A DNA stretch of 64,000 nt from Candidatus Kapaibacteriales bacterium. GTDB lineage: Bacteria > Bacteroidota > Ignavibacteria > Kapaibacteriales > UBA2268. The notes under the pieces were generated by a model. It searched no databases. It worked only from the letters and a program-made list of their open reading frames with translations, and had not been told where the DNA came from. The stretch spans positions 638,531 to 702,530 of the forward strand of contig CBFIFP010000001.1 of the NCBI GenBank assembly GCA_965661945.1, written 5' to 3'. Positions 1-64,000 of this stretch are shown here, one piece after another. Position 1 is the stretch's first letter. Every line of letters starts with the position of its first letter. The translations under genes and the position numbers were made by a program.

Positions 1-484
1 ACTCACTCCAAGAATCTGAAGCGTAGCCAAGTTGAAAATCTTTGATTGAGTCGTTTGTTATTCCTCTGTTAAAGAGATATTGATACGGCTCTCCCATTTG
101 TTTAAAAAGATTGTTGTGGAAGTAATCTGCTGTAAGTGCAAGAGCTTTTCTTATTTTATCTATTTTATCGAAATCTGTTTTTACTTTTTCTATAGAGTTT
201 AGTTCTATTCCTGCTTTGGAGGCAAGAAATTCAATTGCTTCATTAAAAGTCATATTATGAAATTCACGGACAAAGACAATTACATCTCCACCTTTTCCTG
301 AAGAGAAATCTTTAAAGAATTGTTTTTCTTTAGAAACAAAAAATGATGGAGTTTTTTCATTACTAAAAGGAGAAAGCGCTTTGTAATCTTTACCAACTGC
401 TTTTAAAGAAGGTACGCTTTCTTTTATTACATCAATTATGTCTATATTTTCTTTTACTTTATTTATTAAGTCTTTATCATACAT
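1..484 (-). CDS. dnaG: DNA primase, N-terminal part (gene runs off the window start)
   Basis: Not in the ORF track. My reverse-strand translation from ATG 484-482 gives MYDKDLINKVKENIDIIDVIKESVPSLKAVGKDYKALSPFSNEKTPSFFVSKEKQFFKDFSSGKGGDVIVFVREFHNMTFNEAIEFLASKAGIEL...FQLGYASDSW. This carries the EKTPSF / GKGGD primase zinc-finger-domain signature followed by the GYA..W motif. Confidence 0.85.
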   Translation of the reverse strand, partial: MYDKDLINKVKENIDIIDVIKESVPSLKAVGKDYKALSPFSNEKTPSFFVSKEKQFFKDFSSGKGGDVIVFVREFHNMTFNEAIEFLASKAGIELNSIEKVKTDFDKIDKIRKALALTADYFHNNLFKQMGEPYQYLFNRGITNDSIKDFQLGYASDSWSE

Positions 485-485
485 T

Positions 486-2330
486 TTAGAATTTACCGAT
501 AAGATTTTCAGGTGTTAATATTTTATCTAATTCTTCTTTTGTCATAAGTTTTCGCTCTAGCACTATATCTGAGATGCTTTTATTAGAGATAAGTGCTTCA
601 GTAGCTATAGATGAAGAAAGTTCGTATCCTAAAAGTGGGTTTAGAGCGGTTACAATACCTATGCTATTATCTACCATAGATTTGCAAACTTCTCTGTTTG
701 CTGTAATGCCGTCAATACATCTTGATTTAAGCACTGTCATAGCATTTTTGAGAGAGTCCATCATTTCAAAAAGACTCACAGCAATAATTGGCTCCATAAC
801 GTTTAGTTCTAATTGCCCGGCTTCTGCTGCAATTGTTATAGTTAATTCTTTTCCTATACAGTTAAAGGCAACTTGGTTGACTACTTCAGGAATTACAGGG
901 TTTACTTTACCTGGCATTATTGAAGACCCTGGCTGCATTTTAGGGAGATTAATTTCATTTAATCCTGCTCTTGGACCTGAACTTAATAATCTTAAATCAT
1001 TACAAATTTTGGATAATTTTACTGCTAATCTTTTTAAAACGGAAGCAAAAATAACGAAAGCGCCTGTGTCTTGAGTTGCTTCGATATAGTTTTCAGATTT
1101 TTTTAGATTAATACCAGTGATTTTCTTTAAATGCTTGATTACTGAATCTCTGTATTCGGGGCTAGCGTTTAAACCTGTTCCGATAGCAGTGCCACCAATA
1201 TTTAACTCAAAAAGTAATTCTACGTTGTTATTAATTCTATGAATTTCCTCTTCTAATGTGCAGGCATAAGCCTCGAATCCTTGTCCAAGAGTCATTGGTA
1301 CTGCGTCTTGGAGTTGAGTTCTACCCATTTTGATTACATCAGCAAATTCATTACCTTTTTCTCTGAAAGATTCAACTAAATTTTTAAGGGCGTACTGTAA
1401 TTTTATAGTTTTGTAATAACAAGCGATTTTAATAGCGTTTGGATAGATATCATTTGTAGATTGAGAAAGGTTAATATGATTGTTTGGGTGGCAATATTCA
1501 TATTGTCCTTTTTCATGCCCCATTATTTCTAATGCTCTATTTGCAATTACTTCGTTTGCATTCATATTTGTAGAAGTTCCTGCTCCTCCTTGAATTACAT
1601 CAACTATAAAGTGAATATGATACTTTCGGTTTATAATTTCATCGCACGCTTTATTAACGGCTTTGTAAATGTTATCTGGGATTAATCCAATTTCATGATT
1701 TGCTTTTATAGCTGCTTTTTTAATTTGGGTTAATGCGATAATTAAATCACTGTATAGATTTATTGCTACGCCTGTTATTGGGAAGTTTTCTTTAGCTCTT
1801 AGAGTTTGAATTCCGTAGTATGCTTCGTCTGGAACTTCTCTTTCTCCTAATAAGTCGTGTTCTAATCTTGTTTTACCTGAGACATATTGTGAAGCAGTTC
1901 CAGAGGGGTCTGTTGTTGCTTTTCTTAATCTACGGGAGATTACTCTTGAAATTTGCGCAAGTATTTTAGAGACTATTTTTGGGTTAGTTTCAAATAATGA
2001 ATTAAAATCTTCTCTGCTTAACCTTAGGAGTGAACTGTCTTTTTTTGTTCTTGCATTGTTAGAGTGTGGATAATCATCAAGCAAACCACCCTCACCAAAG
2101 AAGTCGAATTTTCCAAAAGTTGTAATAAGAATTTCTCTTCCAGAAGGAGTTATTTGTAAAAGTTCTACAAGCCCAGTTTCTACTATGTAGAAATATTTTC
2201 TTTGTGAGCCAGTTTTAAATAAAAATTCATTTTTTTTAATCTGAACGTTATGAAAATAGTTTGCAACAATATCTAATTCTTCTTCATTAAGAATCTTAAA
2301 TATCTCTATTTTTTTTAGTATTTCTTTCAT
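486..2330 (-). CDS. aspA: Cyclic-nucleotide-binding domain fused to aspartate ammonia-lyase (class II fumarase/aspartase family)
   Basis: The N-terminal ~135 aa is a Crp-type cNMP-binding barrel (FGEGGLLDDYPHSNNARTKKDSSLLRLSREDF). The rest is aspartase-like: RLEHDLLGEREVPDEAYYGIQTLRAKENF, VDVIQGGAGTSTNMNANEVIAN, and the GSSIMPGKVNPVIPE signature. Confidence 0.85.
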   Translation of the reverse strand: MKEILKKIEIFKILNEEELDIVANYFHNVQIKKNEFLFKTGSQRKYFYIVETGLVELLQITPSGREILITTFGKFDFFGEGGLLDDYPHSNNARTKKDSSLLRLSREDFNSLFETNPKIVSKILAQISRVISRRLRKATTDPSGTASQYVSGKTRLEHDLLGEREVPDEAYYGIQTLRAKENFPITGVAINLYSDLIIALTQIKKAAIKANHEIGLIPDNIYKAVNKACDEIINRKYHIHFIVDVIQGGAGTSTNMNANEVIANRALEIMGHEKGQYEYCHPNNHINLSQSTNDIYPNAIKIACYYKTIKLQYALKNLVESFREKGNEFADVIKMGRTQLQDAVPMTLGQGFEAYACTLEEEIHRINNNVELLFELNIGGTAIGTGLNASPEYRDSVIKHLKKITGINLKKSENYIEATQDTGAFVIFASVLKRLAVKLSKICNDLRLLSSGPRAGLNEINLPKMQPGSSIMPGKVNPVIPEVVNQVAFNCIGKELTITIAAEAGQLELNVMEPIIAVSLFEMMDSLKNAMTVLKSRCIDGITANREVCKSMVDNSIGIVTALNPLLGYELSSSIATEALISNKSISDIVLERKLMTKEELDKILTPENLIGKF

Positions 2331-2333
2331 AAT

Positions 2334-3098
2334 TTAAAATCTATATAGTTGTAAAATATAGGAATTATCTTTAAGCCATTTGTCTGATTTTTCCCTGTTA
2401 AAGTCAATTGAGTCAACAAAGCTATAAAACTTTTTAGAGTGATTAAAGTGAATTAAGTGTGTCAATTCGTGAACTATAATAGAAAATATGATATCAACAG
2501 GACACATTAAAAGACGCCATGATAGATTTATGTTGCCTTTATTTGAGCAAGAACCCCATCTTGTTTTTGCGTTTGAATATTTTATTTTTTTAAATTCAAT
2601 ATTTACTTTGTGAATTTCTCTAACATCATTAATTAGTTTATTTACTATAGGTTTTAATTCATGTTTCATAAATATATCAATTTTATTTTCTAAATTTGAG
2701 ATATTTATAAATTGAATAATATCTTGATTATCAATATTTTTGGTGAAAATGTAATGTGGTTTTCTATTTTTATCTTTAATTTGCTCAATAAGATAAATTT
2801 TATTCATTATTAATATTTTTTCAAAATTATTTATTTCTTTAAAGAGATTTGTATCTGTTGATTTAATCAAAAAAAGATGTTTATTAATCCAATTATAGTG
2901 TTTTTTTATAATATTATTTATATCATTATTGGAAAAGAATTTTGGTACTCTTACTTGAATTGTATTTTCTTTAATAACTTTAATAGCATAAGATTTTCTA
3001 TTACTTTTGTATATATGAACGTTAAAATCTTCTACTGAAATTATTTCATTTTTTAAATTATTTTGCAACTCAGTTGACAATTCGTTTTTCAAATTCAA
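2334..3098 (-). CDS. YgjP-like (DUF45/SprT-like) metal-dependent hydrolase
   Basis: C-terminal WGSCSNKGNINLSWRLLMCPVDIIFSIIVHELTHLIHFNHSKKF contains the HExxH zinc motif in the context typical of the YgjP family. Confidence 0.8.
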   Translation of the reverse strand: MNLKNELSTELQNNLKNEIISVEDFNVHIYKSNRKSYAIKVIKENTIQVRVPKFFSNNDINNIIKKHYNWINKHLFLIKSTDTNLFKEINNFEKILIMNKIYLIEQIKDKNRKPHYIFTKNIDNQDIIQFINISNLENKIDIFMKHELKPIVNKLINDVREIHKVNIEFKKIKYSNAKTRWGSCSNKGNINLSWRLLMCPVDIIFSIIVHELTHLIHFNHSKKFYSFVDSIDFNREKSDKWLKDNSYILQLYRF

Positions 3099-3177
3099 TT
3101 TCCAAAATTGTAATGATATTTATACAAAAATATAAAAATTGAATTAGATATCAAAGGTAAGAAATAAATGTTGAAAA

Positions 3178-3936
3178 TTAATTTACAATAACTTCTAAAT
3201 TACACTCATTTTTGACTATTATTTTTTGGGATATTTGATTTTGAACTTTTATTGATATGATGGGGTAAAAAGTTCCTTGTTGTTTTCCTTCAATTTTGAA
3301 CTTCAATTTCCTGTTGCTTTGTGGATACATCCATAGGTTGTTATAATTATTATCACTAAAAACAAGATTATCAGGATTTGACTCAATTGAGTATCCGTTA
3401 ATAGTTCTTAGAACATTACTATAGTTCAATATATTGATTTCAATTTCTTTAGTTTCACCAATATTTAGTTCAATTTTACCGAAATCTTTTACCATTATAT
3501 CTGGTACAATTGATTTAACATTAATATAATATATTGTGTCAGTTTCTATGATTATTCTATCGTGAAACTTCCCTACATTTCTTTGTTGAACGTTAAGATA
3601 TAAACTTAATGAATTTTGTCCTTGAGGGTTTAGATATAAATTATTTAGATTTTGCAGTGGGTCAAAAAAGAAATAGGATGGAGTTTTTTCCATTTTTATA
3701 CTTTTTATTTTAGTAGTTTCTTCTTTAATATTTTTAATGGTAAATAGTTTTTTATCAAATGCATCTTTATCTAAGAAACCGAAATCTAGTGTGTCTTGTG
3801 GTACATTTAGGTTATCTTTAATATTATAGTTGTATTCAATAAGTCTTATTGTGTCAATTTCTGTAGGAGATTGACAAGATGCTATTATAAATAGCATTAA
3901 AATTAGAAATGATAATTTATTGAATTTAGAAGTCAT
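3178..3936 (-). CDS. Hypothetical lipoprotein, third gene of ECF module 1
   Basis: Signal peptide plus lipobox (LMLFIIASCQSP). Overlaps the upstream anti-sigma-like gene by 11 nt. No family recognised. Confidence 0.5.
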   Translation of the reverse strand: MTSKFNKLSFLILMLFIIASCQSPTEIDTIRLIEYNYNIKDNLNVPQDTLDFGFLDKDAFDKKLFTIKNIKEETTKIKSIKMEKTPSYFFFDPLQNLNNLYLNPQGQNSLSLYLNVQQRNVGKFHDRIIIETDTIYYINVKSIVPDIMVKDFGKIELNIGETKEIEINILNYSNVLRTINGYSIESNPDNLVFSDNNYNNLWMYPQSNRKLKFKIEGKQQGTFYPIISIKVQNQISQKIIVKNECNLEVIVN

Positions 3937-5137
3937 ATCTTAAACCAGTTGATAATCCATTTCTAGTAGAGTTGAAGGTGTTTCCATCAAAAAAGTAAGT
4001 TAAGTTTGATACTTCATAACCTGCATATAAAGCTATATTTCGTAATAATCTAAGCTCTGTTGCAAGTTCTAATCTTGTAACAGGACCAATGTTTGTACCA
4101 CCAATTAAACCTTTGGAATAGAAAGAGAGGCGGTTACTAAATAATTGTAAAGGCATATAATATTTAGCTGATATTGCATATATGTTAGAATTAAAATATT
4201 GTTGATAATTTGTAGTTAGATTATCTTCAATTGATGAGAAGTTTTGAGCAAAAACTTCTTTTGAAAATTCAAATCCAATGTGAAGGTTATTAGTTAGTTC
4301 ATAAAACATTGCAAATGAAGAATTGTTTATGTCTAAATTATTAGTGTTTTGGGAATCTAAATCAATTGTATTTTCAGCAAATGTTTTTCGAGCTTGAATG
4401 TGAAATTTTGAAATAATTTTAGCAGCATCTTCTAAGTCTTGATTTGATATTACTTTTTGAGAGTTAAGACGAGATTTATAACGAGAATTTACTAAGAAAA
4501 TATTAGGAATATTTTCTATGTTTGAGTTATAAATTTGAGATTGAGTTATATTTTTAAAATTAGTTATGTTGCTAAGTTCATCTATGTTTTTATCTGCTAA
4601 AAATTGTTCATTTTTAATTGTTTCTGAGGTACTATTTATAACATTAGATTTACGATTCTGAGTTTTGATATTTTGAGTTATATTTTGTTTTTTGGAAATG
4701 TAATAATTATAACTTTCCTTGTTATTATCAATTGGTTCATTTTTAAAATCAACTGTAAGTAACGGCAGATTTATTGAATTTGATAATTGTGTAAAGTTTA
4801 TGGCATTTGTTTGTTGCTGACTTTCAGAATTGAAAAAATATGTTAAGGAAACAGCTAATATAATTACCGAACTTACAGCAGAAGATATAAATGTTTTAGT
4901 TTTCCAGAATACTACTCCCAATCCTGAAGTCGCTAATATTTTTGACTTTAGGTTTACAGGAGGAGTTTCAATGGCTTTAGAATAAGCATTTTTCATTTTA
5001 AGATGGTAGTTCATCTCATCTTGAAGTTCAGGATTTTGAGCAATGAAATCAATTACTTCTGCTGTTTCTTCATTTGATAGTTCACCATCTGTTAATGCAA
5101 TTATTTTTTGAATTAGTAGATCATTGTTCATAGGCAT
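3926..5137 (-). CDS. Anti-sigma-like membrane protein with C-terminal beta-barrel-like domain
   Basis: Abuts the ECF sigma gene with a 0-nt gap. Has an N-terminal anti-sigma-type helix region (LTDGELSNEETAEVIDFIAQNPELQDEM), one TM (ISSAVSSVIILAVSLTYFF) and an N/S/Q-rich linker. The C-terminal ~140 aa has an alternating hydrophobic pattern and ends ...GLSTGLRYDF. Paralogue of 13778..15040. Confidence 0.55.
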   Translation of the reverse strand: MPMNNDLLIQKIIALTDGELSNEETAEVIDFIAQNPELQDEMNYHLKMKNAYSKAIETPPVNLKSKILATSGLGVVFWKTKTFISSAVSSVIILAVSLTYFFNSESQQQTNAINFTQLSNSINLPLLTVDFKNEPIDNNKESYNYYISKKQNITQNIKTQNRKSNVINSTSETIKNEQFLADKNIDELSNITNFKNITQSQIYNSNIENIPNIFLVNSRYKSRLNSQKVISNQDLEDAAKIISKFHIQARKTFAENTIDLDSQNTNNLDINNSSFAMFYELTNNLHIGFEFSKEVFAQNFSSIEDNLTTNYQQYFNSNIYAISAKYYMPLQLFSNRLSFYSKGLIGGTNIGPVTRLELATELRLLRNIALYAGYEVSNLTYFFDGNTFNSTRNGLSTGLRYDF

Positions 5138-5710
5138 TTATTCCAATAAAAAGTTTACTTCTTTTGAGTAAGGAGCTAATACATCTCTTAGTTTTTCTTT
5201 AGCTCTGTGAATTCTAATTCTAACTATAGGCATAGTAGTGTCAAGCATTTCAGCAATTTCGTTGTAAGAGAAGTTTAAAAATTCTTTAAGAATTAAACAT
5301 TCTCTGTACTCAAACGGAAGACTATCAAGAGCTACACTGATTATTTCATTTAATTCTTTATCATCTTTTGGTTGAGTGCTTGGCAATTGTAAATCTTCTA
5401 CAAAAATCATTGTGTTTCTTATGTTTTCTTTTTCGTTCAAACATAAGTTTCTTGCTACTCTAATGATATAACCAGCAAAATTTGTCATGACTTTACCATT
5501 TTTTGATGCTTCAATAATCTTAAGAAAAGTTTCTTGGAAAGCATCGCTAGAGGAATTTTCATTGTTTAATATTTTTCTGCAATAGTTATATATTTTAGTT
5601 GAGTAACGACCATACAGCTCTTCAAAAGCATCCCTAGCAACAGTTTTTTTTCTGTTGCCTAAGAGGGCGAAAACTTCTTCGTCAGATAAATTTGAAAATT
5701 GTATATTCAT
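5138..5710 (-). CDS. ECF-type RNA polymerase sigma-70 family factor (module 1)
   Basis: Region 2 (DAFQETFLKIIEA, YIIRVARNLCLN) and region 4 (YRECLILKEFLNFSYNEIAEMLDTTMPIVRIRIHRAKEKLR). Paralogue of 13206..13775. Confidence 0.85.
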   Translation of the reverse strand: MNIQFSNLSDEEVFALLGNRKKTVARDAFEELYGRYSTKIYNYCRKILNNENSSSDAFQETFLKIIEASKNGKVMTNFAGYIIRVARNLCLNEKENIRNTMIFVEDLQLPSTQPKDDKELNEIISVALDSLPFEYRECLILKEFLNFSYNEIAEMLDTTMPIVRIRIHRAKEKLRDVLAPYSKEVNFLLE

Positions 5711-5745
5711 AATATACTAATAACTTTTTAAAGGCGATTTTGTTA

Positions 5746-5753
5746 CAAAATTA
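5746..5753 (-). promoter_or_regulatory. TAnnTTTG (-7-like) promoter motif upstream of ECF sigma 1
   Basis: The minus strand reads TAATTTTG, 36 nt upstream of the ATG at 5710. It matches the Bacteroidota sigma-A -7 consensus, but chance matches are common in AT-rich DNA. Confidence 0.25.
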
Positions 5754-5795
5754 AGAATTATTTTTTCAAAAATAAGGAAATTGCTATTTATTTTT

Positions 5796-5803
5796 TAAAT
5801 TTG
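5796..5803 (+). promoter_or_regulatory. TAnnTTTG (-7-like) promoter motif upstream of the glycosyltransferase operon
   Basis: TAAATTTG lies 12 nt upstream of the TTG start at 5815. Confidence 0.25.
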
Positions 5804-5814
5804 TTTTTTTAAGG

Positions 5815-6756
5815 TTGATAAATTTGAAATTTCATTTTATAATTGTTGAATACAATTCAAAAAGATTTTTAGACGAGTTTTTGGCGTCAATTATTGATTA
5901 TGTTGATAAAATTTCTATTACGGTGATTGATAATTGTTCTAATTACTCTGTGGAAAGTTTTGTAAAGAATATGTATTTGGATAAAGTTGATGTGGTTAGA
6001 TTGGATAAAAATGAGGGTTATGGTAAGGCAATTAATAATATTGCTTTAAAAAGTAATAATGAATATTTGGTTATATGTAATTCTGATTTAGTTTTTTATA
6101 AAGATACTTTTAATAATATTAATAAGTTTATAGATACTAACCCTAATATTAATTTATTTGGAGGGCAACAAGTTTATCCTAATGGAAAACTTCAATATAG
6201 CTATGGAGATTACCCTAGTTTGAAAATGGTAATTAAATATTTATTTTATTTTACTCAGATATTAAATTTATTAAGAGATAAATATTTAAATTCGACTAAT
6301 ATGAAAATTATAAAAGAGGTTTCTTATTTAGATGGTGCATTTTTTATAATTAAGTCTGAACTATTTAAAAAGCTAAATGGTTTTGATGAAGATTTTCATT
6401 TTTATTCTGAAGATGCTGATTTGTGTTATAGAGCAAGGAAATTAGGTTATAAACCAATTTTTACTAATTTATTTAGAATTCAACATTATAGAGGTGGTGC
6501 GACAGAGATAAATATTAATTCTGATAAGAAGTCTGAGTTGATTGTAAATGGAATTAAGATATTTATTTCCAAACATTACAACACTTTTTATCAAAAACTA
6601 TTTAATGGTTTGTATAGGATTCATATTATTTTATCTATTTTTGTAAATGGATTTATAAATATTTTTGTTAATTTATTTAATGAAACTGAATCTAAAAGAA
6701 ATAAATCTCAGGAAAATAAAATTAATAATTTAAAGTCAATTTTGAAAAAACTATAA
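5815..6756 (+). CDS. Family 2 glycosyltransferase
   Basis: GT-A features: FIIVEYNS, VIDNCSN, NEGYGKAINN, FYSEDADLCYRARKLGYK. Starts with TTG. Confidence 0.8.
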   Translation: MINLKFHFIIVEYNSKRFLDEFLASIIDYVDKISITVIDNCSNYSVESFVKNMYLDKVDVVRLDKNEGYGKAINNIALKSNNEYLVICNSDLVFYKDTFNNINKFIDTNPNINLFGGQQVYPNGKLQYSYGDYPSLKMVIKYLFYFTQILNLLRDKYLNSTNMKIIKEVSYLDGAFFIIKSELFKKLNGFDEDFHFYSEDADLCYRARKLGYKPIFTNLFRIQHYRGGATEININSDKKSELIVNGIKIFISKHYNTFYQKLFNGLYRIHIILSIFVNGFINIFVNLFNETESKRNKSQENKINNLKSILKKL

Positions 6757-7578
6757 ATGTACGATTTAACAATAGCTTATAGAATATATCCTTTAATTTC
6801 AAAAGTTCCAGCAGTTTATCCTGATGATAAGTATAAAATGTCAGAAATTTGTATTAAATCTTTTGCTGAGGGATTAAAAGGTTTAAGAACTTATATTTAT
6901 GTTATATTAGATAACTGTCCTGAGGAATATAAGTCTTTATTTTTAGACAATCTTTCTAACCATACAATAGAATTTATTGAAGTTAATGGGATTGGGAATG
7001 GAAATACATTTGGATTACAATTAGATTTACTAGTAAATTCTAAGACAGATTATGTTTATTTTGCTGAAGATGATTACTTTTACTTGGAGAATTCAATTGT
7101 TGATTTAATAGATTTTTCAAAAAAGCATAATGTAGATTTTGCTACAGCATACGATCATTTAGATTATTATGAACATAAATTACATAAAAGTGAGGAAAGT
7201 TCTTTTTTGGATTTCAAAGACAAAAAATATTATAAACGTAAAACTACTACGATGACATTTTTAGCTAAAAGAATTAGTTTAAAAGGAAATTATGATATTT
7301 TTAGAACTTATGTTGATAATAATTGGGATAATTCTATGTGGTTGGGATTAACTAATCCAGATTTTATTAGTATTAGGGAGTTTTTACGGTTGACTATTTT
7401 AGATATGCAGATGCTTAAGATGTATATTAAATTTTTTTTGCATACGCCAAGTTTACTTTTCAAAACTCGCAAGAAATATAATCTTTATGTTCCTCACTCT
7501 GGAACTGCAACTCACCTTGATGATAAGTTTCTCTCACCTGGTGTAAATTGGAAAGAGGAGTTTAAGAAGTATATGTAA
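6757..7578 (+). CDS. Putative glycosyltransferase-like protein (GT-A-like, AEDDYFY motif)
   Basis: The ATG directly follows the stop of the GT2 gene. VILDNCPEE and YFAEDDYFY resemble nucleotide-sugar binding and DxD elements. The family is not firmly recognised. Confidence 0.4.
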   Translation: MYDLTIAYRIYPLISKVPAVYPDDKYKMSEICIKSFAEGLKGLRTYIYVILDNCPEEYKSLFLDNLSNHTIEFIEVNGIGNGNTFGLQLDLLVNSKTDYVYFAEDDYFYLENSIVDLIDFSKKHNVDFATAYDHLDYYEHKLHKSEESSFLDFKDKKYYKRKTTTMTFLAKRISLKGNYDIFRTYVDNNWDNSMWLGLTNPDFISIREFLRLTILDMQMLKMYIKFFLHTPSLLFKTRKKYNLYVPHSGTATHLDDKFLSPGVNWKEEFKKYM

Positions 7579-7604
7579 AAAAAAGGGGCTAGATGCCCCT
7601 TTTA
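7577..7604. terminator. Bidirectional rho-independent terminator
   Basis: AAAAAAAAGGGGC-TAGAT-GCCCCTTTT hairpin between convergent genes, with an A-run before and a T-run after. Confidence 0.6.
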
Positions 7605-7631
7605 AGTCTAATTTAAGTGATTTTTGGATTC

Positions 7632-9086
7632 TTACTCTTCACCAACTAATTTTTTATATTTGATAAATATATCGTTTGCAATTTTTCTACCTAATATTAA
7701 GCCCTCAGAGTTGTCAATTTCTATATGATATCCTCCAAGTACTCTTGACCTTCCTGCCATTTCAGCTGCTTTAGTGAATGTTGGAAAGTGCAATGTAACT
7801 GTATCACCTAAATTATCTGGTTCAGTCATTGCTCCTGGAACTAGATCAATACTTGTTCCAAACATATCACTTTTTTTATAAAGTTTAAGTATTTCAGCGC
7901 AACCACCGCTTATTGTGCTGTGACCTGAAACGTAAGCTGGAAATGGAGGGCATAAGAAGTATTCTGGAGAATATGGTCTCCATTCTTCACCTTTTATTTC
8001 GCCCCAACCTTTACCTTCACCTTTCCATCCTTTAATTGTTTGTCCTTTAAAGTATTCATGAACTAATGCGAAAGGTCTTGCATAATCATAGAACATTTTG
8101 GTGTCCCAACAAGCAATAAAGCCATCCATTGCTGTAGCCGTTACTAGGAAATACATTTTAACATCTTCATCTAAATTGTGCGAATCTCTTCGAGATACAT
8201 CTTGTGCAAATATTAACCAGTGTCCTGCTTGTTGGACTGATCTTGGACCATCTCGCATGATTTCTACAAGAGCTTTTTCTTCGGGTGTCATGTTTGCTTG
8301 TAATTCTACTACTTCTGCAACTTGTTCTTTTAGTAAATCACTTCCGTAAAGCGGAGGTGGTGGAGAACGAAATTGAGAAGCACTATCAATCATTAAAGTT
8401 TGAACTAACTGCCAATAAGGAGTTAAACATCCTGGTGCAAAAATTTTATCTCCAAAGACAAAGTTTTTTGGTTGCCATCTGTTGATATCATTTAAAAAGT
8501 CAGGTGGGTTGACTGGTTGATAACCAGTGTAATCATTGTATAATATTCCATCGTTGCTTAAAGAACCATCTTGATTAGCACCATCATTTAATCTTGTTTT
8601 GATGATTCTTTCTGCCGCAAGATTTCCAATACCTACCGCTGTTGTTGGGTCAGTAGAATTATCATAAGGGTCTAAACCAAGCTCTTTCATTTTTTCTACA
8701 AATAGAGTTGTATCTGAGAAATAATACTCTCTTAGAGTTCTGTAAGCAGCATAGCTGATAGCAATCTCTTTATTTTTTTGTGTTCTTTCTTGTTCTGAGA
8801 TTCTTTCTATATCTTTTATGAATACTGGATTTGCTTTATCGTCGAACCTTGACCAAGAATCATAAACAGATGCAAAAACTAATCCTAACATCCTAGAGGT
8901 AACAGTAGGTCTTGGTTTAAATTTTTCAGTATCATTTGCTGTTGCTTCTAAAGCAACCTTTCCCCAAAAATAGGCTACGTTATTGGGGGCACTACTTCCT
9001 AAGATTGTTTCTTCATCATTTTTCTTTTGCTCAGAGCATGAAAATAGAATTAAGATTACTGTAAAAAGAAGAATAATTTTTTTCAT
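7632..9086 (-). CDS. PAP2-superfamily lipoprotein, vanadium-dependent haloperoxidase / acid phosphatase-like
   Basis: PAP2 motifs are present: KMFYDYARP (Kx6RP), YVSGHS (PSGH-like) and SRVLGGYHIEID (SRx5Hx3D). I prefer the internal start MKKIILLFTVILILFSCSEQ (lipobox) at 9086 over the ORF-track start at 9185. Confidence 0.7.
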   Translation of the reverse strand: MKKIILLFTVILILFSCSEQKKNDEETILGSSAPNNVAYFWGKVALEATANDTEKFKPRPTVTSRMLGLVFASVYDSWSRFDDKANPVFIKDIERISEQERTQKNKEIAISYAAYRTLREYYFSDTTLFVEKMKELGLDPYDNSTDPTTAVGIGNLAAERIIKTRLNDGANQDGSLSNDGILYNDYTGYQPVNPPDFLNDINRWQPKNFVFGDKIFAPGCLTPYWQLVQTLMIDSASQFRSPPPPLYGSDLLKEQVAEVVELQANMTPEEKALVEIMRDGPRSVQQAGHWLIFAQDVSRRDSHNLDEDVKMYFLVTATAMDGFIACWDTKMFYDYARPFALVHEYFKGQTIKGWKGEGKGWGEIKGEEWRPYSPEYFLCPPFPAYVSGHSTISGGCAEILKLYKKSDMFGTSIDLVPGAMTEPDNLGDTVTLHFPTFTKAAEMAGRSRVLGGYHIEIDNSEGLILGRKIANDIFIKYKKLVGEE

Positions 9087-9262
9087 ATTACTACACTCTT
9101 TATAATTAATAATTAAATTTTTTACTATTAAACTGCAATTTAATAAATAATTTTTAATTCTCAATAAATTATTTATTATTTGCAACTATATATATCATAA
9201 CTATTAATTAATATAATGACTTATAATGCTTAATTTTTTGTAACAAATATAATATTTAATTG

Positions 9263-9412
9263 TTAGCAATAACCGAAGTCAATTTTTTTTATTGGTTTTT
9301 TTCTATTTTTTTCATCAATCGGAAAAATATAAATTTCAATTGGTTTTCCTTGAAGTTGTTTTGGAATTTTTAAATTATATTCCTCTTTAGAGATTATTAT
9401 TTTTTTAAACAT
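9263..9412 (-). CDS. Small ORF (49 aa), overlaps the stop of the TRIC-family gene by 8 nt
   Basis: Hand translation: MFKKIIISKEEYNLKIPKQLQGKPIEIYIFPIDEKNRKKPIKKIDFGYC. Below the ORF-track size cutoff. The only support is the ATGTTTAA overlap with the upstream gene. Confidence 0.2.
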   Translation of the reverse strand: MFKKIIISKEEYNLKIPKQLQGKPIEIYIFPIDEKNRKKPIKKIDFGYC

Positions 9413-10034
9413 TTGGTTTTCCTTTTAATTTATAAGTTAATTCTGGTAATCTGATTTTGTATTTTATAGATACATATCTGATTGTAATTGTTGTCATTAT
9501 TGTAATTGGCATAATCCAATTAAAATCTAATCTAATTTTATAAAGTCCTAAATAAAGAGTACTACCAATTAAACAAGCGGTAGCATAAATTTCTTTTCTG
9601 AAAATTAGTGGGATATCGTTACATAGAGTATCTCTTATAACTCCACCAAATATTGCACTTATTACTCCAAATAAGATGCACAAAGGTTCGCTTAAGCCGA
9701 AGTTTATTGCTTTATGAGTTCCAATTACTGAGGCAACACCTATTCCGATTGTGTCGAACCAGAAAAATGTTTTTTTAAGTTTGTATAAGTATCTTGTGAA
9801 AATAAATGATACTAAAACTCCAGCAATAATGGAATATGCGTAATTTGGCTCTCTCATCCATGAAACTGGATAGTTTCCAAGTAGTACGTCTCTAATTGTT
9901 CCGCCTCCGATGCTTGTTACAAATGCTACAAAAGCAATTCCAAAAAGATCGAATTTTCTTTTGATTGCTGATAAAGATGCGCTTATTGCAAAAACAAAAA
10001 CAGCAATAAGGTTAAATATTTCCAATAGGAACAT
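9405..10034 (-). CDS. Trimeric intracellular cation channel (TRIC) / UPF0126 family membrane protein
   Basis: Two UPF0126 repeats carry the glycine-rich motifs SIGGGTIRDVLLG and AIFGGVIRDTL. About 7 TM helices. Confidence 0.8.
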   Translation of the reverse strand: MFLLEIFNLIAVFVFAISASLSAIKRKFDLFGIAFVAFVTSIGGGTIRDVLLGNYPVSWMREPNYAYSIIAGVLVSFIFTRYLYKLKKTFFWFDTIGIGVASVIGTHKAINFGLSEPLCILFGVISAIFGGVIRDTLCNDIPLIFRKEIYATACLIGSTLYLGLYKIRLDFNWIMPITIMTTITIRYVSIKYKIRLPELTYKLKGKPNV

Positions 10035-10249
10035 AATAATCCCCGTAAGATTTAGATTAAAAGTTTGTAAAAAAAAATTAAGAATGATATTGTTTTGAGA
10101 TATTGCGCAATTAATGCTTATGATTATGCATCATTTGCATCGACCTTAGCTGTAGGTTGTGCTTAGAGTTGTTGTTGTTTGAAGAGAATGTTAGAGAAAA
10201 AGAATAAGTATAGCTAACTGATATTAAATCAGGTGCCGGAGGTACTAAT

Positions 10250-10363
10250 ATGTCTATTGATGTTATGGACATTTTTTTTATTCCTATTTATAATAATTTG
10301 TTTTGTAAAATTTTCGTTTGCAAAACTATGGAAGTTTTTAAAATAAAAAAAAGTTTTTTTTAG
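10250..10363 (+). CDS. Small hydrophobic ORF (37 aa) with a strong Shine-Dalgarno site
   Basis: GGAGGTACTAATATG precedes MSIDVMDIFFIPIYNNLFCKIFVCKTMEVFKIKKSFF. The 15-nt initiation context is identical to that of the ECF sigma gene at 58705. Below the ORF-track cutoff, and it competes with a 53-aa minus-strand ORF at 10111..10272. Confidence 0.3.
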   Translation: MSIDVMDIFFIPIYNNLFCKIFVCKTMEVFKIKKSFF

Positions 10364-10381
10364 AATAAATAATTTTTTTTC

Positions 10382-10830
10382 TTATTCTTCAATTAGCTCT
10401 TCATCAACATTAAGTGGGTTGCATAAAGTTGTGGAATCTGCTTTTAGGTTGCTGAAGTCAGTTCCTATTTTTCTTGTTCTACAGAAATCTGTTCCATAAA
10501 CTGTTACCGAATCAAAAAGTGCATAATTTAAAATACTGGCGTTTAGACTTCCGTCTCTGTAAAATGAGTTAGTCATTACAAAGGAAGATAAGTCGCTATC
10601 TATAACGCTGGCGCTATCAAAATATGAACCAGTGGCTTTTGCTCCAACAAATCTTGATTTATATATTCTAGCTGGACTGAAACAACTTGGCCAGGTATAG
10701 TTTTTTGGTTTGTGTTTACAATTTCTTTTTCTGAAGTTGCTTTTCTTGTTGCAAAGGTATTATTAGGCAAACGATTATCCTCGCATGCCATTATTAATAT
10801 TAGAGATAATAATATAAGTGTTTTTTTCAT
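10382..10830 (-). pseudogene. Possible frameshifted lipoprotein gene (ORFs 10600..10830 and 10382..10576)
   Basis: The upstream ORF has a signal peptide and lipobox (LILIMACEDN). The frame of the downstream ORF stays open upstream to about 10760, so it overlaps the first ORF by ~180 nt. A single frameshift near an A-run (GAAAAAGAA / CAAAAAAC) would join them into one protein of roughly 150 aa. Confidence 0.35.
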
Positions 10831-10857
10831 AATGTTAATATAACAAATTAAGTGCCA

Positions 10858-11313
10858 TTAATTTAATCCTGTAGAACCAAAACCGCCCTCTCCCCTATTT
10901 GAATCGCTAAGCTGATTAACTTCTTTCCATTGAACAAATTCATATTTAGCTATTACGAGTTGGGCTATTCTATCACCATTTTTAATAGTAAAACTTTCAT
11001 TCCCAAAATTAGCAAGAATTACTTTAATTTCACCTCTGTAATCACTATCAATAGTTCCTGGTGAGTTTAAACAGAAGATACCGTTTTTTGCGGCGAGTCC
11101 GCTTCTGCTTCTGACTTGACATTCATACCCAACTGGAAGTTCAATTGCAATGTTGGTTGGGATGAGCGCTATTTTACCGCTTTCTATTTGAATTTCTTCA
11201 TTTATAGTTGCAAGAATATCCATTCCAGCTGAACCAGAGGTTTTATAATCTGGTAGATTTAATTCCTTATATTCATCAGAAATTCTTTTTATTTTTACTT
11301 CTAAGATTGGCAT
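10858..11313 (-). CDS. dut: dUTP diphosphatase
   Basis: All dUTPase motifs are present: SGSAGMDI, RSGLAAKNGI, PGTIDSDYRGE, GDRIAQLV and RGEGGFGSTG. Confidence 0.95.
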   Translation of the reverse strand: MPILEVKIKRISDEYKELNLPDYKTSGSAGMDILATINEEIQIESGKIALIPTNIAIELPVGYECQVRSRSGLAAKNGIFCLNSPGTIDSDYRGEIKVILANFGNESFTIKNGDRIAQLVIAKYEFVQWKEVNQLSDSNRGEGGFGSTGLN

Positions 11314-12095
11314 TAATTTTTAATTTTAATTTTTAATATTCCAAATTTATCAAATGCTTTCGTTCTAAACAAATTTAAGGCAATAAAAGTTGCAATAAAA
11401 CAACAAGAAAAATATCCGATGACAATAACTATTTGATATTTAATAGCAATCATTGGGCTTGTTCCTGAAATTATTTGTCCGGTCATTGTACCTGGTAGCC
11501 ATATCAATCCGATGTTTGCGATGTTGCCAAGCATTGGTTTAAAACTATCGAGTAGTGCAGCGTTCATTGATTCTTTTGTAGATTTTGTTCTTGAAAAGGA
11601 GAATATTTCATAATAGTTAAATAACTCTTTTTTTGATATTAAATCTTTGCTCATAGACCTAATTCCAATAATTGAGGAAGAAATTGAATTGCCTATTAAC
11701 ATTCCTGATATTGGAATCATAAATTGTGCTGTAAAATAATTCATATTCCTGAAATAGAAATAAGAGATGAAGATAGTTACAAGAATAAAACTAATGAAAA
11801 ATCCAGTTAATACCGGGAATAGCGTATATTTTATATCAACTTCAGAGCGTTTTGTGATAGAAATTGAACCTGCGACGATTATAAGTAAAATCCATGATAT
11901 ATTTAGATAAATATTATCCCATTCGATTATATATTTTAGATAAAAACCCACAAGTAAAAGCTGCCCAGTCATTCTTAAGATTGAAAGTAATAAATCTTTA
12001 AATAATTTTATTTTTGCATATAAAATTATTGATATTGGTATAATAATAATTGTTGAGCCAAGAAGCAAGTCAAGCCATTCGATATTATATGTCAT
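11313..12095 (-). CDS. fetB: FetB/YbbM-like (UPF0014) ABC exporter permease
   Basis: LPGTMTGQIISGTSPMIAIKYQIVI closely resembles the FetB family motif. Multi-TM protein, overlapping the upstream ATPase gene. Confidence 0.7.
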   Translation of the reverse strand: MTYNIEWLDLLLGSTIIIIPISIILYAKIKLFKDLLLSILRMTGQLLLVGFYLKYIIEWDNIYLNISWILLIIVAGSISITKRSEVDIKYTLFPVLTGFFISFILVTIFISYFYFRNMNYFTAQFMIPISGMLIGNSISSSIIGIRSMSKDLISKKELFNYYEIFSFSRTKSTKESMNAALLDSFKPMLGNIANIGLIWLPGTMTGQIISGTSPMIAIKYQIVIVIGYFSCCFIATFIALNLFRTKAFDKFGILKIKIKN

Positions 12096-12717
12096 TAATT
12101 AACCTCTTGTTTTTTATTTGAAATACTTCATCCGCAATATCTATTAAGTCTTTGTCATGAGTGGCGCAGAATATTGTTTTATTTGATTTTTTTAAATAGT
12201 CTAATACTATAATTTTATTTTCATTATCTAAACTGGAAGTTATTTCGTCTGCTAACCAAATATCTCGTTGAAAATTAACAGCTATTGCGACGAGTAATCT
12301 TTGTTTTTCGCCACTACTTATTTGTGAAAATGTCTTATTAAGTATTTCTTTACTTAGTTTGAATTTTTCTAAATTATATTCAAACAAATTTAATTTTATA
12401 TTTAGATTATTAACAAATGTATTTAGTTCTATATCTGGAAATTTTATGTCTGAATTTGGAATCCATGCTAATTGTTCTCTGATTTTATTTATATTTTTTT
12501 GAATTAATTTCTTACCCGAGACTATTATTTCTCCAGAATCAAAAGGTAAATGTCCAAGAATTATTTTAAGCAGTGAACTTTTTCCACTGCCAGATTCTCC
12601 GACTAAAGTAGTTATCTTACCTTGTTTTATTTCACAGCTTACATCAATAAGTAATTGCTCATTTAAAGTAAGATTAACTTGAGTTAAAGTAATATTTTTT
12701 AAATTTGTTAAATTCAT
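12085..12717 (-). CDS. fetA: FetA/YbbL-like ABC transporter ATP-binding protein
   Basis: Walker A GESGSGKSSLLK, signature ISSGEKQRL, Walker B IWLADEITSSLD. Overlaps fetB by 11 nt. Confidence 0.7.
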   Translation of the reverse strand: MNLTNLKNITLTQVNLTLNEQLLIDVSCEIKQGKITTLVGESGSGKSSLLKIILGHLPFDSGEIIVSGKKLIQKNINKIREQLAWIPNSDIKFPDIELNTFVNNLNIKLNLFEYNLEKFKLSKEILNKTFSQISSGEKQRLLVAIAVNFQRDIWLADEITSSLDNENKIIVLDYLKKSNKTIFCATHDKDLIDIADEVFQIKNKRLINDI

Positions 12718-12732
12718 TTTTTAAAATTAGCA

Positions 12733-12749
12733 AAAATTACGTAATTTTG
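12733..12749 (+). promoter_or_regulatory. Perfect 16-nt palindrome AAAATTACGTAATTTT overlapping a TAATTTTG (-7-like) motif, between fetA and tRNA-Arg
   Basis: Palindrome at 12733-12748, TAnnTTTG at 12742-12749, 14 nt before the mature tRNA 5' end. A TTAGCA-N17-TATTCT sigma-70-like pair is an alternative reading. Confidence 0.3.
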
Positions 12750-12762
12750 TATTCTTAATTGT

Positions 12763-12836
12763 GCACCCGTAGCTCAACTGGATAGAGCATCTGACTACGG
12801 ATCAGAAGGTTTGGAGTTCGAATCTCTTCGGGTGTA
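12763..12836 (+). tRNA. tRNA-Arg (anticodon ACG)
   Basis: Hand-folded cloverleaf. Acceptor GCACCCG/CGGGTGT, D arm GCTC-AACTGGATA-GAGC, anticodon stem TCTGA/TCAGA with loop CTACGGA, T loop TTCGAAT. Very similar to E. coli tRNA-Arg(ACG). No encoded CCA. Confidence 0.9.
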
Positions 12837-12844
12837 CTAAGAAA

Positions 12845-12878
12845 AAGACTTACAATTATTTTGTAAGTCTTTTTTTTT
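12845..12878 (+). terminator. Rho-independent terminator after tRNA-Arg
   Basis: AAGACTTACAA-TTATT-TTGTAAGTCTT hairpin followed by a T-run. Confidence 0.6.
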
Positions 12879-12979
12879 AAAATAATTACAATTAATTTTT
12901 CTTTTTTTTTTTTTTGAAATACTTTTTTAATTATTACTTGTATATATTTCTAACTTTCTTTTTTCTGTAAAAAAATATT

Positions 12980-13015
12980 TTTTGGTAGCTATTTTGGTAG
13001 TCAATTTGGTCATTA
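12980..13015 (+). repeat. Three tandem 12-nt units (TTTTGGTAGcta / TTTTGGTAGtca / ATTTGGTCAtta)
   Basis: Read directly. A fourth partial copy (TTTTGGAGA) sits at 13024. About 200 nt upstream of the ECF sigma 2 operon. Confidence 0.6.
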
Positions 13016-13150
13016 TTTAGATTTTTTGGAGATTTTATTTATTATATATTGCATTCTATAATTTTTATACTTATGTTAATATCTTTGTAAAATATTTGTT
13101 TTAAAATTATTTAGAAGATTTCACGTCTATTTAAATATTTTTTTATTTAA

Positions 13151-13158
13151 TATTTTTG
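13151..13158 (+). promoter_or_regulatory. TAnnTTTG (-7-like) motif upstream of ECF sigma 2
   Basis: TATTTTTG lies 48 nt upstream of the ATG at 13206. Confidence 0.25.
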
Positions 13159-13205
13159 AACCTAACTATAATTTTAATGTGTCTATTGTTTAAAATCGGA
13201 AAACA

Positions 13206-13775
13206 ATGCTGAAAAATTACAAAACATTTAGTGATTCTGAATTAGTTGAAATGATGAAAGGTAAAAGGAAAGTTTCAGATAAAGCTTTTGAAACTATTTT
13301 TGACCGCTATTCCTATAATGTTAATGCTTACGTTAGAACTGTTATAGGTTTTACAAGTGAAGCTGAAGATATATTTCAAGAAACTTTTATAAGATTCTAT
13401 AATAATGTAAAAAATGGCTCAGAGATAACAAACTTGCAAAGTTATTTGATTAAAATTGCTAGAAACATGTGCCTTAATTATAGAAGAGATAAAAAGAATA
13501 AAGTTGAAGTGGAAGATTATCACAAGATTGTTAATGAAGAAAACTTTTATGCTAATCAAGAGTTATTAGAAATTGTAATGCGTTCGTTAGATTTAATGGA
13601 TGACAAGTATAAAGAAGCTTTTATTTTGAAAAAAATAGATGGCCTCAAGTTTGAAGAAGTTGCACAAGTTTTAGATTTAACATTAGAAGGTGCTAAAACT
13701 AGAGTGAACAGAGCTAGAATTAAGTTACTCGAAATATTAGAACCATATATTAAAGATTTGGAGTTCAAAGAATAA
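13206..13775 (+). CDS. ECF-type RNA polymerase sigma-70 family factor (module 2)
   Basis: DIFQETFIRFYNN, YLIKIARNMCLNYRRDKK, and region 4 YKEAFILKKIDGLKFEEVAQVLDLTLEGAKTRVNRARIKL. Confidence 0.85.
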   Translation: MLKNYKTFSDSELVEMMKGKRKVSDKAFETIFDRYSYNVNAYVRTVIGFTSEAEDIFQETFIRFYNNVKNGSEITNLQSYLIKIARNMCLNYRRDKKNKVEVEDYHKIVNEENFYANQELLEIVMRSLDLMDDKYKEAFILKKIDGLKFEEVAQVLDLTLEGAKTRVNRARIKLLEILEPYIKDLEFKE

Positions 13776-13777
13776 TT

Positions 13778-15040
13778 ATGAATATAAATGAACTAATTTT
13801 AGAATTTATAGATGGAACTTCTACTCCAGAGATGGATAAAAGTTTATTTGAGCAGTTAGCAGGAAATGAAGTTGCTCAGCAGAAGATGAAAAAAATTATG
13901 GAAGTTGAGAATACTTTTACTTCAAATAATGCTATCTTCCAACCAAGTGCCGAAAGTGTGAATCAAGTTTTTTCAAAATTAGGTATGAAAAAAGCAGGTT
14001 TTTTTGGCTCTCTTCCTTTTCTACAATCTAACTTTGTTAGATTTTCTTTACCAGCGGTATTTACAACTCTTACGTTAGTGTTTTTATATAATTACTTTTT
14101 TATTGGTAACGATAGTAACTTTGACAAAGATTACAAAGTTTTAACTACAGTGATTAAAGATATTCCTGATTTGAATAACAAGTTTGTTAATTCATTTAAT
14201 AATGATGGACTTGTAAATGATGAATTGAAAGCTAATAGTAATAAATCTAACACTAACAATAACAATGGTTATGATAAGAATGCTTATCAATATAGTATTA
14301 AACAAAATAACATTGTTAAGTATGTTTACAAAGATAAATTTGTGGGGCTTGATTCTGATGGAAAAATGGTTAGTTTTTCAAGTGAAAAAGAACTTTTAAA
14401 TTTTTATAATAATTTAAAGAATAACGATGATAATCAGGTAGTTATAAATTCTATTTCTGAATCTAACATTTTATCTTCTTATAATTATATAGATAATTAT
14501 GATGCGATTAATAACTATCAATATGATCTCAATAAAATTATTAACAATAGACAAGACGATGAAAGCAATTCTAAATTATCTATGAGTTTGATGTTATCAC
14601 CAACTTTTAATTTTAAAAGTAATCCTATTCAACCAAATAAATTAAGTGAATTTAATAATTTGAGTGCAAATCTTATTTATAATATTTCGGAAGATTTTGG
14701 ACTTGGTTTGGAGATTCAGCAAGAAACATTTTTGCAGTCGTTTACTGAAAACGATAATTTTGAAAGGACTATTATTTATACGCAGAGACCTAATTTTACA
14801 AATATTGGTTTTGCAATAAATTATAGTGTTTTGGATAAAATTAATTTATATGGTGCTATCGGCACGAATACTAATTTTTCAGGACTTTATAATAGAATTA
14901 GAATTGGTAGAGAAATAAATAGTGTATTTCCCACTGATTTTATTTTTGGTTTAGAATTCTCCACTCTCCATTTTACTTTCAATGAAAATTATTATAATTC
15001 AAGTAAATTTGGACTATTTTTAGGAGCAAAATTATGGTGA
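13778..15040 (+). CDS. Anti-sigma-like membrane protein with C-terminal beta-barrel-like domain (module 2)
   Basis: Lies 2 nt after the sigma gene. Has an N-terminal helix region (ILEFIDGTSTPEMDKSLFEQLAGNE), one TM (FSLPAVFTTLTLVFLYNYFFIG) and an N-rich linker. The C-terminal strands are alignable to 3926..5137 (FGLGLEIQQETFLQSF vs LHIGFEFSKEVFAQNF). Ends ...FGLFLGAKLW. Confidence 0.55.
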   Translation: MNINELILEFIDGTSTPEMDKSLFEQLAGNEVAQQKMKKIMEVENTFTSNNAIFQPSAESVNQVFSKLGMKKAGFFGSLPFLQSNFVRFSLPAVFTTLTLVFLYNYFFIGNDSNFDKDYKVLTTVIKDIPDLNNKFVNSFNNDGLVNDELKANSNKSNTNNNNGYDKNAYQYSIKQNNIVKYVYKDKFVGLDSDGKMVSFSSEKELLNFYNNLKNNDDNQVVINSISESNILSSYNYIDNYDAINNYQYDLNKIINNRQDDESNSKLSMSLMLSPTFNFKSNPIQPNKLSEFNNLSANLIYNISEDFGLGLEIQQETFLQSFTENDNFERTIIYTQRPNFTNIGFAINYSVLDKINLYGAIGTNTNFSGLYNRIRIGREINSVFPTDFIFGLEFSTLHFTFNENYYNSSKFGLFLGAKLW

Positions 15041-15690
15041 AATTATTAATTATATTTGTTTTAGTTTTATTTGTATCATGTCAGGAACCTCTTGGTATAG
15101 AAAGGAATGTGGATAAGAGTATAATAGAAAAAGAACTATTCCCATTATCTGAAGGTAACAAATGGCATTACACGGAAACTATTTTTAATAGTAGTAACCA
15201 AGAAGTATCTGAAATGGAGTATGTAATTAATGTTCAGTCAACTCATATAACTAAAGGAAAGCTTTGGTATCAAATTAATAAGAGTTCAGAACCATCTATA
15301 GAACATTTTTATAGTTATTCAGATGATGGTCTGTGGTATAGAGTTCCAAATTATTTTCCTTCGGATAATTTTTTGGTTTTAAATTATCAAACTGACGAAA
15401 ATGATAAGTTGGTTCATAAAGATTTTTATAGAACGAGTTTGAGTGATAAATGTAATATTGAAGTAATTTTAGTAAACAAAAATCATAAGATTGAAATTAA
15501 TAGTGTGGATTTTGATTGTTATCAATATAATTTATATAGAATATACAAAGATAGTAACCAGAAGTATTTATTTAAAGAGCAGTTTTATGCAAAAGGTGTA
15601 GGGCTTGTTAAGGAAATTGAATATGATGAATATAATGGTAATATTTATTTAAAAGCTGAAAGAAGACTTTCAATTTATAAGGTCAATTAA
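15034..15690 (+). CDS. Hypothetical lipoprotein (module 2)
   Basis: Lipobox VLVLFVSCQEP. Overlaps the anti-sigma-like gene by 7 nt. No family recognised. Confidence 0.5.
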   Translation: MVKLLIIFVLVLFVSCQEPLGIERNVDKSIIEKELFPLSEGNKWHYTETIFNSSNQEVSEMEYVINVQSTHITKGKLWYQINKSSEPSIEHFYSYSDDGLWYRVPNYFPSDNFLVLNYQTDENDKLVHKDFYRTSLSDKCNIEVILVNKNHKIEINSVDFDCYQYNLYRIYKDSNQKYLFKEQFYAKGVGLVKEIEYDEYNGNIYLKAERRLSIYKVN

Positions 15691-15732
15691 AAAAAACAAT
15701 AATTTTTATTAATATTTTAAAAGAGGTTTAGT

Positions 15733-18700
15733 ATGAAAGTTATTTCAAAAATAACATTTCTGATAGGGATTTTCTGTTTATTCTCAAATAATTTGCTTGC
15801 AGATGCGCAGGTTCAAATATTTCACAATTCTTCAGATCCCGCAGCTAATATAGTAGATATATATGTAAATGGTATGAAACCTGATGCATTAGATGATTTT
15901 AATTACAGAGAAGCAACTCCTTATATACCAATTCCTGCAGGAGTTGATGTTGTTGTTACAGTTGCAAATAGTAACTCTCAAAATGTGATGGATGGAGTAA
16001 TTCAGACTTTTGAACTGGGTCAATTGGTTGACAATCAAGAATACGTAGTTATTGCAAATGGTGTATTAAATACTGATGTATTCAATAGTCCTGATATGGA
16101 TAGAAATATAGCTTTTGACTTGAAGGTAATACCTGGTAAAAGAATGTCAGGAAGTATTGGACAGGTAGCTGTAAGTATTTATCATGGAGTTACTGATGCT
16201 CCTGCAGTTGATGTTTATATTGCATCTTCTGGTCAAGATTTTCCAGATGAACCACAAGTTCCAAATCTAGATTACGCTCAATCAACAGAGTTTTTAATGT
16301 TATCTGCAGGCTTCTACAACATAAGAATAACTGCTGCTGGTAATAAGGATGTTATAGTTGGAGATTATTCAGCTCCTTTAACAACTGCCGCTGGAATAGG
16401 TGCAGTTGTTGTTGCAAGTGGATTTTTATCTCCAGAAGATGAGAATAATGGAGCAGTAAACGCTAATATCTATAGCTTTGGATTGCTAGCTGTTGCTTCA
16501 GCAGGTATTGTTATTCCTTTACCGCAAGTTGATTTTGCAGCAGTTCAAATTATACACAATGCAGCAGACCCTGCAGCAGAAGTAGTTGATATATACGTTG
16601 GTGGAATGAAAGTTGGAGATGATATTCGTTTTAGAAATGCAACTACTTATGTACCAGTTGTAGCTGGTGAACCGGTTAATGTTTCAATAAATTTACCTAC
16701 TTCAAACAACTCTCAAGATGGTGCTTTAAAAACTTTCACATTACCTGCACTTGAAAAGAATTCTCAAACAACAATAATTGCAAATGGTGTTGCTGGAGAG
16801 GACTTTATTAATGGCGGCGAAGATCGTGATATTTCTTTAAATTTATTTGCTTCTCCAAGTAGAGCAGAAGCTAATAACTCAAATCAAATTGATGTAAATA
16901 TTTTTCATGGTTCAACTGACGCACCTGCTGTAGATATTTATGCTGATATTAATGGTGATCCTCTTGTGCCTAATTTTGATTACGGCGCATTTACCGGATA
17001 TGTGTCATTAGAACCTGCAGATTACGAATTAACTGTAACAGTTGCTGGTAATAAAGATGCTGTTGCTGGAAGATTTATTGCTCCTTTGAGTGATTTAGCT
17101 GGACAAACTGCTGTTGTTTTTGCTTCTGGATTTTTAGATACTGAAGCTCAACCAGGCGATGTATCTGAAGAGTTTTCTTTTGGCTTATATGCTGCATTCC
17201 CGAATGGTTTGGTAATTCCTTTAGAAAAAATTGAAGAAGAACCTGAACCAATGGCTTATGTACAAATTATTCATAATGCAGCTGACCCTGCAGCAAAATT
17301 TGTAGATATTTATATTGATGGAAATAAAGTTTTGACTAACTTTGAATTTAGAAGTGCAACTCAGTATTTAAGTTTAGCTCCAGGTATTGAATATGAGGTT
17401 TCTGTTAATTTACCAAATAGCACAAGCGTAGATGATGGTCAAATTGGCGTGTTTAATTTACCTGCTTTAATGGCTGATACTGATTATGTAGTTGTGGCTA
17501 ATGGAGTAGCTGGTGATGGCTTTACTAATGGCGCTGATGGAAGAGATATTACATTTCAATTATTCCCAACTGGTGGTAGAAAAACTGGTTCAAATGCTGA
17601 GCAAGTTGATATAAATGTATTCCATGGTTCAACTGACGCACCTGCTGTAGATATTTATGCAGATTTAGAAGCTGATCCTTTAGTTCCAAATTTAGATTAT
17701 GGTAGCTTTACTAATTATGTTAGTTTACCAGCTGATAATTATATTTTATCTATTACTGTTGCTGGAAACAAAGAAGCTCTAGCTGGTCAATTTATAGCTC
17801 CACTTTCAGCTTTACAGGGTGAAGCGTTAGTAGTTTTTGCTTCAGGATTTTTATCTACTGAATCTCAACCTGATAATGTTACAGAAGAATATGCTTTTGG
17901 TATTTATGCAGCTTTGGCAGATGGAACAGTTATTCAATTACCTGTATATGAAGAAACAGATGCTAACACAGCATTTATTCAAATTGTACATAATTCAGCT
18001 GACCCAGCAGCAGCAGAAGTTGACATATATGTTAATGGTGAATTAGCTCTTGATAATTTCTCATTTAGATCCGCAACTCGTTATTTACCATTTAATGTAA
18101 ACGAAAGTTATGAAATTTCTGTAAACTTACCAACTAGTACAAGCGTAGAAGAAGGTCAAGTTAAAACTTTTGTTCTACCTACTCTTGAAGCGGGTGCTGA
18201 ATATATAGCTATTGCTAATGGTGTTGTTGGCGAAGGATTTAACTCAGGTGCTGAAGGAAGAGATATTGCATTTAATTTACACATTATTGAAGGAATGGCT
18301 GCTTCATCAGCGGAAAATTTATTAATGTTTAATGCTTTTCATGGTGTTACTGACGCACCTGCAGTTGATGTATTTGACGATTTATTTAATCCAGTAATTC
18401 TTAACTTGGATTACGCTAATGATAACGGATGGACAGCAATCGAAGTTACTCAAGATTGGGATTTAACTGTTACAGCTCATAACTCACCAGAAACTGTTGT
18501 TGGCACCTATTATGCGCCTTTAACAAGTTTTGTAGGCTCAAGTATTTTAGTTATGGCATCTGGATTTTTATCTACTGCAGATGAACCAAATGCAACAAAT
18601 GATCAAGATTTTGGATTATTTGTTGTTACATCAAGAGGTGATGTAATTCCTCTAGATCTTGTTGGCTCTGTAAATAAGCAACTTTCTAATCTTGCTTCTT

Positions 18701-18921
18701 TGTATCCTAACCCTGCAAGAGAGCAAATACAAATTGATATTAATCAAGCAATTCCAAGTTCGTTCAAAGTTTATAATTCAAAATCTGAATTAATGTTATC
18801 TCAAAATGTTACATCTACAAATGTAACACTTGATTTAACAAGTTTTAATTCTGGAACATACTTTATTTTGGTTGAAACAAACAAAGGTCAAGTATTCAAG
18901 AAATTTGTTGTAAATAAATAA
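15733..18921 (+). CDS. Secreted repeat protein: eight DUF4397-like modules in four double units plus a T9SS C-terminal sorting domain
   Basis: Signal peptide. Recurring VQI(I/F)HN(A/S)ADPAA..VDIY(V/I).G and (F/Y)HG(S/V)TDAPAVD(I/V)Y motifs, which match my memory of the DUF4397 signature. C-terminal LYPNPAREQIQIDIN...TLDLTSFNSGTYFILVETNKGQVFKKFVVNK is a por-secretion tail. An AAGAGG SD precedes the ATG. Confidence 0.75.
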   Translation: MKVISKITFLIGIFCLFSNNLLADAQVQIFHNSSDPAANIVDIYVNGMKPDALDDFNYREATPYIPIPAGVDVVVTVANSNSQNVMDGVIQTFELGQLVDNQEYVVIANGVLNTDVFNSPDMDRNIAFDLKVIPGKRMSGSIGQVAVSIYHGVTDAPAVDVYIASSGQDFPDEPQVPNLDYAQSTEFLMLSAGFYNIRITAAGNKDVIVGDYSAPLTTAAGIGAVVVASGFLSPEDENNGAVNANIYSFGLLAVASAGIVIPLPQVDFAAVQIIHNAADPAAEVVDIYVGGMKVGDDIRFRNATTYVPVVAGEPVNVSINLPTSNNSQDGALKTFTLPALEKNSQTTIIANGVAGEDFINGGEDRDISLNLFASPSRAEANNSNQIDVNIFHGSTDAPAVDIYADINGDPLVPNFDYGAFTGYVSLEPADYELTVTVAGNKDAVAGRFIAPLSDLAGQTAVVFASGFLDTEAQPGDVSEEFSFGLYAAFPNGLVIPLEKIEEEPEPMAYVQIIHNAADPAAKFVDIYIDGNKVLTNFEFRSATQYLSLAPGIEYEVSVNLPNSTSVDDGQIGVFNLPALMADTDYVVVANGVAGDGFTNGADGRDITFQLFPTGGRKTGSNAEQVDINVFHGSTDAPAVDIYADLEADPLVPNLDYGSFTNYVSLPADNYILSITVAGNKEALAGQFIAPLSALQGEALVVFASGFLSTESQPDNVTEEYAFGIYAALADGTVIQLPVYEETDANTAFIQIVHNSADPAAAEVDIYVNGELALDNFSFRSATRYLPFNVNESYEISVNLPTSTSVEEGQVKTFVLPTLEAGAEYIAIANGVVGEGFNSGAEGRDIAFNLHIIEGMAASSAENLLMFNAFHGVTDAPAVDVFDDLFNPVILNLDYANDNGWTAIEVTQDWDLTVTAHNSPETVVGTYYAPLTSFVGSSILVMASGFLSTADEPNATNDQDFGLFVVTSRGDVIPLDLVGSVNKQLSNLASLYPNPAREQIQIDINQAIPSSFKVYNSKSELMLSQNVTSTNVTLDLTSFNSGTYFILVETNKGQVFKKFVVNK
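15805..18660 (+). repeat. Four in-frame tandem repeats of ~717-732 nt inside the DUF4397 gene
   Basis: Unit starts are at about 15805, 16537, 17254 and 17971 (each VQI.HN..DPAA). Units 2 and 3 share an identical 38-nt run (16906-16943 = 17623-17660). Confidence 0.8.
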
Positions 18922-18946
18922 CCCCTTTATTGAAAACAACAATAAT

Positions 18947-18978
18947 AAGCCGAGTAGAAATACTCGGCTTATTTTTTT
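18947..18978 (+). terminator. Rho-independent terminator
   Basis: AAGCCGAGTA-GAAA-TACTCGGCTT hairpin followed by a T-run. Confidence 0.7.
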
Positions 18979-19036
18979 AGTTTTTTTTTGAATAAATTTT
19001 TAAAGTCTTTCTTATAAATCTTTTTAAAGCATATAT

Positions 19037-19993
19037 TTAATAATAAATTACACTATCAATATCAACTGAAAAGTTTACTTCTGTTTCGAGTGGAATATTT
19101 TCATCAGTGATTGTAAAGAATAACTGGTCTTCAAGTTCTAAAGTTATATGATGTTTATCATAATGTGGGGTGGAAAGAACTACATTAGCTTTTAAATTTC
19201 CTTCATTTAATTTAATCGAATATGGAAATATACCAATTAGAGAATTATGTTTAATACCAAATGGATCTGGCTTTAGAACATTTATATTTTTGAAAAGTTT
19301 TGATATATATTCATTATTTGGTTTTGTGTATAAGATATTGTAATTATTATCAGAGATAATTTTACCTTCTTTCATTACTAAAATCCTATCGGCAAGTATT
19401 GCAGCATCTTGGGTATCGTGAGTAACAAGAATTGTTGTTAATTTACTATCTTTTAATACTTTTCGGAAATAAGTTCTTAAGTTATTCTTTGTGTTTTCAT
19501 CTAAGTTACTGAATGGCTCGTCAAGTAGGATTAAATCTGGTTTTAAAAGTAATGTTCTCATGAGTGCAACTCTTTGTTGCTGCCCACCTGATATTTGGTG
19601 TGGGTAACGTGATTCTAATTCATTTATATTACTGATAGATAATAATTCTTGATATTTAGATTTGTCGTTAATATTACCTTTTAATGCTAATTCAAGATTT
19701 TCTTTTATTGTTAAATGCGGGAAGAGCGAATGTTCTTGAAAAAGAATTGAAATATTTCTGTCTTCAGGTTTTACAAAGGTTTTATCGCCTACAATTTTTC
19801 TTTCATTTAAAATAATATCTCCAGAATCAGCATATTCAAAACCAGAAATTAGTTTTAAAAGCGTAGATTTTCCGCACCCACTTTCTCCAATCAAACAAAC
19901 TATCTCACCTAAGTCAATATTCAAATTAATATTGTGGCAAGCAACCACATCATTGTAATTTTTATTTAAGTTTAATATTTCTAAATTAGGCAT
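19037..19993 (-). CDS. ABC transporter ATP-binding protein (FbpC/PotA-type importer ATPase)
   Basis: Walker A GESGCGKSTLLK, signature ISGGQQQRVAL, Walker B LILLDEPFSNLD, plus a C-terminal regulatory/TOBE-like extension. Confidence 0.8.
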   Translation of the reverse strand: MPNLEILNLNKNYNDVVACHNINLNIDLGEIVCLIGESGCGKSTLLKLISGFEYADSGDIILNERKIVGDKTFVKPEDRNISILFQEHSLFPHLTIKENLELALKGNINDKSKYQELLSISNINELESRYPHQISGGQQQRVALMRTLLLKPDLILLDEPFSNLDENTKNNLRTYFRKVLKDSKLTTILVTHDTQDAAILADRILVMKEGKIISDNNYNILYTKPNNEYISKLFKNINVLKPDPFGIKHNSLIGIFPYSIKLNEGNLKANVVLSTPHYDKHHITLELEDQLFFTITDENIPLETEVNFSVDIDSVIYY

Positions 19994-19994
19994 A

Positions 19995-21530
19995 TCATTT
20001 CTTCAATTTATTAAAAAATAATATTGGTATTATACCAATTAAAATAATCATTAGAGCAGGTAGAGAAGCTTCTTTAAGCATTTCATCACCCGCGAAATCA
20101 AATGTTCGGGTTGCAAGTGTGTCAAAATTAAATGGTCTGAGAATTAAGGTTAGGGGTAATTCTTTTGTAATATCAACAAATGTGAGGATAAAAGCAGATA
20201 GTATTACTTTTTTCATTATTGGAATATTTATTTTTATTAAAGATTTTAACGGAGAGTTTCCTAAAGACCTGTATGTTTTGTCATATTCATTTCCTAAACT
20301 CTCAAATCCAGCGTTTATGGTATTAAAAGAAACAGCAATAAATCTTATTATTAAGGCAAATATTAAAAGAAATATTGTAGAATTTATTGATATAGATAGA
20401 CTTGATATTAAGTTGTTTTCAATAAAACTTAAAACTACAATACAGGAGATAGCTATTACAGCTCCAGGGATTGCATATCCAGAAGTTGATGTTTTTGTTA
20501 TTAGGTTCACAAAGGTGAAGTTATTTAATTTATTTGAATAAATTAAAATAATTGAAAAAATAATTATAATTATTGATGTTAAAAATGACACTAAAAATGA
20601 ATTAAATGTAATAGTCATTATTTCAGAGTAATAAGTGTAATTGCTAAGAGTAAGTGCATTTTTCAAAATCAATGTAAATGGTAAAATAAACGAAAATATA
20701 TTAATGATTATAATAAAACTTAAAACAAATAAATTATTAGTTGGTGATAATTTTTGAAGGTTTGCGATTTTTTTGTTTCTTTTAAATTCAAAGCTTTTAT
20801 TTTTTTTTAAATAATAATCTAAAGCAAAAAGTAAACAAACAAATAAAAATAAATATAAAGATAGATTTAAAGCAGAGTCGAGGGAACCCATTCCTAACCA
20901 AACTTTAAATATTCCTACAGTAAAAGTATTAAGTCCAAAATATTTAACCGCTCCATATTCATTTAATAGTTCCATTATTATTAAGAATCCCCCACCGATT
21001 ATAGCAGGTCTTGATAATGGAAGTAGAATTTTAAGGGCAATTTTTATTTTTGATATTTTTAGTGATATTGCTGTGTTTATTAATTGCTCAGGAAGTGAAG
21101 AGAAATAGACCCTAAGAGCAATGTATAGATATGGAAAAAGTGAAAATGATAAAATAAATATTAGATTTATAGTATTGAAGAAATTAAATCTTACAAATGA
21201 AGTTTGATCTAATCCAAGAATCTCTTGAAGCAAATAAAAATCTCCTGAATATGAAAAAAAATCACTGTAAGTATATGCCATTATATAAGATGGTATTGCT
21301 AAAGGGAATATCATCAATATATCAAAAAGCTTTCTGAATTTGATGTCAAAAAAACTTATATAATAAGCTGATATGTATGAAATAACTAAGGATATTATTG
21401 GAACAGGAATTATGATTATTAAAGTATTTGATAGATAATTAAATAATTGATTTTCGAATATATGTTCCCATATAATAGTATTAAGAGAGAAACTGCTTGA
21501 CAATAAACTAATTATCGGACTAATTAACAA
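19995..21530 (-). CDS. ABC transporter permease, duplicated BPD-type (FbpB-like iron(III) family)
   Basis: About 12 TM segments in two halves, adjacent to the ATPase with a 1-nt gap. Called from a TTG start, but the hydrophobic frame continues upstream (KIWLLTSTIIILL) without a canonical start, so the 5' end is uncertain. Confidence 0.7.
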   Translation of the reverse strand: MLISPIISLLSSSFSLNTIIWEHIFENQLFNYLSNTLIIIIPVPIISLVISYISAYYISFFDIKFRKLFDILMIFPLAIPSYIMAYTYSDFFSYSGDFYLLQEILGLDQTSFVRFNFFNTINLIFILSFSLFPYLYIALRVYFSSLPEQLINTAISLKISKIKIALKILLPLSRPAIIGGGFLIIMELLNEYGAVKYFGLNTFTVGIFKVWLGMGSLDSALNLSLYLFLFVCLLFALDYYLKKNKSFEFKRNKKIANLQKLSPTNNLFVLSFIIIINIFSFILPFTLILKNALTLSNYTYYSEIMTITFNSFLVSFLTSIIIIIFSIILIYSNKLNNFTFVNLITKTSTSGYAIPGAVIAISCIVVLSFIENNLISSLSISINSTIFLLIFALIIRFIAVSFNTINAGFESLGNEYDKTYRSLGNSPLKSLIKINIPIMKKVILSAFILTFVDITKELPLTLILRPFNFDTLATRTFDFAGDEMLKEASLPALMIILIGIIPILFFNKLKK

Positions 21531-21704
21531 TAGTATTATTATAGTTGAAGTTAAGAGCCATATTTTATATAGTTTATTGATTCAGATACCTTTTTAGTTA
21601 ATTTTAAAATACAAAATTAAGGGATTTTTAGAACTTTATTACTATTATGTAAATTTTCTTTTTATTTATTTTATCCTTAATTTTGAAAATTAAAGGAAAC
21701 AAAA

Positions 21705-22415
21705 ATGAAGATTGGCTACACAAAAAATTTAATTAGTGATTTACTTTTGAAAGAAAATTTAACTAAGACTCAAGATGTTGAACTTATAAATTTATCTCAA
21801 GATGATATTATCACAAAAATAAGAAATGGAATTTTAGAGGGTGGACTTATAGACCCAGTTACTTATGCAAAACTTAAGAAGGATGTAGATGTTAGGATTA
21901 TCCCTACTACTTGTTTGTTTTTGGAGGATTTTACTAATATTATTGGTTTGAATATTACTTCTAATTATAAAGATTTGAATAAATTAAGTATTCCTTTTGA
22001 GAGTGAATATCTTTTTGATATATCTAAGATTATATTAAATGAAAGGTATGAAATAGATTTGATGAATGTGCCCTCTGTGGGAGGTTCTGAGATAGTATTT
22101 AGTCATCCAGAGGCAATATTAGATATAAGTGAGGACTGGTTTGAATCTTTTAAATTTGGACTTCCTATGCTGTTTTGGGTTGTAAAATATGAAGATGGTA
22201 AAGTGCTTGTGGAAGATTATATTAATATTTTTAATACTCTTACTATCTCTTCTAACGAGGACATTATAAATAATGATAACACTCGTCATGGAAGAATAAC
22301 CAGGAATTGGGATAGTGAATGCGAAAAGTATTTGGATGAAACTTTAGAGTTATTATTTTATAATAATTTAGTAAAAGAGCTTCACTGTTCGAAGATATAT
22401 TCTAATGAAGAATAG
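21705..22415 (+). CDS. Hypothetical protein, possibly MqnA-like / periplasmic-binding-fold family
   Basis: The weak resemblance is from memory only. LDISEDWFESFKFGLPMLFWVVKYED resembles the DLGeeW..tGLPFVFAvW segment of chorismate dehydratase MqnA. Confidence 0.35.
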   Translation: MKIGYTKNLISDLLLKENLTKTQDVELINLSQDDIITKIRNGILEGGLIDPVTYAKLKKDVDVRIIPTTCLFLEDFTNIIGLNITSNYKDLNKLSIPFESEYLFDISKIILNERYEIDLMNVPSVGGSEIVFSHPEAILDISEDWFESFKFGLPMLFWVVKYEDGKVLVEDYINIFNTLTISSNEDIINNDNTRHGRITRNWDSECEKYLDETLELLFYNNLVKELHCSKIYSNEE

Positions 22416-22462
22416 TTTTTAATAATTGAATATGATATTATATTTTTTTTGAAATATTAAAA

Positions 22463-22495
22463 CAAAAAAAAGACACGATAAAACGTGTCTTTTTA
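22463..22495. terminator. Bidirectional rho-independent terminator
   Basis: A-run, then AGACACG-ATAAAA-CGTGTCT, then a T-run, between convergent genes. Confidence 0.55.
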
Positions 22496-22514
22496 ATTAA
22501 TTTGAATATTTTTT

Positions 22515-23396
22515 TTATTCTGCTCTGTTGTTGGTTTTGTCTTGGGTTATTGTTGCTGAGTCTCTTGAAATATTATGTACTTCAAACCAGCCAAGAGCCT
22601 TAGGTCCGTTGGGGTTTATGTTTTTAATGTTTGAAGGTACATTTGTTAAAGGAGTAGCAAATAAACCTGCATTGTTTAGTTGGTCTTGCATTATTAACCA
22701 AAAATCAGCAAATTCCGATGATACAGAATATAATTCAACTTCAAGCTCATCACCGAATTCTAATCTTTCACCAAATTCTGTACTGTTAGGAGTTATACTA
22801 AGTCTAACAGGTGCTATAAAAGGAACCTGATCTGTAACTGAACCTCTACCTGTTGCTGCATCAAATGCTATTGTAGTTCTATCTGTATATTTTCCATTTA
22901 GTTTACTTCTTACCCAATAAACATCACCTATTCCCATTAAATCTACACCCCAAAATTGTGCAACTATAAGAGAATCAACATCTCCAAAGAATACTGATTC
23001 TTTAGTCCATGTAATTGAATCAATTGGAGGAACAGGTCTGGTACTGCTTGTTGCTAGGTATTTTTGATTGTTATACTCTATTTCTAAAGTATAATTAATT
23101 CCTGGTTTAAAAGGTTCTTCATCAGTTACGAATGTGTAAGTTGAAGTATTATTATTTTCAAGAAGTATTTCATTTCCTTGGCTGTCGATTATTTTAACAG
23201 TTGCTTCACTTACGGGTAATATTTCTTGATTAAAATACGCGCTTGAAAGTGATAAAAAAACTTTTTGTTCTCTGGCTTCATTAGTTAATACAGCATCTAC
23301 TACAAGTTGTGGAAAACCATTATCTATATTAATATCAATTGGATCTTCGCAAGAGATTAAATAAAGAGTTATAATGATTAATATTATTTTTTTCAT
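22515..23396 (-). CDS. DUF4249-like lipoprotein, partner of the upstream TonB-dependent receptor
   Basis: Lipobox (LYLISCEDP) followed by PQLVVDAVLTNEAREQKVFLSLSSAY, typical of DUF4249. Overlaps the receptor gene by 4 nt. Confidence 0.6.
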   Translation of the reverse strand: MKKIILIIITLYLISCEDPIDINIDNGFPQLVVDAVLTNEAREQKVFLSLSSAYFNQEILPVSEATVKIIDSQGNEILLENNNTSTYTFVTDEEPFKPGINYTLEIEYNNQKYLATSSTRPVPPIDSITWTKESVFFGDVDSLIVAQFWGVDLMGIGDVYWVRSKLNGKYTDRTTIAFDAATGRGSVTDQVPFIAPVRLSITPNSTEFGERLEFGDELEVELYSVSSEFADFWLIMQDQLNNAGLFATPLTNVPSNIKNINPNGPKALGWFEVHNISRDSATITQDKTNNRAE

Positions 23397-25750
23397 TTTT
23401 TACCTAAGTTTTGTACGTCAAAATTAAAATTATAAGAAACTGAAGGAACTATAGAACCAATTATACTTAATCGGGTTGCTTGTGGTATTCCTTGACCGTT
23501 TAACTCTGGAAATACTGAAAACGCATTTCTTCTGTTGTAAACGTTATAAATTGAAAAAACCCATTCTCCTTTCCACCAGTCGTCTGGTTCGCTGAAAGGT
23601 TTGTAAGTACCAGATAAGTCTAATCTGTGATAAGCCGGTATTCTATTTCCGTTTCTTTGGTTAAAAGCGTTGTGTGGAATGTATTGACCTTGATAGAAAT
23701 ATCCATTAGTTGGGAATGTTGCTGGAGTTCCAGTAGTGTATGTAAAGTTGCTGGATAGTTCCCATTTTTTTGTTAATTTGTAGAATGCTACTATGTTTAA
23801 AACATGAGTTCTGTCAAATCTTGCTGGAAACCAGTCAAAATTATTAATACCTTCTACAAGTCTTTCGGAACGAGCAAGAGTATAACTTATCCAACCGTTA
23901 AAATCGCCTTTTGTTTTTTTGATATAAAACTCTGCTCCATATGCACGACCTTTTCCGAATAGAAAATCTCCTTCAAGAAATTCATTAAGTAGAGGGTCGG
24001 AACCATCTCTATATTCTATTTGATTTTGAAGGTCTTTATAAAATACTTCAACTGAGGTTTCAAAAAGGTTATCATCAAAATTTTGGAAGTAACCTATAGC
24101 ATATTGGTCAGCTAATTGAGGTTGCAAGTTGTTAGTAGACGGTGTCCATAAATCTAAAGGAGTCGCTGCTGCTGTGTTTGATACTAAATGTAGATATTGC
24201 ACCATTCTGTTGTATGATAATTTGATTGAATTAACATCAGATAAGATATAATTCATGCTAAATCTTGGCTCAAGATTCATATAGTCTGATATATTTTCCC
24301 AATCATCTGCTTGATAAGTGTTAATAACTGGTTTTGGAAGACCTATTGTTGTATCTCCATAGTCATAATAAGTTCCAGGTCCTAAGTAAGAGAAGTAAGA
24401 ACCACGAAGACCATATTTAAAGGAGAGTACATCCGTAGGGTTCCACTCGTGACCGATGTAGGTAGCAATTTGGCCTGCATAACGTTTATCAAGAGAAATT
24501 GGAACGCTTATTCCATTAGATATACCCACTGCGTTACCTGGTTCAAAATCATAATAAATTGCTTCAGCTCCAAAATTGATTATGCTTTTTGGAGATAGAT
24601 AGTAAGTGAAGTCATTTTTTAAGGATTGGGTTACTATATTTGAATTCCAATCAAATCTATCTAAATTTCCTTCACCAAATCCAAGAACATAATCATAATT
24701 TGAGTAATAATAAGTAAGGTTTGAGAATAATTTATCGCTAAATAAGTGATTCCATCTTATTGTCCCTGTTTGGCTTCCCCAGTTAAATATGAATCCAGCA
24801 CCAAAAACATCTCTTCCAAAATATCCTGAAACAAATAATGTATTTTTGTCATCAATTTTCCAATTTGCTTTAGCAGTTAAGTCATAAAAATAGAATTGTG
24901 AACCTTCTAAATCGTCTGGTAAGAATGGTCCTGCAAGAACGTCTATATAAGACCTACGACCTGCTACAAGGAATGAAACTTTATCTTCAATTATTGGTCC
25001 TTCTACAGCAAATCGAGAAAATATAGCCCCTACTCCTCCATCTACATTGAATTTACGTGCATTTCCTTCTTTTAAGCGTACATCTAATATAGAGGATAAT
25101 CGACCTCCATATTCAGAGCCGATTCCACCTTTTACTAATTTAACATCTTTTACTGCGTCTGGATTAAATACAGAAAAGAATCCAAACAGGTGAGATGAGT
25201 TATAAACCGGTGCTTCGTCAAGTAAAACAAGGTTTTGGTCTATTCCCCCTCCTCTTACGTTAAACCCAGTAGCTCCTTCGCCTACTGTAGAAACTCCAGG
25301 AAGAAGCTGAATTGACCTGATTACATCAACTTCTCCTAATAATGCAGGCATTTTTTTAATTACTTCAGTATTCACTGAAATTGAAGACATTTCTATTGTT
25401 TTAATGTTTTGGTCTTCTTTTTCTGCGGTTACTATAACTTCATCAGTTCCAAGCGATGAAGAAGTAATTTCAAAATCAATTTTTTTATTATCATCTAATA
25501 TTATTTCTTTTGAAAAGTTTTCATATCCTACGTAAGATATTTGAATGGTGTATTTACCTTTTGGGATTGAGATTGAGTAGAATCCGTAAGCGTTTGAATA
25601 TGCTCCGGTTTTAAGTTCTACTACTGATATACTTGCTCCGATTAGAGTTTCGCCCGAAGATTTGTCTTTGATGTATCCGCTAAGTGTTTTGTTTTCTTGT
25701 GATTTAGTAGTCGATAAGAAAATCAGTATTAAGAGAATTACTTGTTTCAT
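23393..25750 (-). CDS. TonB-dependent receptor with N-terminal carboxypeptidase-regulatory-like domain
   Basis: LSGYIKDKSSGETLIGASISVVELKTGAYSNAYGFYSISIPKGKYTIQISYVGYE (CarboxypepD_reg), a plug region (IRSIQLLPGVS...GFNVRGGGIDQNLVLLDEAPVYN), and a long beta-barrel. Confidence 0.85.
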   Translation of the reverse strand: MKQVILLILIFLSTTKSQENKTLSGYIKDKSSGETLIGASISVVELKTGAYSNAYGFYSISIPKGKYTIQISYVGYENFSKEIILDDNKKIDFEITSSSLGTDEVIVTAEKEDQNIKTIEMSSISVNTEVIKKMPALLGEVDVIRSIQLLPGVSTVGEGATGFNVRGGGIDQNLVLLDEAPVYNSSHLFGFFSVFNPDAVKDVKLVKGGIGSEYGGRLSSILDVRLKEGNARKFNVDGGVGAIFSRFAVEGPIIEDKVSFLVAGRRSYIDVLAGPFLPDDLEGSQFYFYDLTAKANWKIDDKNTLFVSGYFGRDVFGAGFIFNWGSQTGTIRWNHLFSDKLFSNLTYYYSNYDYVLGFGEGNLDRFDWNSNIVTQSLKNDFTYYLSPKSIINFGAEAIYYDFEPGNAVGISNGISVPISLDKRYAGQIATYIGHEWNPTDVLSFKYGLRGSYFSYLGPGTYYDYGDTTIGLPKPVINTYQADDWENISDYMNLEPRFSMNYILSDVNSIKLSYNRMVQYLHLVSNTAAATPLDLWTPSTNNLQPQLADQYAIGYFQNFDDNLFETSVEVFYKDLQNQIEYRDGSDPLLNEFLEGDFLFGKGRAYGAEFYIKKTKGDFNGWISYTLARSERLVEGINNFDWFPARFDRTHVLNIVAFYKLTKKWELSSNFTYTTGTPATFPTNGYFYQGQYIPHNAFNQRNGNRIPAYHRLDLSGTYKPFSEPDDWWKGEWVFSIYNVYNRRNAFSVFPELNGQGIPQATRLSIIGSIVPSVSYNFNFDVQNLGKK

Positions 25751-25864
25751 TAAGTTTTTATGTCCTATTTTTTTTGTTAAAACGAAATTTTTTATGAAAA
25801 GTTGTTATAAGTACATAAAATAACATTAAACTTAAAATAGGTTCAAAATTTTAAAATATTTTAT

Positions 25865-25897
25865 AAAAAAAAAGACCACAAAATGTGGTCTTTTTTA
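25865..25897 (-). terminator. Rho-independent terminator downstream of rplS
   Basis: AGACCACA-AAA-TGTGGTCT hairpin flanked by A- and T-runs. Confidence 0.6.
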
Positions 25898-25903
25898 AAA
25901 TCA

Positions 25904-26284
25904 TTAGCTAAGTTTTTGTTTAGTTTTCTTATCGCTCATTCCACGTAAGTAGAATAATTTCGCTCTTCGAACTTTACCAACTTTTAATACTTCTATTTTT
26001 TGGATGTGAGGAGAGTAAATTGGGAAAATCCTTTCAACTCCAACACCGTTTGAAATTTTTCTAACAGTAAAAGTTTCACTTAATCCGCCACCTTGTTTTG
26101 CAATTACAATACCTTTGTAGTTTTGGATTCTTTCTTTATTACCTTCAGATACTCTAACAGCAACATTTATTTGGTCGCCAGCTTTGAATTGTGGGCGCTC
26201 TTGAAAAGAATCGCCATCTTTTTCTTTTCTAATGCTTAAAGCTTTTTCTTTAAACATTTCATTCATTAAAATTAACTTATCCAT
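25904..26284 (-). CDS. rplS: 50S ribosomal protein L19
   Basis: [68 protein letters not shown] prefer the ATG at 26284 (MDKLILMNE...) over the ORF-track start at 26344. Confidence 0.9.
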
Positions 26285-26403
26285 TTTTATTGCCTTCGTT
26301 AAAAAAAGAATTACAAAATTAAGTATATTTAATTTTATTTCCAAATAAAATTATTTTTATGTTGAAAATTTATCTAATAAAATTTTATTTTTCCAAATTC
26401 TTT

Positions 26404-27180
26404 TTATTTCTTAATTAAAGGCAATGTATATGTTTTTCCTTTATTGTCTGTTATTGCTTTGATATATCTTCCTGTTGAAAGCGAAGATATATTGATTTCT
26501 TGCATCGGATTATAATTATCTACTCTTAAAACAACATTACCTAGTAGGTCATAAATTTTTACAGAAGAATTTGCGAAATCTACTTTTTGCTCGTTTTTGA
26601 CATCTAAGGTCACAACATCACTTGCTGGATTAGGAAATAGAACAAATTCTTTAGGTATTTCATACGTTACAGATTTTACTCCATCTACTGAAATATCATA
26701 ATTAATGTCAATTTCTATAAAATCGTTCTCAGGGTCAGCAACATTCATAAACTTAATTCTAACTTTAGTTTTTCCTGGTACTCTTATGTCTTCCCATGTG
26801 TTAGGTGGATAAGGATGTAAGTAAATCTGGAAACTTGGAAAGAAAATTTCATTAGAAGATTGCCCGGCTTTCCAAGGATATGTTTGGGTTTCTACAAAAT
26901 CTTCATCCATTGCATTGTAACATACTATTGTGCAGTAACTTATTGAATGGCTATCTGCTCTTTCAATAAATTTCATGCTTGAGAAAACCTCAATATCCTG
27001 ATTGCTAGTATTTATAATTTCACCGTAGGAGGTGGCTTGATATTGATAGAGCAATGAATCAGGGTCAGTGGTTATAAAGTTTTTTTCTACAAATTCATCT
27101 ACCCACTGAAGCTTTAGGGATTGTGCATTTGTTGAATATACTACAAATACCAAAGTGATAATTGTTAAAAGTAATTTCAT
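26404..27180 (-). CDS. Secreted hypothetical protein with T9SS C-terminal sorting domain
   Basis: Signal peptide. C-terminal LFPNPASDVVTLDV...VKIYDLLGNVVLRV...LSTGRYIKAITDNKGKTYTLPLIKK. Confidence 0.6.
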   Translation of the reverse strand: MKLLLTIITLVFVVYSTNAQSLKLQWVDEFVEKNFITTDPDSLLYQYQATSYGEIINTSNQDIEVFSSMKFIERADSHSISYCTIVCYNAMDEDFVETQTYPWKAGQSSNEIFFPSFQIYLHPYPPNTWEDIRVPGKTKVRIKFMNVADPENDFIEIDINYDISVDGVKSVTYEIPKEFVLFPNPASDVVTLDVKNEQKVDFANSSVKIYDLLGNVVLRVDNYNPMQEINISSLSTGRYIKAITDNKGKTYTLPLIKK

Positions 27181-27284
27181 AATTTATTCCTTTTATTTGT
27201 TCTTTTGACTAAACTTTTTTAATATTGTAAACGTATTAAATACAAAGTTAAGAATTTTTTTTAAAAAAAAGTGAGAATTTATTT

Positions 27285-27788
27285 ATGAAAACGAATATCA
27301 TGTACTCTTTATTGTTAATTTTTATTGCTTTTTCTTTAAAAGCAAATGATAGAACTGTTCCATCTGTAAAATTAAAAGATACTAAAGGTCAAACATTTGA
27401 TACTAAAGATATGCATAATGATGGTAAGCCATATATTATCAATTTTTGGGCTACTTGGTGTAAGCCGTGTATTCAGGAGTTAAATAATATTAACGAACAT
27501 TATGAAAAATGGCAGAAAGAAACCGGTATGAAAGTTTATGCAATTTCTATTGATGATTCTAGAAACTCTAGAAGAGTAGCACCATTTGTTTCAGGTCGTG
27601 GTTGGACTTATGAAGTTTTGCTTGACCCAAACTCTGATTTAAAACGTTCTATGAATGTAAATAATCCGCCACATACTTTTTTAGTAGATGGCAAGGGTAA
27701 TATTGTTTGGGAACACAATGGCTATGCTCCAGGTGATGAGCAAGGTTTGTATGAAAAATATAAAGAATTAATAAAAAAAGGTGAGTAA
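27285..27788 (+). CDS. TlpA-like thiol:disulfide oxidoreductase (thioredoxin fold, exported)
   Basis: Signal peptide. FWATWCKPCIQEL contains the CxxC active site. Confidence 0.8.
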   Translation: MKTNIMYSLLLIFIAFSLKANDRTVPSVKLKDTKGQTFDTKDMHNDGKPYIINFWATWCKPCIQELNNINEHYEKWQKETGMKVYAISIDDSRNSRRVAPFVSGRGWTYEVLLDPNSDLKRSMNVNNPPHTFLVDGKGNIVWEHNGYAPGDEQGLYEKYKELIKKGE

Positions 27789-27932
27789 ATGGAATTTCCA
27801 ATAACTACATCAGGTATTATTTTTATTACTATGGGCTGGGGCTTTGTTATAAGTTTATTTTTATCTTGTAATGTCAAAGTCTTAAAAAGTGGTAACAAGT
27901 TAGAAACTAGCTTAGAGACCAGTGAAGAATAG
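27789..27932 (+). CDS. Small membrane ORF (47 aa), start abuts the TlpA-like stop
   Basis: TAAATG junction. Hand translation MEFPITTSGIIFITMGWGFVISLFLSCNVKVLKSGNKLETSLETSEE has one predicted TM helix. Below the ORF-track cutoff. Confidence 0.35.
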   Translation: MEFPITTSGIIFITMGWGFVISLFLSCNVKVLKSGNKLETSLETSEE

Positions 27933-27963
27933 TTAAAATTATTAAAAAAATGTTGAATAATAT

Positions 27964-28004
27964 AAAATCCCCTTAATGTTTATAATATTTAGAGGATTTT
28001 TTTA
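27964..28004 (+). terminator. Candidate rho-independent terminator
   Basis: AAAATCCCCT ... AGAGGATTTT imperfect stem with a 17-nt loop and a T-run. Confidence 0.4.
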
Positions 28005-28111
28005 TTGGTTTTATAATTTTATTCGTCTTAACTCTAAATTAACTTAGAATTTATTCTAAACTAATTTATCTATCTTAATTTTGCATGTTAAATTTATAAA
28101 AATTAGAAAAT

Positions 28112-29530
28112 ATGAAAGAAAACAAAAAAAATAGAAGAGACTTTATTAAGCAATCGGCTGGTTACAGTGTTGGTTTTATGGGTTTAGCAAACTTTTTTTC
28201 TCTTGGGCTAAGTTCTTGTGATGTAAAAGAAACGAATAAGGTTACAAAAGATATTGTGCCCAAATTAGGATATGGAGATTTAATTAAAGATCCTAATGGT
28301 TTGTTAAATTTACCAAAAGGATTTTCGTATAAAATTATTTCGAAGCAAGGAAATAAAATGGAAGGAGACTTATTAATTCCTGGTAAAATGGATGCTATGG
28401 GTACTTTCCAGCTTGATAAAGATAGATGTATAATTGTAAGAAATCATGAGATTAATCCGGAATGGCTAAAAGAAGGCGCATTCGGAGAAGATTTATCATT
28501 ACTTAAAAATGCAGATAAAACTAAATTTTACGATTATGGTTTTGGTCAAATGCCAGGATTAGGTGGGACTTCAAATGTAGTTTTTAATACTAAAACTCAA
28601 GAAGTAGAAAAAGAGTTCATGAGTTTGTTAGGCACTGAAAATAATTGTGCAGGTGGTATAACTCCATGGAAAACATGGGTTACTTGCGAAGAGACTGTAA
28701 GTAAAAAATCAAACGAAAGAGAAAAAGACCACGGTTACTGTTTTGAAGTAAGCCCCTCCCCTGTTCCAAAACTTTCTGAACCAATTCCAATAAAATCAAT
28801 GGGAAGATTTAATCATGAGGCAGTTTCTGTTGACCCTAATACTGGAATTGTATATCTAACAGAAGATAGATATGATTCTTGTATATATAGATATATTCCA
28901 AATGTTTATGGTGAGTTGTTGAAAGGTGGAAAATTACAAGCCCTTGCTATAAAAAATAATAAATCAATGGATACAAGGAATTGGGAGGAAAGTGGAGTAG
29001 AGACTAAATTAAATGAGGAAATGCAAGTTGAGTGGATTGATTTAGAAAACGTTGAATCTCCTGAAGATGATTTAAGATATAGAGCAAATAAAGACGGCGC
29101 AGCAGTTTTTGCAAGAGGTGAAGGTATGTGGTTTGGTAATGGTGAGTTGTTTTGGTGCTGCACTAATGGTGGAGTAGCAAAAATGGGACAAATATTTAAA
29201 TATGTTCCTAGCGCTTTTGAGGGAACTGAAAAAGAAAGTGAGGTACCGGGTAAAGTTACATTATTTGTAGAATCACCTGGAAGCAATGTTTTGCAAAATT
29301 GTGATAATATGACTGTTTCTCCTTGGGGTGATATAGTTGTTTGTGAAGATAATGAACATCCATTTTTAAGAGGTATTACACCTGCTGGAGAAATATATAA
29401 TATTGCCGAAAATATTGGAGCAGAATCTGAGCTTGCAGGTGCGGTTTTTTCTCCAGATGGGAGCACTCTTTTTGTGAATATCCAGCACGCTGGTTTATGT
29501 GTTGCAATAACTGGTCCTTGGAGAGCTTAA
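28112..29530 (+). CDS. phoX: PhoX-like (DUF839) secreted phosphatase with Tat signal
   Basis: Twin-arginine leader NRRDFIKQSAG. NCAGGITPWKTWVTCEE and a beta-propeller-like remainder, typical of the PhoX/DUF839 family. Confidence 0.75.
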   Translation: MKENKKNRRDFIKQSAGYSVGFMGLANFFSLGLSSCDVKETNKVTKDIVPKLGYGDLIKDPNGLLNLPKGFSYKIISKQGNKMEGDLLIPGKMDAMGTFQLDKDRCIIVRNHEINPEWLKEGAFGEDLSLLKNADKTKFYDYGFGQMPGLGGTSNVVFNTKTQEVEKEFMSLLGTENNCAGGITPWKTWVTCEETVSKKSNEREKDHGYCFEVSPSPVPKLSEPIPIKSMGRFNHEAVSVDPNTGIVYLTEDRYDSCIYRYIPNVYGELLKGGKLQALAIKNNKSMDTRNWEESGVETKLNEEMQVEWIDLENVESPEDDLRYRANKDGAAVFARGEGMWFGNGELFWCCTNGGVAKMGQIFKYVPSAFEGTEKESEVPGKVTLFVESPGSNVLQNCDNMTVSPWGDIVVCEDNEHPFLRGITPAGEIYNIAENIGAESELAGAVFSPDGSTLFVNIQHAGLCVAITGPWRA

Positions 29531-30322
29531 TTGTTTAATTATTCAATTCAAAAAAAGTTAGATATTTTAGATATTAAAAGTAAGCAATTAGATATTCCTA
29601 AAACTGCTTTTTTTGATATGGATAATACTTTGCTTGTTGGTGATATTGGTGAGTTAATTATCCTTGCTATTCTTATGAGTAAGTTTCAGGAAAATAATAA
29701 TTTAGCTATGACTTTGGGAATGACTTGGGCTGAGTATAATAATTGTTTGGCTATGAATGGTGAGCCATTTGCTTATCAAGAAATTATCAAAGCAAAAGAA
29801 GGCAATAGTATAGAAAATCTCAGTAAGTTGACCCTTGAGCTTTTGAGCGATAAGCAACCCCTAAAATTTATTGAGGGAGACTATCAAATTCTAAAGCCAA
29901 AACCAAAACCAAATAAAGCTATTAAAATTATTTTAAAGGAATTGATAGAAAGAGAATACCAAGTTTATGTAATTACTGCTAGCAGCCATTACATTGCTGA
30001 AACGGTTATATCTAATTGGTTCCCTGAAATTAATTTAAAAAATGTTTACGGAGTTAAAAATATTTTAAATGGTAATATTTTAACAAATGAATTAGAAAAT
30101 CCTTTTCCTATCAATGAAGGTAAGGGCTTAGTAATAGATAGTATTACTAAGACTTTTAAACCTTTAATTATTGCAGGAGATAGCCCTAATGATTTATTTA
30201 TGTTTAATAGAACTCATAATGAAGGAATGAAATTAATTGTAAATCATAAACTTAAAAAAACTATTAAGATATTGAAAAAAATTGGGACAATAAAAAATAC
30301 TTATCTTATAAAATGGAGCTAA
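29531..30322 (+). CDS. HAD-superfamily hydrolase (subfamily IB-like)
   Basis: Motif I FFDMDNTLL, motif II ITASS, motif IV GDSPNDLFM. TTG start directly after the phoX stop. Confidence 0.65.
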   Translation: MFNYSIQKKLDILDIKSKQLDIPKTAFFDMDNTLLVGDIGELIILAILMSKFQENNNLAMTLGMTWAEYNNCLAMNGEPFAYQEIIKAKEGNSIENLSKLTLELLSDKQPLKFIEGDYQILKPKPKPNKAIKIILKELIEREYQVYVITASSHYIAETVISNWFPEINLKNVYGVKNILNGNILTNELENPFPINEGKGLVIDSITKTFKPLIIAGDSPNDLFMFNRTHNEGMKLIVNHKLKKTIKILKKIGTIKNTYLIKWS

Positions 30323-30534
30323 CTATGAAAGCAATGATATCTACAAAGTTTGAAAATGGTAATATTGAGTTACCCAAAAACTTAGTAATTAGAAATGGAA
30401 GTAAACTTTTTATTAATATTGTGGAAAATGAAAATGAGTTTCATGACATTTTAAAGAAATTTTACGTTGAAGAAATTGATGACAATTTTGATGAAATTGA
30501 TAGGATATATAATAAAAATAATTTGATTTTTTAA
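30313..30534 (+). CDS. Hypothetical small protein
   Basis: ORF only, overlapping the HAD gene end. The true start may be the ATG at 30325 (MKAMIST...). Confidence 0.3.
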   Translation: MELTMKAMISTKFENGNIELPKNLVIRNGSKLFINIVENENEFHDILKKFYVEEIDDNFDEIDRIYNKNNLIF

Positions 30535-30649
30535 CTAATTGATTTATAGTATTGTATGTGATATTAATAATTAATATTTAATATTTTTACCAAATTAAAT
30601 ATATATTTTTTAATTTTGTGAATTAGAATTAAAAAATAAAGGATTTAAA

Positions 30650-31312
30650 ATGGAATTATATATCGATACAGCAAACTTAGCTCACATCAAAGAAGTTGCT
30701 TCTTATGGTTTTATATCTGGAGTAACAACTAATCCTTCTTTGTTGGCTAAAGAAGATCCAACCAAAGATGTAAAGGATATCATTAAGGAAATTTATTCTA
30801 CTGTTGGTGGGCATTTATCGGTAGAGGTTAACTCAATAAAAGCAGATGAGATGCTTAAAGAAGCAGATGAAATACTTTCTTGGTTTCCTGAAGCGACAAT
30901 AAAAGTACCAATGATACCTAATGGTTTAACTGCAGTGAATGAACTTGCTAAAAGAGGTATTCCTACTAATGTAACTTTAGTATTTTCTCCTACTCAAGCT
31001 ATTGCGGCTAATAATGCTGGGGCTACTTATGTTTCTGTATTTATGGGTAGATTAGACGATATTGGAATGAATTCCTCAGATATACTTGATGATATTTGCG
31101 AAATTTGGAATGTAAATGAATATGATTCAATGATTATAGCTGCTTCTATCAGACACCCTATGCACTTATTAGATGCTGCAAGAAGTGGAGCTCATATTTC
31201 GACGGTGCCATATAATGTTTTAATGCAATCGCTTAAACACCCTTTAACTGACTCTGGCTTGAATGCTTTTATGGCTGATTATGAAAAAATGAAATCAGCT
31301 AAAGCGAAATAA
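30650..31312 (+). CDS. fsa: Fructose-6-phosphate aldolase / transaldolase subfamily 3B
   Basis: MELYIDTANLAHIKEV...GVTTNPSL...TIKVPM. At 220 aa it resembles E. coli FsaA and B. subtilis Tal. Preceded by an AAGGA SD. Confidence 0.9.
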   Translation: MELYIDTANLAHIKEVASYGFISGVTTNPSLLAKEDPTKDVKDIIKEIYSTVGGHLSVEVNSIKADEMLKEADEILSWFPEATIKVPMIPNGLTAVNELAKRGIPTNVTLVFSPTQAIAANNAGATYVSVFMGRLDDIGMNSSDILDDICEIWNVNEYDSMIIAASIRHPMHLLDAARSGAHISTVPYNVLMQSLKHPLTDSGLNAFMADYEKMKSAKAK

Positions 31313-31367
31313 TATTATTAGGTATAAATTCTTTTAATATTTTGGATTTGTATATTATTTTAAAATG

Positions 31368-31410
31368 AACTTCCTAAGGTTTTAAATCTTTGGAAGTTAT
31401 TTTTTTTTTA
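31368..31410. terminator. Candidate bidirectional terminator between fsa and hprK
   Basis: AACTTCC ... GGAAGTT stem followed by a long T-run. Confidence 0.5.
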
Positions 31411-31427
31411 ATTTGTTTTATAACTTG

Positions 31428-32432
31428 TTATTCTATATCACCTTGAAAGTAATTAATAATACGGTTTTCATTACCTTTATTTTTAATTCGTTCGCTTAGT
31501 TTATTTGCAAAGACTTCTGATGCGTCATAACCATAAGTTTTTAATAAATAGTTTAATGCAATAACTTCAGCAATTACTGTTACGTTTTTACCAGGAATTA
31601 TAGGAAGTTTAACTGCGTTTATTTCTACTCCAAGTACTTCTATTGGAATTTGCTCCAATCCTGTACGAGTGTATTCAGTGTTTTCGTTCCATTCTTCTAA
31701 CTCTACTATAATCTCTAATCTCTTTTGAAATCTAATTGACCTAATACCAAACATTTGTCTTACATCAATTATTCCCAAACCTCTGATTTCCATAAAGTGT
31801 TGAACCAGCGAGGTACCAGTTCCCATAAGTGTTGTTTCGCCTTTTTTGTTAATCAATACAATATCATCAGCTACCAAGCGGTGGCCTCTTTCTATCAAAT
31901 CAAGTGCGATTTCAGATTTACCAATTCCGCTTCTTCCAACAAAGAATAGACCAACACCGTAAACATCGACAAAAGACCCATGAAGCATTGTTTGCTCTAT
32001 AAATTGGTCGTCGAGGAAGTCGGATAAAATAGCAAAAGCTTTAGTTGATTCATATTTAGTTTGAAAAACTGCTATTTCATATTTTTTACAAATTTCAAGA
32101 AGATTGTCATCAAATTTATGATTATTTGTTAAAATAATACAAGGGAGTCTAAATTTTGATATTTTCTCAAATGCTTTTATTCTGTCTTCTTTATTTAGAC
32201 TTTTTAGATAATATATTTCTGTATTACCAAAAAGTTGCACTGATTTAAAACTAAAAAGTTCTACATATCCTGTAAGTGCTAATTGAGGTCTGTGAATATG
32301 CTTACTTTGAAGTTTATTATGAAAACCAGTTTCACCCAAAAGTGAAACTGGTTTGATAGGTGAATTTGCGATTAAAGAAACGTAGATGTATTCTTTTTTT
32401 ATTATTTCTAAATTAGCAAACTGATTTTGCAT
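31428..32432 (-). CDS. hprK: HPr kinase/phosphorylase
   Basis: Walker-type GRSGIGKSEIALDLIERGHRLVADD and the downstream signature MEIRGLGIIDV. Confidence 0.9.
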   Translation of the reverse strand: MQNQFANLEIIKKEYIYVSLIANSPIKPVSLLGETGFHNKLQSKHIHRPQLALTGYVELFSFKSVQLFGNTEIYYLKSLNKEDRIKAFEKISKFRLPCIILTNNHKFDDNLLEICKKYEIAVFQTKYESTKAFAILSDFLDDQFIEQTMLHGSFVDVYGVGLFFVGRSGIGKSEIALDLIERGHRLVADDIVLINKKGETTLMGTGTSLVQHFMEIRGLGIIDVRQMFGIRSIRFQKRLEIIVELEEWNENTEYTRTGLEQIPIEVLGVEINAVKLPIIPGKNVTVIAEVIALNYLLKTYGYDASEVFANKLSERIKNKGNENRIINYFQGDIE

Positions 32433-32434
32433 AT

Positions 32435-32719
32435 TTATTGATTAATTTTGGTTTTGTGTTTTCTAATTTGTCTGACCATTTTTTCGGTTGCGTCGTGTAA
32501 TGCTTTTTTTAGCTCTTCGTTTTCTTCGTTTATAACCAAAGTTTTTTCTTTGATGTGAATTTTAATTTCAACTTGCTTTGGAGTTTGATTTGAAAAAACA
32601 ACTTCTCCTGATATGATGTTGTCATGAAATCTTTCTAATTTCTCTAATGATTCAATAGCCATTTCTTGCAAGTTAGGATGACTTCCCTCAAAGTGTCTAA
32701 ATGTTACATTTGTTTCCAT
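32435..32719 (-). CDS. hpf: Ribosome hibernation promoting factor / RaiA family (short form)
   Basis: 94 aa. NVTFRHFEGSHPNLQEMAIESLEKLERFHDNIISGEVVFS is typical of the sigma-54 modulation protein family. Confidence 0.85.
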   Translation of the reverse strand: METNVTFRHFEGSHPNLQEMAIESLEKLERFHDNIISGEVVFSNQTPKQVEIKIHIKEKTLVINEENEELKKALHDATEKMVRQIRKHKTKINQ

Positions 32720-32722
32720 TTT

Positions 32723-33502
32723 TTAATCTCCCTTATTTATGTGATAAAAATTTAATGTTAAACCGATATTTATTTCAAAAATAAAATTATTGAACCAAAA
32801 TCTTTTACCTAAGTTGTGAAAATCCGATTTCATTTGAGGGATAATAGGAGAAAATAAATCTACATTTCTATAAATGTAATTAATTCTTGGCTCTATTGTA
32901 ATTCCACCCAAAAAAGATTCTTCACTTTCCTTGTCAAAACCAAGCTCCGTAGTTGAATATAAACGCAATGTCGGAAAAAACATTAATTGGTCATATAATG
33001 TTCCTCCTTTGCGAGTATCCCAATCGTAGGTAATAATGTCTTCATACCAAAATACTTTAGAGACTACTACTCCAGCAGCAATTCCAGCATAAGATTTAAA
33101 TTGATTGCTTTGCTTTGGATTAAATTCAAAAAGAAAAAGAACTGGCACATCAGTGATATTAATATCTTGGACTATATCTCTTTTTGCAAGATTAGCACCA
33201 GGAATTTGTTGGGAATAGACATCATTTATAGTAACTCTATAAAAAGATAATGAATATCCCATTTTGTAAATATTTTTGTAAGAATATTTACCTGAAAAAG
33301 ATATTGTCGGGGTTTTTGAAAAATCTTCAACTCCACCACCTAAATCTCTTTTATATATTTCAAAAAAGTCTGGATTTTGACCAGTTATTAATCCACCTAT
33401 TTGTAGATGAACTACTGAACTAACTTTATTATTTATTTGTTGATCCTTATTTTTATAAGCATATAACTGATTAATAAATAATATTGTTAATAAGTATAAC
33501 AT
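32723..33502 (-). CDS. Hypothetical outer-membrane beta-barrel-like protein
   Basis: Signal peptide and alternating-hydrophobic strands throughout. No family recognised. Confidence 0.4.
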   Translation of the reverse strand: MLYLLTILFINQLYAYKNKDQQINNKVSSVVHLQIGGLITGQNPDFFEIYKRDLGGGVEDFSKTPTISFSGKYSYKNIYKMGYSLSFYRVTINDVYSQQIPGANLAKRDIVQDINITDVPVLFLFEFNPKQSNQFKSYAGIAAGVVVSKVFWYEDIITYDWDTRKGGTLYDQLMFFPTLRLYSTTELGFDKESEESFLGGITIEPRINYIYRNVDLFSPIIPQMKSDFHNLGKRFWFNNFIFEINIGLTLNFYHINKGD

Positions 33503-34341
33503 TATTTAGCCATAAACCATTCAATAAATCTAATAAGAGTGTGTTTCATCTCTTTTCGATGAACAATTTTATCTACAAAACCATGTTCTAATAAAAATTC
33601 TGCTGTTTGAAAATCTTTTGGTAGTTTTTTCTTAATTGTGTCTTCAATAACTCTTGGACCGGCGAAGCCAATTAATGCTCCTGGCTCTGCAAGGATTATA
33701 TCTCCTAACATGGCGTAGGAAGCACTTACTCCTCCTGTTGTAGGATGAGTTAAAATTGATATAAACGGTAACCCATTATCAGCAAGACGAGATAAAGCTA
33801 CGCTAGTTTTAGCCATTTGCATAAGAGAAAGTGCCGCTTCTTGCATTCTTGCTCCACCAGAAGCAGAAATACAAATGAATGGTATTTTTTTCTCAATAGC
33901 GTGGTTGACAGCTCTTACAAATTTTTCTCCAACAACGGAACCCATACTTCCACCAATGAAGCCAAAATTCATACAAGCAAATGATACTTCACTCCCCCCC
34001 ATTTTTCCATATCCAGTGGTTAAAGCATCACTAAATTCAGTTGATGAATATGCTTTCGCTAATCTATCTTTGTAAGATTTGGTATCGACAAATTTAAGAG
34101 GGTCTCCGGATTTTACATTTTTATGAGTTTCAACAAATGTATTTTTGTCAAATAAAATTTTGATGTATTCGTTGCTTCCAATCCTAAAGTGGTGAGTGCT
34201 ATTTGGGTCGGTGAACATATTTTCCTCAAGTTGAGACTTATAAATAATCTCACCTGTAGGACTTTTAGTCCATAAACCTTCTGGCATTTCTTTGATTTCT
34301 TTTTCTTTTATATTTTTATCAGACCTTTGGAACCAAGACAT
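33502..34341 (-). CDS. accD: Acetyl-CoA carboxylase carboxyltransferase beta subunit
   Basis: Collinear with E. coli AccD: MSW...PEGLWTK, FIGGSMGSVVGEKFVRA, SASGGARMQEA, LIGFAGPRVIE. The N-terminal zinc-ribbon cysteines are absent (see findings). Confidence 0.9.
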   Translation of the reverse strand: MSWFQRSDKNIKEKEIKEMPEGLWTKSPTGEIIYKSQLEENMFTDPNSTHHFRIGSNEYIKILFDKNTFVETHKNVKSGDPLKFVDTKSYKDRLAKAYSSTEFSDALTTGYGKMGGSEVSFACMNFGFIGGSMGSVVGEKFVRAVNHAIEKKIPFICISASGGARMQEAALSLMQMAKTSVALSRLADNGLPFISILTHPTTGGVSASYAMLGDIILAEPGALIGFAGPRVIEDTIKKKLPKDFQTAEFLLEHGFVDKIVHRKEMKHTLIRFIEWFMAK

Positions 34342-34889
34342 TAGCTCTCCTCATTTATTGGTACTTCTATATCAATAATATCAATTCCGTTTCCATCAAA
34401 AATATGCAAAATAGAACCATAATTCAGTCTCTCAACAGTATTAAAAAAGAGAGCTGGTTTGAGAGATATATCCATTATTCCCATATCACTAAATTCTCCT
34501 GTTAAGACTTCAATACTATCTATTTTTTTAGTGACTATTGAAACTTGTTTACCGATATGTGGTTTAATTGCTTTAATTATTAATTTTTGAACTTCTGGTT
34601 TTCTTAATTTAACTTTTAAAGGTCGAACTTGTTTTAAAGTTAGTAATTCACTGCCATTTTTATTATAAATAGCAAAAATTCTTTTTTGTTGTTCTTCGTA
34701 AAATTTTATATTTACAGCTCCTTCTTTTGCAAATTCAGAAGATAATTGAATCATTTGTGAATTTAAGTTCTTCAAAATTCCTTTTTGTACCCTTAAAACA
34801 TTTTTATTAAAATCTTTATAAATAATTGATAAAATTGTTGATTTATGTTTTGAAATAATCTGTAATACGTTTTGAGTAATGTTATTCAT
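34341..34889 (-). CDS. Hypothetical protein
   Basis: ORF whose stop codon overlaps the accD start codon by 1 nt. No motif recognised. Confidence 0.4.
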   Translation of the reverse strand: MNNITQNVLQIISKHKSTILSIIYKDFNKNVLRVQKGILKNLNSQMIQLSSEFAKEGAVNIKFYEEQQKRIFAIYNKNGSELLTLKQVRPLKVKLRKPEVQKLIIKAIKPHIGKQVSIVTKKIDSIEVLTGEFSDMGIMDISLKPALFFNTVERLNYGSILHIFDGNGIDIIDIEVPINEES

Positions 34890-34951
34890 TTTTACCTGTT
34901 TTATTTTTATGTTGCACTAAATTAAGCAAAATTAATAAAAATTACAAATTA

Positions 34952-36586
34952 TTAATTTAAAAAGTGAAATTTGTTAGAAATTATGTTCATTAAATCTAGC
35001 GCTTCATCTTCATCAATATCAATTATAGATGCGTCATTTATGCCTGACGAAGCAGCTGTATCTATATGTAAAGTTGCGAGTTGCAATCGTCTTTGAAAGA
35101 ATGTTCTTCTTACATTTATTGTTTGAATTTTGTTAATTGGGACTATTTTTATTCTTCTAGAGAAAAAGCCTTGCTTGATGATTATTTTATCATTTTGGAT
35201 TTGCCAACCTCTATGTTGCCATCTCAAAACAGCACCAAAATATAAAAGCGGAATTAAAATAAGAAACCAATAATAAGCCAGACCCATTAAGTAAGCAGTT
35301 GTTGTTACGATAGCTAATAAAATTAAATATCTAAAAAATGCTCTTCTAATTGTTTTCCGAGAAACAATTTCAAAATTAAATGGAAATTCGAAATTTAAGA
35401 TACCTTTAGATAATTCAATTACTTTATCGTATTTGGCAAATGGCACTGCTGTTTCGGGTCTTTTGTTATCAAGAGCGCTCAATCCTGCAGTTTCTAACAT
35501 TAATCCCCAATATCCAAATTTTTGTCTGATTACATTAGAAAATATTACTAACATTTGTAATTTGTTTAATGGTATTGTTCCATTTCTTTTATTTAAAAGT
35601 CCGTGATTAGTGTAGAGTTTATTTTTTTCAATGCTTAATCTAAAATCCCACCATTGATTTACAGTTAAAAGCACATCTAGTAACCATGATAAAGTGAAAG
35701 CAATTATGAAAAATCCAATGAAATAAATAGAAAGTAAAAACCAATCTAACGAATTAGAAAATGTCTCGATATCGTAAATAAAGTCTTCCATCATTTGATG
35801 AATATCTGCAGGCATAAACTGCTGACCAATTGAGTATATCCATGCAAATAGTAAAAATAAAATTGGTCTGAATCTTAGAAACCCATAAATTACTAAATCT
35901 TTAACCTTCATTTGTATCAGTTCTTTTTCAGAACTTTGTTCTGTATCAGATTGATTTTCGGGTCTGTCAGAAAATTTATTTAGTTGATTAAACTGACCAG
36001 TTTCTTCTTCCCCAATTATAGTTTCACTTGAAAATACTTCTGAGGTTTCATTTTCATTTATATCTGAGTTAATATTTTTGAAGTTATAGTTGTTTTTTTC
36101 TTCAAATTTACTTTGATACTCTTTGATGATTTGTTTTATTTCGTTTGCTCTATCGGTTTTTACAGAGTCTAAAATACCCTCAGCATTAATATCTCCTGCA
36201 GTTTCAATTTGAACTTTTGAGATTCCAAATAATCTTTGAATAAAATTTTGAGTAATGTTTACATTTTGAATACGTTCTAGGGATATATTTCTTTGTTTTT
36301 TGCTAAGAATACCCGAATGAATTACAAGTTCTTTTGGAGTTAATAAATATTTAAAATAATAAAAATTAAGGAGAGTTATAGGAAAAACGAAAAGCCCATA
36401 AATAAGTGCAATAACAATGTAAAGCCAATTTTCTCCGCTTCCACCAGAAATTGCAAAATAAAAAGTTAGAGCAAGCCCGGGGATTTGTCTTATAGATTGA
36501 TAAATCATACTTAACGGAGAGAGTCTGATTCCATGAGTGTGGATATTTATTTCATCAATATAATTTTCGGTGTAATTTTCGGTCAT
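34952..36586 (-). CDS. YdbT-like membrane protein with bacterial PH (bPH_2) domains
   Basis: TM hairpins followed by repeated bPH_2-type segments (GILSKKQRNISLERIQNVNITQNFIQRLFGISKVQIETAG; RRIKIVPINKIQTINVRRTFFQRRLQLATLHIDTA). Confidence 0.75.
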   Translation of the reverse strand: MTENYTENYIDEINIHTHGIRLSPLSMIYQSIRQIPGLALTFYFAISGGSGENWLYIVIALIYGLFVFPITLLNFYYFKYLLTPKELVIHSGILSKKQRNISLERIQNVNITQNFIQRLFGISKVQIETAGDINAEGILDSVKTDRANEIKQIIKEYQSKFEEKNNYNFKNINSDINENETSEVFSSETIIGEEETGQFNQLNKFSDRPENQSDTEQSSEKELIQMKVKDLVIYGFLRFRPILFLLFAWIYSIGQQFMPADIHQMMEDFIYDIETFSNSLDWFLLSIYFIGFFIIAFTLSWLLDVLLTVNQWWDFRLSIEKNKLYTNHGLLNKRNGTIPLNKLQMLVIFSNVIRQKFGYWGLMLETAGLSALDNKRPETAVPFAKYDKVIELSKGILNFEFPFNFEIVSRKTIRRAFFRYLILLAIVTTTAYLMGLAYYWFLILIPLLYFGAVLRWQHRGWQIQNDKIIIKQGFFSRRIKIVPINKIQTINVRRTFFQRRLQLATLHIDTAASSGINDASIIDIDEDEALDLMNIISNKFHFLN

Positions 36587-37056
36587 ACAGCGTCTTCTGA
36601 TGTGTAATTTTTTAATCTATCCCTTAAATCTTCTGCATATTGAATTGGAAGTCCTGGGATTAAAATATCTGCTCCTTTTGTTCCTGCTGTGTAAATTACT
36701 AATTTTCCTAGTCCTAACCATCTATCTAAAATTGATTGCACTACGTCGATATGTTGCACTCTGCTATATGGAGCAGTTGTGTGAACTCTAGTAAAAACTC
36801 CTCTTTCTAAGTATATCTCATCTTCACGAACATCAAATTTCCAGAATTTATATTTAAGAGGTGGTATGATGAAAAGCATCAAAAGAAAAATTAGGAATAC
36901 GCAGCCTGTGAATACGTAATCACTAAAGAACCATTTTTCAACATATTCGGTAATGACAAAATATTCTAGGAGGAAAGCAAAAAGAGTATTAAAAAACAGT
37001 CTTCTTACTCCAGATATAGCCCATTGGGTTTTAATTTCTGGTGATAGTTGATACAT
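36583..37056 (-). CDS. YdbS-like membrane protein with a bPH_2 domain
   Basis: LERGVFTRVHTTAPYSRVQHIDVVQSILDRWLGLGKLVIYTAG. Overlaps the ydbT-like gene by 4 nt. Confidence 0.75.
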   Translation of the reverse strand: MYQLSPEIKTQWAISGVRRLFFNTLFAFLLEYFVITEYVEKWFFSDYVFTGCVFLIFLLMLFIIPPLKYKFWKFDVREDEIYLERGVFTRVHTTAPYSRVQHIDVVQSILDRWLGLGKLVIYTAGTKGADILIPGLPIQYAEDLRDRLKNYTSEDAV

Positions 37057-37206
37057 ATAAATATTTATTTTATAAAATACAAAATTAACAATAATTTTTT
37101 AAAGAACGAATTTCATTTATTTAAATTTTTTTTAAATTTGATATTTTTTTGATATTCTGATGAATTAAAAATATTATACTTTTCCTTGTTTTTTAAAAAT
37201 TATTCG

Positions 37207-37214
37207 TAGTTTTG
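37207..37214 (+). promoter_or_regulatory. TAnnTTTG (-7-like) motif upstream of topA
   Basis: TAGTTTTG lies 30 nt upstream of the ATG at 37244. Confidence 0.3.
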
Positions 37215-37243
37215 GAAAATAATTTAAAAAAAATTTAAGAAAT

Positions 37244-39637
37244 ATGTCGAAATCATTAGTTATAGTTGAATCTCCAGCAAAAGCAAAGACAATTGAAAAA
37301 ATATTGGGTAAGGATTTTACTGTAAAATCAAGTATTGGTCATATTAGAGATTTGCCTAAATCAGGAATGTCTATAGATATTAATAATGGTTTTACTCCTC
37401 AATACGAAATTAATAAAGATAAGAAATCAACGGTAAACGAACTTAAAAAATTATCGAAAGAAGCTGACATTGTATGGTTAGCTACGGACGAGGACCGAGA
37501 GGGTGAGGCGATTGCTTGGCACCTTTTTGAAGCGCTTAAGTTAGATGAAAAGAAAACAAAAAGAATTGTTTTCCATGAAATAACTCCCGGAGCTATTAAA
37601 AGTGCGATTCAAAATCCTCGAAGCATTGATAAAAAGTTAGTTGATGCCCAACAGGCTAGAAGAGTTTTAGATAGATTAGTTGGTTATGAGTTATCTCCGG
37701 TTTTATGGAAAAAGGTTAGGTATGGACTTTCTGCGGGAAGGGTTCAATCTGTTGCAGTAAGATTAATTGCTGAAAGAGAAAGAGAAATTTTAGATTTTAA
37801 TTCTGAATCGTTTTTTAAAGTAAATGCTAATCTTTTTTCTTCTCTAAATAAACCATTTAATGCCCTTTTATCGGATAAATTAGAAAATAATGAGCAAACA
37901 TTAGAGTTTTTAAATGAGGTAAAGGCATCTGTTTTAAAAGTGAAAGATGTTACCAAAAGACCTGGCACAAGAAAACCAGCACCTCCTTTTACTACTTCTA
38001 CTCTTCAACAGGAAGCAAATAGAAAATTTGGATATTCTACTAAACAAACAATGTCGATTGCTCAAAGACTTTATGAAAATGGAAAGATAACATATATGAG
38101 AACTGACTCATTAAATCTTTCTGAAACTGCAATTGAAAATGCTAAGCAGGTTATTAATCAAAATTTCGGTAGCGAATATCTTCACACAAGAAAGTATTCA
38201 ACTAAATCAGCAGGCGCTCAGGAAGCTCACGAAGCAATCAGACCTACTGATTTTAATACTACTGATGTTGAAGGTATGGATTATCAAGATCAAAAGCTGT
38301 ATGAATTAATTTGGAAGAGAACGCTTGCTTCTCAAATGTCAGACGCTAAATTAGAACGCACTACTGTAAATATAGCTGTTTCTGAATCTAAAAGACAACT
38401 CCAAGCGAAAGGTGAGGTAATTAAGTTTGATGGATTTTTAAAGTTATATCTTGAAGGTAAGGATGAAGAAGATGAAGACGAAGATAACGGTTTATTACCT
38501 GATTTAAAAGAAGAGGAAATTGTAACTTTAGAGCAGATGACTGCCAGAGAATCTTTCACAAAAGCTCAAGCTAGATATTCTGAAGCTTCTCTTGTGAAAA
38601 AATTAGAAGAACTTGGCATTGGACGACCTTCAACTTACGCTCCAACTATTTCTACTATTCAAGATAGAAGTTATGTTATCAAAGAAGATAGACCAGGGGC
38701 AGAAAGAGAGTATAAACTTATTATACTTAAAAATGATAATATTGAAGAAAAAGTTGAAACAGAGATTTCGGGTGCTGAAAAAGCTAAATTATTTCCAACT
38801 GATACTGGCTTAGTGGTAAATGATTTCCTTGTAGAGTATTTCCCAGAAATAGTTGATTTACATTTTACAGCTAAGGTTGAGGAAGAATTTGATGAGATTT
38901 CAAATGGTAATAAGGTTTGGAATGAAATGATTTCTGATTTTTATATTCCTTTTCATAAATCTATTGAGAACTCTGATTCGATTACTAAAGCACAAGCTAT
39001 TAAACCAAGAGAGCTAGGTATCGACCCTAAAACACAGAAAAAGGTATATGCTAGAATTGGTAGATTTGGTGCTATGGTTCAACTTGGCGACCAAGAGGAA
39101 GATGAGGAGTTAAAGTTCGCATCAATTCCTAAGACATCATCACTTGATACTATTACTTTTGAGGAAGCTCTAAAACTTTTCCAATTACCTAGAATTCTTG
39201 GTGAAAATGAAGAAGGACCTATCAAAGCTAATCTTGGTAGATTTGGACCTTACGTTCAGTTAGGAAAAACATTTGCTTCTTTAAAAAATATTGATGTTTA
39301 TGAGGTGACTTTGGAAGAAGCTTTGACATTGATAGAAGAAAAAAGAGAAGCAGAAAGAAATAAAATGATTTTGAATTTTGAAGAAGAAGGGATACAAGTG
39401 CTTAATGGAAGGTATGGTCCCTATATTACTGACGGAAAAACTAATGCTAAAATTCCAAAAGATAAAGAGCCTAAATCTCTTACCTTAGAGGAATGTAAGA
39501 AATTAATTGCTGAGGCACCTGCTAAAAAAGGTAGAAGGGCGCCTGCTAAAAAAAGCACCGCTAAGGCAACTACTAAAAAAACGACAACTAAGAAAACAAC
39601 TAACACAGCAACTAAAAAACCTACTAAAAAAAAGTAA
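37244..39637 (+). CDS. topA: DNA topoisomerase I
   Basis: TOPRIM domain (LVIVESPAKAKTIEKILG...ATDEDREGEAIAWH) and active-site region ITYMRTDS. The C-terminal repeats are Cys-free (GRFGAMVQLG, GRFGPYVQLGK, GRYGPYITDGK), followed by a Lys-rich tail. Confidence 0.95.
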   Translation: MSKSLVIVESPAKAKTIEKILGKDFTVKSSIGHIRDLPKSGMSIDINNGFTPQYEINKDKKSTVNELKKLSKEADIVWLATDEDREGEAIAWHLFEALKLDEKKTKRIVFHEITPGAIKSAIQNPRSIDKKLVDAQQARRVLDRLVGYELSPVLWKKVRYGLSAGRVQSVAVRLIAEREREILDFNSESFFKVNANLFSSLNKPFNALLSDKLENNEQTLEFLNEVKASVLKVKDVTKRPGTRKPAPPFTTSTLQQEANRKFGYSTKQTMSIAQRLYENGKITYMRTDSLNLSETAIENAKQVINQNFGSEYLHTRKYSTKSAGAQEAHEAIRPTDFNTTDVEGMDYQDQKLYELIWKRTLASQMSDAKLERTTVNIAVSESKRQLQAKGEVIKFDGFLKLYLEGKDEEDEDEDNGLLPDLKEEEIVTLEQMTARESFTKAQARYSEASLVKKLEELGIGRPSTYAPTISTIQDRSYVIKEDRPGAEREYKLIILKNDNIEEKVETEISGAEKAKLFPTDTGLVVNDFLVEYFPEIVDLHFTAKVEEEFDEISNGNKVWNEMISDFYIPFHKSIENSDSITKAQAIKPRELGIDPKTQKKVYARIGRFGAMVQLGDQEEDEELKFASIPKTSSLDTITFEEALKLFQLPRILGENEEGPIKANLGRFGPYVQLGKTFASLKNIDVYEVTLEEALTLIEEKREAERNKMILNFEEEGIQVLNGRYGPYITDGKTNAKIPKDKEPKSLTLEECKKLIAEAPAKKGRRAPAKKSTAKATTKKTTTKKTTNTATKKPTKKK

Positions 39638-39645
39638 GGTGATAT

Positions 39646-40428
39646 ATGATTCATTTACTTTTGATTTTGTTTAGTTTTCAATTAAATTCTCAAACTTTTA
39701 AATCTACAAGGAATTTGATTGAAGATAAAAAAGATAATTATAGACCTATCCTATCTTTGGGTGTTGGTGTAGATTATTTATTTAATAGTCTTACTAATAC
39801 TTCAGAAGATAATTGCTCTTGTATGGGTTTTATTAATTCTCATAATGACTCTAGAAATTTAGCTCCAAGTATTTATTTAAAATATAGACATAATGAAACT
39901 TCAGATTTTTCTTTCGATTTATCAGTTAGTTATTTTAATGTTGATTTTATAAGTAATTATCTGAATAGTGATACTCCTTTGAGATACGAAGATAGAGAGA
40001 TTATGGGTTCTATGATAATTAATAATGATTATAATATAAATTATTATGATATTGGTTTTTATGCTAATTATGAACTTTTTGGTTTTAAACAAGTAGGTTT
40101 ATTCTCTGGTTTTAAAACTAGAATTGGAAACTCGAGTTTTAATAGAGTTTTAACTTTCACTGATGATAATAATCAAAATTTATCTTCTTTAGGTCAGAGT
40201 CAATATTATGGTGATGATGTAATCAATTTTTCTGTTCATTTGGGTGTTTCTTTCAATGGTAAATTTGGTGATTTGCCATACCAAATTAGATTTAATTACC
40301 TAAGAAATTTGAATGATATTAATTTTAATATTGATGATTTTTTTAGCGAGAATAGTAGTTTTGATGTAAATTATAATTTAACTTCATTTGGTATAGGATT
40401 AGTTTTATTCTATGATTTTATAAAATGA
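39646..40428 (+). CDS. Hypothetical outer-membrane beta-barrel-like protein
   Basis: Signal peptide, strand-like periodicity, and an aromatic-rich C-terminus (GIGLVLFYDFIK). Confidence 0.4.
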   Translation: MIHLLLILFSFQLNSQTFKSTRNLIEDKKDNYRPILSLGVGVDYLFNSLTNTSEDNCSCMGFINSHNDSRNLAPSIYLKYRHNETSDFSFDLSVSYFNVDFISNYLNSDTPLRYEDREIMGSMIINNDYNINYYDIGFYANYELFGFKQVGLFSGFKTRIGNSSFNRVLTFTDDNNQNLSSLGQSQYYGDDVINFSVHLGVSFNGKFGDLPYQIRFNYLRNLNDINFNIDDFFSENSSFDVNYNLTSFGIGLVLFYDFIK

Positions 40429-40553
40429 TTACTCTATTTCTGATGTAAGTGTTTTTATTTCAATAAACTAGTTCTTTTGAGTTGATTTTTCTGTTTTTGC
40501 AGTTTTTAGTGTTTTTAATTTTATTTTTTCACATCTTCTTTTATTACTATATG

Positions 40554-40670
40554 TTATGAAACATGACTAATATTGTGTGCAAGAATTTGGTTTAAAGCTA
40601 TAGTTTTAGATTTACCCAGATGGTCTTTGATTTCGTAGCGTTTTTCTTCGAAGTGTCTGTGCGTTTCGAT
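40554..40670 (-). pseudogene. Rhs core-junction remnant C (no start codon)
   Basis: Begins directly after the PIN gene's TAA, in the same frame. It reads IETHRHFEEKRYEIKDHLG and then the unrelated KSKTIALNQILAHNISHVS-stop. By my count, 48 of 57 nt are identical to 43121-43177. Confidence 0.6.
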
Positions 40671-41117
40671 TTAATTTCTGGCGATATACAATTCGAGCAT
40701 TTCTTTTGTTTCGATGATTTGGCTAAAACCTTTTTCTATTAAACCAGTTATTAATTTTTTATCTCCAGTCCAAAGTTTTGCATTGAGGTGGTTCGATAAT
40801 GCAACAAAAAATAAATCGTCTTCATCTATATCTTGACATAAATTATATGCAATATCATATTGAAATTCAGGAATCATTTCTTCATCAAAAGTTGATACTT
40901 TATCAAAGAACATATCTAACAACTTATCAAATTGATTGTCAGTAAACCCTGTTATATTAAGTATTTTATTTTTATGTAATTCAAGTTCTGTAAGGGTAAA
41001 TTTAGGAGTGTAAAACAAAAATCTATTTTTAGAATTTAAAATAATTTGTGAAATATTGCTTTTTTTATTTAATAATGCACTAAATAATATATTTGTATCA
41101 ATAATAATATCAAGCAT
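40671..41117 (-). CDS. PIN-domain protein (VapC-like toxin family)
   Basis: N-terminal IIIDTNILFSALL (first acidic residue). DIDEDDLFFVALSNHLNAKLWTGDKKL matches the distal PIN acidic motifs. Confidence 0.7.
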   Translation of the reverse strand: MLDIIIDTNILFSALLNKKSNISQIILNSKNRFLFYTPKFTLTELELHKNKILNITGFTDNQFDKLLDMFFDKVSTFDEEMIPEFQYDIAYNLCQDIDEDDLFFVALSNHLNAKLWTGDKKLITGLIEKGFSQIIETKEMLELYIARN

Positions 41118-41316
41118 TTACCTCTCGTTTTGCTTTAAATCTCTCCCATCTACCTTTTTTAACTTCACCAATAAGTTTATCAATATCTTCATTTCTTGCT
41201 TGTGATTTAGAAGTTATTTCTAAAAATTTTAAATAGTTTAAAATTTCTGAATAATCTTCATAATCATCTATTGGTAATTTTATCACAATTTCATTATTTA
41301 TAACATTTACATTCAT
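41110..41316 (-). CDS. Small protein upstream of the PIN gene, candidate antitoxin
   Basis: 68 aa, overlapping the PIN ORF by 8 nt, which is a type II TA-like layout. No DNA-binding motif firmly recognised. Confidence 0.4.
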   Translation of the reverse strand: MNVNVINNEIVIKLPIDDYEDYSEILNYLKFLEITSKSQARNEDIDKLIGEVKKGRWERFKAKREVNA

Positions 41317-41351
41317 ATACGTTCCTTATTTAATAATTAAGACGATTAAAT

Positions 41352-41570
41352 TCATAATTTATTTAACCCATTATATCCAAAGTTATAATCATTTCCAGAC
41401 CAAGAGCCAGCTTCTATCTCCATTCCATAAGGATGATAATTACTCATACTCTTTAAATCCGCTAAAAACTTCCAAGACGAAGCAACATCGTTATAATTGC
41501 TTGCATTCTTTATATCACTCGTAACTGCACGGACATTCCCCAGGTGGTCTTTAATTTCGTAGCGTTTTTC
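41352..41570 (-). pseudogene. Rhs core-junction remnant B (no start codon, truncated)
   Basis: Begins directly after the TGA of ORF 41571..42149, in the same frame. It reads EKRYEIKDHLGNVRAVTSDIKNASNYNDVASSWKFLADLKSMSNYHPYGMEIEAGSWSGNDYNFGYNG and then LNKL-stop. By my count, 61 of 68 aa are identical to the main copy. Confidence 0.7.
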
Positions 41571-42149
41571 TCAGTATATGGGAATAGCTTCTTTTCCTCT
41601 TATTACATATATATCTTTGTCTAATTTTTGAAATTTCAAATTATTCTTAATAAAAATTCTATAACCAATTGGGAATACATTTGAATAGTCAAATTTAATA
41701 TCTTCTATATCGACATAAGTTTTTAAAATTATTTTATATTCTGAACTAAACTTTGTTCTATATGGAAAGATTGAGATTTGAAGAAATTCATCTGTTTTTA
41801 CTATATCCCATATACAATAATTAATTGATAATTCTTTTAATTGGTTATAATCCTCAATTGCTATATAACTTTCTTTTTTAAGACCAAATGTTGTATAGCT
41901 ATTCATACAGGCAGGTTCACCATTATTTTTATATAATTCAGACCTATTTCTAAATGAGTAATACTGGAACCCATTATTATAAAAAATTGGATTATTTTCA
42001 ACTTCATCTACAATCCCTTTTTCTATCAATGTAAACTTTTGTTTATAAAATAAATATGTCATTTCAATAATAGAATTTTTAAAAAATATTAAGATTATAA
42101 ATATTATTAAAATTATTATTTTAAAGATTTTATTTTTAATTATTTTCAT
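41571..42149 (-). CDS. Candidate immunity protein (N-terminal TM anchor) for the Rhs C-terminal toxin
   Basis: ATGA overlap with the toxin ORF. TM helix IFKIIILIIFIILIFF. No family recognised, so the assignment is positional. Confidence 0.45.
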   Translation of the reverse strand: MKIIKNKIFKIIILIIFIILIFFKNSIIEMTYLFYKQKFTLIEKGIVDEVENNPIFYNNGFQYYSFRNRSELYKNNGEPACMNSYTTFGLKKESYIAIEDYNQLKELSINYCIWDIVKTDEFLQISIFPYRTKFSSEYKIILKTYVDIEDIKFDYSNVFPIGYRIFIKNNLKFQKLDKDIYVIRGKEAIPIY

Positions 42150-43438
42150 TTATTTACTCTCTTAATTTTAATTGAATTTTCATATTCCCAACCATTTATA
42201 TATGCTTTAATATCATTAATATCATCATGAATATCGTCATAATCTTGGAAATACCAATCTAATAAATGGTTAATATCAGCCCCTAATTTCATAACATTTT
42301 TAGGAACATCTAATCTTCCCATAGTTCTTCCCCACAAATGGTTTCCATACTCCAATTCATTGTATGCTATTTTATTTCTTGGATTCAAATAAAATGAAAT
42401 GGTTTTTTCTTGTTTTAAACCATAATTTTCTAAATTCATTCCATAATCAAATTTCCTTTTATTTTTATCTTCTCCCCTTTCATTTAAACTATTATTTAGA
42501 ATTGATAAATATTTATCGAAAAAAGAATAATTTTTTATATTTTTTGTGTTATTTTCAATTATTTTATCTTCCTGCTTTGTATCGTTGACTTGAATAATTT
42601 TTTTATCTTTATAAAATTCAGAAGTTGTTAATCTTTTAAATTTTGGGACATCATCTTCTGGGTTATTTATAGTAAAATATTGAGTGTTTTTACCATTAGT
42701 TACTTGAATTGACCACTCTTTTTTACCATCATCTATGGATTTTACAAATTTCCCATCTTCTTGAAAAACAAATGCACTATCTCCTCTTCTATCAGTAAAC
42801 CTTATCGGATTATTCCCCATCGTAGCATAGGTTGACATACTTGGGAATTTATATTCTAAAGGGTCAGGACTCCACCATCTGCCATCTTCTGATGACAAAT
42901 TCCTAAAGTGCGTATGGCTTATGTCTTTCCCAATCCCTTCCTTCAACATCCCATTATAACCGAAGTTATAATCATTTCCACTCCATGAGCCCGCATCTAT
43001 TAACGAACCATAAGGATGATAATTGTTTAAACTCTTTAAGTCTGCTAAAAATCTCCAAGATGAAGCAACCAAATTATAATTGCTTGCATTCTTAATATCA
43101 CTCGTAACAGCCCTAACATTCCCCAGATGGTCTTTAATCTCGTAGCGTTTTTCGCCTAAGTGCCTGTGGGTTTCTATTCCTGTTATGCTTGCACTTACTG
43201 CATTAGTAGTAAACGTATTACTAATCATTTCAGTGTTGTAAGCCACTTCCAAACTTGGCGGGTCATCTTCAAAGTTATCGTTGTAAGAGTCGTTATCCCG
43301 AATTTTGTAGCGTGGATATACAGTAGCCACTCTTCCATCCGATGCAGAACCATAGACATACCATTCTACGTTGTTGGTGGTTTCATCGCAAACATAAGTT
43401 GGGTCTGTATGATTTATAAATTTATTTTTGTAGAGCAA
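42146..43438 (-). CDS. Rhs repeat-associated core end plus unassigned C-terminal toxin domain (N-terminally truncated; possibly an orphan cassette or pseudogene)
   Basis: HLGEKRYEIKDHLGNVRAV, YHPYG, FGYNG, DGRWWSPDPL and MGNNPIRFTDRRGD together form the Rhs core terminus. It is followed by ~210 aa of unknown type. Called from TTG. The frame is open only to the TGA at 43487-43489 and has no ATG. Confidence 0.7.
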   Translation of the reverse strand: MLYKNKFINHTDPTYVCDETTNNVEWYVYGSASDGRVATVYPRYKIRDNDSYNDNFEDDPPSLEVAYNTEMISNTFTTNAVSASITGIETHRHLGEKRYEIKDHLGNVRAVTSDIKNASNYNLVASSWRFLADLKSLNNYHPYGSLIDAGSWSGNDYNFGYNGMLKEGIGKDISHTHFRNLSSEDGRWWSPDPLEYKFPSMSTYATMGNNPIRFTDRRGDSAFVFQEDGKFVKSIDDGKKEWSIQVTNGKNTQYFTINNPEDDVPKFKRLTTSEFYKDKKIIQVNDTKQEDKIIENNTKNIKNYSFFDKYLSILNNSLNERGEDKNKRKFDYGMNLENYGLKQEKTISFYLNPRNKIAYNELEYGNHLWGRTMGRLDVPKNVMKLGADINHLLDWYFQDYDDIHDDINDIKAYINGWEYENSIKIKRVNK

Positions 43439-43690
43439 TTTACCACCTGCTTCATAAACGAAAATATCATCAAAATATAAGTTTTTTCATATTCTGATTG
43501 TTTATAATACTCTATAATTTTGATATTTGACGATTTTATCATAAAATTATTTATTCCAGCCTTATTTTTAAACAAAATAATTAAAAATTCGTTTTTTTGG
43601 TGCAATCTTGTTAATTTTACTTTTTATTTTTTGCAAAAAAAGTAAATTACATTATTTGTAATTATTTTAATTTTAAAATAGGTTTTATTT

Positions 43691-45523
43691 ATGTGCGGAA
43701 TTGTTGGTTATATTGGCAATAGAAAAGCTTCTAATCTGTTGATTAATGGTTTGAAAAGATTAGAGTATAGGGGCTATGACAGTTCGGGTATTGCTCTTTA
43801 TGAGAATAATAAAATTAATGTATTAAAGCAAAAAGGTAAGGTGGAACATCTTGATAGAATGGTGCCTCACGATATGCTTAATTCAACTTTAGGTATTGCT
43901 CATACTCGCTGGGCTACTCACGGTTTCCCTAATTATGAAAATGCTCACCCGCATACTGATAATTCTAAAGAAATTGCTATCGTGCATAATGGTATAATCG
44001 AGAACTATTCATCTATCAAAAAGAAACTTTTGAGTGAGGGCTATACTTTTGAATCTGATACAGATACTGAAGTTCTTGCTGTTTTTATTGGGCATTTATA
44101 CAAAAAAACAAATGATTTGGAAACGGCTGTTAGGTTGGCACTTAGAGAAATTGACGGTACTTATGGTATTGCTGTTGTGAGTTCTTATGAGCCAGATAAA
44201 ATTATTGGTGCAAGATTGGGTTCGCCTATGATTCTTGGAATTGGCGATGGTGAATATATCTTGGCATCTGATGCTGCTGCTATTATCCAGCATACAAAGC
44301 AAGTTGTTTATATTGAAGATGGTGAAATGGTTATCGTGAAAAAAGATGGCTTTGTAACTAAAACTATTGATAATGAAGAAACTGATTCAATAATTAATCA
44401 AATTGAATTTGATATTGAGCAGATTGAAAAAGGTGGGTTTGAGCATTTTATGCTTAAGGAGATTTTTGAGCAACCAGAAACTATTATGAATTCTTTTAGA
44501 GGTAGATTAATTGCTGATAAAGGTAATGTTAGGCTAGGCGGTTTGAACTCTGTGAAAGATAAATTATTGAAAGCAAAACGCATTATATTAACTGCGTGTG
44601 GGACATCTTGGCATGCGGCTTTAACTGCAGAATATATGATTGAGCAGTTGGCTCAAATTCCGGTAGAAGTTGAATATGCAAGTGAGTTTAGATACAGAAA
44701 TCCAATTATTGGACCTGATGATATAGTGTTTGCAATTTCTCAATCTGGTGAAACGCTTGATACTATTGCTGCTGTAAGGGAAGCAAAGCAAAAAGGTGCA
44801 ACGGTGCTTGGAATTGTTAATGTGGTTGGCTCTACTATAGCTCGAGATACTGAAGCGGGGATTTATCTGCATGCAGGACCTGAAATTGGAGTTGCGTCAA
44901 CTAAAGCATTTACTTCTCAATTAACAGTTCTGGCTTTGATTGCGGTATATCTTGGAAGACAAAGATATTTATCACAGATTGATGGTAGAAGAATTGCAAA
45001 TGAGTTAATAGCACTGCCAGATAAAGTTAAAAAAGTGTTACTATTGCAAGAAGAAATTATGAAAATTGCTGATGACTTTTATCACTCCACAAACTTTCTC
45101 TATCTTGGAAGAGGATATAACTTCCCTCTTGCTTTAGAAGGTGCTTTGAAATTGAAAGAGATTTCTTACATTCACGCTGAGGGTTACCCTGCGGCTGAAA
45201 TGAAACATGGACCTATTGCGTTGATTGATGAGAATATGCCTGTTGTGTTTATTGCTACTCAAGATGAAATATATGATAAAGTTTTATCAAATATTGAGGA
45301 GGTGAAAACAAGAAAAGGTAAAGTTATTGCGATTGCAAATGAAGGTGATGAAAGGATTCAAAGTGTTGCTGATAGAGTTATTTATATTCCAGATACTCTT
45401 CCGATGCTCAATCCGATTCTCGCTGTTGTTCCTTTACAGATGTTAGCTTATTATATTGCACTTAAATTAGAATGCAATGTTGACCAGCCAAGAAATCTTG
45501 CGAAATCAGTTACAGTAGAATAA
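43691..45523 (+). CDS. glmS: Glutamine--fructose-6-phosphate aminotransferase (isomerizing)
   Basis: MCGIVGYIG N-terminal nucleophile, two SIS domains, and the C-terminal ...NLAKSVTVE. Confidence 0.95.
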   Translation: MCGIVGYIGNRKASNLLINGLKRLEYRGYDSSGIALYENNKINVLKQKGKVEHLDRMVPHDMLNSTLGIAHTRWATHGFPNYENAHPHTDNSKEIAIVHNGIIENYSSIKKKLLSEGYTFESDTDTEVLAVFIGHLYKKTNDLETAVRLALREIDGTYGIAVVSSYEPDKIIGARLGSPMILGIGDGEYILASDAAAIIQHTKQVVYIEDGEMVIVKKDGFVTKTIDNEETDSIINQIEFDIEQIEKGGFEHFMLKEIFEQPETIMNSFRGRLIADKGNVRLGGLNSVKDKLLKAKRIILTACGTSWHAALTAEYMIEQLAQIPVEVEYASEFRYRNPIIGPDDIVFAISQSGETLDTIAAVREAKQKGATVLGIVNVVGSTIARDTEAGIYLHAGPEIGVASTKAFTSQLTVLALIAVYLGRQRYLSQIDGRRIANELIALPDKVKKVLLLQEEIMKIADDFYHSTNFLYLGRGYNFPLALEGALKLKEISYIHAEGYPAAEMKHGPIALIDENMPVVFIATQDEIYDKVLSNIEEVKTRKGKVIAIANEGDERIQSVADRVIYIPDTLPMLNPILAVVPLQMLAYYIALKLECNVDQPRNLAKSVTVE

Positions 45524-45553
45524 AAATATTATTAAAAAATTAGAATTAGAAAA

Positions 45554-47263
45554 ATGAAGCAAAGCCAATATTTTATACCAACTTTAAAAGATGTTTCTTC
45601 TGATGTGCAGATGAAATCACACCAATTAATGCTTAGAGCAGGACTTGTGCGTTCGCTTGGAGCAGGGATTTTCTCTTGGTTGCCTTTGGGCTGGAGAGTT
45701 ATAGAGAAAATTAAAAAAGTGCTTCAGGAAGAAATGAATAAAATAGGTGGACAAGAGTTTCATTTGCCAGCTCTTAATCCAATTGAAATTTGGGAAGAGA
45801 CGGGCAGAGTAGAAGCTATGGGCGATGTTTTGTTTCATATTAAAAATAGAGAGGGGCTTGTTCTTGCTCCAACTCACGAAGAGATAATTGCTTATCATGC
45901 TAAGCAGCACGTGAGTTCTTATCGTGATATGCCAATGATTTGGTATCAGATTCAGTCTAAGTTTAGGAATGAACCACGTCCTCGTTCGGGTGTTTTGCGT
46001 GGTCGTCAGTTTTTTATGAAAGATGCTTATTCACTTGATACTTCTTATGAAAATCTTGATGTTAGTTATGAAAAACATTATCAGGCATATAAAGCGATAT
46101 TTGATAGATGTGGAATAAAATATTTTATAGTTGGTGCATCATCTGGCGCTATGGGTGGCTCTAAGTCTCAAGAATTTATGGTGGAAAATGAGTTTGGAGA
46201 AGATGTTTGTGCTATTTCAGATTCTGGTTATGCTGCAAATATTGAAGTTGCTATTTCTGCTGTTACGCCAATATCAAGATTTCCAGAAAACCCAGTAATT
46301 GAGAAATTTGCTACTCCAAATTCTAGAACTATTGACGAACTTGTAAAAGATTTTAATTTAGATGAAAAAGTATGTGCTAAGTCATTAATATATATTGTAA
46401 ATAAAAAATCAATATTAATTTTGATGCGTGGTAATGATGAACTAAATATTTCTAAAGTTGAATCTTACTTCGGTACAACGGATATTCGCCCAGCTCATGA
46501 TGAAGAGATTTTTGAGATTACGGGTGCAAAAGCAGGTTCTCTAGGACCAATTAATCTTAAAAAAGAAATTGAAATATATGCGGACTTGCTTTTAGAAAAT
46601 TGTAATGGATTGGTTTCTGGTGCGAATGAAACTGGATTTCATTTCAAGAATATTGACATTTCAAGAGATGCAAAGATTAAAGAATTTGGGGATTTTAGAA
46701 CTGTTCAGACTGGTGAGCCAGATACGGTTGATGGAAGTGAGTTAAGCGTTGTAAAAGCAATAGAGTTGGGTCATATATTTAAACTTGGAACAAAGTATTC
46801 AGATGCTCTTGGTGCTAAGTTTTTAGACACAGATGGCAAAGAAAAAAGCATTGTTATGGGAAGTTATGGTATTGGAGTAGAAAGAATTGCGGCTTGCTTT
46901 ATAGAGCAAAGTTCTGATGACAATGGAATAATTTGGAATAAAGAATTAAGTCCATTTGATTTACATATTATTGGAATCAATACTCATAAAGATGAAATGG
47001 TAAGAAATTTTTGCGAAACTTTATATTCAGATTTGCAAAAAGAGAATTATGAGGTGCTTTTTGATGATAGAGATGTAACACCTGGATTTAAATTTAAAGA
47101 TGCAGATTTGATTGGAATACCAGTTCAGTTAATTATAGGGTCACGTGCATTAAATGAAGGGAAGGTAGAGTTAAAAATTCGTGTAACAGGGCAAAAAATA
47201 ATGATTAATTCCGATGATGTTATAAACTTTATTAAAAATAAATTGAAAAAAACTTCGAAATAG
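45554..47263 (+). CDS. proS: Proline--tRNA ligase (bacterial type with editing insertion)
   Basis: LMLRAGLVRSLGAGIFSWLPLG, FRNEPRPRSGVLRGRQFFMKDAYS, GSYGIGVERI. 569 aa. Confidence 0.95.
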   Translation: MKQSQYFIPTLKDVSSDVQMKSHQLMLRAGLVRSLGAGIFSWLPLGWRVIEKIKKVLQEEMNKIGGQEFHLPALNPIEIWEETGRVEAMGDVLFHIKNREGLVLAPTHEEIIAYHAKQHVSSYRDMPMIWYQIQSKFRNEPRPRSGVLRGRQFFMKDAYSLDTSYENLDVSYEKHYQAYKAIFDRCGIKYFIVGASSGAMGGSKSQEFMVENEFGEDVCAISDSGYAANIEVAISAVTPISRFPENPVIEKFATPNSRTIDELVKDFNLDEKVCAKSLIYIVNKKSILILMRGNDELNISKVESYFGTTDIRPAHDEEIFEITGAKAGSLGPINLKKEIEIYADLLLENCNGLVSGANETGFHFKNIDISRDAKIKEFGDFRTVQTGEPDTVDGSELSVVKAIELGHIFKLGTKYSDALGAKFLDTDGKEKSIVMGSYGIGVERIAACFIEQSSDDNGIIWNKELSPFDLHIIGINTHKDEMVRNFCETLYSDLQKENYEVLFDDRDVTPGFKFKDADLIGIPVQLIIGSRALNEGKVELKIRVTGQKIMINSDDVINFIKNKLKKTSK

Positions 47264-47323
47264 AAAAAAACTATATTAAATTTACGATAATTTTCTAACA
47301 ATTTTTAAAATATAGGTTTTCAA

Positions 47324-47713
47324 ATGGTCAATCAAGACGCACCTATTGCTATAATAGAGGATAATGCTCCGATTAGAAAACTATTTGCAACTGTGCTTAC
47401 AAAAAGTGGTTTCAAAACGTTAGAGTATGGAACAGCAGAAGAAGCATTAAATGGTTTAAAAGAAACTGAGTGTTCTACAATACTACTTGATATTCTTTTA
47501 CCAGATAAAAATGGGACAGAGTTAATAGAAGATTTGAGAGCGATAAAAAACTTAAAAGAAATTCCTATTATTGCAGTTACAGGATTTGCTAAACCCTCAG
47601 ATCAGCAGAAGTTTATGAAATTGGGTTTTGATGGCTTTATTCCAAAACCAATCAACACATCTGCTTTTGTGAATGAGATAAAGGAATATAGATCTAACAA
47701 ATTTGAAAATTAA
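47324..47713 (+). CDS. Single-domain response regulator (CheY-like receiver)
   Basis: IAIIEDN, phospho-acceptor context ILLDILLPDKNG, IIAVTG, and KP near the end. Confidence 0.85.
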   Translation: MVNQDAPIAIIEDNAPIRKLFATVLTKSGFKTLEYGTAEEALNGLKETECSTILLDILLPDKNGTELIEDLRAIKNLKEIPIIAVTGFAKPSDQQKFMKLGFDGFIPKPINTSAFVNEIKEYRSNKFEN

Positions 47714-47731
47714 TACCAGGGAAATTTAAAG

Positions 47732-48337
47732 ATGGCTGCCAATTCTTACGAAGACGTCCTTCGGGACGCAACCTCACAGAAATCTAAAAAGAACATTATT
47801 TTTCAATTTTCTAAAACTTATCCAGCTTGGCTAATTTTAATAATAGCTATTGGCTTAAGTATTGGTTTAATGTTCTTTGTTGAAAGTTCAATTAAAGGTG
47901 ACAATGAACTAGCATTTGAAAAAGCAACAAATTCTGTTATTACAAGAATTAAAGATAAATATACATTAAATGACCAAATACTAAATTCGATAAATGCGAT
48001 ATTTAGTTCTTATGTGGTTAGGGATGTATTTGAGTTAAACGCTGCAACTCCTGCAAATACCTATCCATCTATAAGAAGTATTTTAAGAATCCAAAAAGTT
48101 CCCAATGATAGATTAGAAGATTTCATTTATAATACTCGCTCTCAGGGTTATTATGATATGCAAATTAATCCAGATAATGAAAATGAAACACATTATTTGA
48201 CTGAGTATGTAGTTCCGTTTGAGAGAAATCCTCATTTATCAGGGTATGATTTTTCATCAGATCCAATGGCGACTAAATATATTGAGCAGGCAGGTAAAAA
48301 CAATTTAAAAGTTATTACCCCAGTTTATAATACATGA
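47732..48337 (+). CDS. Sensor kinase N-terminal fragment (TM plus first part of a CHASE-like domain), ends at an in-frame TGA
   Basis: TM helix AWLILIIAIGLSIGLMFFV. SGYDFSSDPMATKYIEQAGKNNLKVITPVY resembles the CHASE core. Same frame as 48386..49924, with no other stop between them. Confidence 0.6.
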   Translation: MAANSYEDVLRDATSQKSKKNIIFQFSKTYPAWLILIIAIGLSIGLMFFVESSIKGDNELAFEKATNSVITRIKDKYTLNDQILNSINAIFSSYVVRDVFELNAATPANTYPSIRSILRIQKVPNDRLEDFIYNTRSQGYYDMQINPDNENETHYLTEYVVPFERNPHLSGYDFSSDPMATKYIEQAGKNNLKVITPVYNT

Positions 48338-48385
48338 AAAGATACTATTGGTTTTTATTTAATTGCACCTCAATATCAGGTTGGG

Positions 48386-49924
48386 ATGCCAATTGAAACT
48401 GAAGAAGATAGAATGAATAACTTTATGGGTGCATTAATTATTGAAATATCACCCTCGATATTTTATGAAAATGCTTTAGGTAAAGGTGTTTCTTCTGATT
48501 CTAATATAGTTTTTGATATTTATGAGGAAATAGATGGTGCAAAAAATACCATATTTAAATCATTTAATATCGATATATTAAAACAAAATTATAATCCAAT
48601 TGTAACAGAGATAAAAGATTTTAAAATCAACCAAAAATCAATTTTTATTGATTTTAAGACTGTTCCTGATTTTGGAGGAGAGTTTCAGAAATACCTACCA
48701 TTGATATCATTAATTGCTGGTATTTTAGTTTCATTTATTTTATTCGGATTTATCTTATCGGTTATTACAAGTCGACAACGAGCATTAGAATTAGCCGACC
48801 AAATGACAAAATCCCAAAGACGAATTGTAGAGTCTTCACAAGATATAATTGCAGTGCTTTATTTTAATGGTATTTGGAAAACAATGAACAGAGCAGCCGA
48901 GGATATTTTTAATGTGAGTGCTGAAGAGATGGTTGGGATGTCGGTTGATGAATTATTTATAGAAAAGCAAGACTCTCATAAATTTTATTCTATAATTGAA
49001 TCTTCGATGGATGATTATACCGAAAGATTAGATTTCCAAATGAAAGCTAGAGGAAACAAAGTTAAATGGGTGAACTGGTCGTTAACTGTATCTCAAACGG
49101 ATAAATTAATTTATGCAATTGGACGCGATATAACTTTAGAAAAAGAAGCTCAAACTCAACAAGATATTAGAAATAAACAAGTTCAACTTGCAGAGCAGTT
49201 TTCAAGAGAAGCCTCTGAGTCTAAATCTTTCTTTATGACTCAGCTTTCTCATCAATTAAGAAACTCTCTAACTGGGATTTTGGGTTATCTTGATTTGGTT
49301 CAAAATGGCTTTTATGATAATGAAGAAGAGATGAAAGAGTATGTTAAGTTAGCAGAGATGTCATCAGAGGAAATATTCCAGTTTGTATCTGATATTGTGG
49401 ACATTACAATAGCTACTGACGGAGAAAATACATTAGATATGTCAACTGTTTCTTTTAAAGATGTGTTTTATAAGGTTAATTATAAAAGCTCTTTAACCGG
49501 TGAGCTTGAAGATATTAAAATAGAGTTAGTAGAAGAAAATGGTTCTGCACATTTTGTTGGAGATAAAAATGTAATGAATGAAACACTTTTGTTTATGTAT
49601 AAGGCATTAGCTGAAGGCAATAATTCAACAACTACAATACAGGTGAATGCATCTGATAATCCATACGAAGGTGCAATGGAAATACAAATGCTTGGCTCTG
49701 AAAATTCTAAACTTGAAAAAATGATTCATATTTATAAAGCAGAAAAAGATAATATTATTGATGCTTTAGAGAATGATGAAGACGATATATTACTAAAACT
49801 TTCGATTATAGAATCAAATATAAGAAGGTTAAACGGTTCATTTAGTGTTGAAACTTTCGGAGGAGAGGAAGGAAATATATTTATGGTTACTCTTCCTATG
49901 AATCAGAATTTAAAGAAAAAATAA
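48386..49924 (+). CDS. Sensor kinase C-terminal part: rest of CHASE, TM, PAS, HisKA, degenerate HATPase-like domain
   Basis: Second TM LISLIAGILVSFILFGFILSVI, PAS region (IVESSQDIIAVLYFNGIWKTMNRAAEDIF...) and H-box FFMTQLSHQLRNSLTGILGY. In the C-terminal domain I cannot find N, G1 or G2 boxes. Confidence 0.65.
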   Translation: MPIETEEDRMNNFMGALIIEISPSIFYENALGKGVSSDSNIVFDIYEEIDGAKNTIFKSFNIDILKQNYNPIVTEIKDFKINQKSIFIDFKTVPDFGGEFQKYLPLISLIAGILVSFILFGFILSVITSRQRALELADQMTKSQRRIVESSQDIIAVLYFNGIWKTMNRAAEDIFNVSAEEMVGMSVDELFIEKQDSHKFYSIIESSMDDYTERLDFQMKARGNKVKWVNWSLTVSQTDKLIYAIGRDITLEKEAQTQQDIRNKQVQLAEQFSREASESKSFFMTQLSHQLRNSLTGILGYLDLVQNGFYDNEEEMKEYVKLAEMSSEEIFQFVSDIVDITIATDGENTLDMSTVSFKDVFYKVNYKSSLTGELEDIKIELVEENGSAHFVGDKNVMNETLLFMYKALAEGNNSTTTIQVNASDNPYEGAMEIQMLGSENSKLEKMIHIYKAEKDNIIDALENDEDDILLKLSIIESNIRRLNGSFSVETFGGEEGNIFMVTLPMNQNLKKK

Positions 49925-49933
49925 ACTTACTTT

Positions 49934-49961
49934 AAGCCACTTTTTAAGTGGCTTTTTTTTA
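49934..49961 (+). terminator. Rho-independent terminator
   Basis: AAGCCACT-TTT-AAGTGGCTT hairpin followed by a T-run. Confidence 0.65.
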
Positions 49962-50164
49962 TTTTGAATAATGAAATTATAGATTTTATTTTTAAGTTTA
50001 ACTCGTAAGCATCTAATATTAATTTACCCAAAAAAACTCTTTAATACTGTATTTTAGAAAGAAATATTTTTAATATTTTTTATTGTTTTTTTTGAAATTT
50101 AACTCAATATCCATAAATTGCAATAATATTTATTCATTTCTGAATAAAATGTAAGGAAAAGCTT

Positions 50165-52666
50165 ATGAACCTCAGCAAAGCTGTTATAATGGCAGGTGGA
50201 TTCGGAACAAGATTACGACCACTTACAATGAAACTACCTAAACCAATGGTTCCGATTTTAAATTCTCCAATGATGGAGCATATCGTTAATTTATTGAAAA
50301 AATATGGAATTACTGATGTTTTAAGTGTTTTATATTTTCAACCTGAGATTATTAGTGATTATTTTAAAAATGGAAGTGATTTTGGTATTGAAATGAACTA
50401 CGTACAAGCAGTAGCTGATTATGGCACTGCAGGTAGTATTCGTAATGCTCATGAACAAGTAAATTTGGATGAACGATTTATTATTATTAGTGGTGATGTT
50501 TTAACTGATTTTAACATTGAAGAAGCGATTAATTTTCATGTTAAAAGAGGTGCAAAGGCTACGATTTTATTAACAAGACATGAAACTCCATTACAGTATG
50601 GAATTGTGATGACTGATAAAGATGGACGAATTACTAAATTTTTAGAAAAACCATCTTGGGGTCAAGTTTTTTCTGACACTATAAACACAGGTATTTACAT
50701 ACTTGAACCAGAAGTTGTAGATATGATTCCTTATCGTGAAGAGTTTGATTTTTCGAAGGACTTATTTCCTTTAATGTTAAATAAAGGAATGGATTTATAT
50801 GGTTATGTAGCAGAGGGGTACTGGCGTGATGTTGGAAATTTAGATGAATATCAACAAGGACAATTAGATGCTTTGAATGGTATTGTTAACCTACCATCAA
50901 ATGATTTTAAATATATTTCACCAACTTCTCAAATTGATGAAAGCGCCACTCTTATTGGTAATAATGTGATTGCTAGTAATTCAATAATTAGTAAAAATGT
51001 TAAATTACGAAACTGTGTGATTGGACCTAATGTGAAAATAGGTGAAGGTTCTAATTTAAATAATGTAACTATTTGGGAAGACACTAGCATAGGTCGATAT
51101 ACTGAAATGACTGATGATGTTTTATGTAGTAATATTATTGTTGGTGATAAGACCACAGTTCAAGAAAATGTATTTATTTCTGATAATTGTATTATAGGTG
51201 AAAATGCTACTTTAACTCCAAATATTAAACTTTGGCCTAATAAAACAGTTCAAGACCGAGCTACTCTTACAAGAAGTTTGGTACAAGAAGAAAAATGGCT
51301 AAGAGAGTTATTTACTGATGCAAGAATTACGGCTCAATCAAATGTGGAGATTAATCCTGAGTTTGGAGCTAAATTAGGAGCATGTTTGGGATTAAGTTTT
51401 GGAGTAAATGCTAGATTGCTTGTTAGTAGAGACCCTAACAAAGTTTCCAGAATTATGAAGCGTTCTATTACTTCTGGGCTTATGAGTGTTGGTGTTTCAT
51501 CAAATGATTTGCAAATCACTTCTATTCCTCAAACAAGACAAGAGCTAAGAACTGGAAAATATGATGGTGGATTTCACGTAAGACGCTCAACAAGAAATCC
51601 TGAATTAACTGATATTATTATATTTAATTCGGATGGGAGAGATATATCTATTGCTCAAGCGAAAAAAATCGAAAGATTCTTTTATGGTGAAGAAATAAAC
51701 AGGGTTAAAGCTAATGATGTTGGTTCGCTGAGTTTTCCGGAGAGAACTAATGAGATTTATATAAATAGGTATTTAGATTCATTGGATGTTGAACTTATTC
51801 AGAATCAGAAACTTAAACTTCTTATTGATTATAGTTATGGTTATGCTTCAACTATATTGCCTAATATTTTAGGAAAAATTAATGTATCTGCTTTATCATT
51901 ACATGATTATGTAGATGCTATGAAATTTCATCCTGACCCAACTCAAAATAATGAGATTATGAATGAAGCAGGCGAGATTATGCTCAACTTGAATTATAAT
52001 CTTGGTTTTACTTTGGAATCTGGTGCTGAAAAAATTGCAATGATAGATCAAAGAGGTAAATGGTTTTCTTCTCAAAGACTGCTTAGTATTGTTACAAAAT
52101 TGTTTTTAGAGACAAATAAAAATAAAATGCCTTTTAAAATTGCTATATCAATAACTGCCTCTAGTGAAATAGATTTATTGGCAAAAGATTATAATGTTGA
52201 AATAGTAAGAATTAGAAATAATCACTCTGCTATGATGGACGCTACTTTAGATACAGATGTAAAGTTTGTTGGTGGAATTTATGGCGGATTTATTTTTCCT
52301 GAGTTTTTGTTTGCTTCGGATGGGATGTATTCAGTTGGTAAAATTATTGAGATGTTGGCACAAACAAATTGGAAGTTATCAGAGATAGATGAAATGATTC
52401 CTAAAAGATTTCAAGATATTGTTTCTGTGGAGTGTCATTGGAGCAAGAGAGGACAAATCATGCGTTCACTGATGAATTTTTCTGAAAACAAGAAACGAGA
52501 GCTTGTTGAGGGAGTAAAGATTTTTGAAGATGGCAATTCAGTTTTATTTATGCCTGCTAAAGAAACTGCGACTTTTAATTTATACGCAGAGGCGAGTAGT
52601 ATAGAATTATGTGACGAGTTAATTGAAAAATATAAAAATGAATTAAATATTTGGCTACAAGAATGA
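50165..52666 (+). CDS. Sugar-phosphate nucleotidyltransferase (NTP_transferase plus left-handed beta-helix) fused to a phosphohexomutase-like domain
   Basis: AVIMAGGFGTRLRPLT, hexapeptide-repeat region, then a ~450-aa PGM/PMM-like region whose catalytic motifs look degenerate (see findings). Preceded by an AAGGAAA SD. Confidence 0.8.
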   Translation: MNLSKAVIMAGGFGTRLRPLTMKLPKPMVPILNSPMMEHIVNLLKKYGITDVLSVLYFQPEIISDYFKNGSDFGIEMNYVQAVADYGTAGSIRNAHEQVNLDERFIIISGDVLTDFNIEEAINFHVKRGAKATILLTRHETPLQYGIVMTDKDGRITKFLEKPSWGQVFSDTINTGIYILEPEVVDMIPYREEFDFSKDLFPLMLNKGMDLYGYVAEGYWRDVGNLDEYQQGQLDALNGIVNLPSNDFKYISPTSQIDESATLIGNNVIASNSIISKNVKLRNCVIGPNVKIGEGSNLNNVTIWEDTSIGRYTEMTDDVLCSNIIVGDKTTVQENVFISDNCIIGENATLTPNIKLWPNKTVQDRATLTRSLVQEEKWLRELFTDARITAQSNVEINPEFGAKLGACLGLSFGVNARLLVSRDPNKVSRIMKRSITSGLMSVGVSSNDLQITSIPQTRQELRTGKYDGGFHVRRSTRNPELTDIIIFNSDGRDISIAQAKKIERFFYGEEINRVKANDVGSLSFPERTNEIYINRYLDSLDVELIQNQKLKLLIDYSYGYASTILPNILGKINVSALSLHDYVDAMKFHPDPTQNNEIMNEAGEIMLNLNYNLGFTLESGAEKIAMIDQRGKWFSSQRLLSIVTKLFLETNKNKMPFKIAISITASSEIDLLAKDYNVEIVRIRNNHSAMMDATLDTDVKFVGGIYGGFIFPEFLFASDGMYSVGKIIEMLAQTNWKLSEIDEMIPKRFQDIVSVECHWSKRGQIMRSLMNFSENKKRELVEGVKIFEDGNSVLFMPAKETATFNLYAEASSIELCDELIEKYKNELNIWLQE

Positions 52667-53127
52667 TTAGAATTAGTGATATTTTAGCGATTGAATCAAT
52701 TTCTTTGAATAATAATTATCAAGATAAAGAAGAGCTTTTATCAAAACTGGTTGATTTGGCATCAAATTCTAACAAAATTATTGATATTGAAAAATGTAAA
52801 AAAGCAGTTTATGACAGAGAAGATGTTATGTCCACAGGTGTAGGTAAAGGAATTGCTATACCTCATGCTAAAACTGAGTCAATTAACAATACTGTTGCTG
52901 CTCTTATAACACTAGAAGGTGGTATAGATTTTAAATCACTTGATAAAAAAGATGTTAATATTGCTTTTTTACTTTTATCTGAGCCAATAAATATTGGTAA
53001 TCATCTTAGAATGTTATCTCAAATATCAAAGCTTCTAAATAATGAGAGTTTGAGAGATAATATTATACATGCTAAGAGTAGTCAAGAAGTGATTGATGTT
53101 ATAAATAGATTTGAAAAGGAATCCTGA
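52663..53127 (+). CDS. ptsN: PTS EIIA(Ntr)-type regulatory protein
   Basis: EIIA type-2 fold with the phosphorylatable His context GVGKGIAIPHAKT. I prefer the ATG at 52663 (ATGA overlap with the upstream stop) over the TTG at 52651. Confidence 0.8.
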   Translation: MIRISDILAIESISLNNNYQDKEELLSKLVDLASNSNKIIDIEKCKKAVYDREDVMSTGVGKGIAIPHAKTESINNTVAALITLEGGIDFKSLDKKDVNIAFLLLSEPINIGNHLRMLSQISKLLNNESLRDNIIHAKSSQEVIDVINRFEKES

Positions 53128-53153
53128 TAAATGTCTTTATATAAGTTTTGATT

Positions 53154-54005
53154 TTATAACTTTTTAGAGTATTCTTCTAAAAATTTTTGTTCAACTTTTG
53201 TTAATGAAGAAAACCCATTTTCTGTTATTTTATCTAAGATATAATTCATTCTTTCTTCATTAATATTTGGATCGGCAGATATTAGGTTAATCTCTTCTTT
53301 TCTTCTGTTATGTTCTTTTATTACAGAAGTTGAAGCTGATATCATTTCTAATGTAGGAAGTTCATCTTCTTCAATTATATCTTCTATTTTAGGTTGTTTT
53401 TTCAAATTTTGTTTTTTCAATAAATAGACCTGTAAGTAAACAACACATGCGTTTGTGATACCAAGCCCTGCGAGTATGAAAGTATTTAAAATCTCTTGAG
53501 AGCCATACAAGTAATAATTAAATCCTTGAAAAGCTGACCAGGAAAACATAATAGCAAGTAGAGTATATTTGCTTAGGTTTAAGTTAAAATTCATAAATCT
53601 TACTTTATAATCTTTATGAAGAAGGAAATGTAAAAATAAAATAAAGAAAGATATTCCGTCTGTTCCAGAAATTATTGAATTTGAATCAACAAGAGATATA
53701 ACTACTCCATGAGATGCGATTATAAGTATATAAAATATAGGAACAATACTAAATTTATAAAAATTTTCGAGATTTGGAGATAAAAATGTAAATACAAAGG
53801 TGAATAGTAACAATGAAGCTGAACTATTATATTTAAGTGGATATGTTAATATTTTCCATATATCTTGAATAGATTGAACTTCGCTTGTAACTAACATGAA
53901 AATAGAACCTAACTTACCATCTGAGATTAAGTCTAATAAATAAACTATCAACACAAAAAGTAATATAAATCTCGATTTATTGTTTTTTTCTATCTTATAA
54001 TTCAT
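53154..54005 (-). CDS. Polytopic membrane protein, possibly rhomboid-like, with a soluble C-terminal tail
   Basis: About 6 TM helices. The tail NYILDKITENGFSSLTKVEQKFLEEYSKKL resembles, from memory, the C-terminal motif seen on some Bacteroidota rhomboid-family proteins. No clear GxSG/H catalytic pair seen. Confidence 0.4.
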   Translation of the reverse strand: MNYKIEKNNKSRFILLFVLIVYLLDLISDGKLGSIFMLVTSEVQSIQDIWKILTYPLKYNSSASLLLFTFVFTFLSPNLENFYKFSIVPIFYILIIASHGVVISLVDSNSIISGTDGISFFILFLHFLLHKDYKVRFMNFNLNLSKYTLLAIMFSWSAFQGFNYYLYGSQEILNTFILAGLGITNACVVYLQVYLLKKQNLKKQPKIEDIIEEDELPTLEMISASTSVIKEHNRRKEEINLISADPNINEERMNYILDKITENGFSSLTKVEQKFLEEYSKKL

Positions 54006-54478
54006 TTTAGTTTTTCTAATAACTCATCTACTTGGCTAATATCAACATTTTCATAAAATTGTTCGTTTATTGCAATCATTGGCGCGCCACCACAAGCTCC
54101 CATACATTCTACTTCCTCTAAGGAGAAATTCAAATTTTCTGTTGCTTCGTTGTGTTTTATGTTTAGTTTATTAGAAACGTGTTCAAAAATCTCGTCACCT
54201 TTTCTAAGCATACAAGAGACATTAGTGCAAACTTGAACGTGGTTTTTGCCCATAGGTTTTTTAAAATACATTGTGTAGAAAGTAGCGACTCCATAAACGT
54301 GAGAATACGGTAAGTCAAGTAATTCTCCAACATATTCCATTACTTCTTTTGACAACCATCCCCATTTTTTTTGAGCCATCCAAAGAATTGGCATTATTGC
54401 TGATTTGGGGTCTGGATATTTAGATTTATGACTTTCTACTGTTCTTAATTCTTCTTCATTGAAATTGATTTGACTCAT
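54002..54478 (-). CDS. nuoE: NuoE-like thioredoxin-fold [2Fe-2S] protein (NADH-quinone oxidoreductase subunit E family)
   Basis: AIMPILWMAQKKWGWL, VCTNVSCMLRKG and ECMGACGGAPM supply the four cluster cysteines. No other nuo genes are in the window. Confidence 0.75.
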   Translation of the reverse strand: MSQINFNEEELRTVESHKSKYPDPKSAIMPILWMAQKKWGWLSKEVMEYVGELLDLPYSHVYGVATFYTMYFKKPMGKNHVQVCTNVSCMLRKGDEIFEHVSNKLNIKHNEATENLNFSLEEVECMGACGGAPMIAINEQFYENVDISQVDELLEKLK

Positions 54479-54552
54479 TATTTACCATATTTTAAAAAAT
54501 TAATTTCCAAAATTACAAAATAATTCTGAATTTCTTGAATAAAATAATCAAC

Positions 54553-54571
54553 TATAATTGATAATTATCAG
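54553..54571. promoter_or_regulatory. Fur-box-like AT-rich palindrome (TATAATTGATAATTATCAG)
   Basis: Contains GATAATTATC (GATAAT / ATTATC hexamers), ~80 nt upstream of the nuoE-like start. Chance occurrence in AT-rich DNA is plausible. Confidence 0.2.
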
Positions 54572-54685
54572 TATTAACGAAATTGAAAAGATTTTATTTA
54601 TAATATTTTAAAATTGTGTAAAATCAATATATTTTTTTAGTTTTTAAATGGAGACTTTTCAATTAGCACATTATTAAAGGAAATA

Positions 54686-55378
54686 ATGAAAAAAATATTA
54701 TCTTTTATATTTTTATTAGCGATTTTAGCTTCTTGCTCAACAATATCTTATTCTCCTAAAATAACTTTAGATGTTAGTCCAAAAACTATTGAAAAAAAGG
54801 TTCAAATTGATAGATTTGAAGATTTAACTGATTATAAATCGCGAAAGAATCCTTTAATGGGGGTTAATTTAATCAATTCTAAATCTTTAGTTGGTGAATT
54901 AGATTTGGAAATAACAAATTTGCTTATTTCTGATTTTCAAGTAAATCAAGTGTTCAAAGAAGCAAATAGAAAAATAGATTCACCTGATTACATTCTTAGG
55001 GGAAAGATTCTGAAATATAGTTCTGTAGCAAAACCAAATGCGTTTTCATATTTTGCATCAACAGGAGGATTAGTTTTATATTTCTTTGGCTTTGGAGCCT
55101 TTGAGGCAACAGGGAATACTGCCTATTTAGCGTTTGGTATTCCTTTTGTTCTTCCATTTTTTGGTGTTCCTGTAAATGTTAATGAAGTAGAAATTGAACT
55201 TGAAATAGATGTTTATGATTCTAAAGATATTTTAATAAAAAAATATAAGGTGGGAAAGGGTTATAGAGAATCTTATACTATTTATAATAATAATATTTTA
55301 GCACTTCAAAGTCAGACAAACAAAACATTATCTGCTGTTATTCAGGAATTACGAAATAAAATTTTAGCTGATTTCTAA
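54686..55378 (+). CDS. Hypothetical lipoprotein
   Basis: Lipobox LAILASCST. AAGGAAA SD. Confidence 0.45.
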   Translation: MKKILSFIFLLAILASCSTISYSPKITLDVSPKTIEKKVQIDRFEDLTDYKSRKNPLMGVNLINSKSLVGELDLEITNLLISDFQVNQVFKEANRKIDSPDYILRGKILKYSSVAKPNAFSYFASTGGLVLYFFGFGAFEATGNTAYLAFGIPFVLPFFGVPVNVNEVEIELEIDVYDSKDILIKKYKVGKGYRESYTIYNNNILALQSQTNKTLSAVIQELRNKILADF

Positions 55379-55383
55379 TTGGC

Positions 55384-55848
55384 TTGATTTTTGGTCTATA
55401 TTTATTTATGAGGGAATTTTACAAAAAGTATTTTCATATTGAAGATAAAAAACCACGAAAAATTAGATTTTTTTTTCTGATTTTATTTACTAACGTGGTT
55501 ATAATTTATTTTATTTTAAATAAGAAATTACCTGATTCAGAGCAGATAGATATTGAGTTAAAAAGTAGTAAATTAACTACAACATTATCAAAATTACCTT
55601 TGAGTGATAGAATGGAAATGTTGGGTAATTTAGATGAGTTGGAGTATATTGTGCAAGCAGATGTAATAAATAAAAGTCAGAGTAATACTTTTTTATTTGA
55701 GGCATTTATAATCTTTGGAGATTCTATTATATCCCAACAAAAAACATTTTCATTAGATAGTAATAAGTTAGAAGATATAGAGATTATATTTCCTAAAATG
55801 AAGAAAATTCAAGGTAAAAGGTCTTACAAAATTGGAGTTGTTAAATAG
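55384..55848 (+). CDS. Hypothetical membrane-anchored protein
   Basis: ORF with one TM (FFFLILFTNVVIIYFIL). TTG start. Confidence 0.35.
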   Translation: MIFGLYLFMREFYKKYFHIEDKKPRKIRFFFLILFTNVVIIYFILNKKLPDSEQIDIELKSSKLTTTLSKLPLSDRMEMLGNLDELEYIVQADVINKSQSNTFLFEAFIIFGDSIISQQKTFSLDSNKLEDIEIIFPKMKKIQGKRSYKIGVVK

Positions 55849-57688
55849 CTTTCTCCCCCACTACCAAAAATCCATAATTTTTAAATATTACTTTTTCATT
55901 TTCAAAATCAATGTTATTTGAAAATAATATTTCATTTTTATTATTAACTATAATATTATCAACTTTTTCAGATGAATGATTGAAAATAATAGTGTAATTC
56001 TTTATGTTAGTTTTTAAGGTTAATTCATAAGTGTAGTTTTGTAAATCTTTTATTGTGATTTCTCTTTCATCTTCTAAATTAAACAGAGTGTTTACTTGTT
56101 TTATAAATGAAATTATAGACTCACCAACCCAATTGAATTTAACATTTGAAAATAATGCTAATTTATCTGATGGAAACTCTAATATTTGCTGGTCAGTAAA
56201 CTGCAAGCCGGTATTTATTGGATTACTTTCGCAAATCTCAAATCCAGAATGTATATACTTTTCAGAAGGTAAAAAATGATATATTATAAAAATCATTTTA
56301 AGATAATTTATATCATTAATTCTCATTAATGCTCTTGGCGTGTTGTGGTTTTCAGAAGTTCCAAAGAAATTTATTGGAATATCTTTATTTTCTATTCGTT
56401 TAATTAATTCAAAAAGTTTTACGGGCAGGTGAGAGTCAAATATCGCATACCCCAATGTAGATGAGTATGTCTTAGCTGATTCTTCGGATAAGTTAAAACT
56501 CTCTTCCCAAAAAATAAAGTTATTTTTTCGTGTCTTTGCTTTTTTAATAATTTCTTCCAACAATTCTTCGGGCAAAGAATGTCCCATATCTATCATTGCA
56601 CCGTCAATATCAAACTCATCTATATAGTATGGAATTATATTGCTCAAATAGTCCCAAAGGTCTTGTTGTTTATTTTTAGTTTGAGCTAACCTATAATCAT
56701 ACATTCTTACTGTGTTGTATGCTATATAGTTAAAATCTTTATTATCATGGTATAACTTAAAATAAGTAACATCGTTCCATGCTGGTTGATTATCGTCTGG
56801 AGGCCAGTCTGCAAAAGCAGGTGCAATCTTGACTTCATTTGATTTTTTGGGTTTTGGTAAATGTTCTAATAGCCCAATTATCTTATATTCTACTCTTGCA
56901 ACTTTATATGGTGTTTTTGTGAATTGATTTCTATATTTTTCATCTGGTTGAATTAAATTTCTATAATCTTTTTCATTAATTTGTTCTTTGATTTTTTTGA
57001 GTTGTTTGTCCGAAAATTTGGGAGAAGTATATCCCCAACCCTTACCATCTGATATTTTTATGGAATTTTTAATCCAGTAAAACCAATTCGGGTTTGTTAG
57101 AGTTAAGTCAGAATCAATACTTGCAATTCTGAAAACAAATTCTTGAATTATCTTAATGTTGCATAGATGACACGCTTCAATGAATGCTTTATATTGGTCT
57201 TCGATAGTCAAATCTGATAGTATTTTTTCACCAAGATTTTCATCTAATTTATAATGATTTCTAATTGCGTAAGGTGAACCCAAAGTGCCTTTTTTACCAT
57301 CAATACCATTTGAGTTTACTGGTAGAATATGGATTTTACTAATACCAATTGAAGTTAAGTATGGTAAAAATGCAATTGCTTTTAAAAATGTCCCTAGTTC
57401 ACTAAATAGTTCTCTATCGAAACTCTTTTGATTAATATTAAACTTATGCTCGAAAGATAAAGTTGCTCTGATAAACATATTATAGGTATAATTACCTTTA
57501 GAACAATACTTTTTGTTAATAATATCTTGCAAGATAGATAGATAATGGTCGAATGGATTTACTTCTACAGTTCCACTGATATCGCATTCACTGAGCCAAC
57601 AATTTGGAATAAAATAGGTTATAGTTTTATTCTTGTATTCTTGTTTTTTAAGAGATAGAATTTCTAATATTTTTTGAAGATTTTTCAA
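55841..57688 (-). CDS. GH13-superfamily, GlgE-like protein (possibly non-canonical active site)
   Basis: Segments are collinear with my memory of GlgE/alpha-amylase regions: GISKIHILPVNS, GTLGSPYAIRNHYKLDENLG, IKIIQEFVFRIAS, DIDGAMIDMGHSLP, NFIFWEESF, TSENHNTPR. Confidence 0.5.
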   Translation of the reverse strand: MKNLQKILEILSLKKQEYKNKTITYFIPNCWLSECDISGTVEVNPFDHYLSILQDIINKKYCSKGNYTYNMFIRATLSFEHKFNINQKSFDRELFSELGTFLKAIAFLPYLTSIGISKIHILPVNSNGIDGKKGTLGSPYAIRNHYKLDENLGEKILSDLTIEDQYKAFIEACHLCNIKIIQEFVFRIASIDSDLTLTNPNWFYWIKNSIKISDGKGWGYTSPKFSDKQLKKIKEQINEKDYRNLIQPDEKYRNQFTKTPYKVARVEYKIIGLLEHLPKPKKSNEVKIAPAFADWPPDDNQPAWNDVTYFKLYHDNKDFNYIAYNTVRMYDYRLAQTKNKQQDLWDYLSNIIPYYIDEFDIDGAMIDMGHSLPEELLEEIIKKAKTRKNNFIFWEESFNLSEESAKTYSSTLGYAIFDSHLPVKLFELIKRIENKDIPINFFGTSENHNTPRALMRINDINYLKMIFIIYHFLPSEKYIHSGFEICESNPINTGLQFTDQQILEFPSDKLALFSNVKFNWVGESIISFIKQVNTLFNLEDEREITIKDLQNYTYELTLKTNIKNYTIIFNHSSEKVDNIIVNNKNEILFSNNIDFENEKVIFKNYGFLVVGEKAI

Positions 57689-57743
57689 GCTATTTATGAA
57701 TTAATGAAAATTCAAAAATACGAAATATAATTTATGGGAGAGT

Positions 57744-58151
57744 TTAAATTTTATTGTTGTGGATTATTTTTTTGTTCATTCCACAGCAATCTGCTAGTTC
57801 TTTTTTGAGAATTAATTTTTCTTCGTCGGTCATTTTTTTTAAATTTTCTACTATTTTTGCAGACTTTGCAGGATTTTGTAGTTTTAACATTAATGAATTT
57901 GTAATTCCAGTTTTAGAAATTCCAAACCTAATTCCAAATACAAATACATATAGGAACGCAATAATACCAGCTGATTCTAAATAATTTAGGCAGGGTATTT
58001 CATATCTGTCTAATATTGTTAGATTACAAATATTTGCAAATACAATAGAAGAAAAAAGCAGTAGCCCACCTGTAAAAACAATAAAGAATACAGAGCGGGC
58101 AATACCACTATTAAATATTTCAAAAAGTTTTGATTTAAACATAAAAATCAA
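57744..58151 (-). CDS. Small membrane protein co-transcribed with ECF sigma 3 (possible anti-sigma)
   Basis: Overlaps the sigma gene by 4 nt. Two TM helices. No anti-sigma motif recognised. Confidence 0.35.
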   Translation of the reverse strand: MIFMFKSKLFEIFNSGIARSVFFIVFTGGLLLFSSIVFANICNLTILDRYEIPCLNYLESAGIIAFLYVFVFGIRFGISKTGITNSLMLKLQNPAKSAKIVENLKKMTDEEKLILKKELADCCGMNKKIIHNNKI

Positions 58152-58705
58152 CTTACATTAAGAGAATCATAAAGTTCTTTTAAATGACTTCTCAGGTGTA
58201 AAACTGCATATCTTTTTCTTGCTAACAATGTATTTATATTTATTCCTGTCATCTTGGACATCTCACGGAAGGAAATACCTTCAAACTCATTACGAATAAA
58301 TACATCTCTTTGCTCATTAGGTAATGTAGATAAGCCCTCTTGAACAGCATCCCATATAGTTTTACGAATAAGACTATTTTCTGGGCTGGTGCTTATATCG
58401 CCTAAAAAATTCTCAAAGCTATCCATACCATCTTCAATCTGACCAGGAGTCTGCAACTCTGAGAAAGTCTCAGCTCTTTTTTTACGATATGTATCAATAA
58501 TTCTATTACGGACAGCAGTGAATACCCAAGAAGCGATATTCTCTATTGGTTTTTGTACATTTCTAGATGCCGCAAGGACATTGGTAAATACATCTTGTAG
58601 AATATCTTCTGCTTCTTCTTGACTTCTTACGCGCTGCCTAATGAATCCTAAGAACTTTTTTCTATCATTTTTAAAAAGTTCTTCAATCTGGAATGCTAAG
58701 TCCAT
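58148..58705 (-). CDS. ECF-type RNA polymerase sigma-70 family factor (module 3)
   Basis: DILQDVFTNVL, WVFTAVRNRIIDTYRKK, and region 4 QRDVFIRNEFEGISFREMSKMTGININTLLARKRYAV. I prefer the ATG at 58705, preceded by GCAGGAGGTACTAAT (strong SD), over the GTG at 58759. Confidence 0.8.
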   Translation of the reverse strand: MDLAFQIEELFKNDRKKFLGFIRQRVRSQEEAEDILQDVFTNVLAASRNVQKPIENIASWVFTAVRNRIIDTYRKKRAETFSELQTPGQIEDGMDSFENFLGDISTSPENSLIRKTIWDAVQEGLSTLPNEQRDVFIRNEFEGISFREMSKMTGININTLLARKRYAVLHLRSHLKELYDSLNVS

Positions 58706-59099
58706 ATTAGTACCTCCTGCATTACTTTTATTATTATTTTTCGTGTTCGTGTTTTTCACTTATATAAAAGACACATCAATTGATAAAAAGTTACAAAATA
58801 TTTTAAAAAAAATGTTTTTCTAATAATTTTCTAATTTATATTACGAAAATATGAAAGAAAAGTTAATATAACAACTATTTTTTTTAACACTGACATAATG
58901 TCATAAAAAAATTTTTGTAATCGCTTTTGTAAGAAATTACAATATTATGCCAATAATGTTTCAAAAGTTGTTTCGGAAAAATGTGATTTTTCTTTAGAAT
59001 ATATAACTTATTTAACTTAGAAATTTTATTAATGGTTGTGATTTCGGTATTGAAGTATTTTTTTACTTAAAATTCTTGTAAAGAATATAAATATTATTT

Positions 59100-59340
59100 A
59101 CAAAGTAATATTAAGAGATTTGCCGAGATGGTCTCTCACTTCATATTCCTTTTGTGATATTCTTCTAGTTGTTGTAAACGTTTCACTTGGTGGATTTATT
59201 GCAACTCAGTATGAAATATTTTCTGGTTTTCAAGTTACGAGATGTCTCTGCACCGTCAAGCCGTAGAGTTAGTTTTCTGCCCCGGAATGGACTTTTGTTG
59301 ATGGTAATTCAACTGATTGGTTGGTGGCAAACTATTGTTA
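59100..59340 (-). other. Locally G+C-richer non-coding patch, possibly decayed Rhs junction remnant(s)
   Basis: The minus-strand frame reads ...SETFTTTRRISQKEYEVRDHLGKSLNITL-stop. Compare TFTTN...EKRYEIKDHLG in the 43-kb copy and DHLGKS in remnant C. A second degenerate copy of the GAGAC(C)ATCTCG core lies at 59238-59253. Confidence 0.25.
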
Positions 59341-59349
59341 TATTAAATG

Positions 59350-60072
59350 CTAATAACAATCTGTATAACCACCATCAACATTAATGTGCTGACCTGTTAT
59401 ATAATTAGATGAAGTAGCGAAAAAATAGACTGCATCAAATATGTCTTTTACATTTCCGTATCTATTAATTGGTATTTTAGTTAAAGCAATTGGCTTTATA
59501 TCAGTTTCATTATCTTCTTCTAAAATGATAAAACCCGGGTTGACTGCATTAACTGTAATATTTGGAGCGAGTTCTCTTGCAAGTGCTTTATTCAACTGGA
59601 TAGAAGATGCTTTTGAAATGTTATAAGCAATTCTATTATCCCAAATCTGCAACCCACCAATTGAGATAATATTTATAATTTTTGAGTTTGGCTTTGCATA
59701 TTTTGCAAATACTTTTGATGTATGAATTAATGAGAAAGTATTTAAAGAAAAGACATTGTTAAGTAATTTAGTATCAATATTTTCCAGTTTTGTTTTTGGA
59801 GGGAATACTCCTGCGTTATTAATCAAAACATCTGCAACTCCAAATTCCTCAAAGCATTGTTTAAAAGTTTCTTCCACTTCAATTTCATTTGTCAAATCTG
59901 CTTTAAAAATATAGCAGTTATAACCAGATTCCTTAATTTCATTATACAAATTATACGCAGATTCTTTGGAAATATTATAATGTATTATAACTTCCCAAGA
60001 ATTTTTTTTAAACAATTTTACAAGTTCTTTGCCAATTCTTCGTCCTGAACCTGTGATTAATACTTTTTTCAT
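59350..60072 (-). CDS. Short-chain dehydrogenase/reductase (SDR) family oxidoreductase
   Basis: Cofactor-binding site ITGSGRRIG, NNAG, and the catalytic YNISK (YxxxK). Confidence 0.85.
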   Translation of the reverse strand: MKKVLITGSGRRIGKELVKLFKKNSWEVIIHYNISKESAYNLYNEIKESGYNCYIFKADLTNEIEVEETFKQCFEEFGVADVLINNAGVFPPKTKLENIDTKLLNNVFSLNTFSLIHTSKVFAKYAKPNSKIINIISIGGLQIWDNRIAYNISKASSIQLNKALARELAPNITVNAVNPGFIILEEDNETDIKPIALTKIPINRYGNVKDIFDAVYFFATSSNYITGQHINVDGGYTDCY

Positions 60073-60087
60073 AAAAAAATAATTAAA

Positions 60088-62046
60088 ATGATAATAATTT
60101 TACTTTTAATATTTACAAATTTAGCAAGTTCTGATGAATATTTCAGAGTTTTTTATAAAGAAAAAGATACTTTAAACTTTGTGCAGGGCAATTCTTATTA
60201 TGAAGAAACTTTGAAATTATTTAATGAGAGAGCAATTAAACGCAGAAATCTTCATCAAAAAAATATTACAATTGAAGATGCAATTATCAATCCCGAATAT
60301 ATTTCTATACTACAATCTTATGACTTAGACATAGTTAGCTCTTCTCGTTGGTTTAATTATACTTTAATTAAAGCAAATGAAGATGTAATTTCTGAATTAG
60401 AAAAGAATGATTTTATAAAAAATATAACAAGAACTACAACTAAATTTAAAAGCCAAAGTTTATTTGAAATAAATTATACTGAAGAAATTTTAGATAAAAA
60501 TAGATATGGTCGTTCTTTACCTCATTCTAATATGCTTAACGTGGATTTTTTTCACTCAATGGGATTTAATGGTGATTCAGTAGTTGTTGGATATTTAGAT
60601 ACTGGTTATAAATTGAATCCGGAGATATTTGATTCAACTCAGTTGCATGCTCAGTATGATTTTGTATATAATGATAATGAGACAGCTAACCAAGAAATAG
60701 ACCCAAAATTTCAAGATTTTCATGGTACAGCAGTTTTATCAACTGTAAGCGCTTACTATCAAGACTCTTTAATTGGTATTGCCAGCGAGTCAAAATATAT
60801 TTTGTCAAAAACTGAAGATATTCGCTCTGAAACAAATATCGAAGAAGATTTTTATCTTTTTGGAGTTGAATGGATGGAAAGCCAAGGAGCAGAAATACTA
60901 AATTCTTCTTTGGGTTATGTTAGTTTTGATTCTTTACAGTTTTCATATAATTATAATAATTTAGATGGAAATACTACTTTAGTAAGTCAGTCAGTTAATA
61001 AAGCAGTTGATAAAGGTATTTTGTTTTTTACATCAATGGGTAACAATGGAGGTTCTGAAAAAACTTTGACTTCACCTTCTGATGCTGATTCGGTTATAGC
61101 AATAGGTGCTCTGGCTTCTGATGGAATTACTCTTGCTGGTTTTAGTAGTAAAGGTCCAAATGCTAAAGGAGATATTCGCCCACATTTAATGGCTCACGGG
61201 CTTAACGTTACTATCGCTACTACTGACACTACTACTTTTTTTGGAAGGAACTCTGGAACAAGTTTTTCATCTCCAATTATGGCAGGTTGTGGAGCTATAG
61301 TTAAGGCAATATATGATATACCGAGCTATCAGATAAAGAACGCTATGATTACAACCGCTAATAATTATGAAAATCCATCAAATACTTTCGGTTATGGTAA
61401 AATAAATATGCAAACTGTTGTAGATACTTTAAGTAAAACTTATGGACCTGCAATTTCCCCATATAATGTTTTTCAAAATGGCGATTATATGAGGGTCGTA
61501 TTTTATGTTTATAGTCCTTATGATGATTTTAAAGTTTTTTTGAAATATAAAAGTAGCGAAAAAGGGTTAGAAACAGAAGTTGAAATGGATTATGGAATTG
61601 AAAATTATCAATTTTATGCTGACATACCTAAGAGTTCTTTTACTGATGATGAAGTGTTTATGAATCTTGAAGTGAGATATAACTTAATAAACAAGTTTTA
61701 CAGTGAAGATTTTGTTAAATTTTCTTTTGGAAATGAGATAATACGTAAGGGTGTGGATAAGTTCTCGATGCCAACGTTAGTTAATAATTTTCAAAAAGAT
61801 ATAAATATTTATATAGCAGATAACGAACTAATTATCGAAAATAATTTAAAAAAAGTTGAAGATTTTGAAATAAATATTTTGGATATTACAGGAAAGTCCT
61901 TATTTTTGTATTCTATTCTACTACGGAATGGTAAAAATGTTCTAAATATACAAAGAAATTTAAACACGGGTTTATATTTAATTACTCTTAGGAGTAAATC
62001 AAATTTTATAACTCGTAAAATAATTTTAACAAATTCGGGATCGTAG
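60088..62046 (+). CDS. S8 (subtilisin-like) serine peptidase with a T9SS-type C-terminal domain
   Basis: Catalytic triad contexts VVGYLDTGY (Asp), HGTAVLS (His) and GTSFSSPIMAG (Ser). C-terminal INILDITGKSLF...NTGLYLITLRSKSNFITRKIIL. Confidence 0.85.
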   Translation: MIIILLLIFTNLASSDEYFRVFYKEKDTLNFVQGNSYYEETLKLFNERAIKRRNLHQKNITIEDAIINPEYISILQSYDLDIVSSSRWFNYTLIKANEDVISELEKNDFIKNITRTTTKFKSQSLFEINYTEEILDKNRYGRSLPHSNMLNVDFFHSMGFNGDSVVVGYLDTGYKLNPEIFDSTQLHAQYDFVYNDNETANQEIDPKFQDFHGTAVLSTVSAYYQDSLIGIASESKYILSKTEDIRSETNIEEDFYLFGVEWMESQGAEILNSSLGYVSFDSLQFSYNYNNLDGNTTLVSQSVNKAVDKGILFFTSMGNNGGSEKTLTSPSDADSVIAIGALASDGITLAGFSSKGPNAKGDIRPHLMAHGLNVTIATTDTTTFFGRNSGTSFSSPIMAGCGAIVKAIYDIPSYQIKNAMITTANNYENPSNTFGYGKINMQTVVDTLSKTYGPAISPYNVFQNGDYMRVVFYVYSPYDDFKVFLKYKSSEKGLETEVEMDYGIENYQFYADIPKSSFTDDEVFMNLEVRYNLINKFYSEDFVKFSFGNEIIRKGVDKFSMPTLVNNFQKDINIYIADNELIIENNLKKVEDFEINILDITGKSLFLYSILLRNGKNVLNIQRNLNTGLYLITLRSKSNFITRKIILTNSGS

Positions 62047-62110
62047 CTCAGTTGGTTAGAGCGCCAGTCTGTCACACTGGAGGCCGAGGGTTCGAGCCCC
62101 TTCGGTCCCG
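62037..62110 (+). tRNA. tRNA-Asp (anticodon GTC)
   Basis: Hand-folded. Acceptor GGGATCG/CGGTCCC, D arm GCTC-AGTTGGTTA-GAGC, anticodon stem CCAGT/ACTGG with loop CTGTCAC, T loop TTCGAGC. No encoded CCA. Confidence 0.9.
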
Positions 62111-62125
62111 CAATTTCAATATAAA

Positions 62126-63973
62126 ATGAAATTACAATCAAAAGAACATTTTTTGGAATCAGATCTTCTTAGAAGCCCACTTCTTACAGCTTTCAAATTC
62201 TCCATATTTTTCGTTTCTATTTATTCAATATTAATAATAACTCAATTTTCTAATACTATTTCTTTTTATTTATCTATTACTACAATAGTTTTAATTCCTA
62301 TTTTATATTTTCTGAAAAAAAATTTTTTACTTTATTTAGCTATACTTATATTTACAGTTAATTCTACTTATTATAGATTCAGTGATTCACAAATAAATAC
62401 TAACAATCAATTTAAAGATATTGAGGTTTTGTTAGATGGAGATGTAAAATCAATAATATCTTCACATTATAATAGAAGTTCAATAATCGCTAATGCTACT
62501 GTTGAATCAAAACATTTTAATTCATTTAATACTAATATATTATTAACAATTTTTAGATATGATGATTTAAAAATAATTGAAGGTGAAAAATTTCAATGTA
62601 AAGCAAAATTAAACACTATTCCTCAAAAAATTTTTCCAAATGAATTCCCAACAAAGCAACATTTAAAATCGCTAAAGGTAAATTTTACAGCTACTTCATC
62701 TTCAAAAGAATTTATAATTTATGATGATTCTAATATTTTTTATAAAGTATTGAACCATTTAAGAAATGATTTTAAAAATAAAATATTTTTACTATTTCCA
62801 GAAGATGTTGCTGATGTAATTTTTGCAATAACAATCTGGGATAAATCTTTTATTTCCAAAGAGGAAAAACAGATTTACTCACTTACAGGTACATCTCACA
62901 TTATGGCTGTTTCAGGACTTCATGTTGGAATTATAGCTGTGTTTCTTTACTTTTTTACATTTTTTATTAAAAATGAAAAATTAAAATATTTAATTAACTC
63001 ATTACTATTAATTGGTTATGTGGTTTTAACTGGTTTGCAAGCATCATCTATTAGAGCTGCCTCTATTGCGATAATGATATATTTAGCAATAGTTTTAAAG
63101 AAACATTACGATATTAAAAATTTACTTGGATTTGCAATAGTCATTTTTATTTTGATTCAACCGGAGATTATTCTTTCGGTTTCCTTTCAATTTTCAGTTG
63201 CAGCTTTTTTGGGAATAGTGCTATATACCAAACGGATAAGCGACTACATAAATTATAAAGTCAATAATAAAAGTGATTTACTAAGTAATTTAATAATTCT
63301 AATTTCAACTTCAATATCGGCGATGATATTTACAAGTCCTTTAGTTGCTTATTATTTTAATAACTTTACATTACTTGGTATAATTAGTAATATGTATGCA
63401 ATACCAATTATCTCTTTATCGTTAATTTTATCATTTATAGTTTTGTTTATCACTTTTTTATCATTTGAGTTATCTTTTCTTTTTGCAAATTCTGTAACGT
63501 TTTTGATAAGATTGCTTGAGGGCTTAAATAGTTATGTTGTAAAAATTGAATACTTGTTTTATTCTGGTTACAATTCTCTAATCTATGCTGTGATTTTTTC
63601 GTTAATAATTCTTGTTTTACTAAATTATAAATCATTTATAAAATCTGCATCTTACATTGCATTGGGCTTGATAATAGTTTTTTCATACTCTTATTATGCC
63701 AAAGAAAATACGTATATAAAAGACAATTATTATTATAAAGTAAAATTAATTGAAAAAGAAGAAGTTGTTGATTTATATATTTTTGATAAGTCCAAAAATA
63801 CATCTATTTTTTTAGATTATAGTTTATTAGAATACATAGAAGAAACAAATAAAAATATTAGACTAACAATTAATGGCGATAATGGAAGATTTTTTTATGA
63901 TAATATTAAAGATAATGTTACGTTAGATAGTTTGATTTTTGATGAAAAAAATATTATAAATTATTTTAAATAA
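62126..63973 (+). CDS. comEC: ComEC/Rec2-family DNA internalization channel protein
   Basis: Polytopic membrane protein with the competence-domain motif LTGTSHIMAVSGLHVGIIA. Starts 15 nt after tRNA-Asp. Confidence 0.85.
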   Translation: MKLQSKEHFLESDLLRSPLLTAFKFSIFFVSIYSILIITQFSNTISFYLSITTIVLIPILYFLKKNFLLYLAILIFTVNSTYYRFSDSQINTNNQFKDIEVLLDGDVKSIISSHYNRSSIIANATVESKHFNSFNTNILLTIFRYDDLKIIEGEKFQCKAKLNTIPQKIFPNEFPTKQHLKSLKVNFTATSSSKEFIIYDDSNIFYKVLNHLRNDFKNKIFLLFPEDVADVIFAITIWDKSFISKEEKQIYSLTGTSHIMAVSGLHVGIIAVFLYFFTFFIKNEKLKYLINSLLLIGYVVLTGLQASSIRAASIAIMIYLAIVLKKHYDIKNLLGFAIVIFILIQPEIILSVSFQFSVAAFLGIVLYTKRISDYINYKVNNKSDLLSNLIILISTSISAMIFTSPLVAYYFNNFTLLGIISNMYAIPIISLSLILSFIVLFITFLSFELSFLFANSVTFLIRLLEGLNSYVVKIEYLFYSGYNSLIYAVIFSLIILVLLNYKSFIKSASYIALGLIIVFSYSYYAKENTYIKDNYYYKVKLIEKEEVVDLYIFDKSKNTSIFLDYSLLEYIEETNKNIRLTINGDNGRFFYDNIKDNVTLDSLIFDEKNIINYFK

Positions 63974-64000
63974 ATTAATTTTTGTAATTTTAGATTTAGA

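Follow-up and report, generated by a model that had tools for sequence, protein, structure and literature searches.

A shell-less Rhs core and toxin end beside glmS in a Kapabacteria-like bacterium: a probable detached orphan cassette site

How does an Rhs core with a toxin end come to stand next to glmS, with neither shell nor delivery gene, and what could keep it there? The question is raised by a locus in the 64,000-nt stretch of DNA analysed here (the window), which the initial annotation described as an array of displaced orphan rhs-CT cassettes left by serial replacement, forming an orphan-only store with no delivery gene attached. In our view this Kapabacteria-like bacterium probably retains, at the locus, just the 3' remnant of an rhs gene array (rhs genes encode YD-repeat polymorphic toxins), which now constitutes a detached orphan cassette and immunity site. 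The element type, the orphan Rhs cassette, is already known; its detachment from any full-length gene is the unusual state. All coordinates and counts of the initial description that were checked proved right. Of its interpretation, the absence of a shell, the orphan type and, on population data, recombination at the core have stood, whereas there are not multiple cassettes and "store" names a function that cannot be read from sequence.

The truncated frame and its toxin end

A minus-strand frame of 446 open codons (43486..42146) lies directly 3' of a TGA at 43487-43489, its first residues being KNLYFDDIFVYEAGGKLLYK, and a second stop codon is found five codons upstream of this TGA. The features on this side of the locus are:

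43490..43690, no strand: spacer, free of Rhs homology, that separates the divergent glmS from the truncated Rhs frame
43476..43509, minus strand: 34-nt scar-like stretch marking the fragment's 5' edge, resembling L005 1308-1341
42779..43486, minus strand: truncated Rhs shell end and core, 236 codons, bounded upstream by TGA 43487-43489
42146..42778, minus strand: C-terminal toxin domain, 210 aa and stop, beginning after ..NNPIRFTDRRGD; predicted distant Ntox44 relative
41571..42149, minus strand: candidate immunity gene, 192 aa, membrane-anchored with hydrophobic N-terminus MKIIKNKIFKIIILIIFIILIFF; its ATG overlaps the toxin stop (ATGA)

Profile TIGR03696 (Rhs_assc_core) matches residues 156-235 of the 446-aa frame (nt 42782-43021) with 35.3 bits, above the cutoff of 32.5, and this RHS-core HMM search bears out the core terminus that the initial annotation had placed on the called ORF 42146..43438. 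The long YD-repeat shell is missing, as had been claimed along with the bounding TGA: a Pfam-type profile search of the frame returned no RHS_repeat match, no long ORF lies near the frame, and the frame has neither a start codon nor an N-terminal part for export or delivery. From ..YFYEAGGKLLYKNKF onward, the fragment aligns with the interior of longer relatives (P0004, P0005, P0007 and the main gene of L002). The frame start corresponds to ..YFYEAGGKLL of these relatives, which have at least 520 further residues upstream. The boundary between core and toxin reads NNPIRFTDRRGD followed by S in the window, its equivalents in relatives being NPINFVDLFGLS, NPINFIDPLGDA and NPIQNTDKDGEA; the position of a possible DPxGL-type cleavage motif at the core end is conserved between window and relatives, the motif itself being degenerate.

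The frame had also been said to contain no ATG, which is wrong as worded: there are seven in-frame ATGs, the first at codon 87, and the statement is true solely for codons 1-86. Within these 86 codons the sole start-type codon is the TTG at codon 17 (43436-43438), with which the called ORF begins and which has AGGTGG 4 nt upstream. A promoter scan of the locus yielded 34 sites, compared with 25 +/- 6 in shuffles, an excess too small to be informative.

A Pfam search of the 210-aa toxin end gave no direct match, PF15607 (Ntox44) remaining silent even at E up to 10. A phmmer search recovered 17 relatives, among them the PF15607-positive proteins P0029, P0034 and P0036 and the 1206-aa P0033, which combines a DUF6443 domain (Pfam) and YD-type repeats, seen in its amino acid sequence, with the same toxin domain at its end. 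Likewise, the same domain forms the C-terminus of P0030, which has a weak RHS_repeat match. A profile-profile comparison by hhalign linked the toxin end to Ntox44 with a probability of 99.3% (E 8e-21). The Ntox44 motifs are GNxxxG, DxxxD and DxK (Zhang 2012, PMC3482391); the first two occur in the window as GNHLWG and DDIND, and DxK was not located in the toxin end. The toxin end is, on this remote homology, a distant relative of Ntox44, a type borne by full RHS proteins. It may be inactive, since the Q of a DQ pair conserved in eight relatives is replaced by I.

No family match was obtained for the 192-aa ORF in Pfam and TIGR profile searches. Its ATGA overlap with ORF 42146..43438 and its hydrophobic N-terminus are as initially annotated, and the independently assembled contig L024 shows the identical order of the two genes. 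We infer their toxin and immunity roles from position and remote homology.

On the other side, glmS begins at 43691, a measured 201 nt from the TGA (about 200 nt had been reported). The L002 main rhs gene aligns to the spacer at random level (61/131). Synteny with a sister species begins only at ~43611, and the locus sits on a synteny breakpoint. The 34-nt stretch at 43476..43509 matches an internal part of a P0003-type toxin end (L005 1308-1341) at 31 of 34 nt; with up to three mismatches allowed, there was one match in L005 and none in 200 shuffles. Loss of the shell by deletion probably left this stretch behind as a scar. No recombinase was found among the neighbours (topA, a 260-aa ORF, glmS and proS).

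Junction repeats and the PIN pair

The core junction EKRYEIKDHLG of copy A recurs at 41539-41570 and 40615-40646, and the 32-nt junction pattern occurs three times on the minus strand of the window and never in 100 shuffles. The corresponding features are:

43119..43178, minus strand: junction repeat copy A, IETHRHLGEKRYEIKDHLG
41352..41570, minus strand: core stub B, homologous to copy A from 41570 to 41367, LNKL and a stop right after GYNG, no toxin end
41110..41316, minus strand: candidate antitoxin, 68 aa, 8-nt overlap with the PIN gene
40671..41117, minus strand: predicted PIN_2-domain toxin of a type II toxin-antitoxin pair, 148 aa, PF10130 2.8e-25
40554..40671, minus strand: core stub C, 60-nt junction homology at 40612-40671, ending after DHLG
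~59104-59181, minus strand: solitary junction stub D, ..QKEYEVRDHLGKS.., more diverged, with the same breakpoint as C

The two downstream recurrences were known from the initial annotation; stub D, found via recurrent tblastn matches and alignments, is a fourth, diverged copy at ~59.1 kb. Copies A and B are identical at 61 of 68 aa, up to the LNKL end of B, and have 204 nt in common at 84% identity (dS 0.75, dN/dS 0.12), and copy C has 48 of 57 nt in common with 43121-43177; the amino acid count for B and the figure for C reproduce the initial ones. The breakpoint 18-mer of stub C, GACCATCTGGGTAAATCT, is present in D with two mismatches, where none would be expected by chance. Stub D is flanked by a short-chain dehydrogenase-like ORF on one side and an ECF-type sigma factor gene on the other. 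Both B and C adjoin the stop codon of the preceding ORF (TGA followed by GAAAAACGC, TAA followed by ATCGAAAC), as had been noticed; the homology of C begins immediately after the PIN stop codon, and nothing is attached downstream of C.

An Rhs toxin/immunity cassette was considered for the two ORFs between B and C and rejected on the PF10130 match (2.8e-25); they form a predicted PIN_2 type II toxin-antitoxin pair, which the initial annotation had missed. Against TIGR00305 the 148-aa protein scores 28.8 bits, below the cutoff of 29.15. The 68-aa candidate antitoxin had no family match in profile searches and shares 34% identity with the ORF that precedes a PIN_2 gene in L001, an array of a sister species. 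In other strains (L021, L023), too, the array has the PIN gene at its right end. The locus is therefore not an "array of cassettes": it holds one complete toxin/immunity cassette, a stub B followed by the PIN pair, and a bare 60-nt stub C.

Recombination between the direct junction repeats would delete cassettes, with stubs of the B, C and D kind left behind. The PIN pair would occupy the slot expected for the toxin and immunity genes of cassette B, and because its loss would be lethal, it would withstand the deletions that erode the remainder. Such resistance could explain why the stubs adjoin ORF stop codons, and why L001 has been reduced to core stubs alternating with toxin-antitoxin pairs, with no toxin ends left. 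The pairing of stubs with toxin-antitoxin genes in two sister species suggests that addiction modules shape the erosion of such arrays, for which our literature search found no earlier description.

A fixed truncation with variable alleles

The window was compared with ten other assemblies of the same species, 11 in all, in which glmS is identical at 1829-1833 of 1833 nt (>=99.8%). All ten have the same truncated start and spacer, the latter at 201/201 nt, and in each the sequence runs unbroken from glmS into the first 25-540 nt of the fragment; their left-side contigs all terminate within the Rhs fragment. The right flank is as conserved as the left, and the right-flank contigs stop within either stub C or the PIN gene. 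Thus, a full-length rhs gene is absent from the locus in 11 of 11 assemblies, with glmS standing 201 nt upstream instead. Furthermore, three short-read contigs from one sample (L011, L024 and L022) tile the window's array exactly, L024 being an exact match over 2361 nt. The shell is truly missing, in agreement with the initial annotation, and the assemblies show it to have been removed, by deletion or rearrangement as judged from sequence, before the sampled strains diverged.

The retained core is far more variable than its surroundings. The first 115 nt of the fragment exist as two haplotypes, beyond which there are at least five core alleles with 75-85% identity, all in frame and differing mostly synonymously (dS 0.26-0.98, dN/dS 0.04-0.23), and their flanks differ by at most 0.2%. 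Two other strains bear different toxin ends on the same truncated start. In one (L015/L005), the allele combines the toxin end of P0003 with a 178-aa ORF plus a longer orphan; in the other (L013/L007), there is another toxin end with two small ORFs. The contigs are linked by end overlaps of 53-55 nt rather than by spanning reads: exactly 55 nt for L015/L005, 14 nt of which are locus-specific, and 53 nt with haplotype-specific variants for L013/L007. The first frame has 446 codons in the window and 510 in L005, where the gene was called from the same TTG; the L007 contig begins within the frame, which then remains open for 436 codons before its stop. Each of the three has a distinct toxin end and an intact downstream ORF, and at least three different sets of predicted toxin end and small ORF occur on one truncated start.

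Such mosaic alleles beside near-identical flanks are the signs of recombination that the initial annotation anticipated, and they show a core that, as far as sequence can tell, still receives new material. The imported core tracts would derive from rhs genes under protein constraint, given the in-frame, mostly synonymous differences. In the reading we favor, homology on the left would be provided by the core (~43486-42950) and homology on the right by stub B, stub C or the flank; between these two arms, toxin-immunity cassettes of functional rhs genes, from the same genome or from other strains, would be exchanged in by homologous recombination. No full-length rhs gene of this species was encountered among the sequences searched, and we assume that one exists as donor or recipient. 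Alternatively, the strain differences could have arisen without new imports, each strain having deleted other internal segments of a single long ancestral array. Both routes amount to recombination at the core, and solely the import route makes the locus a receiving site.

Decay, use and known systems

We also considered plain gene decay, whereby a dead rhs locus erodes by deletion, nothing is selected, and the strains represent different stages. The truncated start with its stop codon, the lost shell, the missing toxin end of B, the reduction of C to a 60-nt stub, the fossil stub at 59.1 kb, the deletion scar at 43476-43509, the position at a synteny breakpoint and the lack of any toxin end in L001 are all consistent with decay. 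However, frames of 446 (window), 510 (L005) and 436 (L007) codons stay open at ~30% G+C with intact downstream ORFs, five alleles are all in frame with mostly synonymous differences, and an allele divergence of 15-25% beside a flank divergence of at most 0.2% cannot have arisen in place. We therefore regard decay as an unlikely explanation for the locus as a whole.

A doubtful alternative, to which we give still less weight, is internal use: the truncated gene would be expressed intracellularly, with translation starting at the TTG at 43438 or at one of the internal ATGs, and its product and the immunity protein would form a type II toxin-antitoxin-like pair acting on the growth of the cell itself, as reported for the orphan Rhs of Salmonella. 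There, toxin ends and immunity genes were reported to be transcribed from promoters within the rhs ORF, in one condition ~100-fold above the delivery part (PMC7043789). The TTG at codon 17 with its AGGTGG, a start called in two assemblies (P0001, P0003), and the ATGA overlap would suit such use. Yet AGGTGG stems from conserved EAGG codons, and its use is uncertain since glmS, topA and proS lack a comparable ribosome-binding sequence; moreover, the membrane anchor of the candidate immunity protein suits a cytoplasmic antitoxin poorly. An assembly artefact, in which glmS was fused to the middle of an rhs gene whose shell exists upstream, is very improbable, for although Rhs cores are repeated and every short-read contig of the species breaks within the array, ten independent assemblies from different samples have the same join of glmS and fragment, and the TGA and 34-nt scar recur in all ten and at the L005 start.

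We favor the interpretation of a detached orphan cassette and immunity site. Without shell and N-terminal export part the toxin would be undeliverable from the locus; the retained benefit would be the immunity gene, guarding against a matching Ntox44-like Rhs toxin of neighbours, and the toxin end could possibly also serve a complete rhs gene as a silent spare. The closest parallels are the orphan rhs-CT/rhsI and cdiA-CT/cdiI modules of Enterobacteria (Poole et al. 2011, PMC3150448), which usually lack initiation signals, keep variable upstream sequence and have been proposed as an immunity repertoire or reservoir. As at our locus, a core fragment is fused to a variable toxin end without a proper initiation signal and with a small ORF next to it, the core retained is variable, some fragments lack toxin or immunity parts, and unrelated toxin ends occur in the same homologous setting among conspecific strains. 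Copy A has the marks of such a module (core and toxin end without initiation signals, a small downstream ORF, a toxin end found on full-length toxins elsewhere), whereas B is followed by a toxin-antitoxin pair and C by nothing. The pieces are thus supported as Rhs core and toxin-end material of orphan type. In contrast to the window, the enterobacterial orphans sit downstream of a full-length gene; the window also differs in its Kapabacteria-like lineage and in having one slot filled by a PIN toxin-antitoxin pair. The Salmonella Typhimurium orphan (Starsta et al. 2020, PMC7043789) is likewise an rhs piece without a delivery part, with an immunity gene; acting as a type II toxin-antitoxin module, it offers a way to matter undelivered, although it adjoins the main rhs gene and its internal promoters were mapped by experiment.

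In Vibrio cholerae T6SS effector/immunity arrays (PMC5361080) and in bee-gut Rhs diversification (PMC5727410), successive replacement at a conserved 5' part is reported to leave older immunity genes and toxin remnants downstream, as here, but these arrays are still attached to delivery genes. Cassettes move as toxin-immunity pairs (PMC3482391), and the same study describes polyimmunity loci, whose immunity genes lack a matching active toxin and were proposed to shield the cell from toxins made by others (Zhang et al. 2012, PMC3482391). Such loci are by definition never interrupted by toxin cassettes; we rejected this class for the window, which retains a toxin end in full, along with core stubs. 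Chromosomal integron arrays, as reported (Richard et al. 2024, PMC13108822), resemble the locus in having silent cassettes between excision-promoting direct repeats, with interspersed toxin-antitoxin pairs that penalise cassette loss; a stabilising role of this kind in the window is an analogy only. An integron-like array was rejected too, there being no recombinase among the neighbours and the repeats being coding sequence; with no integrase, attI or attC, exchange would use general homologous recombination at coding repeats.

A bolder and rather improbable idea is that Rhs-core pieces form an integrase-free cassette platform, with coding repeats as homology sites for gaining, storing and losing toxin-immunity and toxin-antitoxin pairs, detached from the delivery gene, kept species-wide, and with toxin-antitoxin pairs policing deletion between repeats. 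If so, the alternating array of L001 and the PIN pair in a cassette slot of the window would be two states of one system and not accidents. Orphan modules are usually explained as spares for an adjacent full-length gene, whereas this locus changes without that gene in every sampled strain. It thereby offers a natural test of what sustains lone orphans, be it immunity, toxin-antitoxin action within the cell, or exchange by recombination with an rhs gene far away. A literature search on Kapabacteria together with Rhs returned no paper, and Rhs arrays are now extended to this little-studied, Kapabacteria-like lineage. In the relative L002, the layout is classical, with a main rhs gene, an immunity gene, orphans with varying core lengths and a terminal short stub.

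Anatomy of the Rhs array

The Rhs fragments lie on the minus strand at about 40.5-43.5 kb, and a further one was found at about 59.1 kb. Their elements are as follows:

43487-43489, minus strand: TGA stop codon, 201 nt from the divergent glmS gene
42146-43486, minus strand: main open frame with junction copy A (43122-43153)
41571-42149, minus strand: 192-aa candidate immunity ORF
41352-41570, minus strand: stub B, with a junction copy at 41539-41570
40554-40671, minus strand: stub C, with a junction copy at 40615-40646
about 59104-59181, minus strand: stub D

Directly after the TGA, a frame of 446 codons is open down to 42146. The Rhs core terminus in this frame reads ..NNPIRFTDRRGD and is followed by a toxin end of 210 residues. 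The model for the RHS repeat-associated core (TIGR03696), by which the initial annotation had proposed to check the locus, matches residues 156-235 above the cutoff (35.3 against 32.5 bits), and no Pfam family matched the frame. We re-computed the frame, the TIGR03696 match, the ATGA overlap, the junction counts and the stub matches, and the earlier description of the locus proved accurate save for three corrections. The first concerns the start codon, as the frame was said to contain no ATG but has seven in-frame ATGs, the earliest at codon 87; before that codon, the sole candidate start is a TTG (codon 17), which AGGTGG precedes by four bases. The use of TGA as a sense codon was ruled out, since the toxin and immunity ORFs themselves end in TGA and translation table 11 leaves the housekeeping ORFs intact; another stop codon five codons upstream of 43489 argues further against it.

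The junction (EKRYEIKDHLG; GARAARMGNTAYGARATHAARGAYCAYYTNGG) is present three times within the array, with no occurrence expected by chance. Copy B matches copy A over 204 nt at 84% identity (61 of 68 residues) and its frame terminates after LNKL, copy C is the same as copy A at 48 of 57 nt, and both stubs start immediately past the stop codon of the ORF before. These three repeats had been noted initially, but the fourth, more diverged stub D (QKEYEVRDHLGKS) had been missed. It breaks where stub C does (GACCATCTNGGNAAATCT), and an 18-mer spanning the breakpoint of C is found there with two mismatches, against an expectation of zero. Stub D may be the mark of a second, fully eroded array site. 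It is solitary, located between an ORF for a short-chain dehydrogenase-like protein (59350-60072) and a gene for an ECF-type sigma factor (58148-58759). A search with the junction pattern matched a sister species alone among genome contigs, and three short relatives among metagenome contigs.

The third correction concerns the ORFs between stubs B and C, which had been counted in an array of Rhs cassettes. They represent a toxin-antitoxin pair, in which a 68-aa ORF overlaps a PIN_2 toxin gene (2.8e-25). The pair occupies the slot of the variable part of cassette B, just past GYNG, the point where the cores of the relatives split into classes.

Direct family assignment yielded no match for the toxin end, the 192-aa ORF or the 68-aa ORF. 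Among 1.84 billion representative proteins, 17 relatives of the toxin end were recovered. One is a protein of 1206 aa (P0033) that combines a DUF6443 domain according to Pfam, YD-type repeats recognized by inspection of its sequence and the same toxin domain at its C-terminus. Three other relatives (P0029, P0034 and P0036) match the Pfam family Ntox44, and a profile-profile comparison of the window's family with the Ntox44-positive proteins gave a probability of 99.3%. The toxin end carries the motifs GNxxxG (as GNHLWG) and DxxxD, both of which are listed for Ntox44 (Zhang et al., 2012; PMC3482391). At a conserved DQ pair, with Q in eight relatives, it has I instead of Q. The 192-aa ORF starts with an ATGA overlap and has a hydrophobic N-terminus. 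Promoter and terminator scans gave counts not above those of shuffled sequences, and an Rfam search identified two tRNAs in the whole window, with neither these nor other matches in the Rhs region.

The truncated start among conspecific strains

The exact GlmS protein of the window is encoded on 16 other contigs, 10 of which were examined. Their glmS genes are the same as that of the window at 1829-1833 of 1833 nt, the 201-nt spacer is identical in 10 of 10, and all ten terminate 226-743 nt upstream of glmS, at positions within the Rhs fragment. At the opposite end of the array, three contigs whose topA gene and 260-aa ORF are nearly identical to those of the window break off within stub C or the PIN gene. 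In sample ERR15116713, three contigs (L011, L024 and L022) tile the array of the window, with L024 an exact 2361-nt match to 40617-42977. The ten contigs with the same glmS join, together with this tiling, therefore indicate that the truncated start beside glmS is real and common to the species, and rule out an assembly artefact.

Within the first 115 nt of the fragment two haplotypes are found among the strains, and past about 43373 there are five alleles with 75-85% identity. All five are in frame and differ mainly by synonymous substitutions (dS 0.26-0.98, dN/dS 0.04-0.23), a pattern similar to that between copies A and B (dS 0.75, dN/dS 0.12). With flanks no more than 0.2% apart, allele divergence of this size cannot have arisen in place, and the tracts were therefore imported by recombination; the population sign of recombination that the initial annotation had proposed to look for is thereby borne out. 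Judged from the sequences, the imported tracts came from rhs genes under protein constraint. At the other end of the array, stub C and the start of the PIN gene (40629-40662 and 40713-40747) differ from conspecific contigs L021 and L023 at 8 of about 60 nt and 5 of about 105 nt, compared to 3 nt only in the adjoining 3.1-kb right flank. On this side as well, the array therefore varies more than the sequence next to it.

Contig L015, on the glmS side, and contig L005 overlap at their ends by exactly 55 nt, 14 of which are locus-specific, and L013 and L007 overlap by 53 nt with haplotype-specific variants. The two pairs lead from one truncated start to different toxin ends, in P0003 (L005) and in a 436-aa piece (L007). 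Downstream of each toxin end the small ORFs differ as well, and behind them lies an orphan with a longer stretch of core than in the first fragment. No Pfam family matched these toxin ends and small ORFs.

The main fragment aligns with the interior of longer relatives, beginning at ..YFYEAGGKLLYKNKF. No Rhs or shell homology was detected upstream of 43486 (43490-43690), where tblastn alignments stop at 43486 and the related contig L002 aligns at random level. A 34-nt segment at the 5′ edge of the fragment (43476-43509) resembles the interior of a P0003-type toxin end in a different reading frame (L005 1308-1341; 31 of 34 nt, 0 in 200 shuffles), and is probably a deletion scar. A protein search for a full-length rhs gene, with the fragment and the L002 shell as queries, gave no match from the window's own 1.09-Mb contig, an absence that is uninformative as no matched protein was longer than 904 aa and the index omits genes truncated by a contig end. 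Breaks in many short-read contigs fall at 43443-43465, which has no repeat inside the window's own array, and this hints at further copies or co-existing variants.

Related arrays and the sister species

The related organism represented by L002 has the classical arrangement. Its main rhs gene, of at least 987 residues and cut by the contig end, contains YD-type repeats and the shared ..YKNKFINHTDPTYVC..GIETHRHLGEKRYEIKDHLGNVRAV.. stretch. Downstream of it lie, in this order, a DUF4279 ORF, the orphan P0004 (about 440 residues of core) with a small ORF, the shorter orphan P0006 with a small ORF, and a 93-nt stub. Each core piece starts 0-25 nt from the preceding stop codon, and the abutment of stubs and stop codons is thus a general property of such arrays.

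Two sister species have other neighbors upstream of glmS, a bestrophin-like gene in the one with a 96% identical GlmS and a tryptophan dioxygenase gene in the one with 92% identity; an rhs gene is absent there in both, and synteny with the window starts only at about 43611. The array therefore sits at a synteny breakpoint, which is all that this comparison yields on the ancestral state. Across the genus (43611-43690; loci L025-L031), the upstream neighbor is the bestrophin-like gene, tryptophan dioxygenase or the window's Rhs array and then topA.

A sister-species contig (L001), from the same MAG as the 92% GlmS (GCA_964465945.1), carries at 5683-8000 three Rhs-core stubs alternating with three toxin-antitoxin pairs, in the order:

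stub, antitoxin and YafQ-like toxin, stub, antitoxin and PIN toxin, stub, antitoxin and YafQ-like toxin

No Rhs toxin end is left in this array. A prolyl oligopeptidase gene precedes the array and ends 14 nt before the first stub. The contigs of this MAG (L001 and L029; CAYXMM010000001.1 and CAYXMM010000010.1) are titled "uncultured Hyphomicrobiales bacterium" and have 23-36% G+C. The best named relatives of the window's GlmS, to which that of the MAG is 92% identical, are from Kapabacteria/Kapaibacteriales, and the Hyphomicrobiales label looks wrong.

Interpretation and other genes of the window

We conclude that the region is an orphan Rhs locus in a detached state. At the level of sequence, its anatomy, its family and the species-wide loss of the shell have been demonstrated, as have the recombinant nature of the alleles and the joining of a single start to different toxin ends. 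The retained core could serve as a homology arm for the exchange of cassettes, and deletions driven by the repeats would leave stubs behind. The toxin would not be deliverable from the locus, and neither type VI secretion genes nor Rhs delivery genes were found within the 64 kb. The benefit of the locus may lie in the candidate immunity gene, and the toxin end might serve as spare material. A toxin-antitoxin pair would persist, its loss being lethal, so that deletions might halt at its borders. No recombinase was seen near the array.

Plain decay of a dead rhs locus could explain the stubs and the scar, but accounts neither for frames that stay open over such lengths at about 30% G+C nor for the constrained, imported alleles, and we consider it unlikely. 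We give even less credence to a toxin-antitoxin-like use inside the cell from the TTG start, which would be analogous to the internal action shown for orphan Rhs in Salmonella (PMC7043789).

Orphan modules without initiation signals, with variable core lengths and strain differences, are well described (PMC3150448; PMC3482391). The detached orphan locus differs from these in that there is no full-length gene at the locus in any strain and exchange is ongoing, in its lineage and in having one cassette slot occupied by a toxin-antitoxin pair. The presence of a toxin cassette excludes it from the polyimmunity loci, and the lack of an integrase from the integrons.

The window also encodes a ComEC-type competence protein, which suggests that DNA uptake is possible, and two proteins with a type IX secretion C-terminal sorting domain (listed together at 62126-63973, 15733-18921 and 60088-62046). 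A CHASE-PAS-HisKA sensor kinase is split into ORFs of 201 aa and 512 aa (47732-48337 and 48386-49924), similarly in L011 and L015, whereas six other conspecific assemblies have it as one uninterrupted ORF of 730 aa; the split is a strain-level gene break. Finally, a fumarase/aspartase-type lyase (486-2330, minus strand; Lyase_1 and FumaraseC_C) has an N-terminal cyclic-nucleotide-binding domain, which is an unusual fusion.
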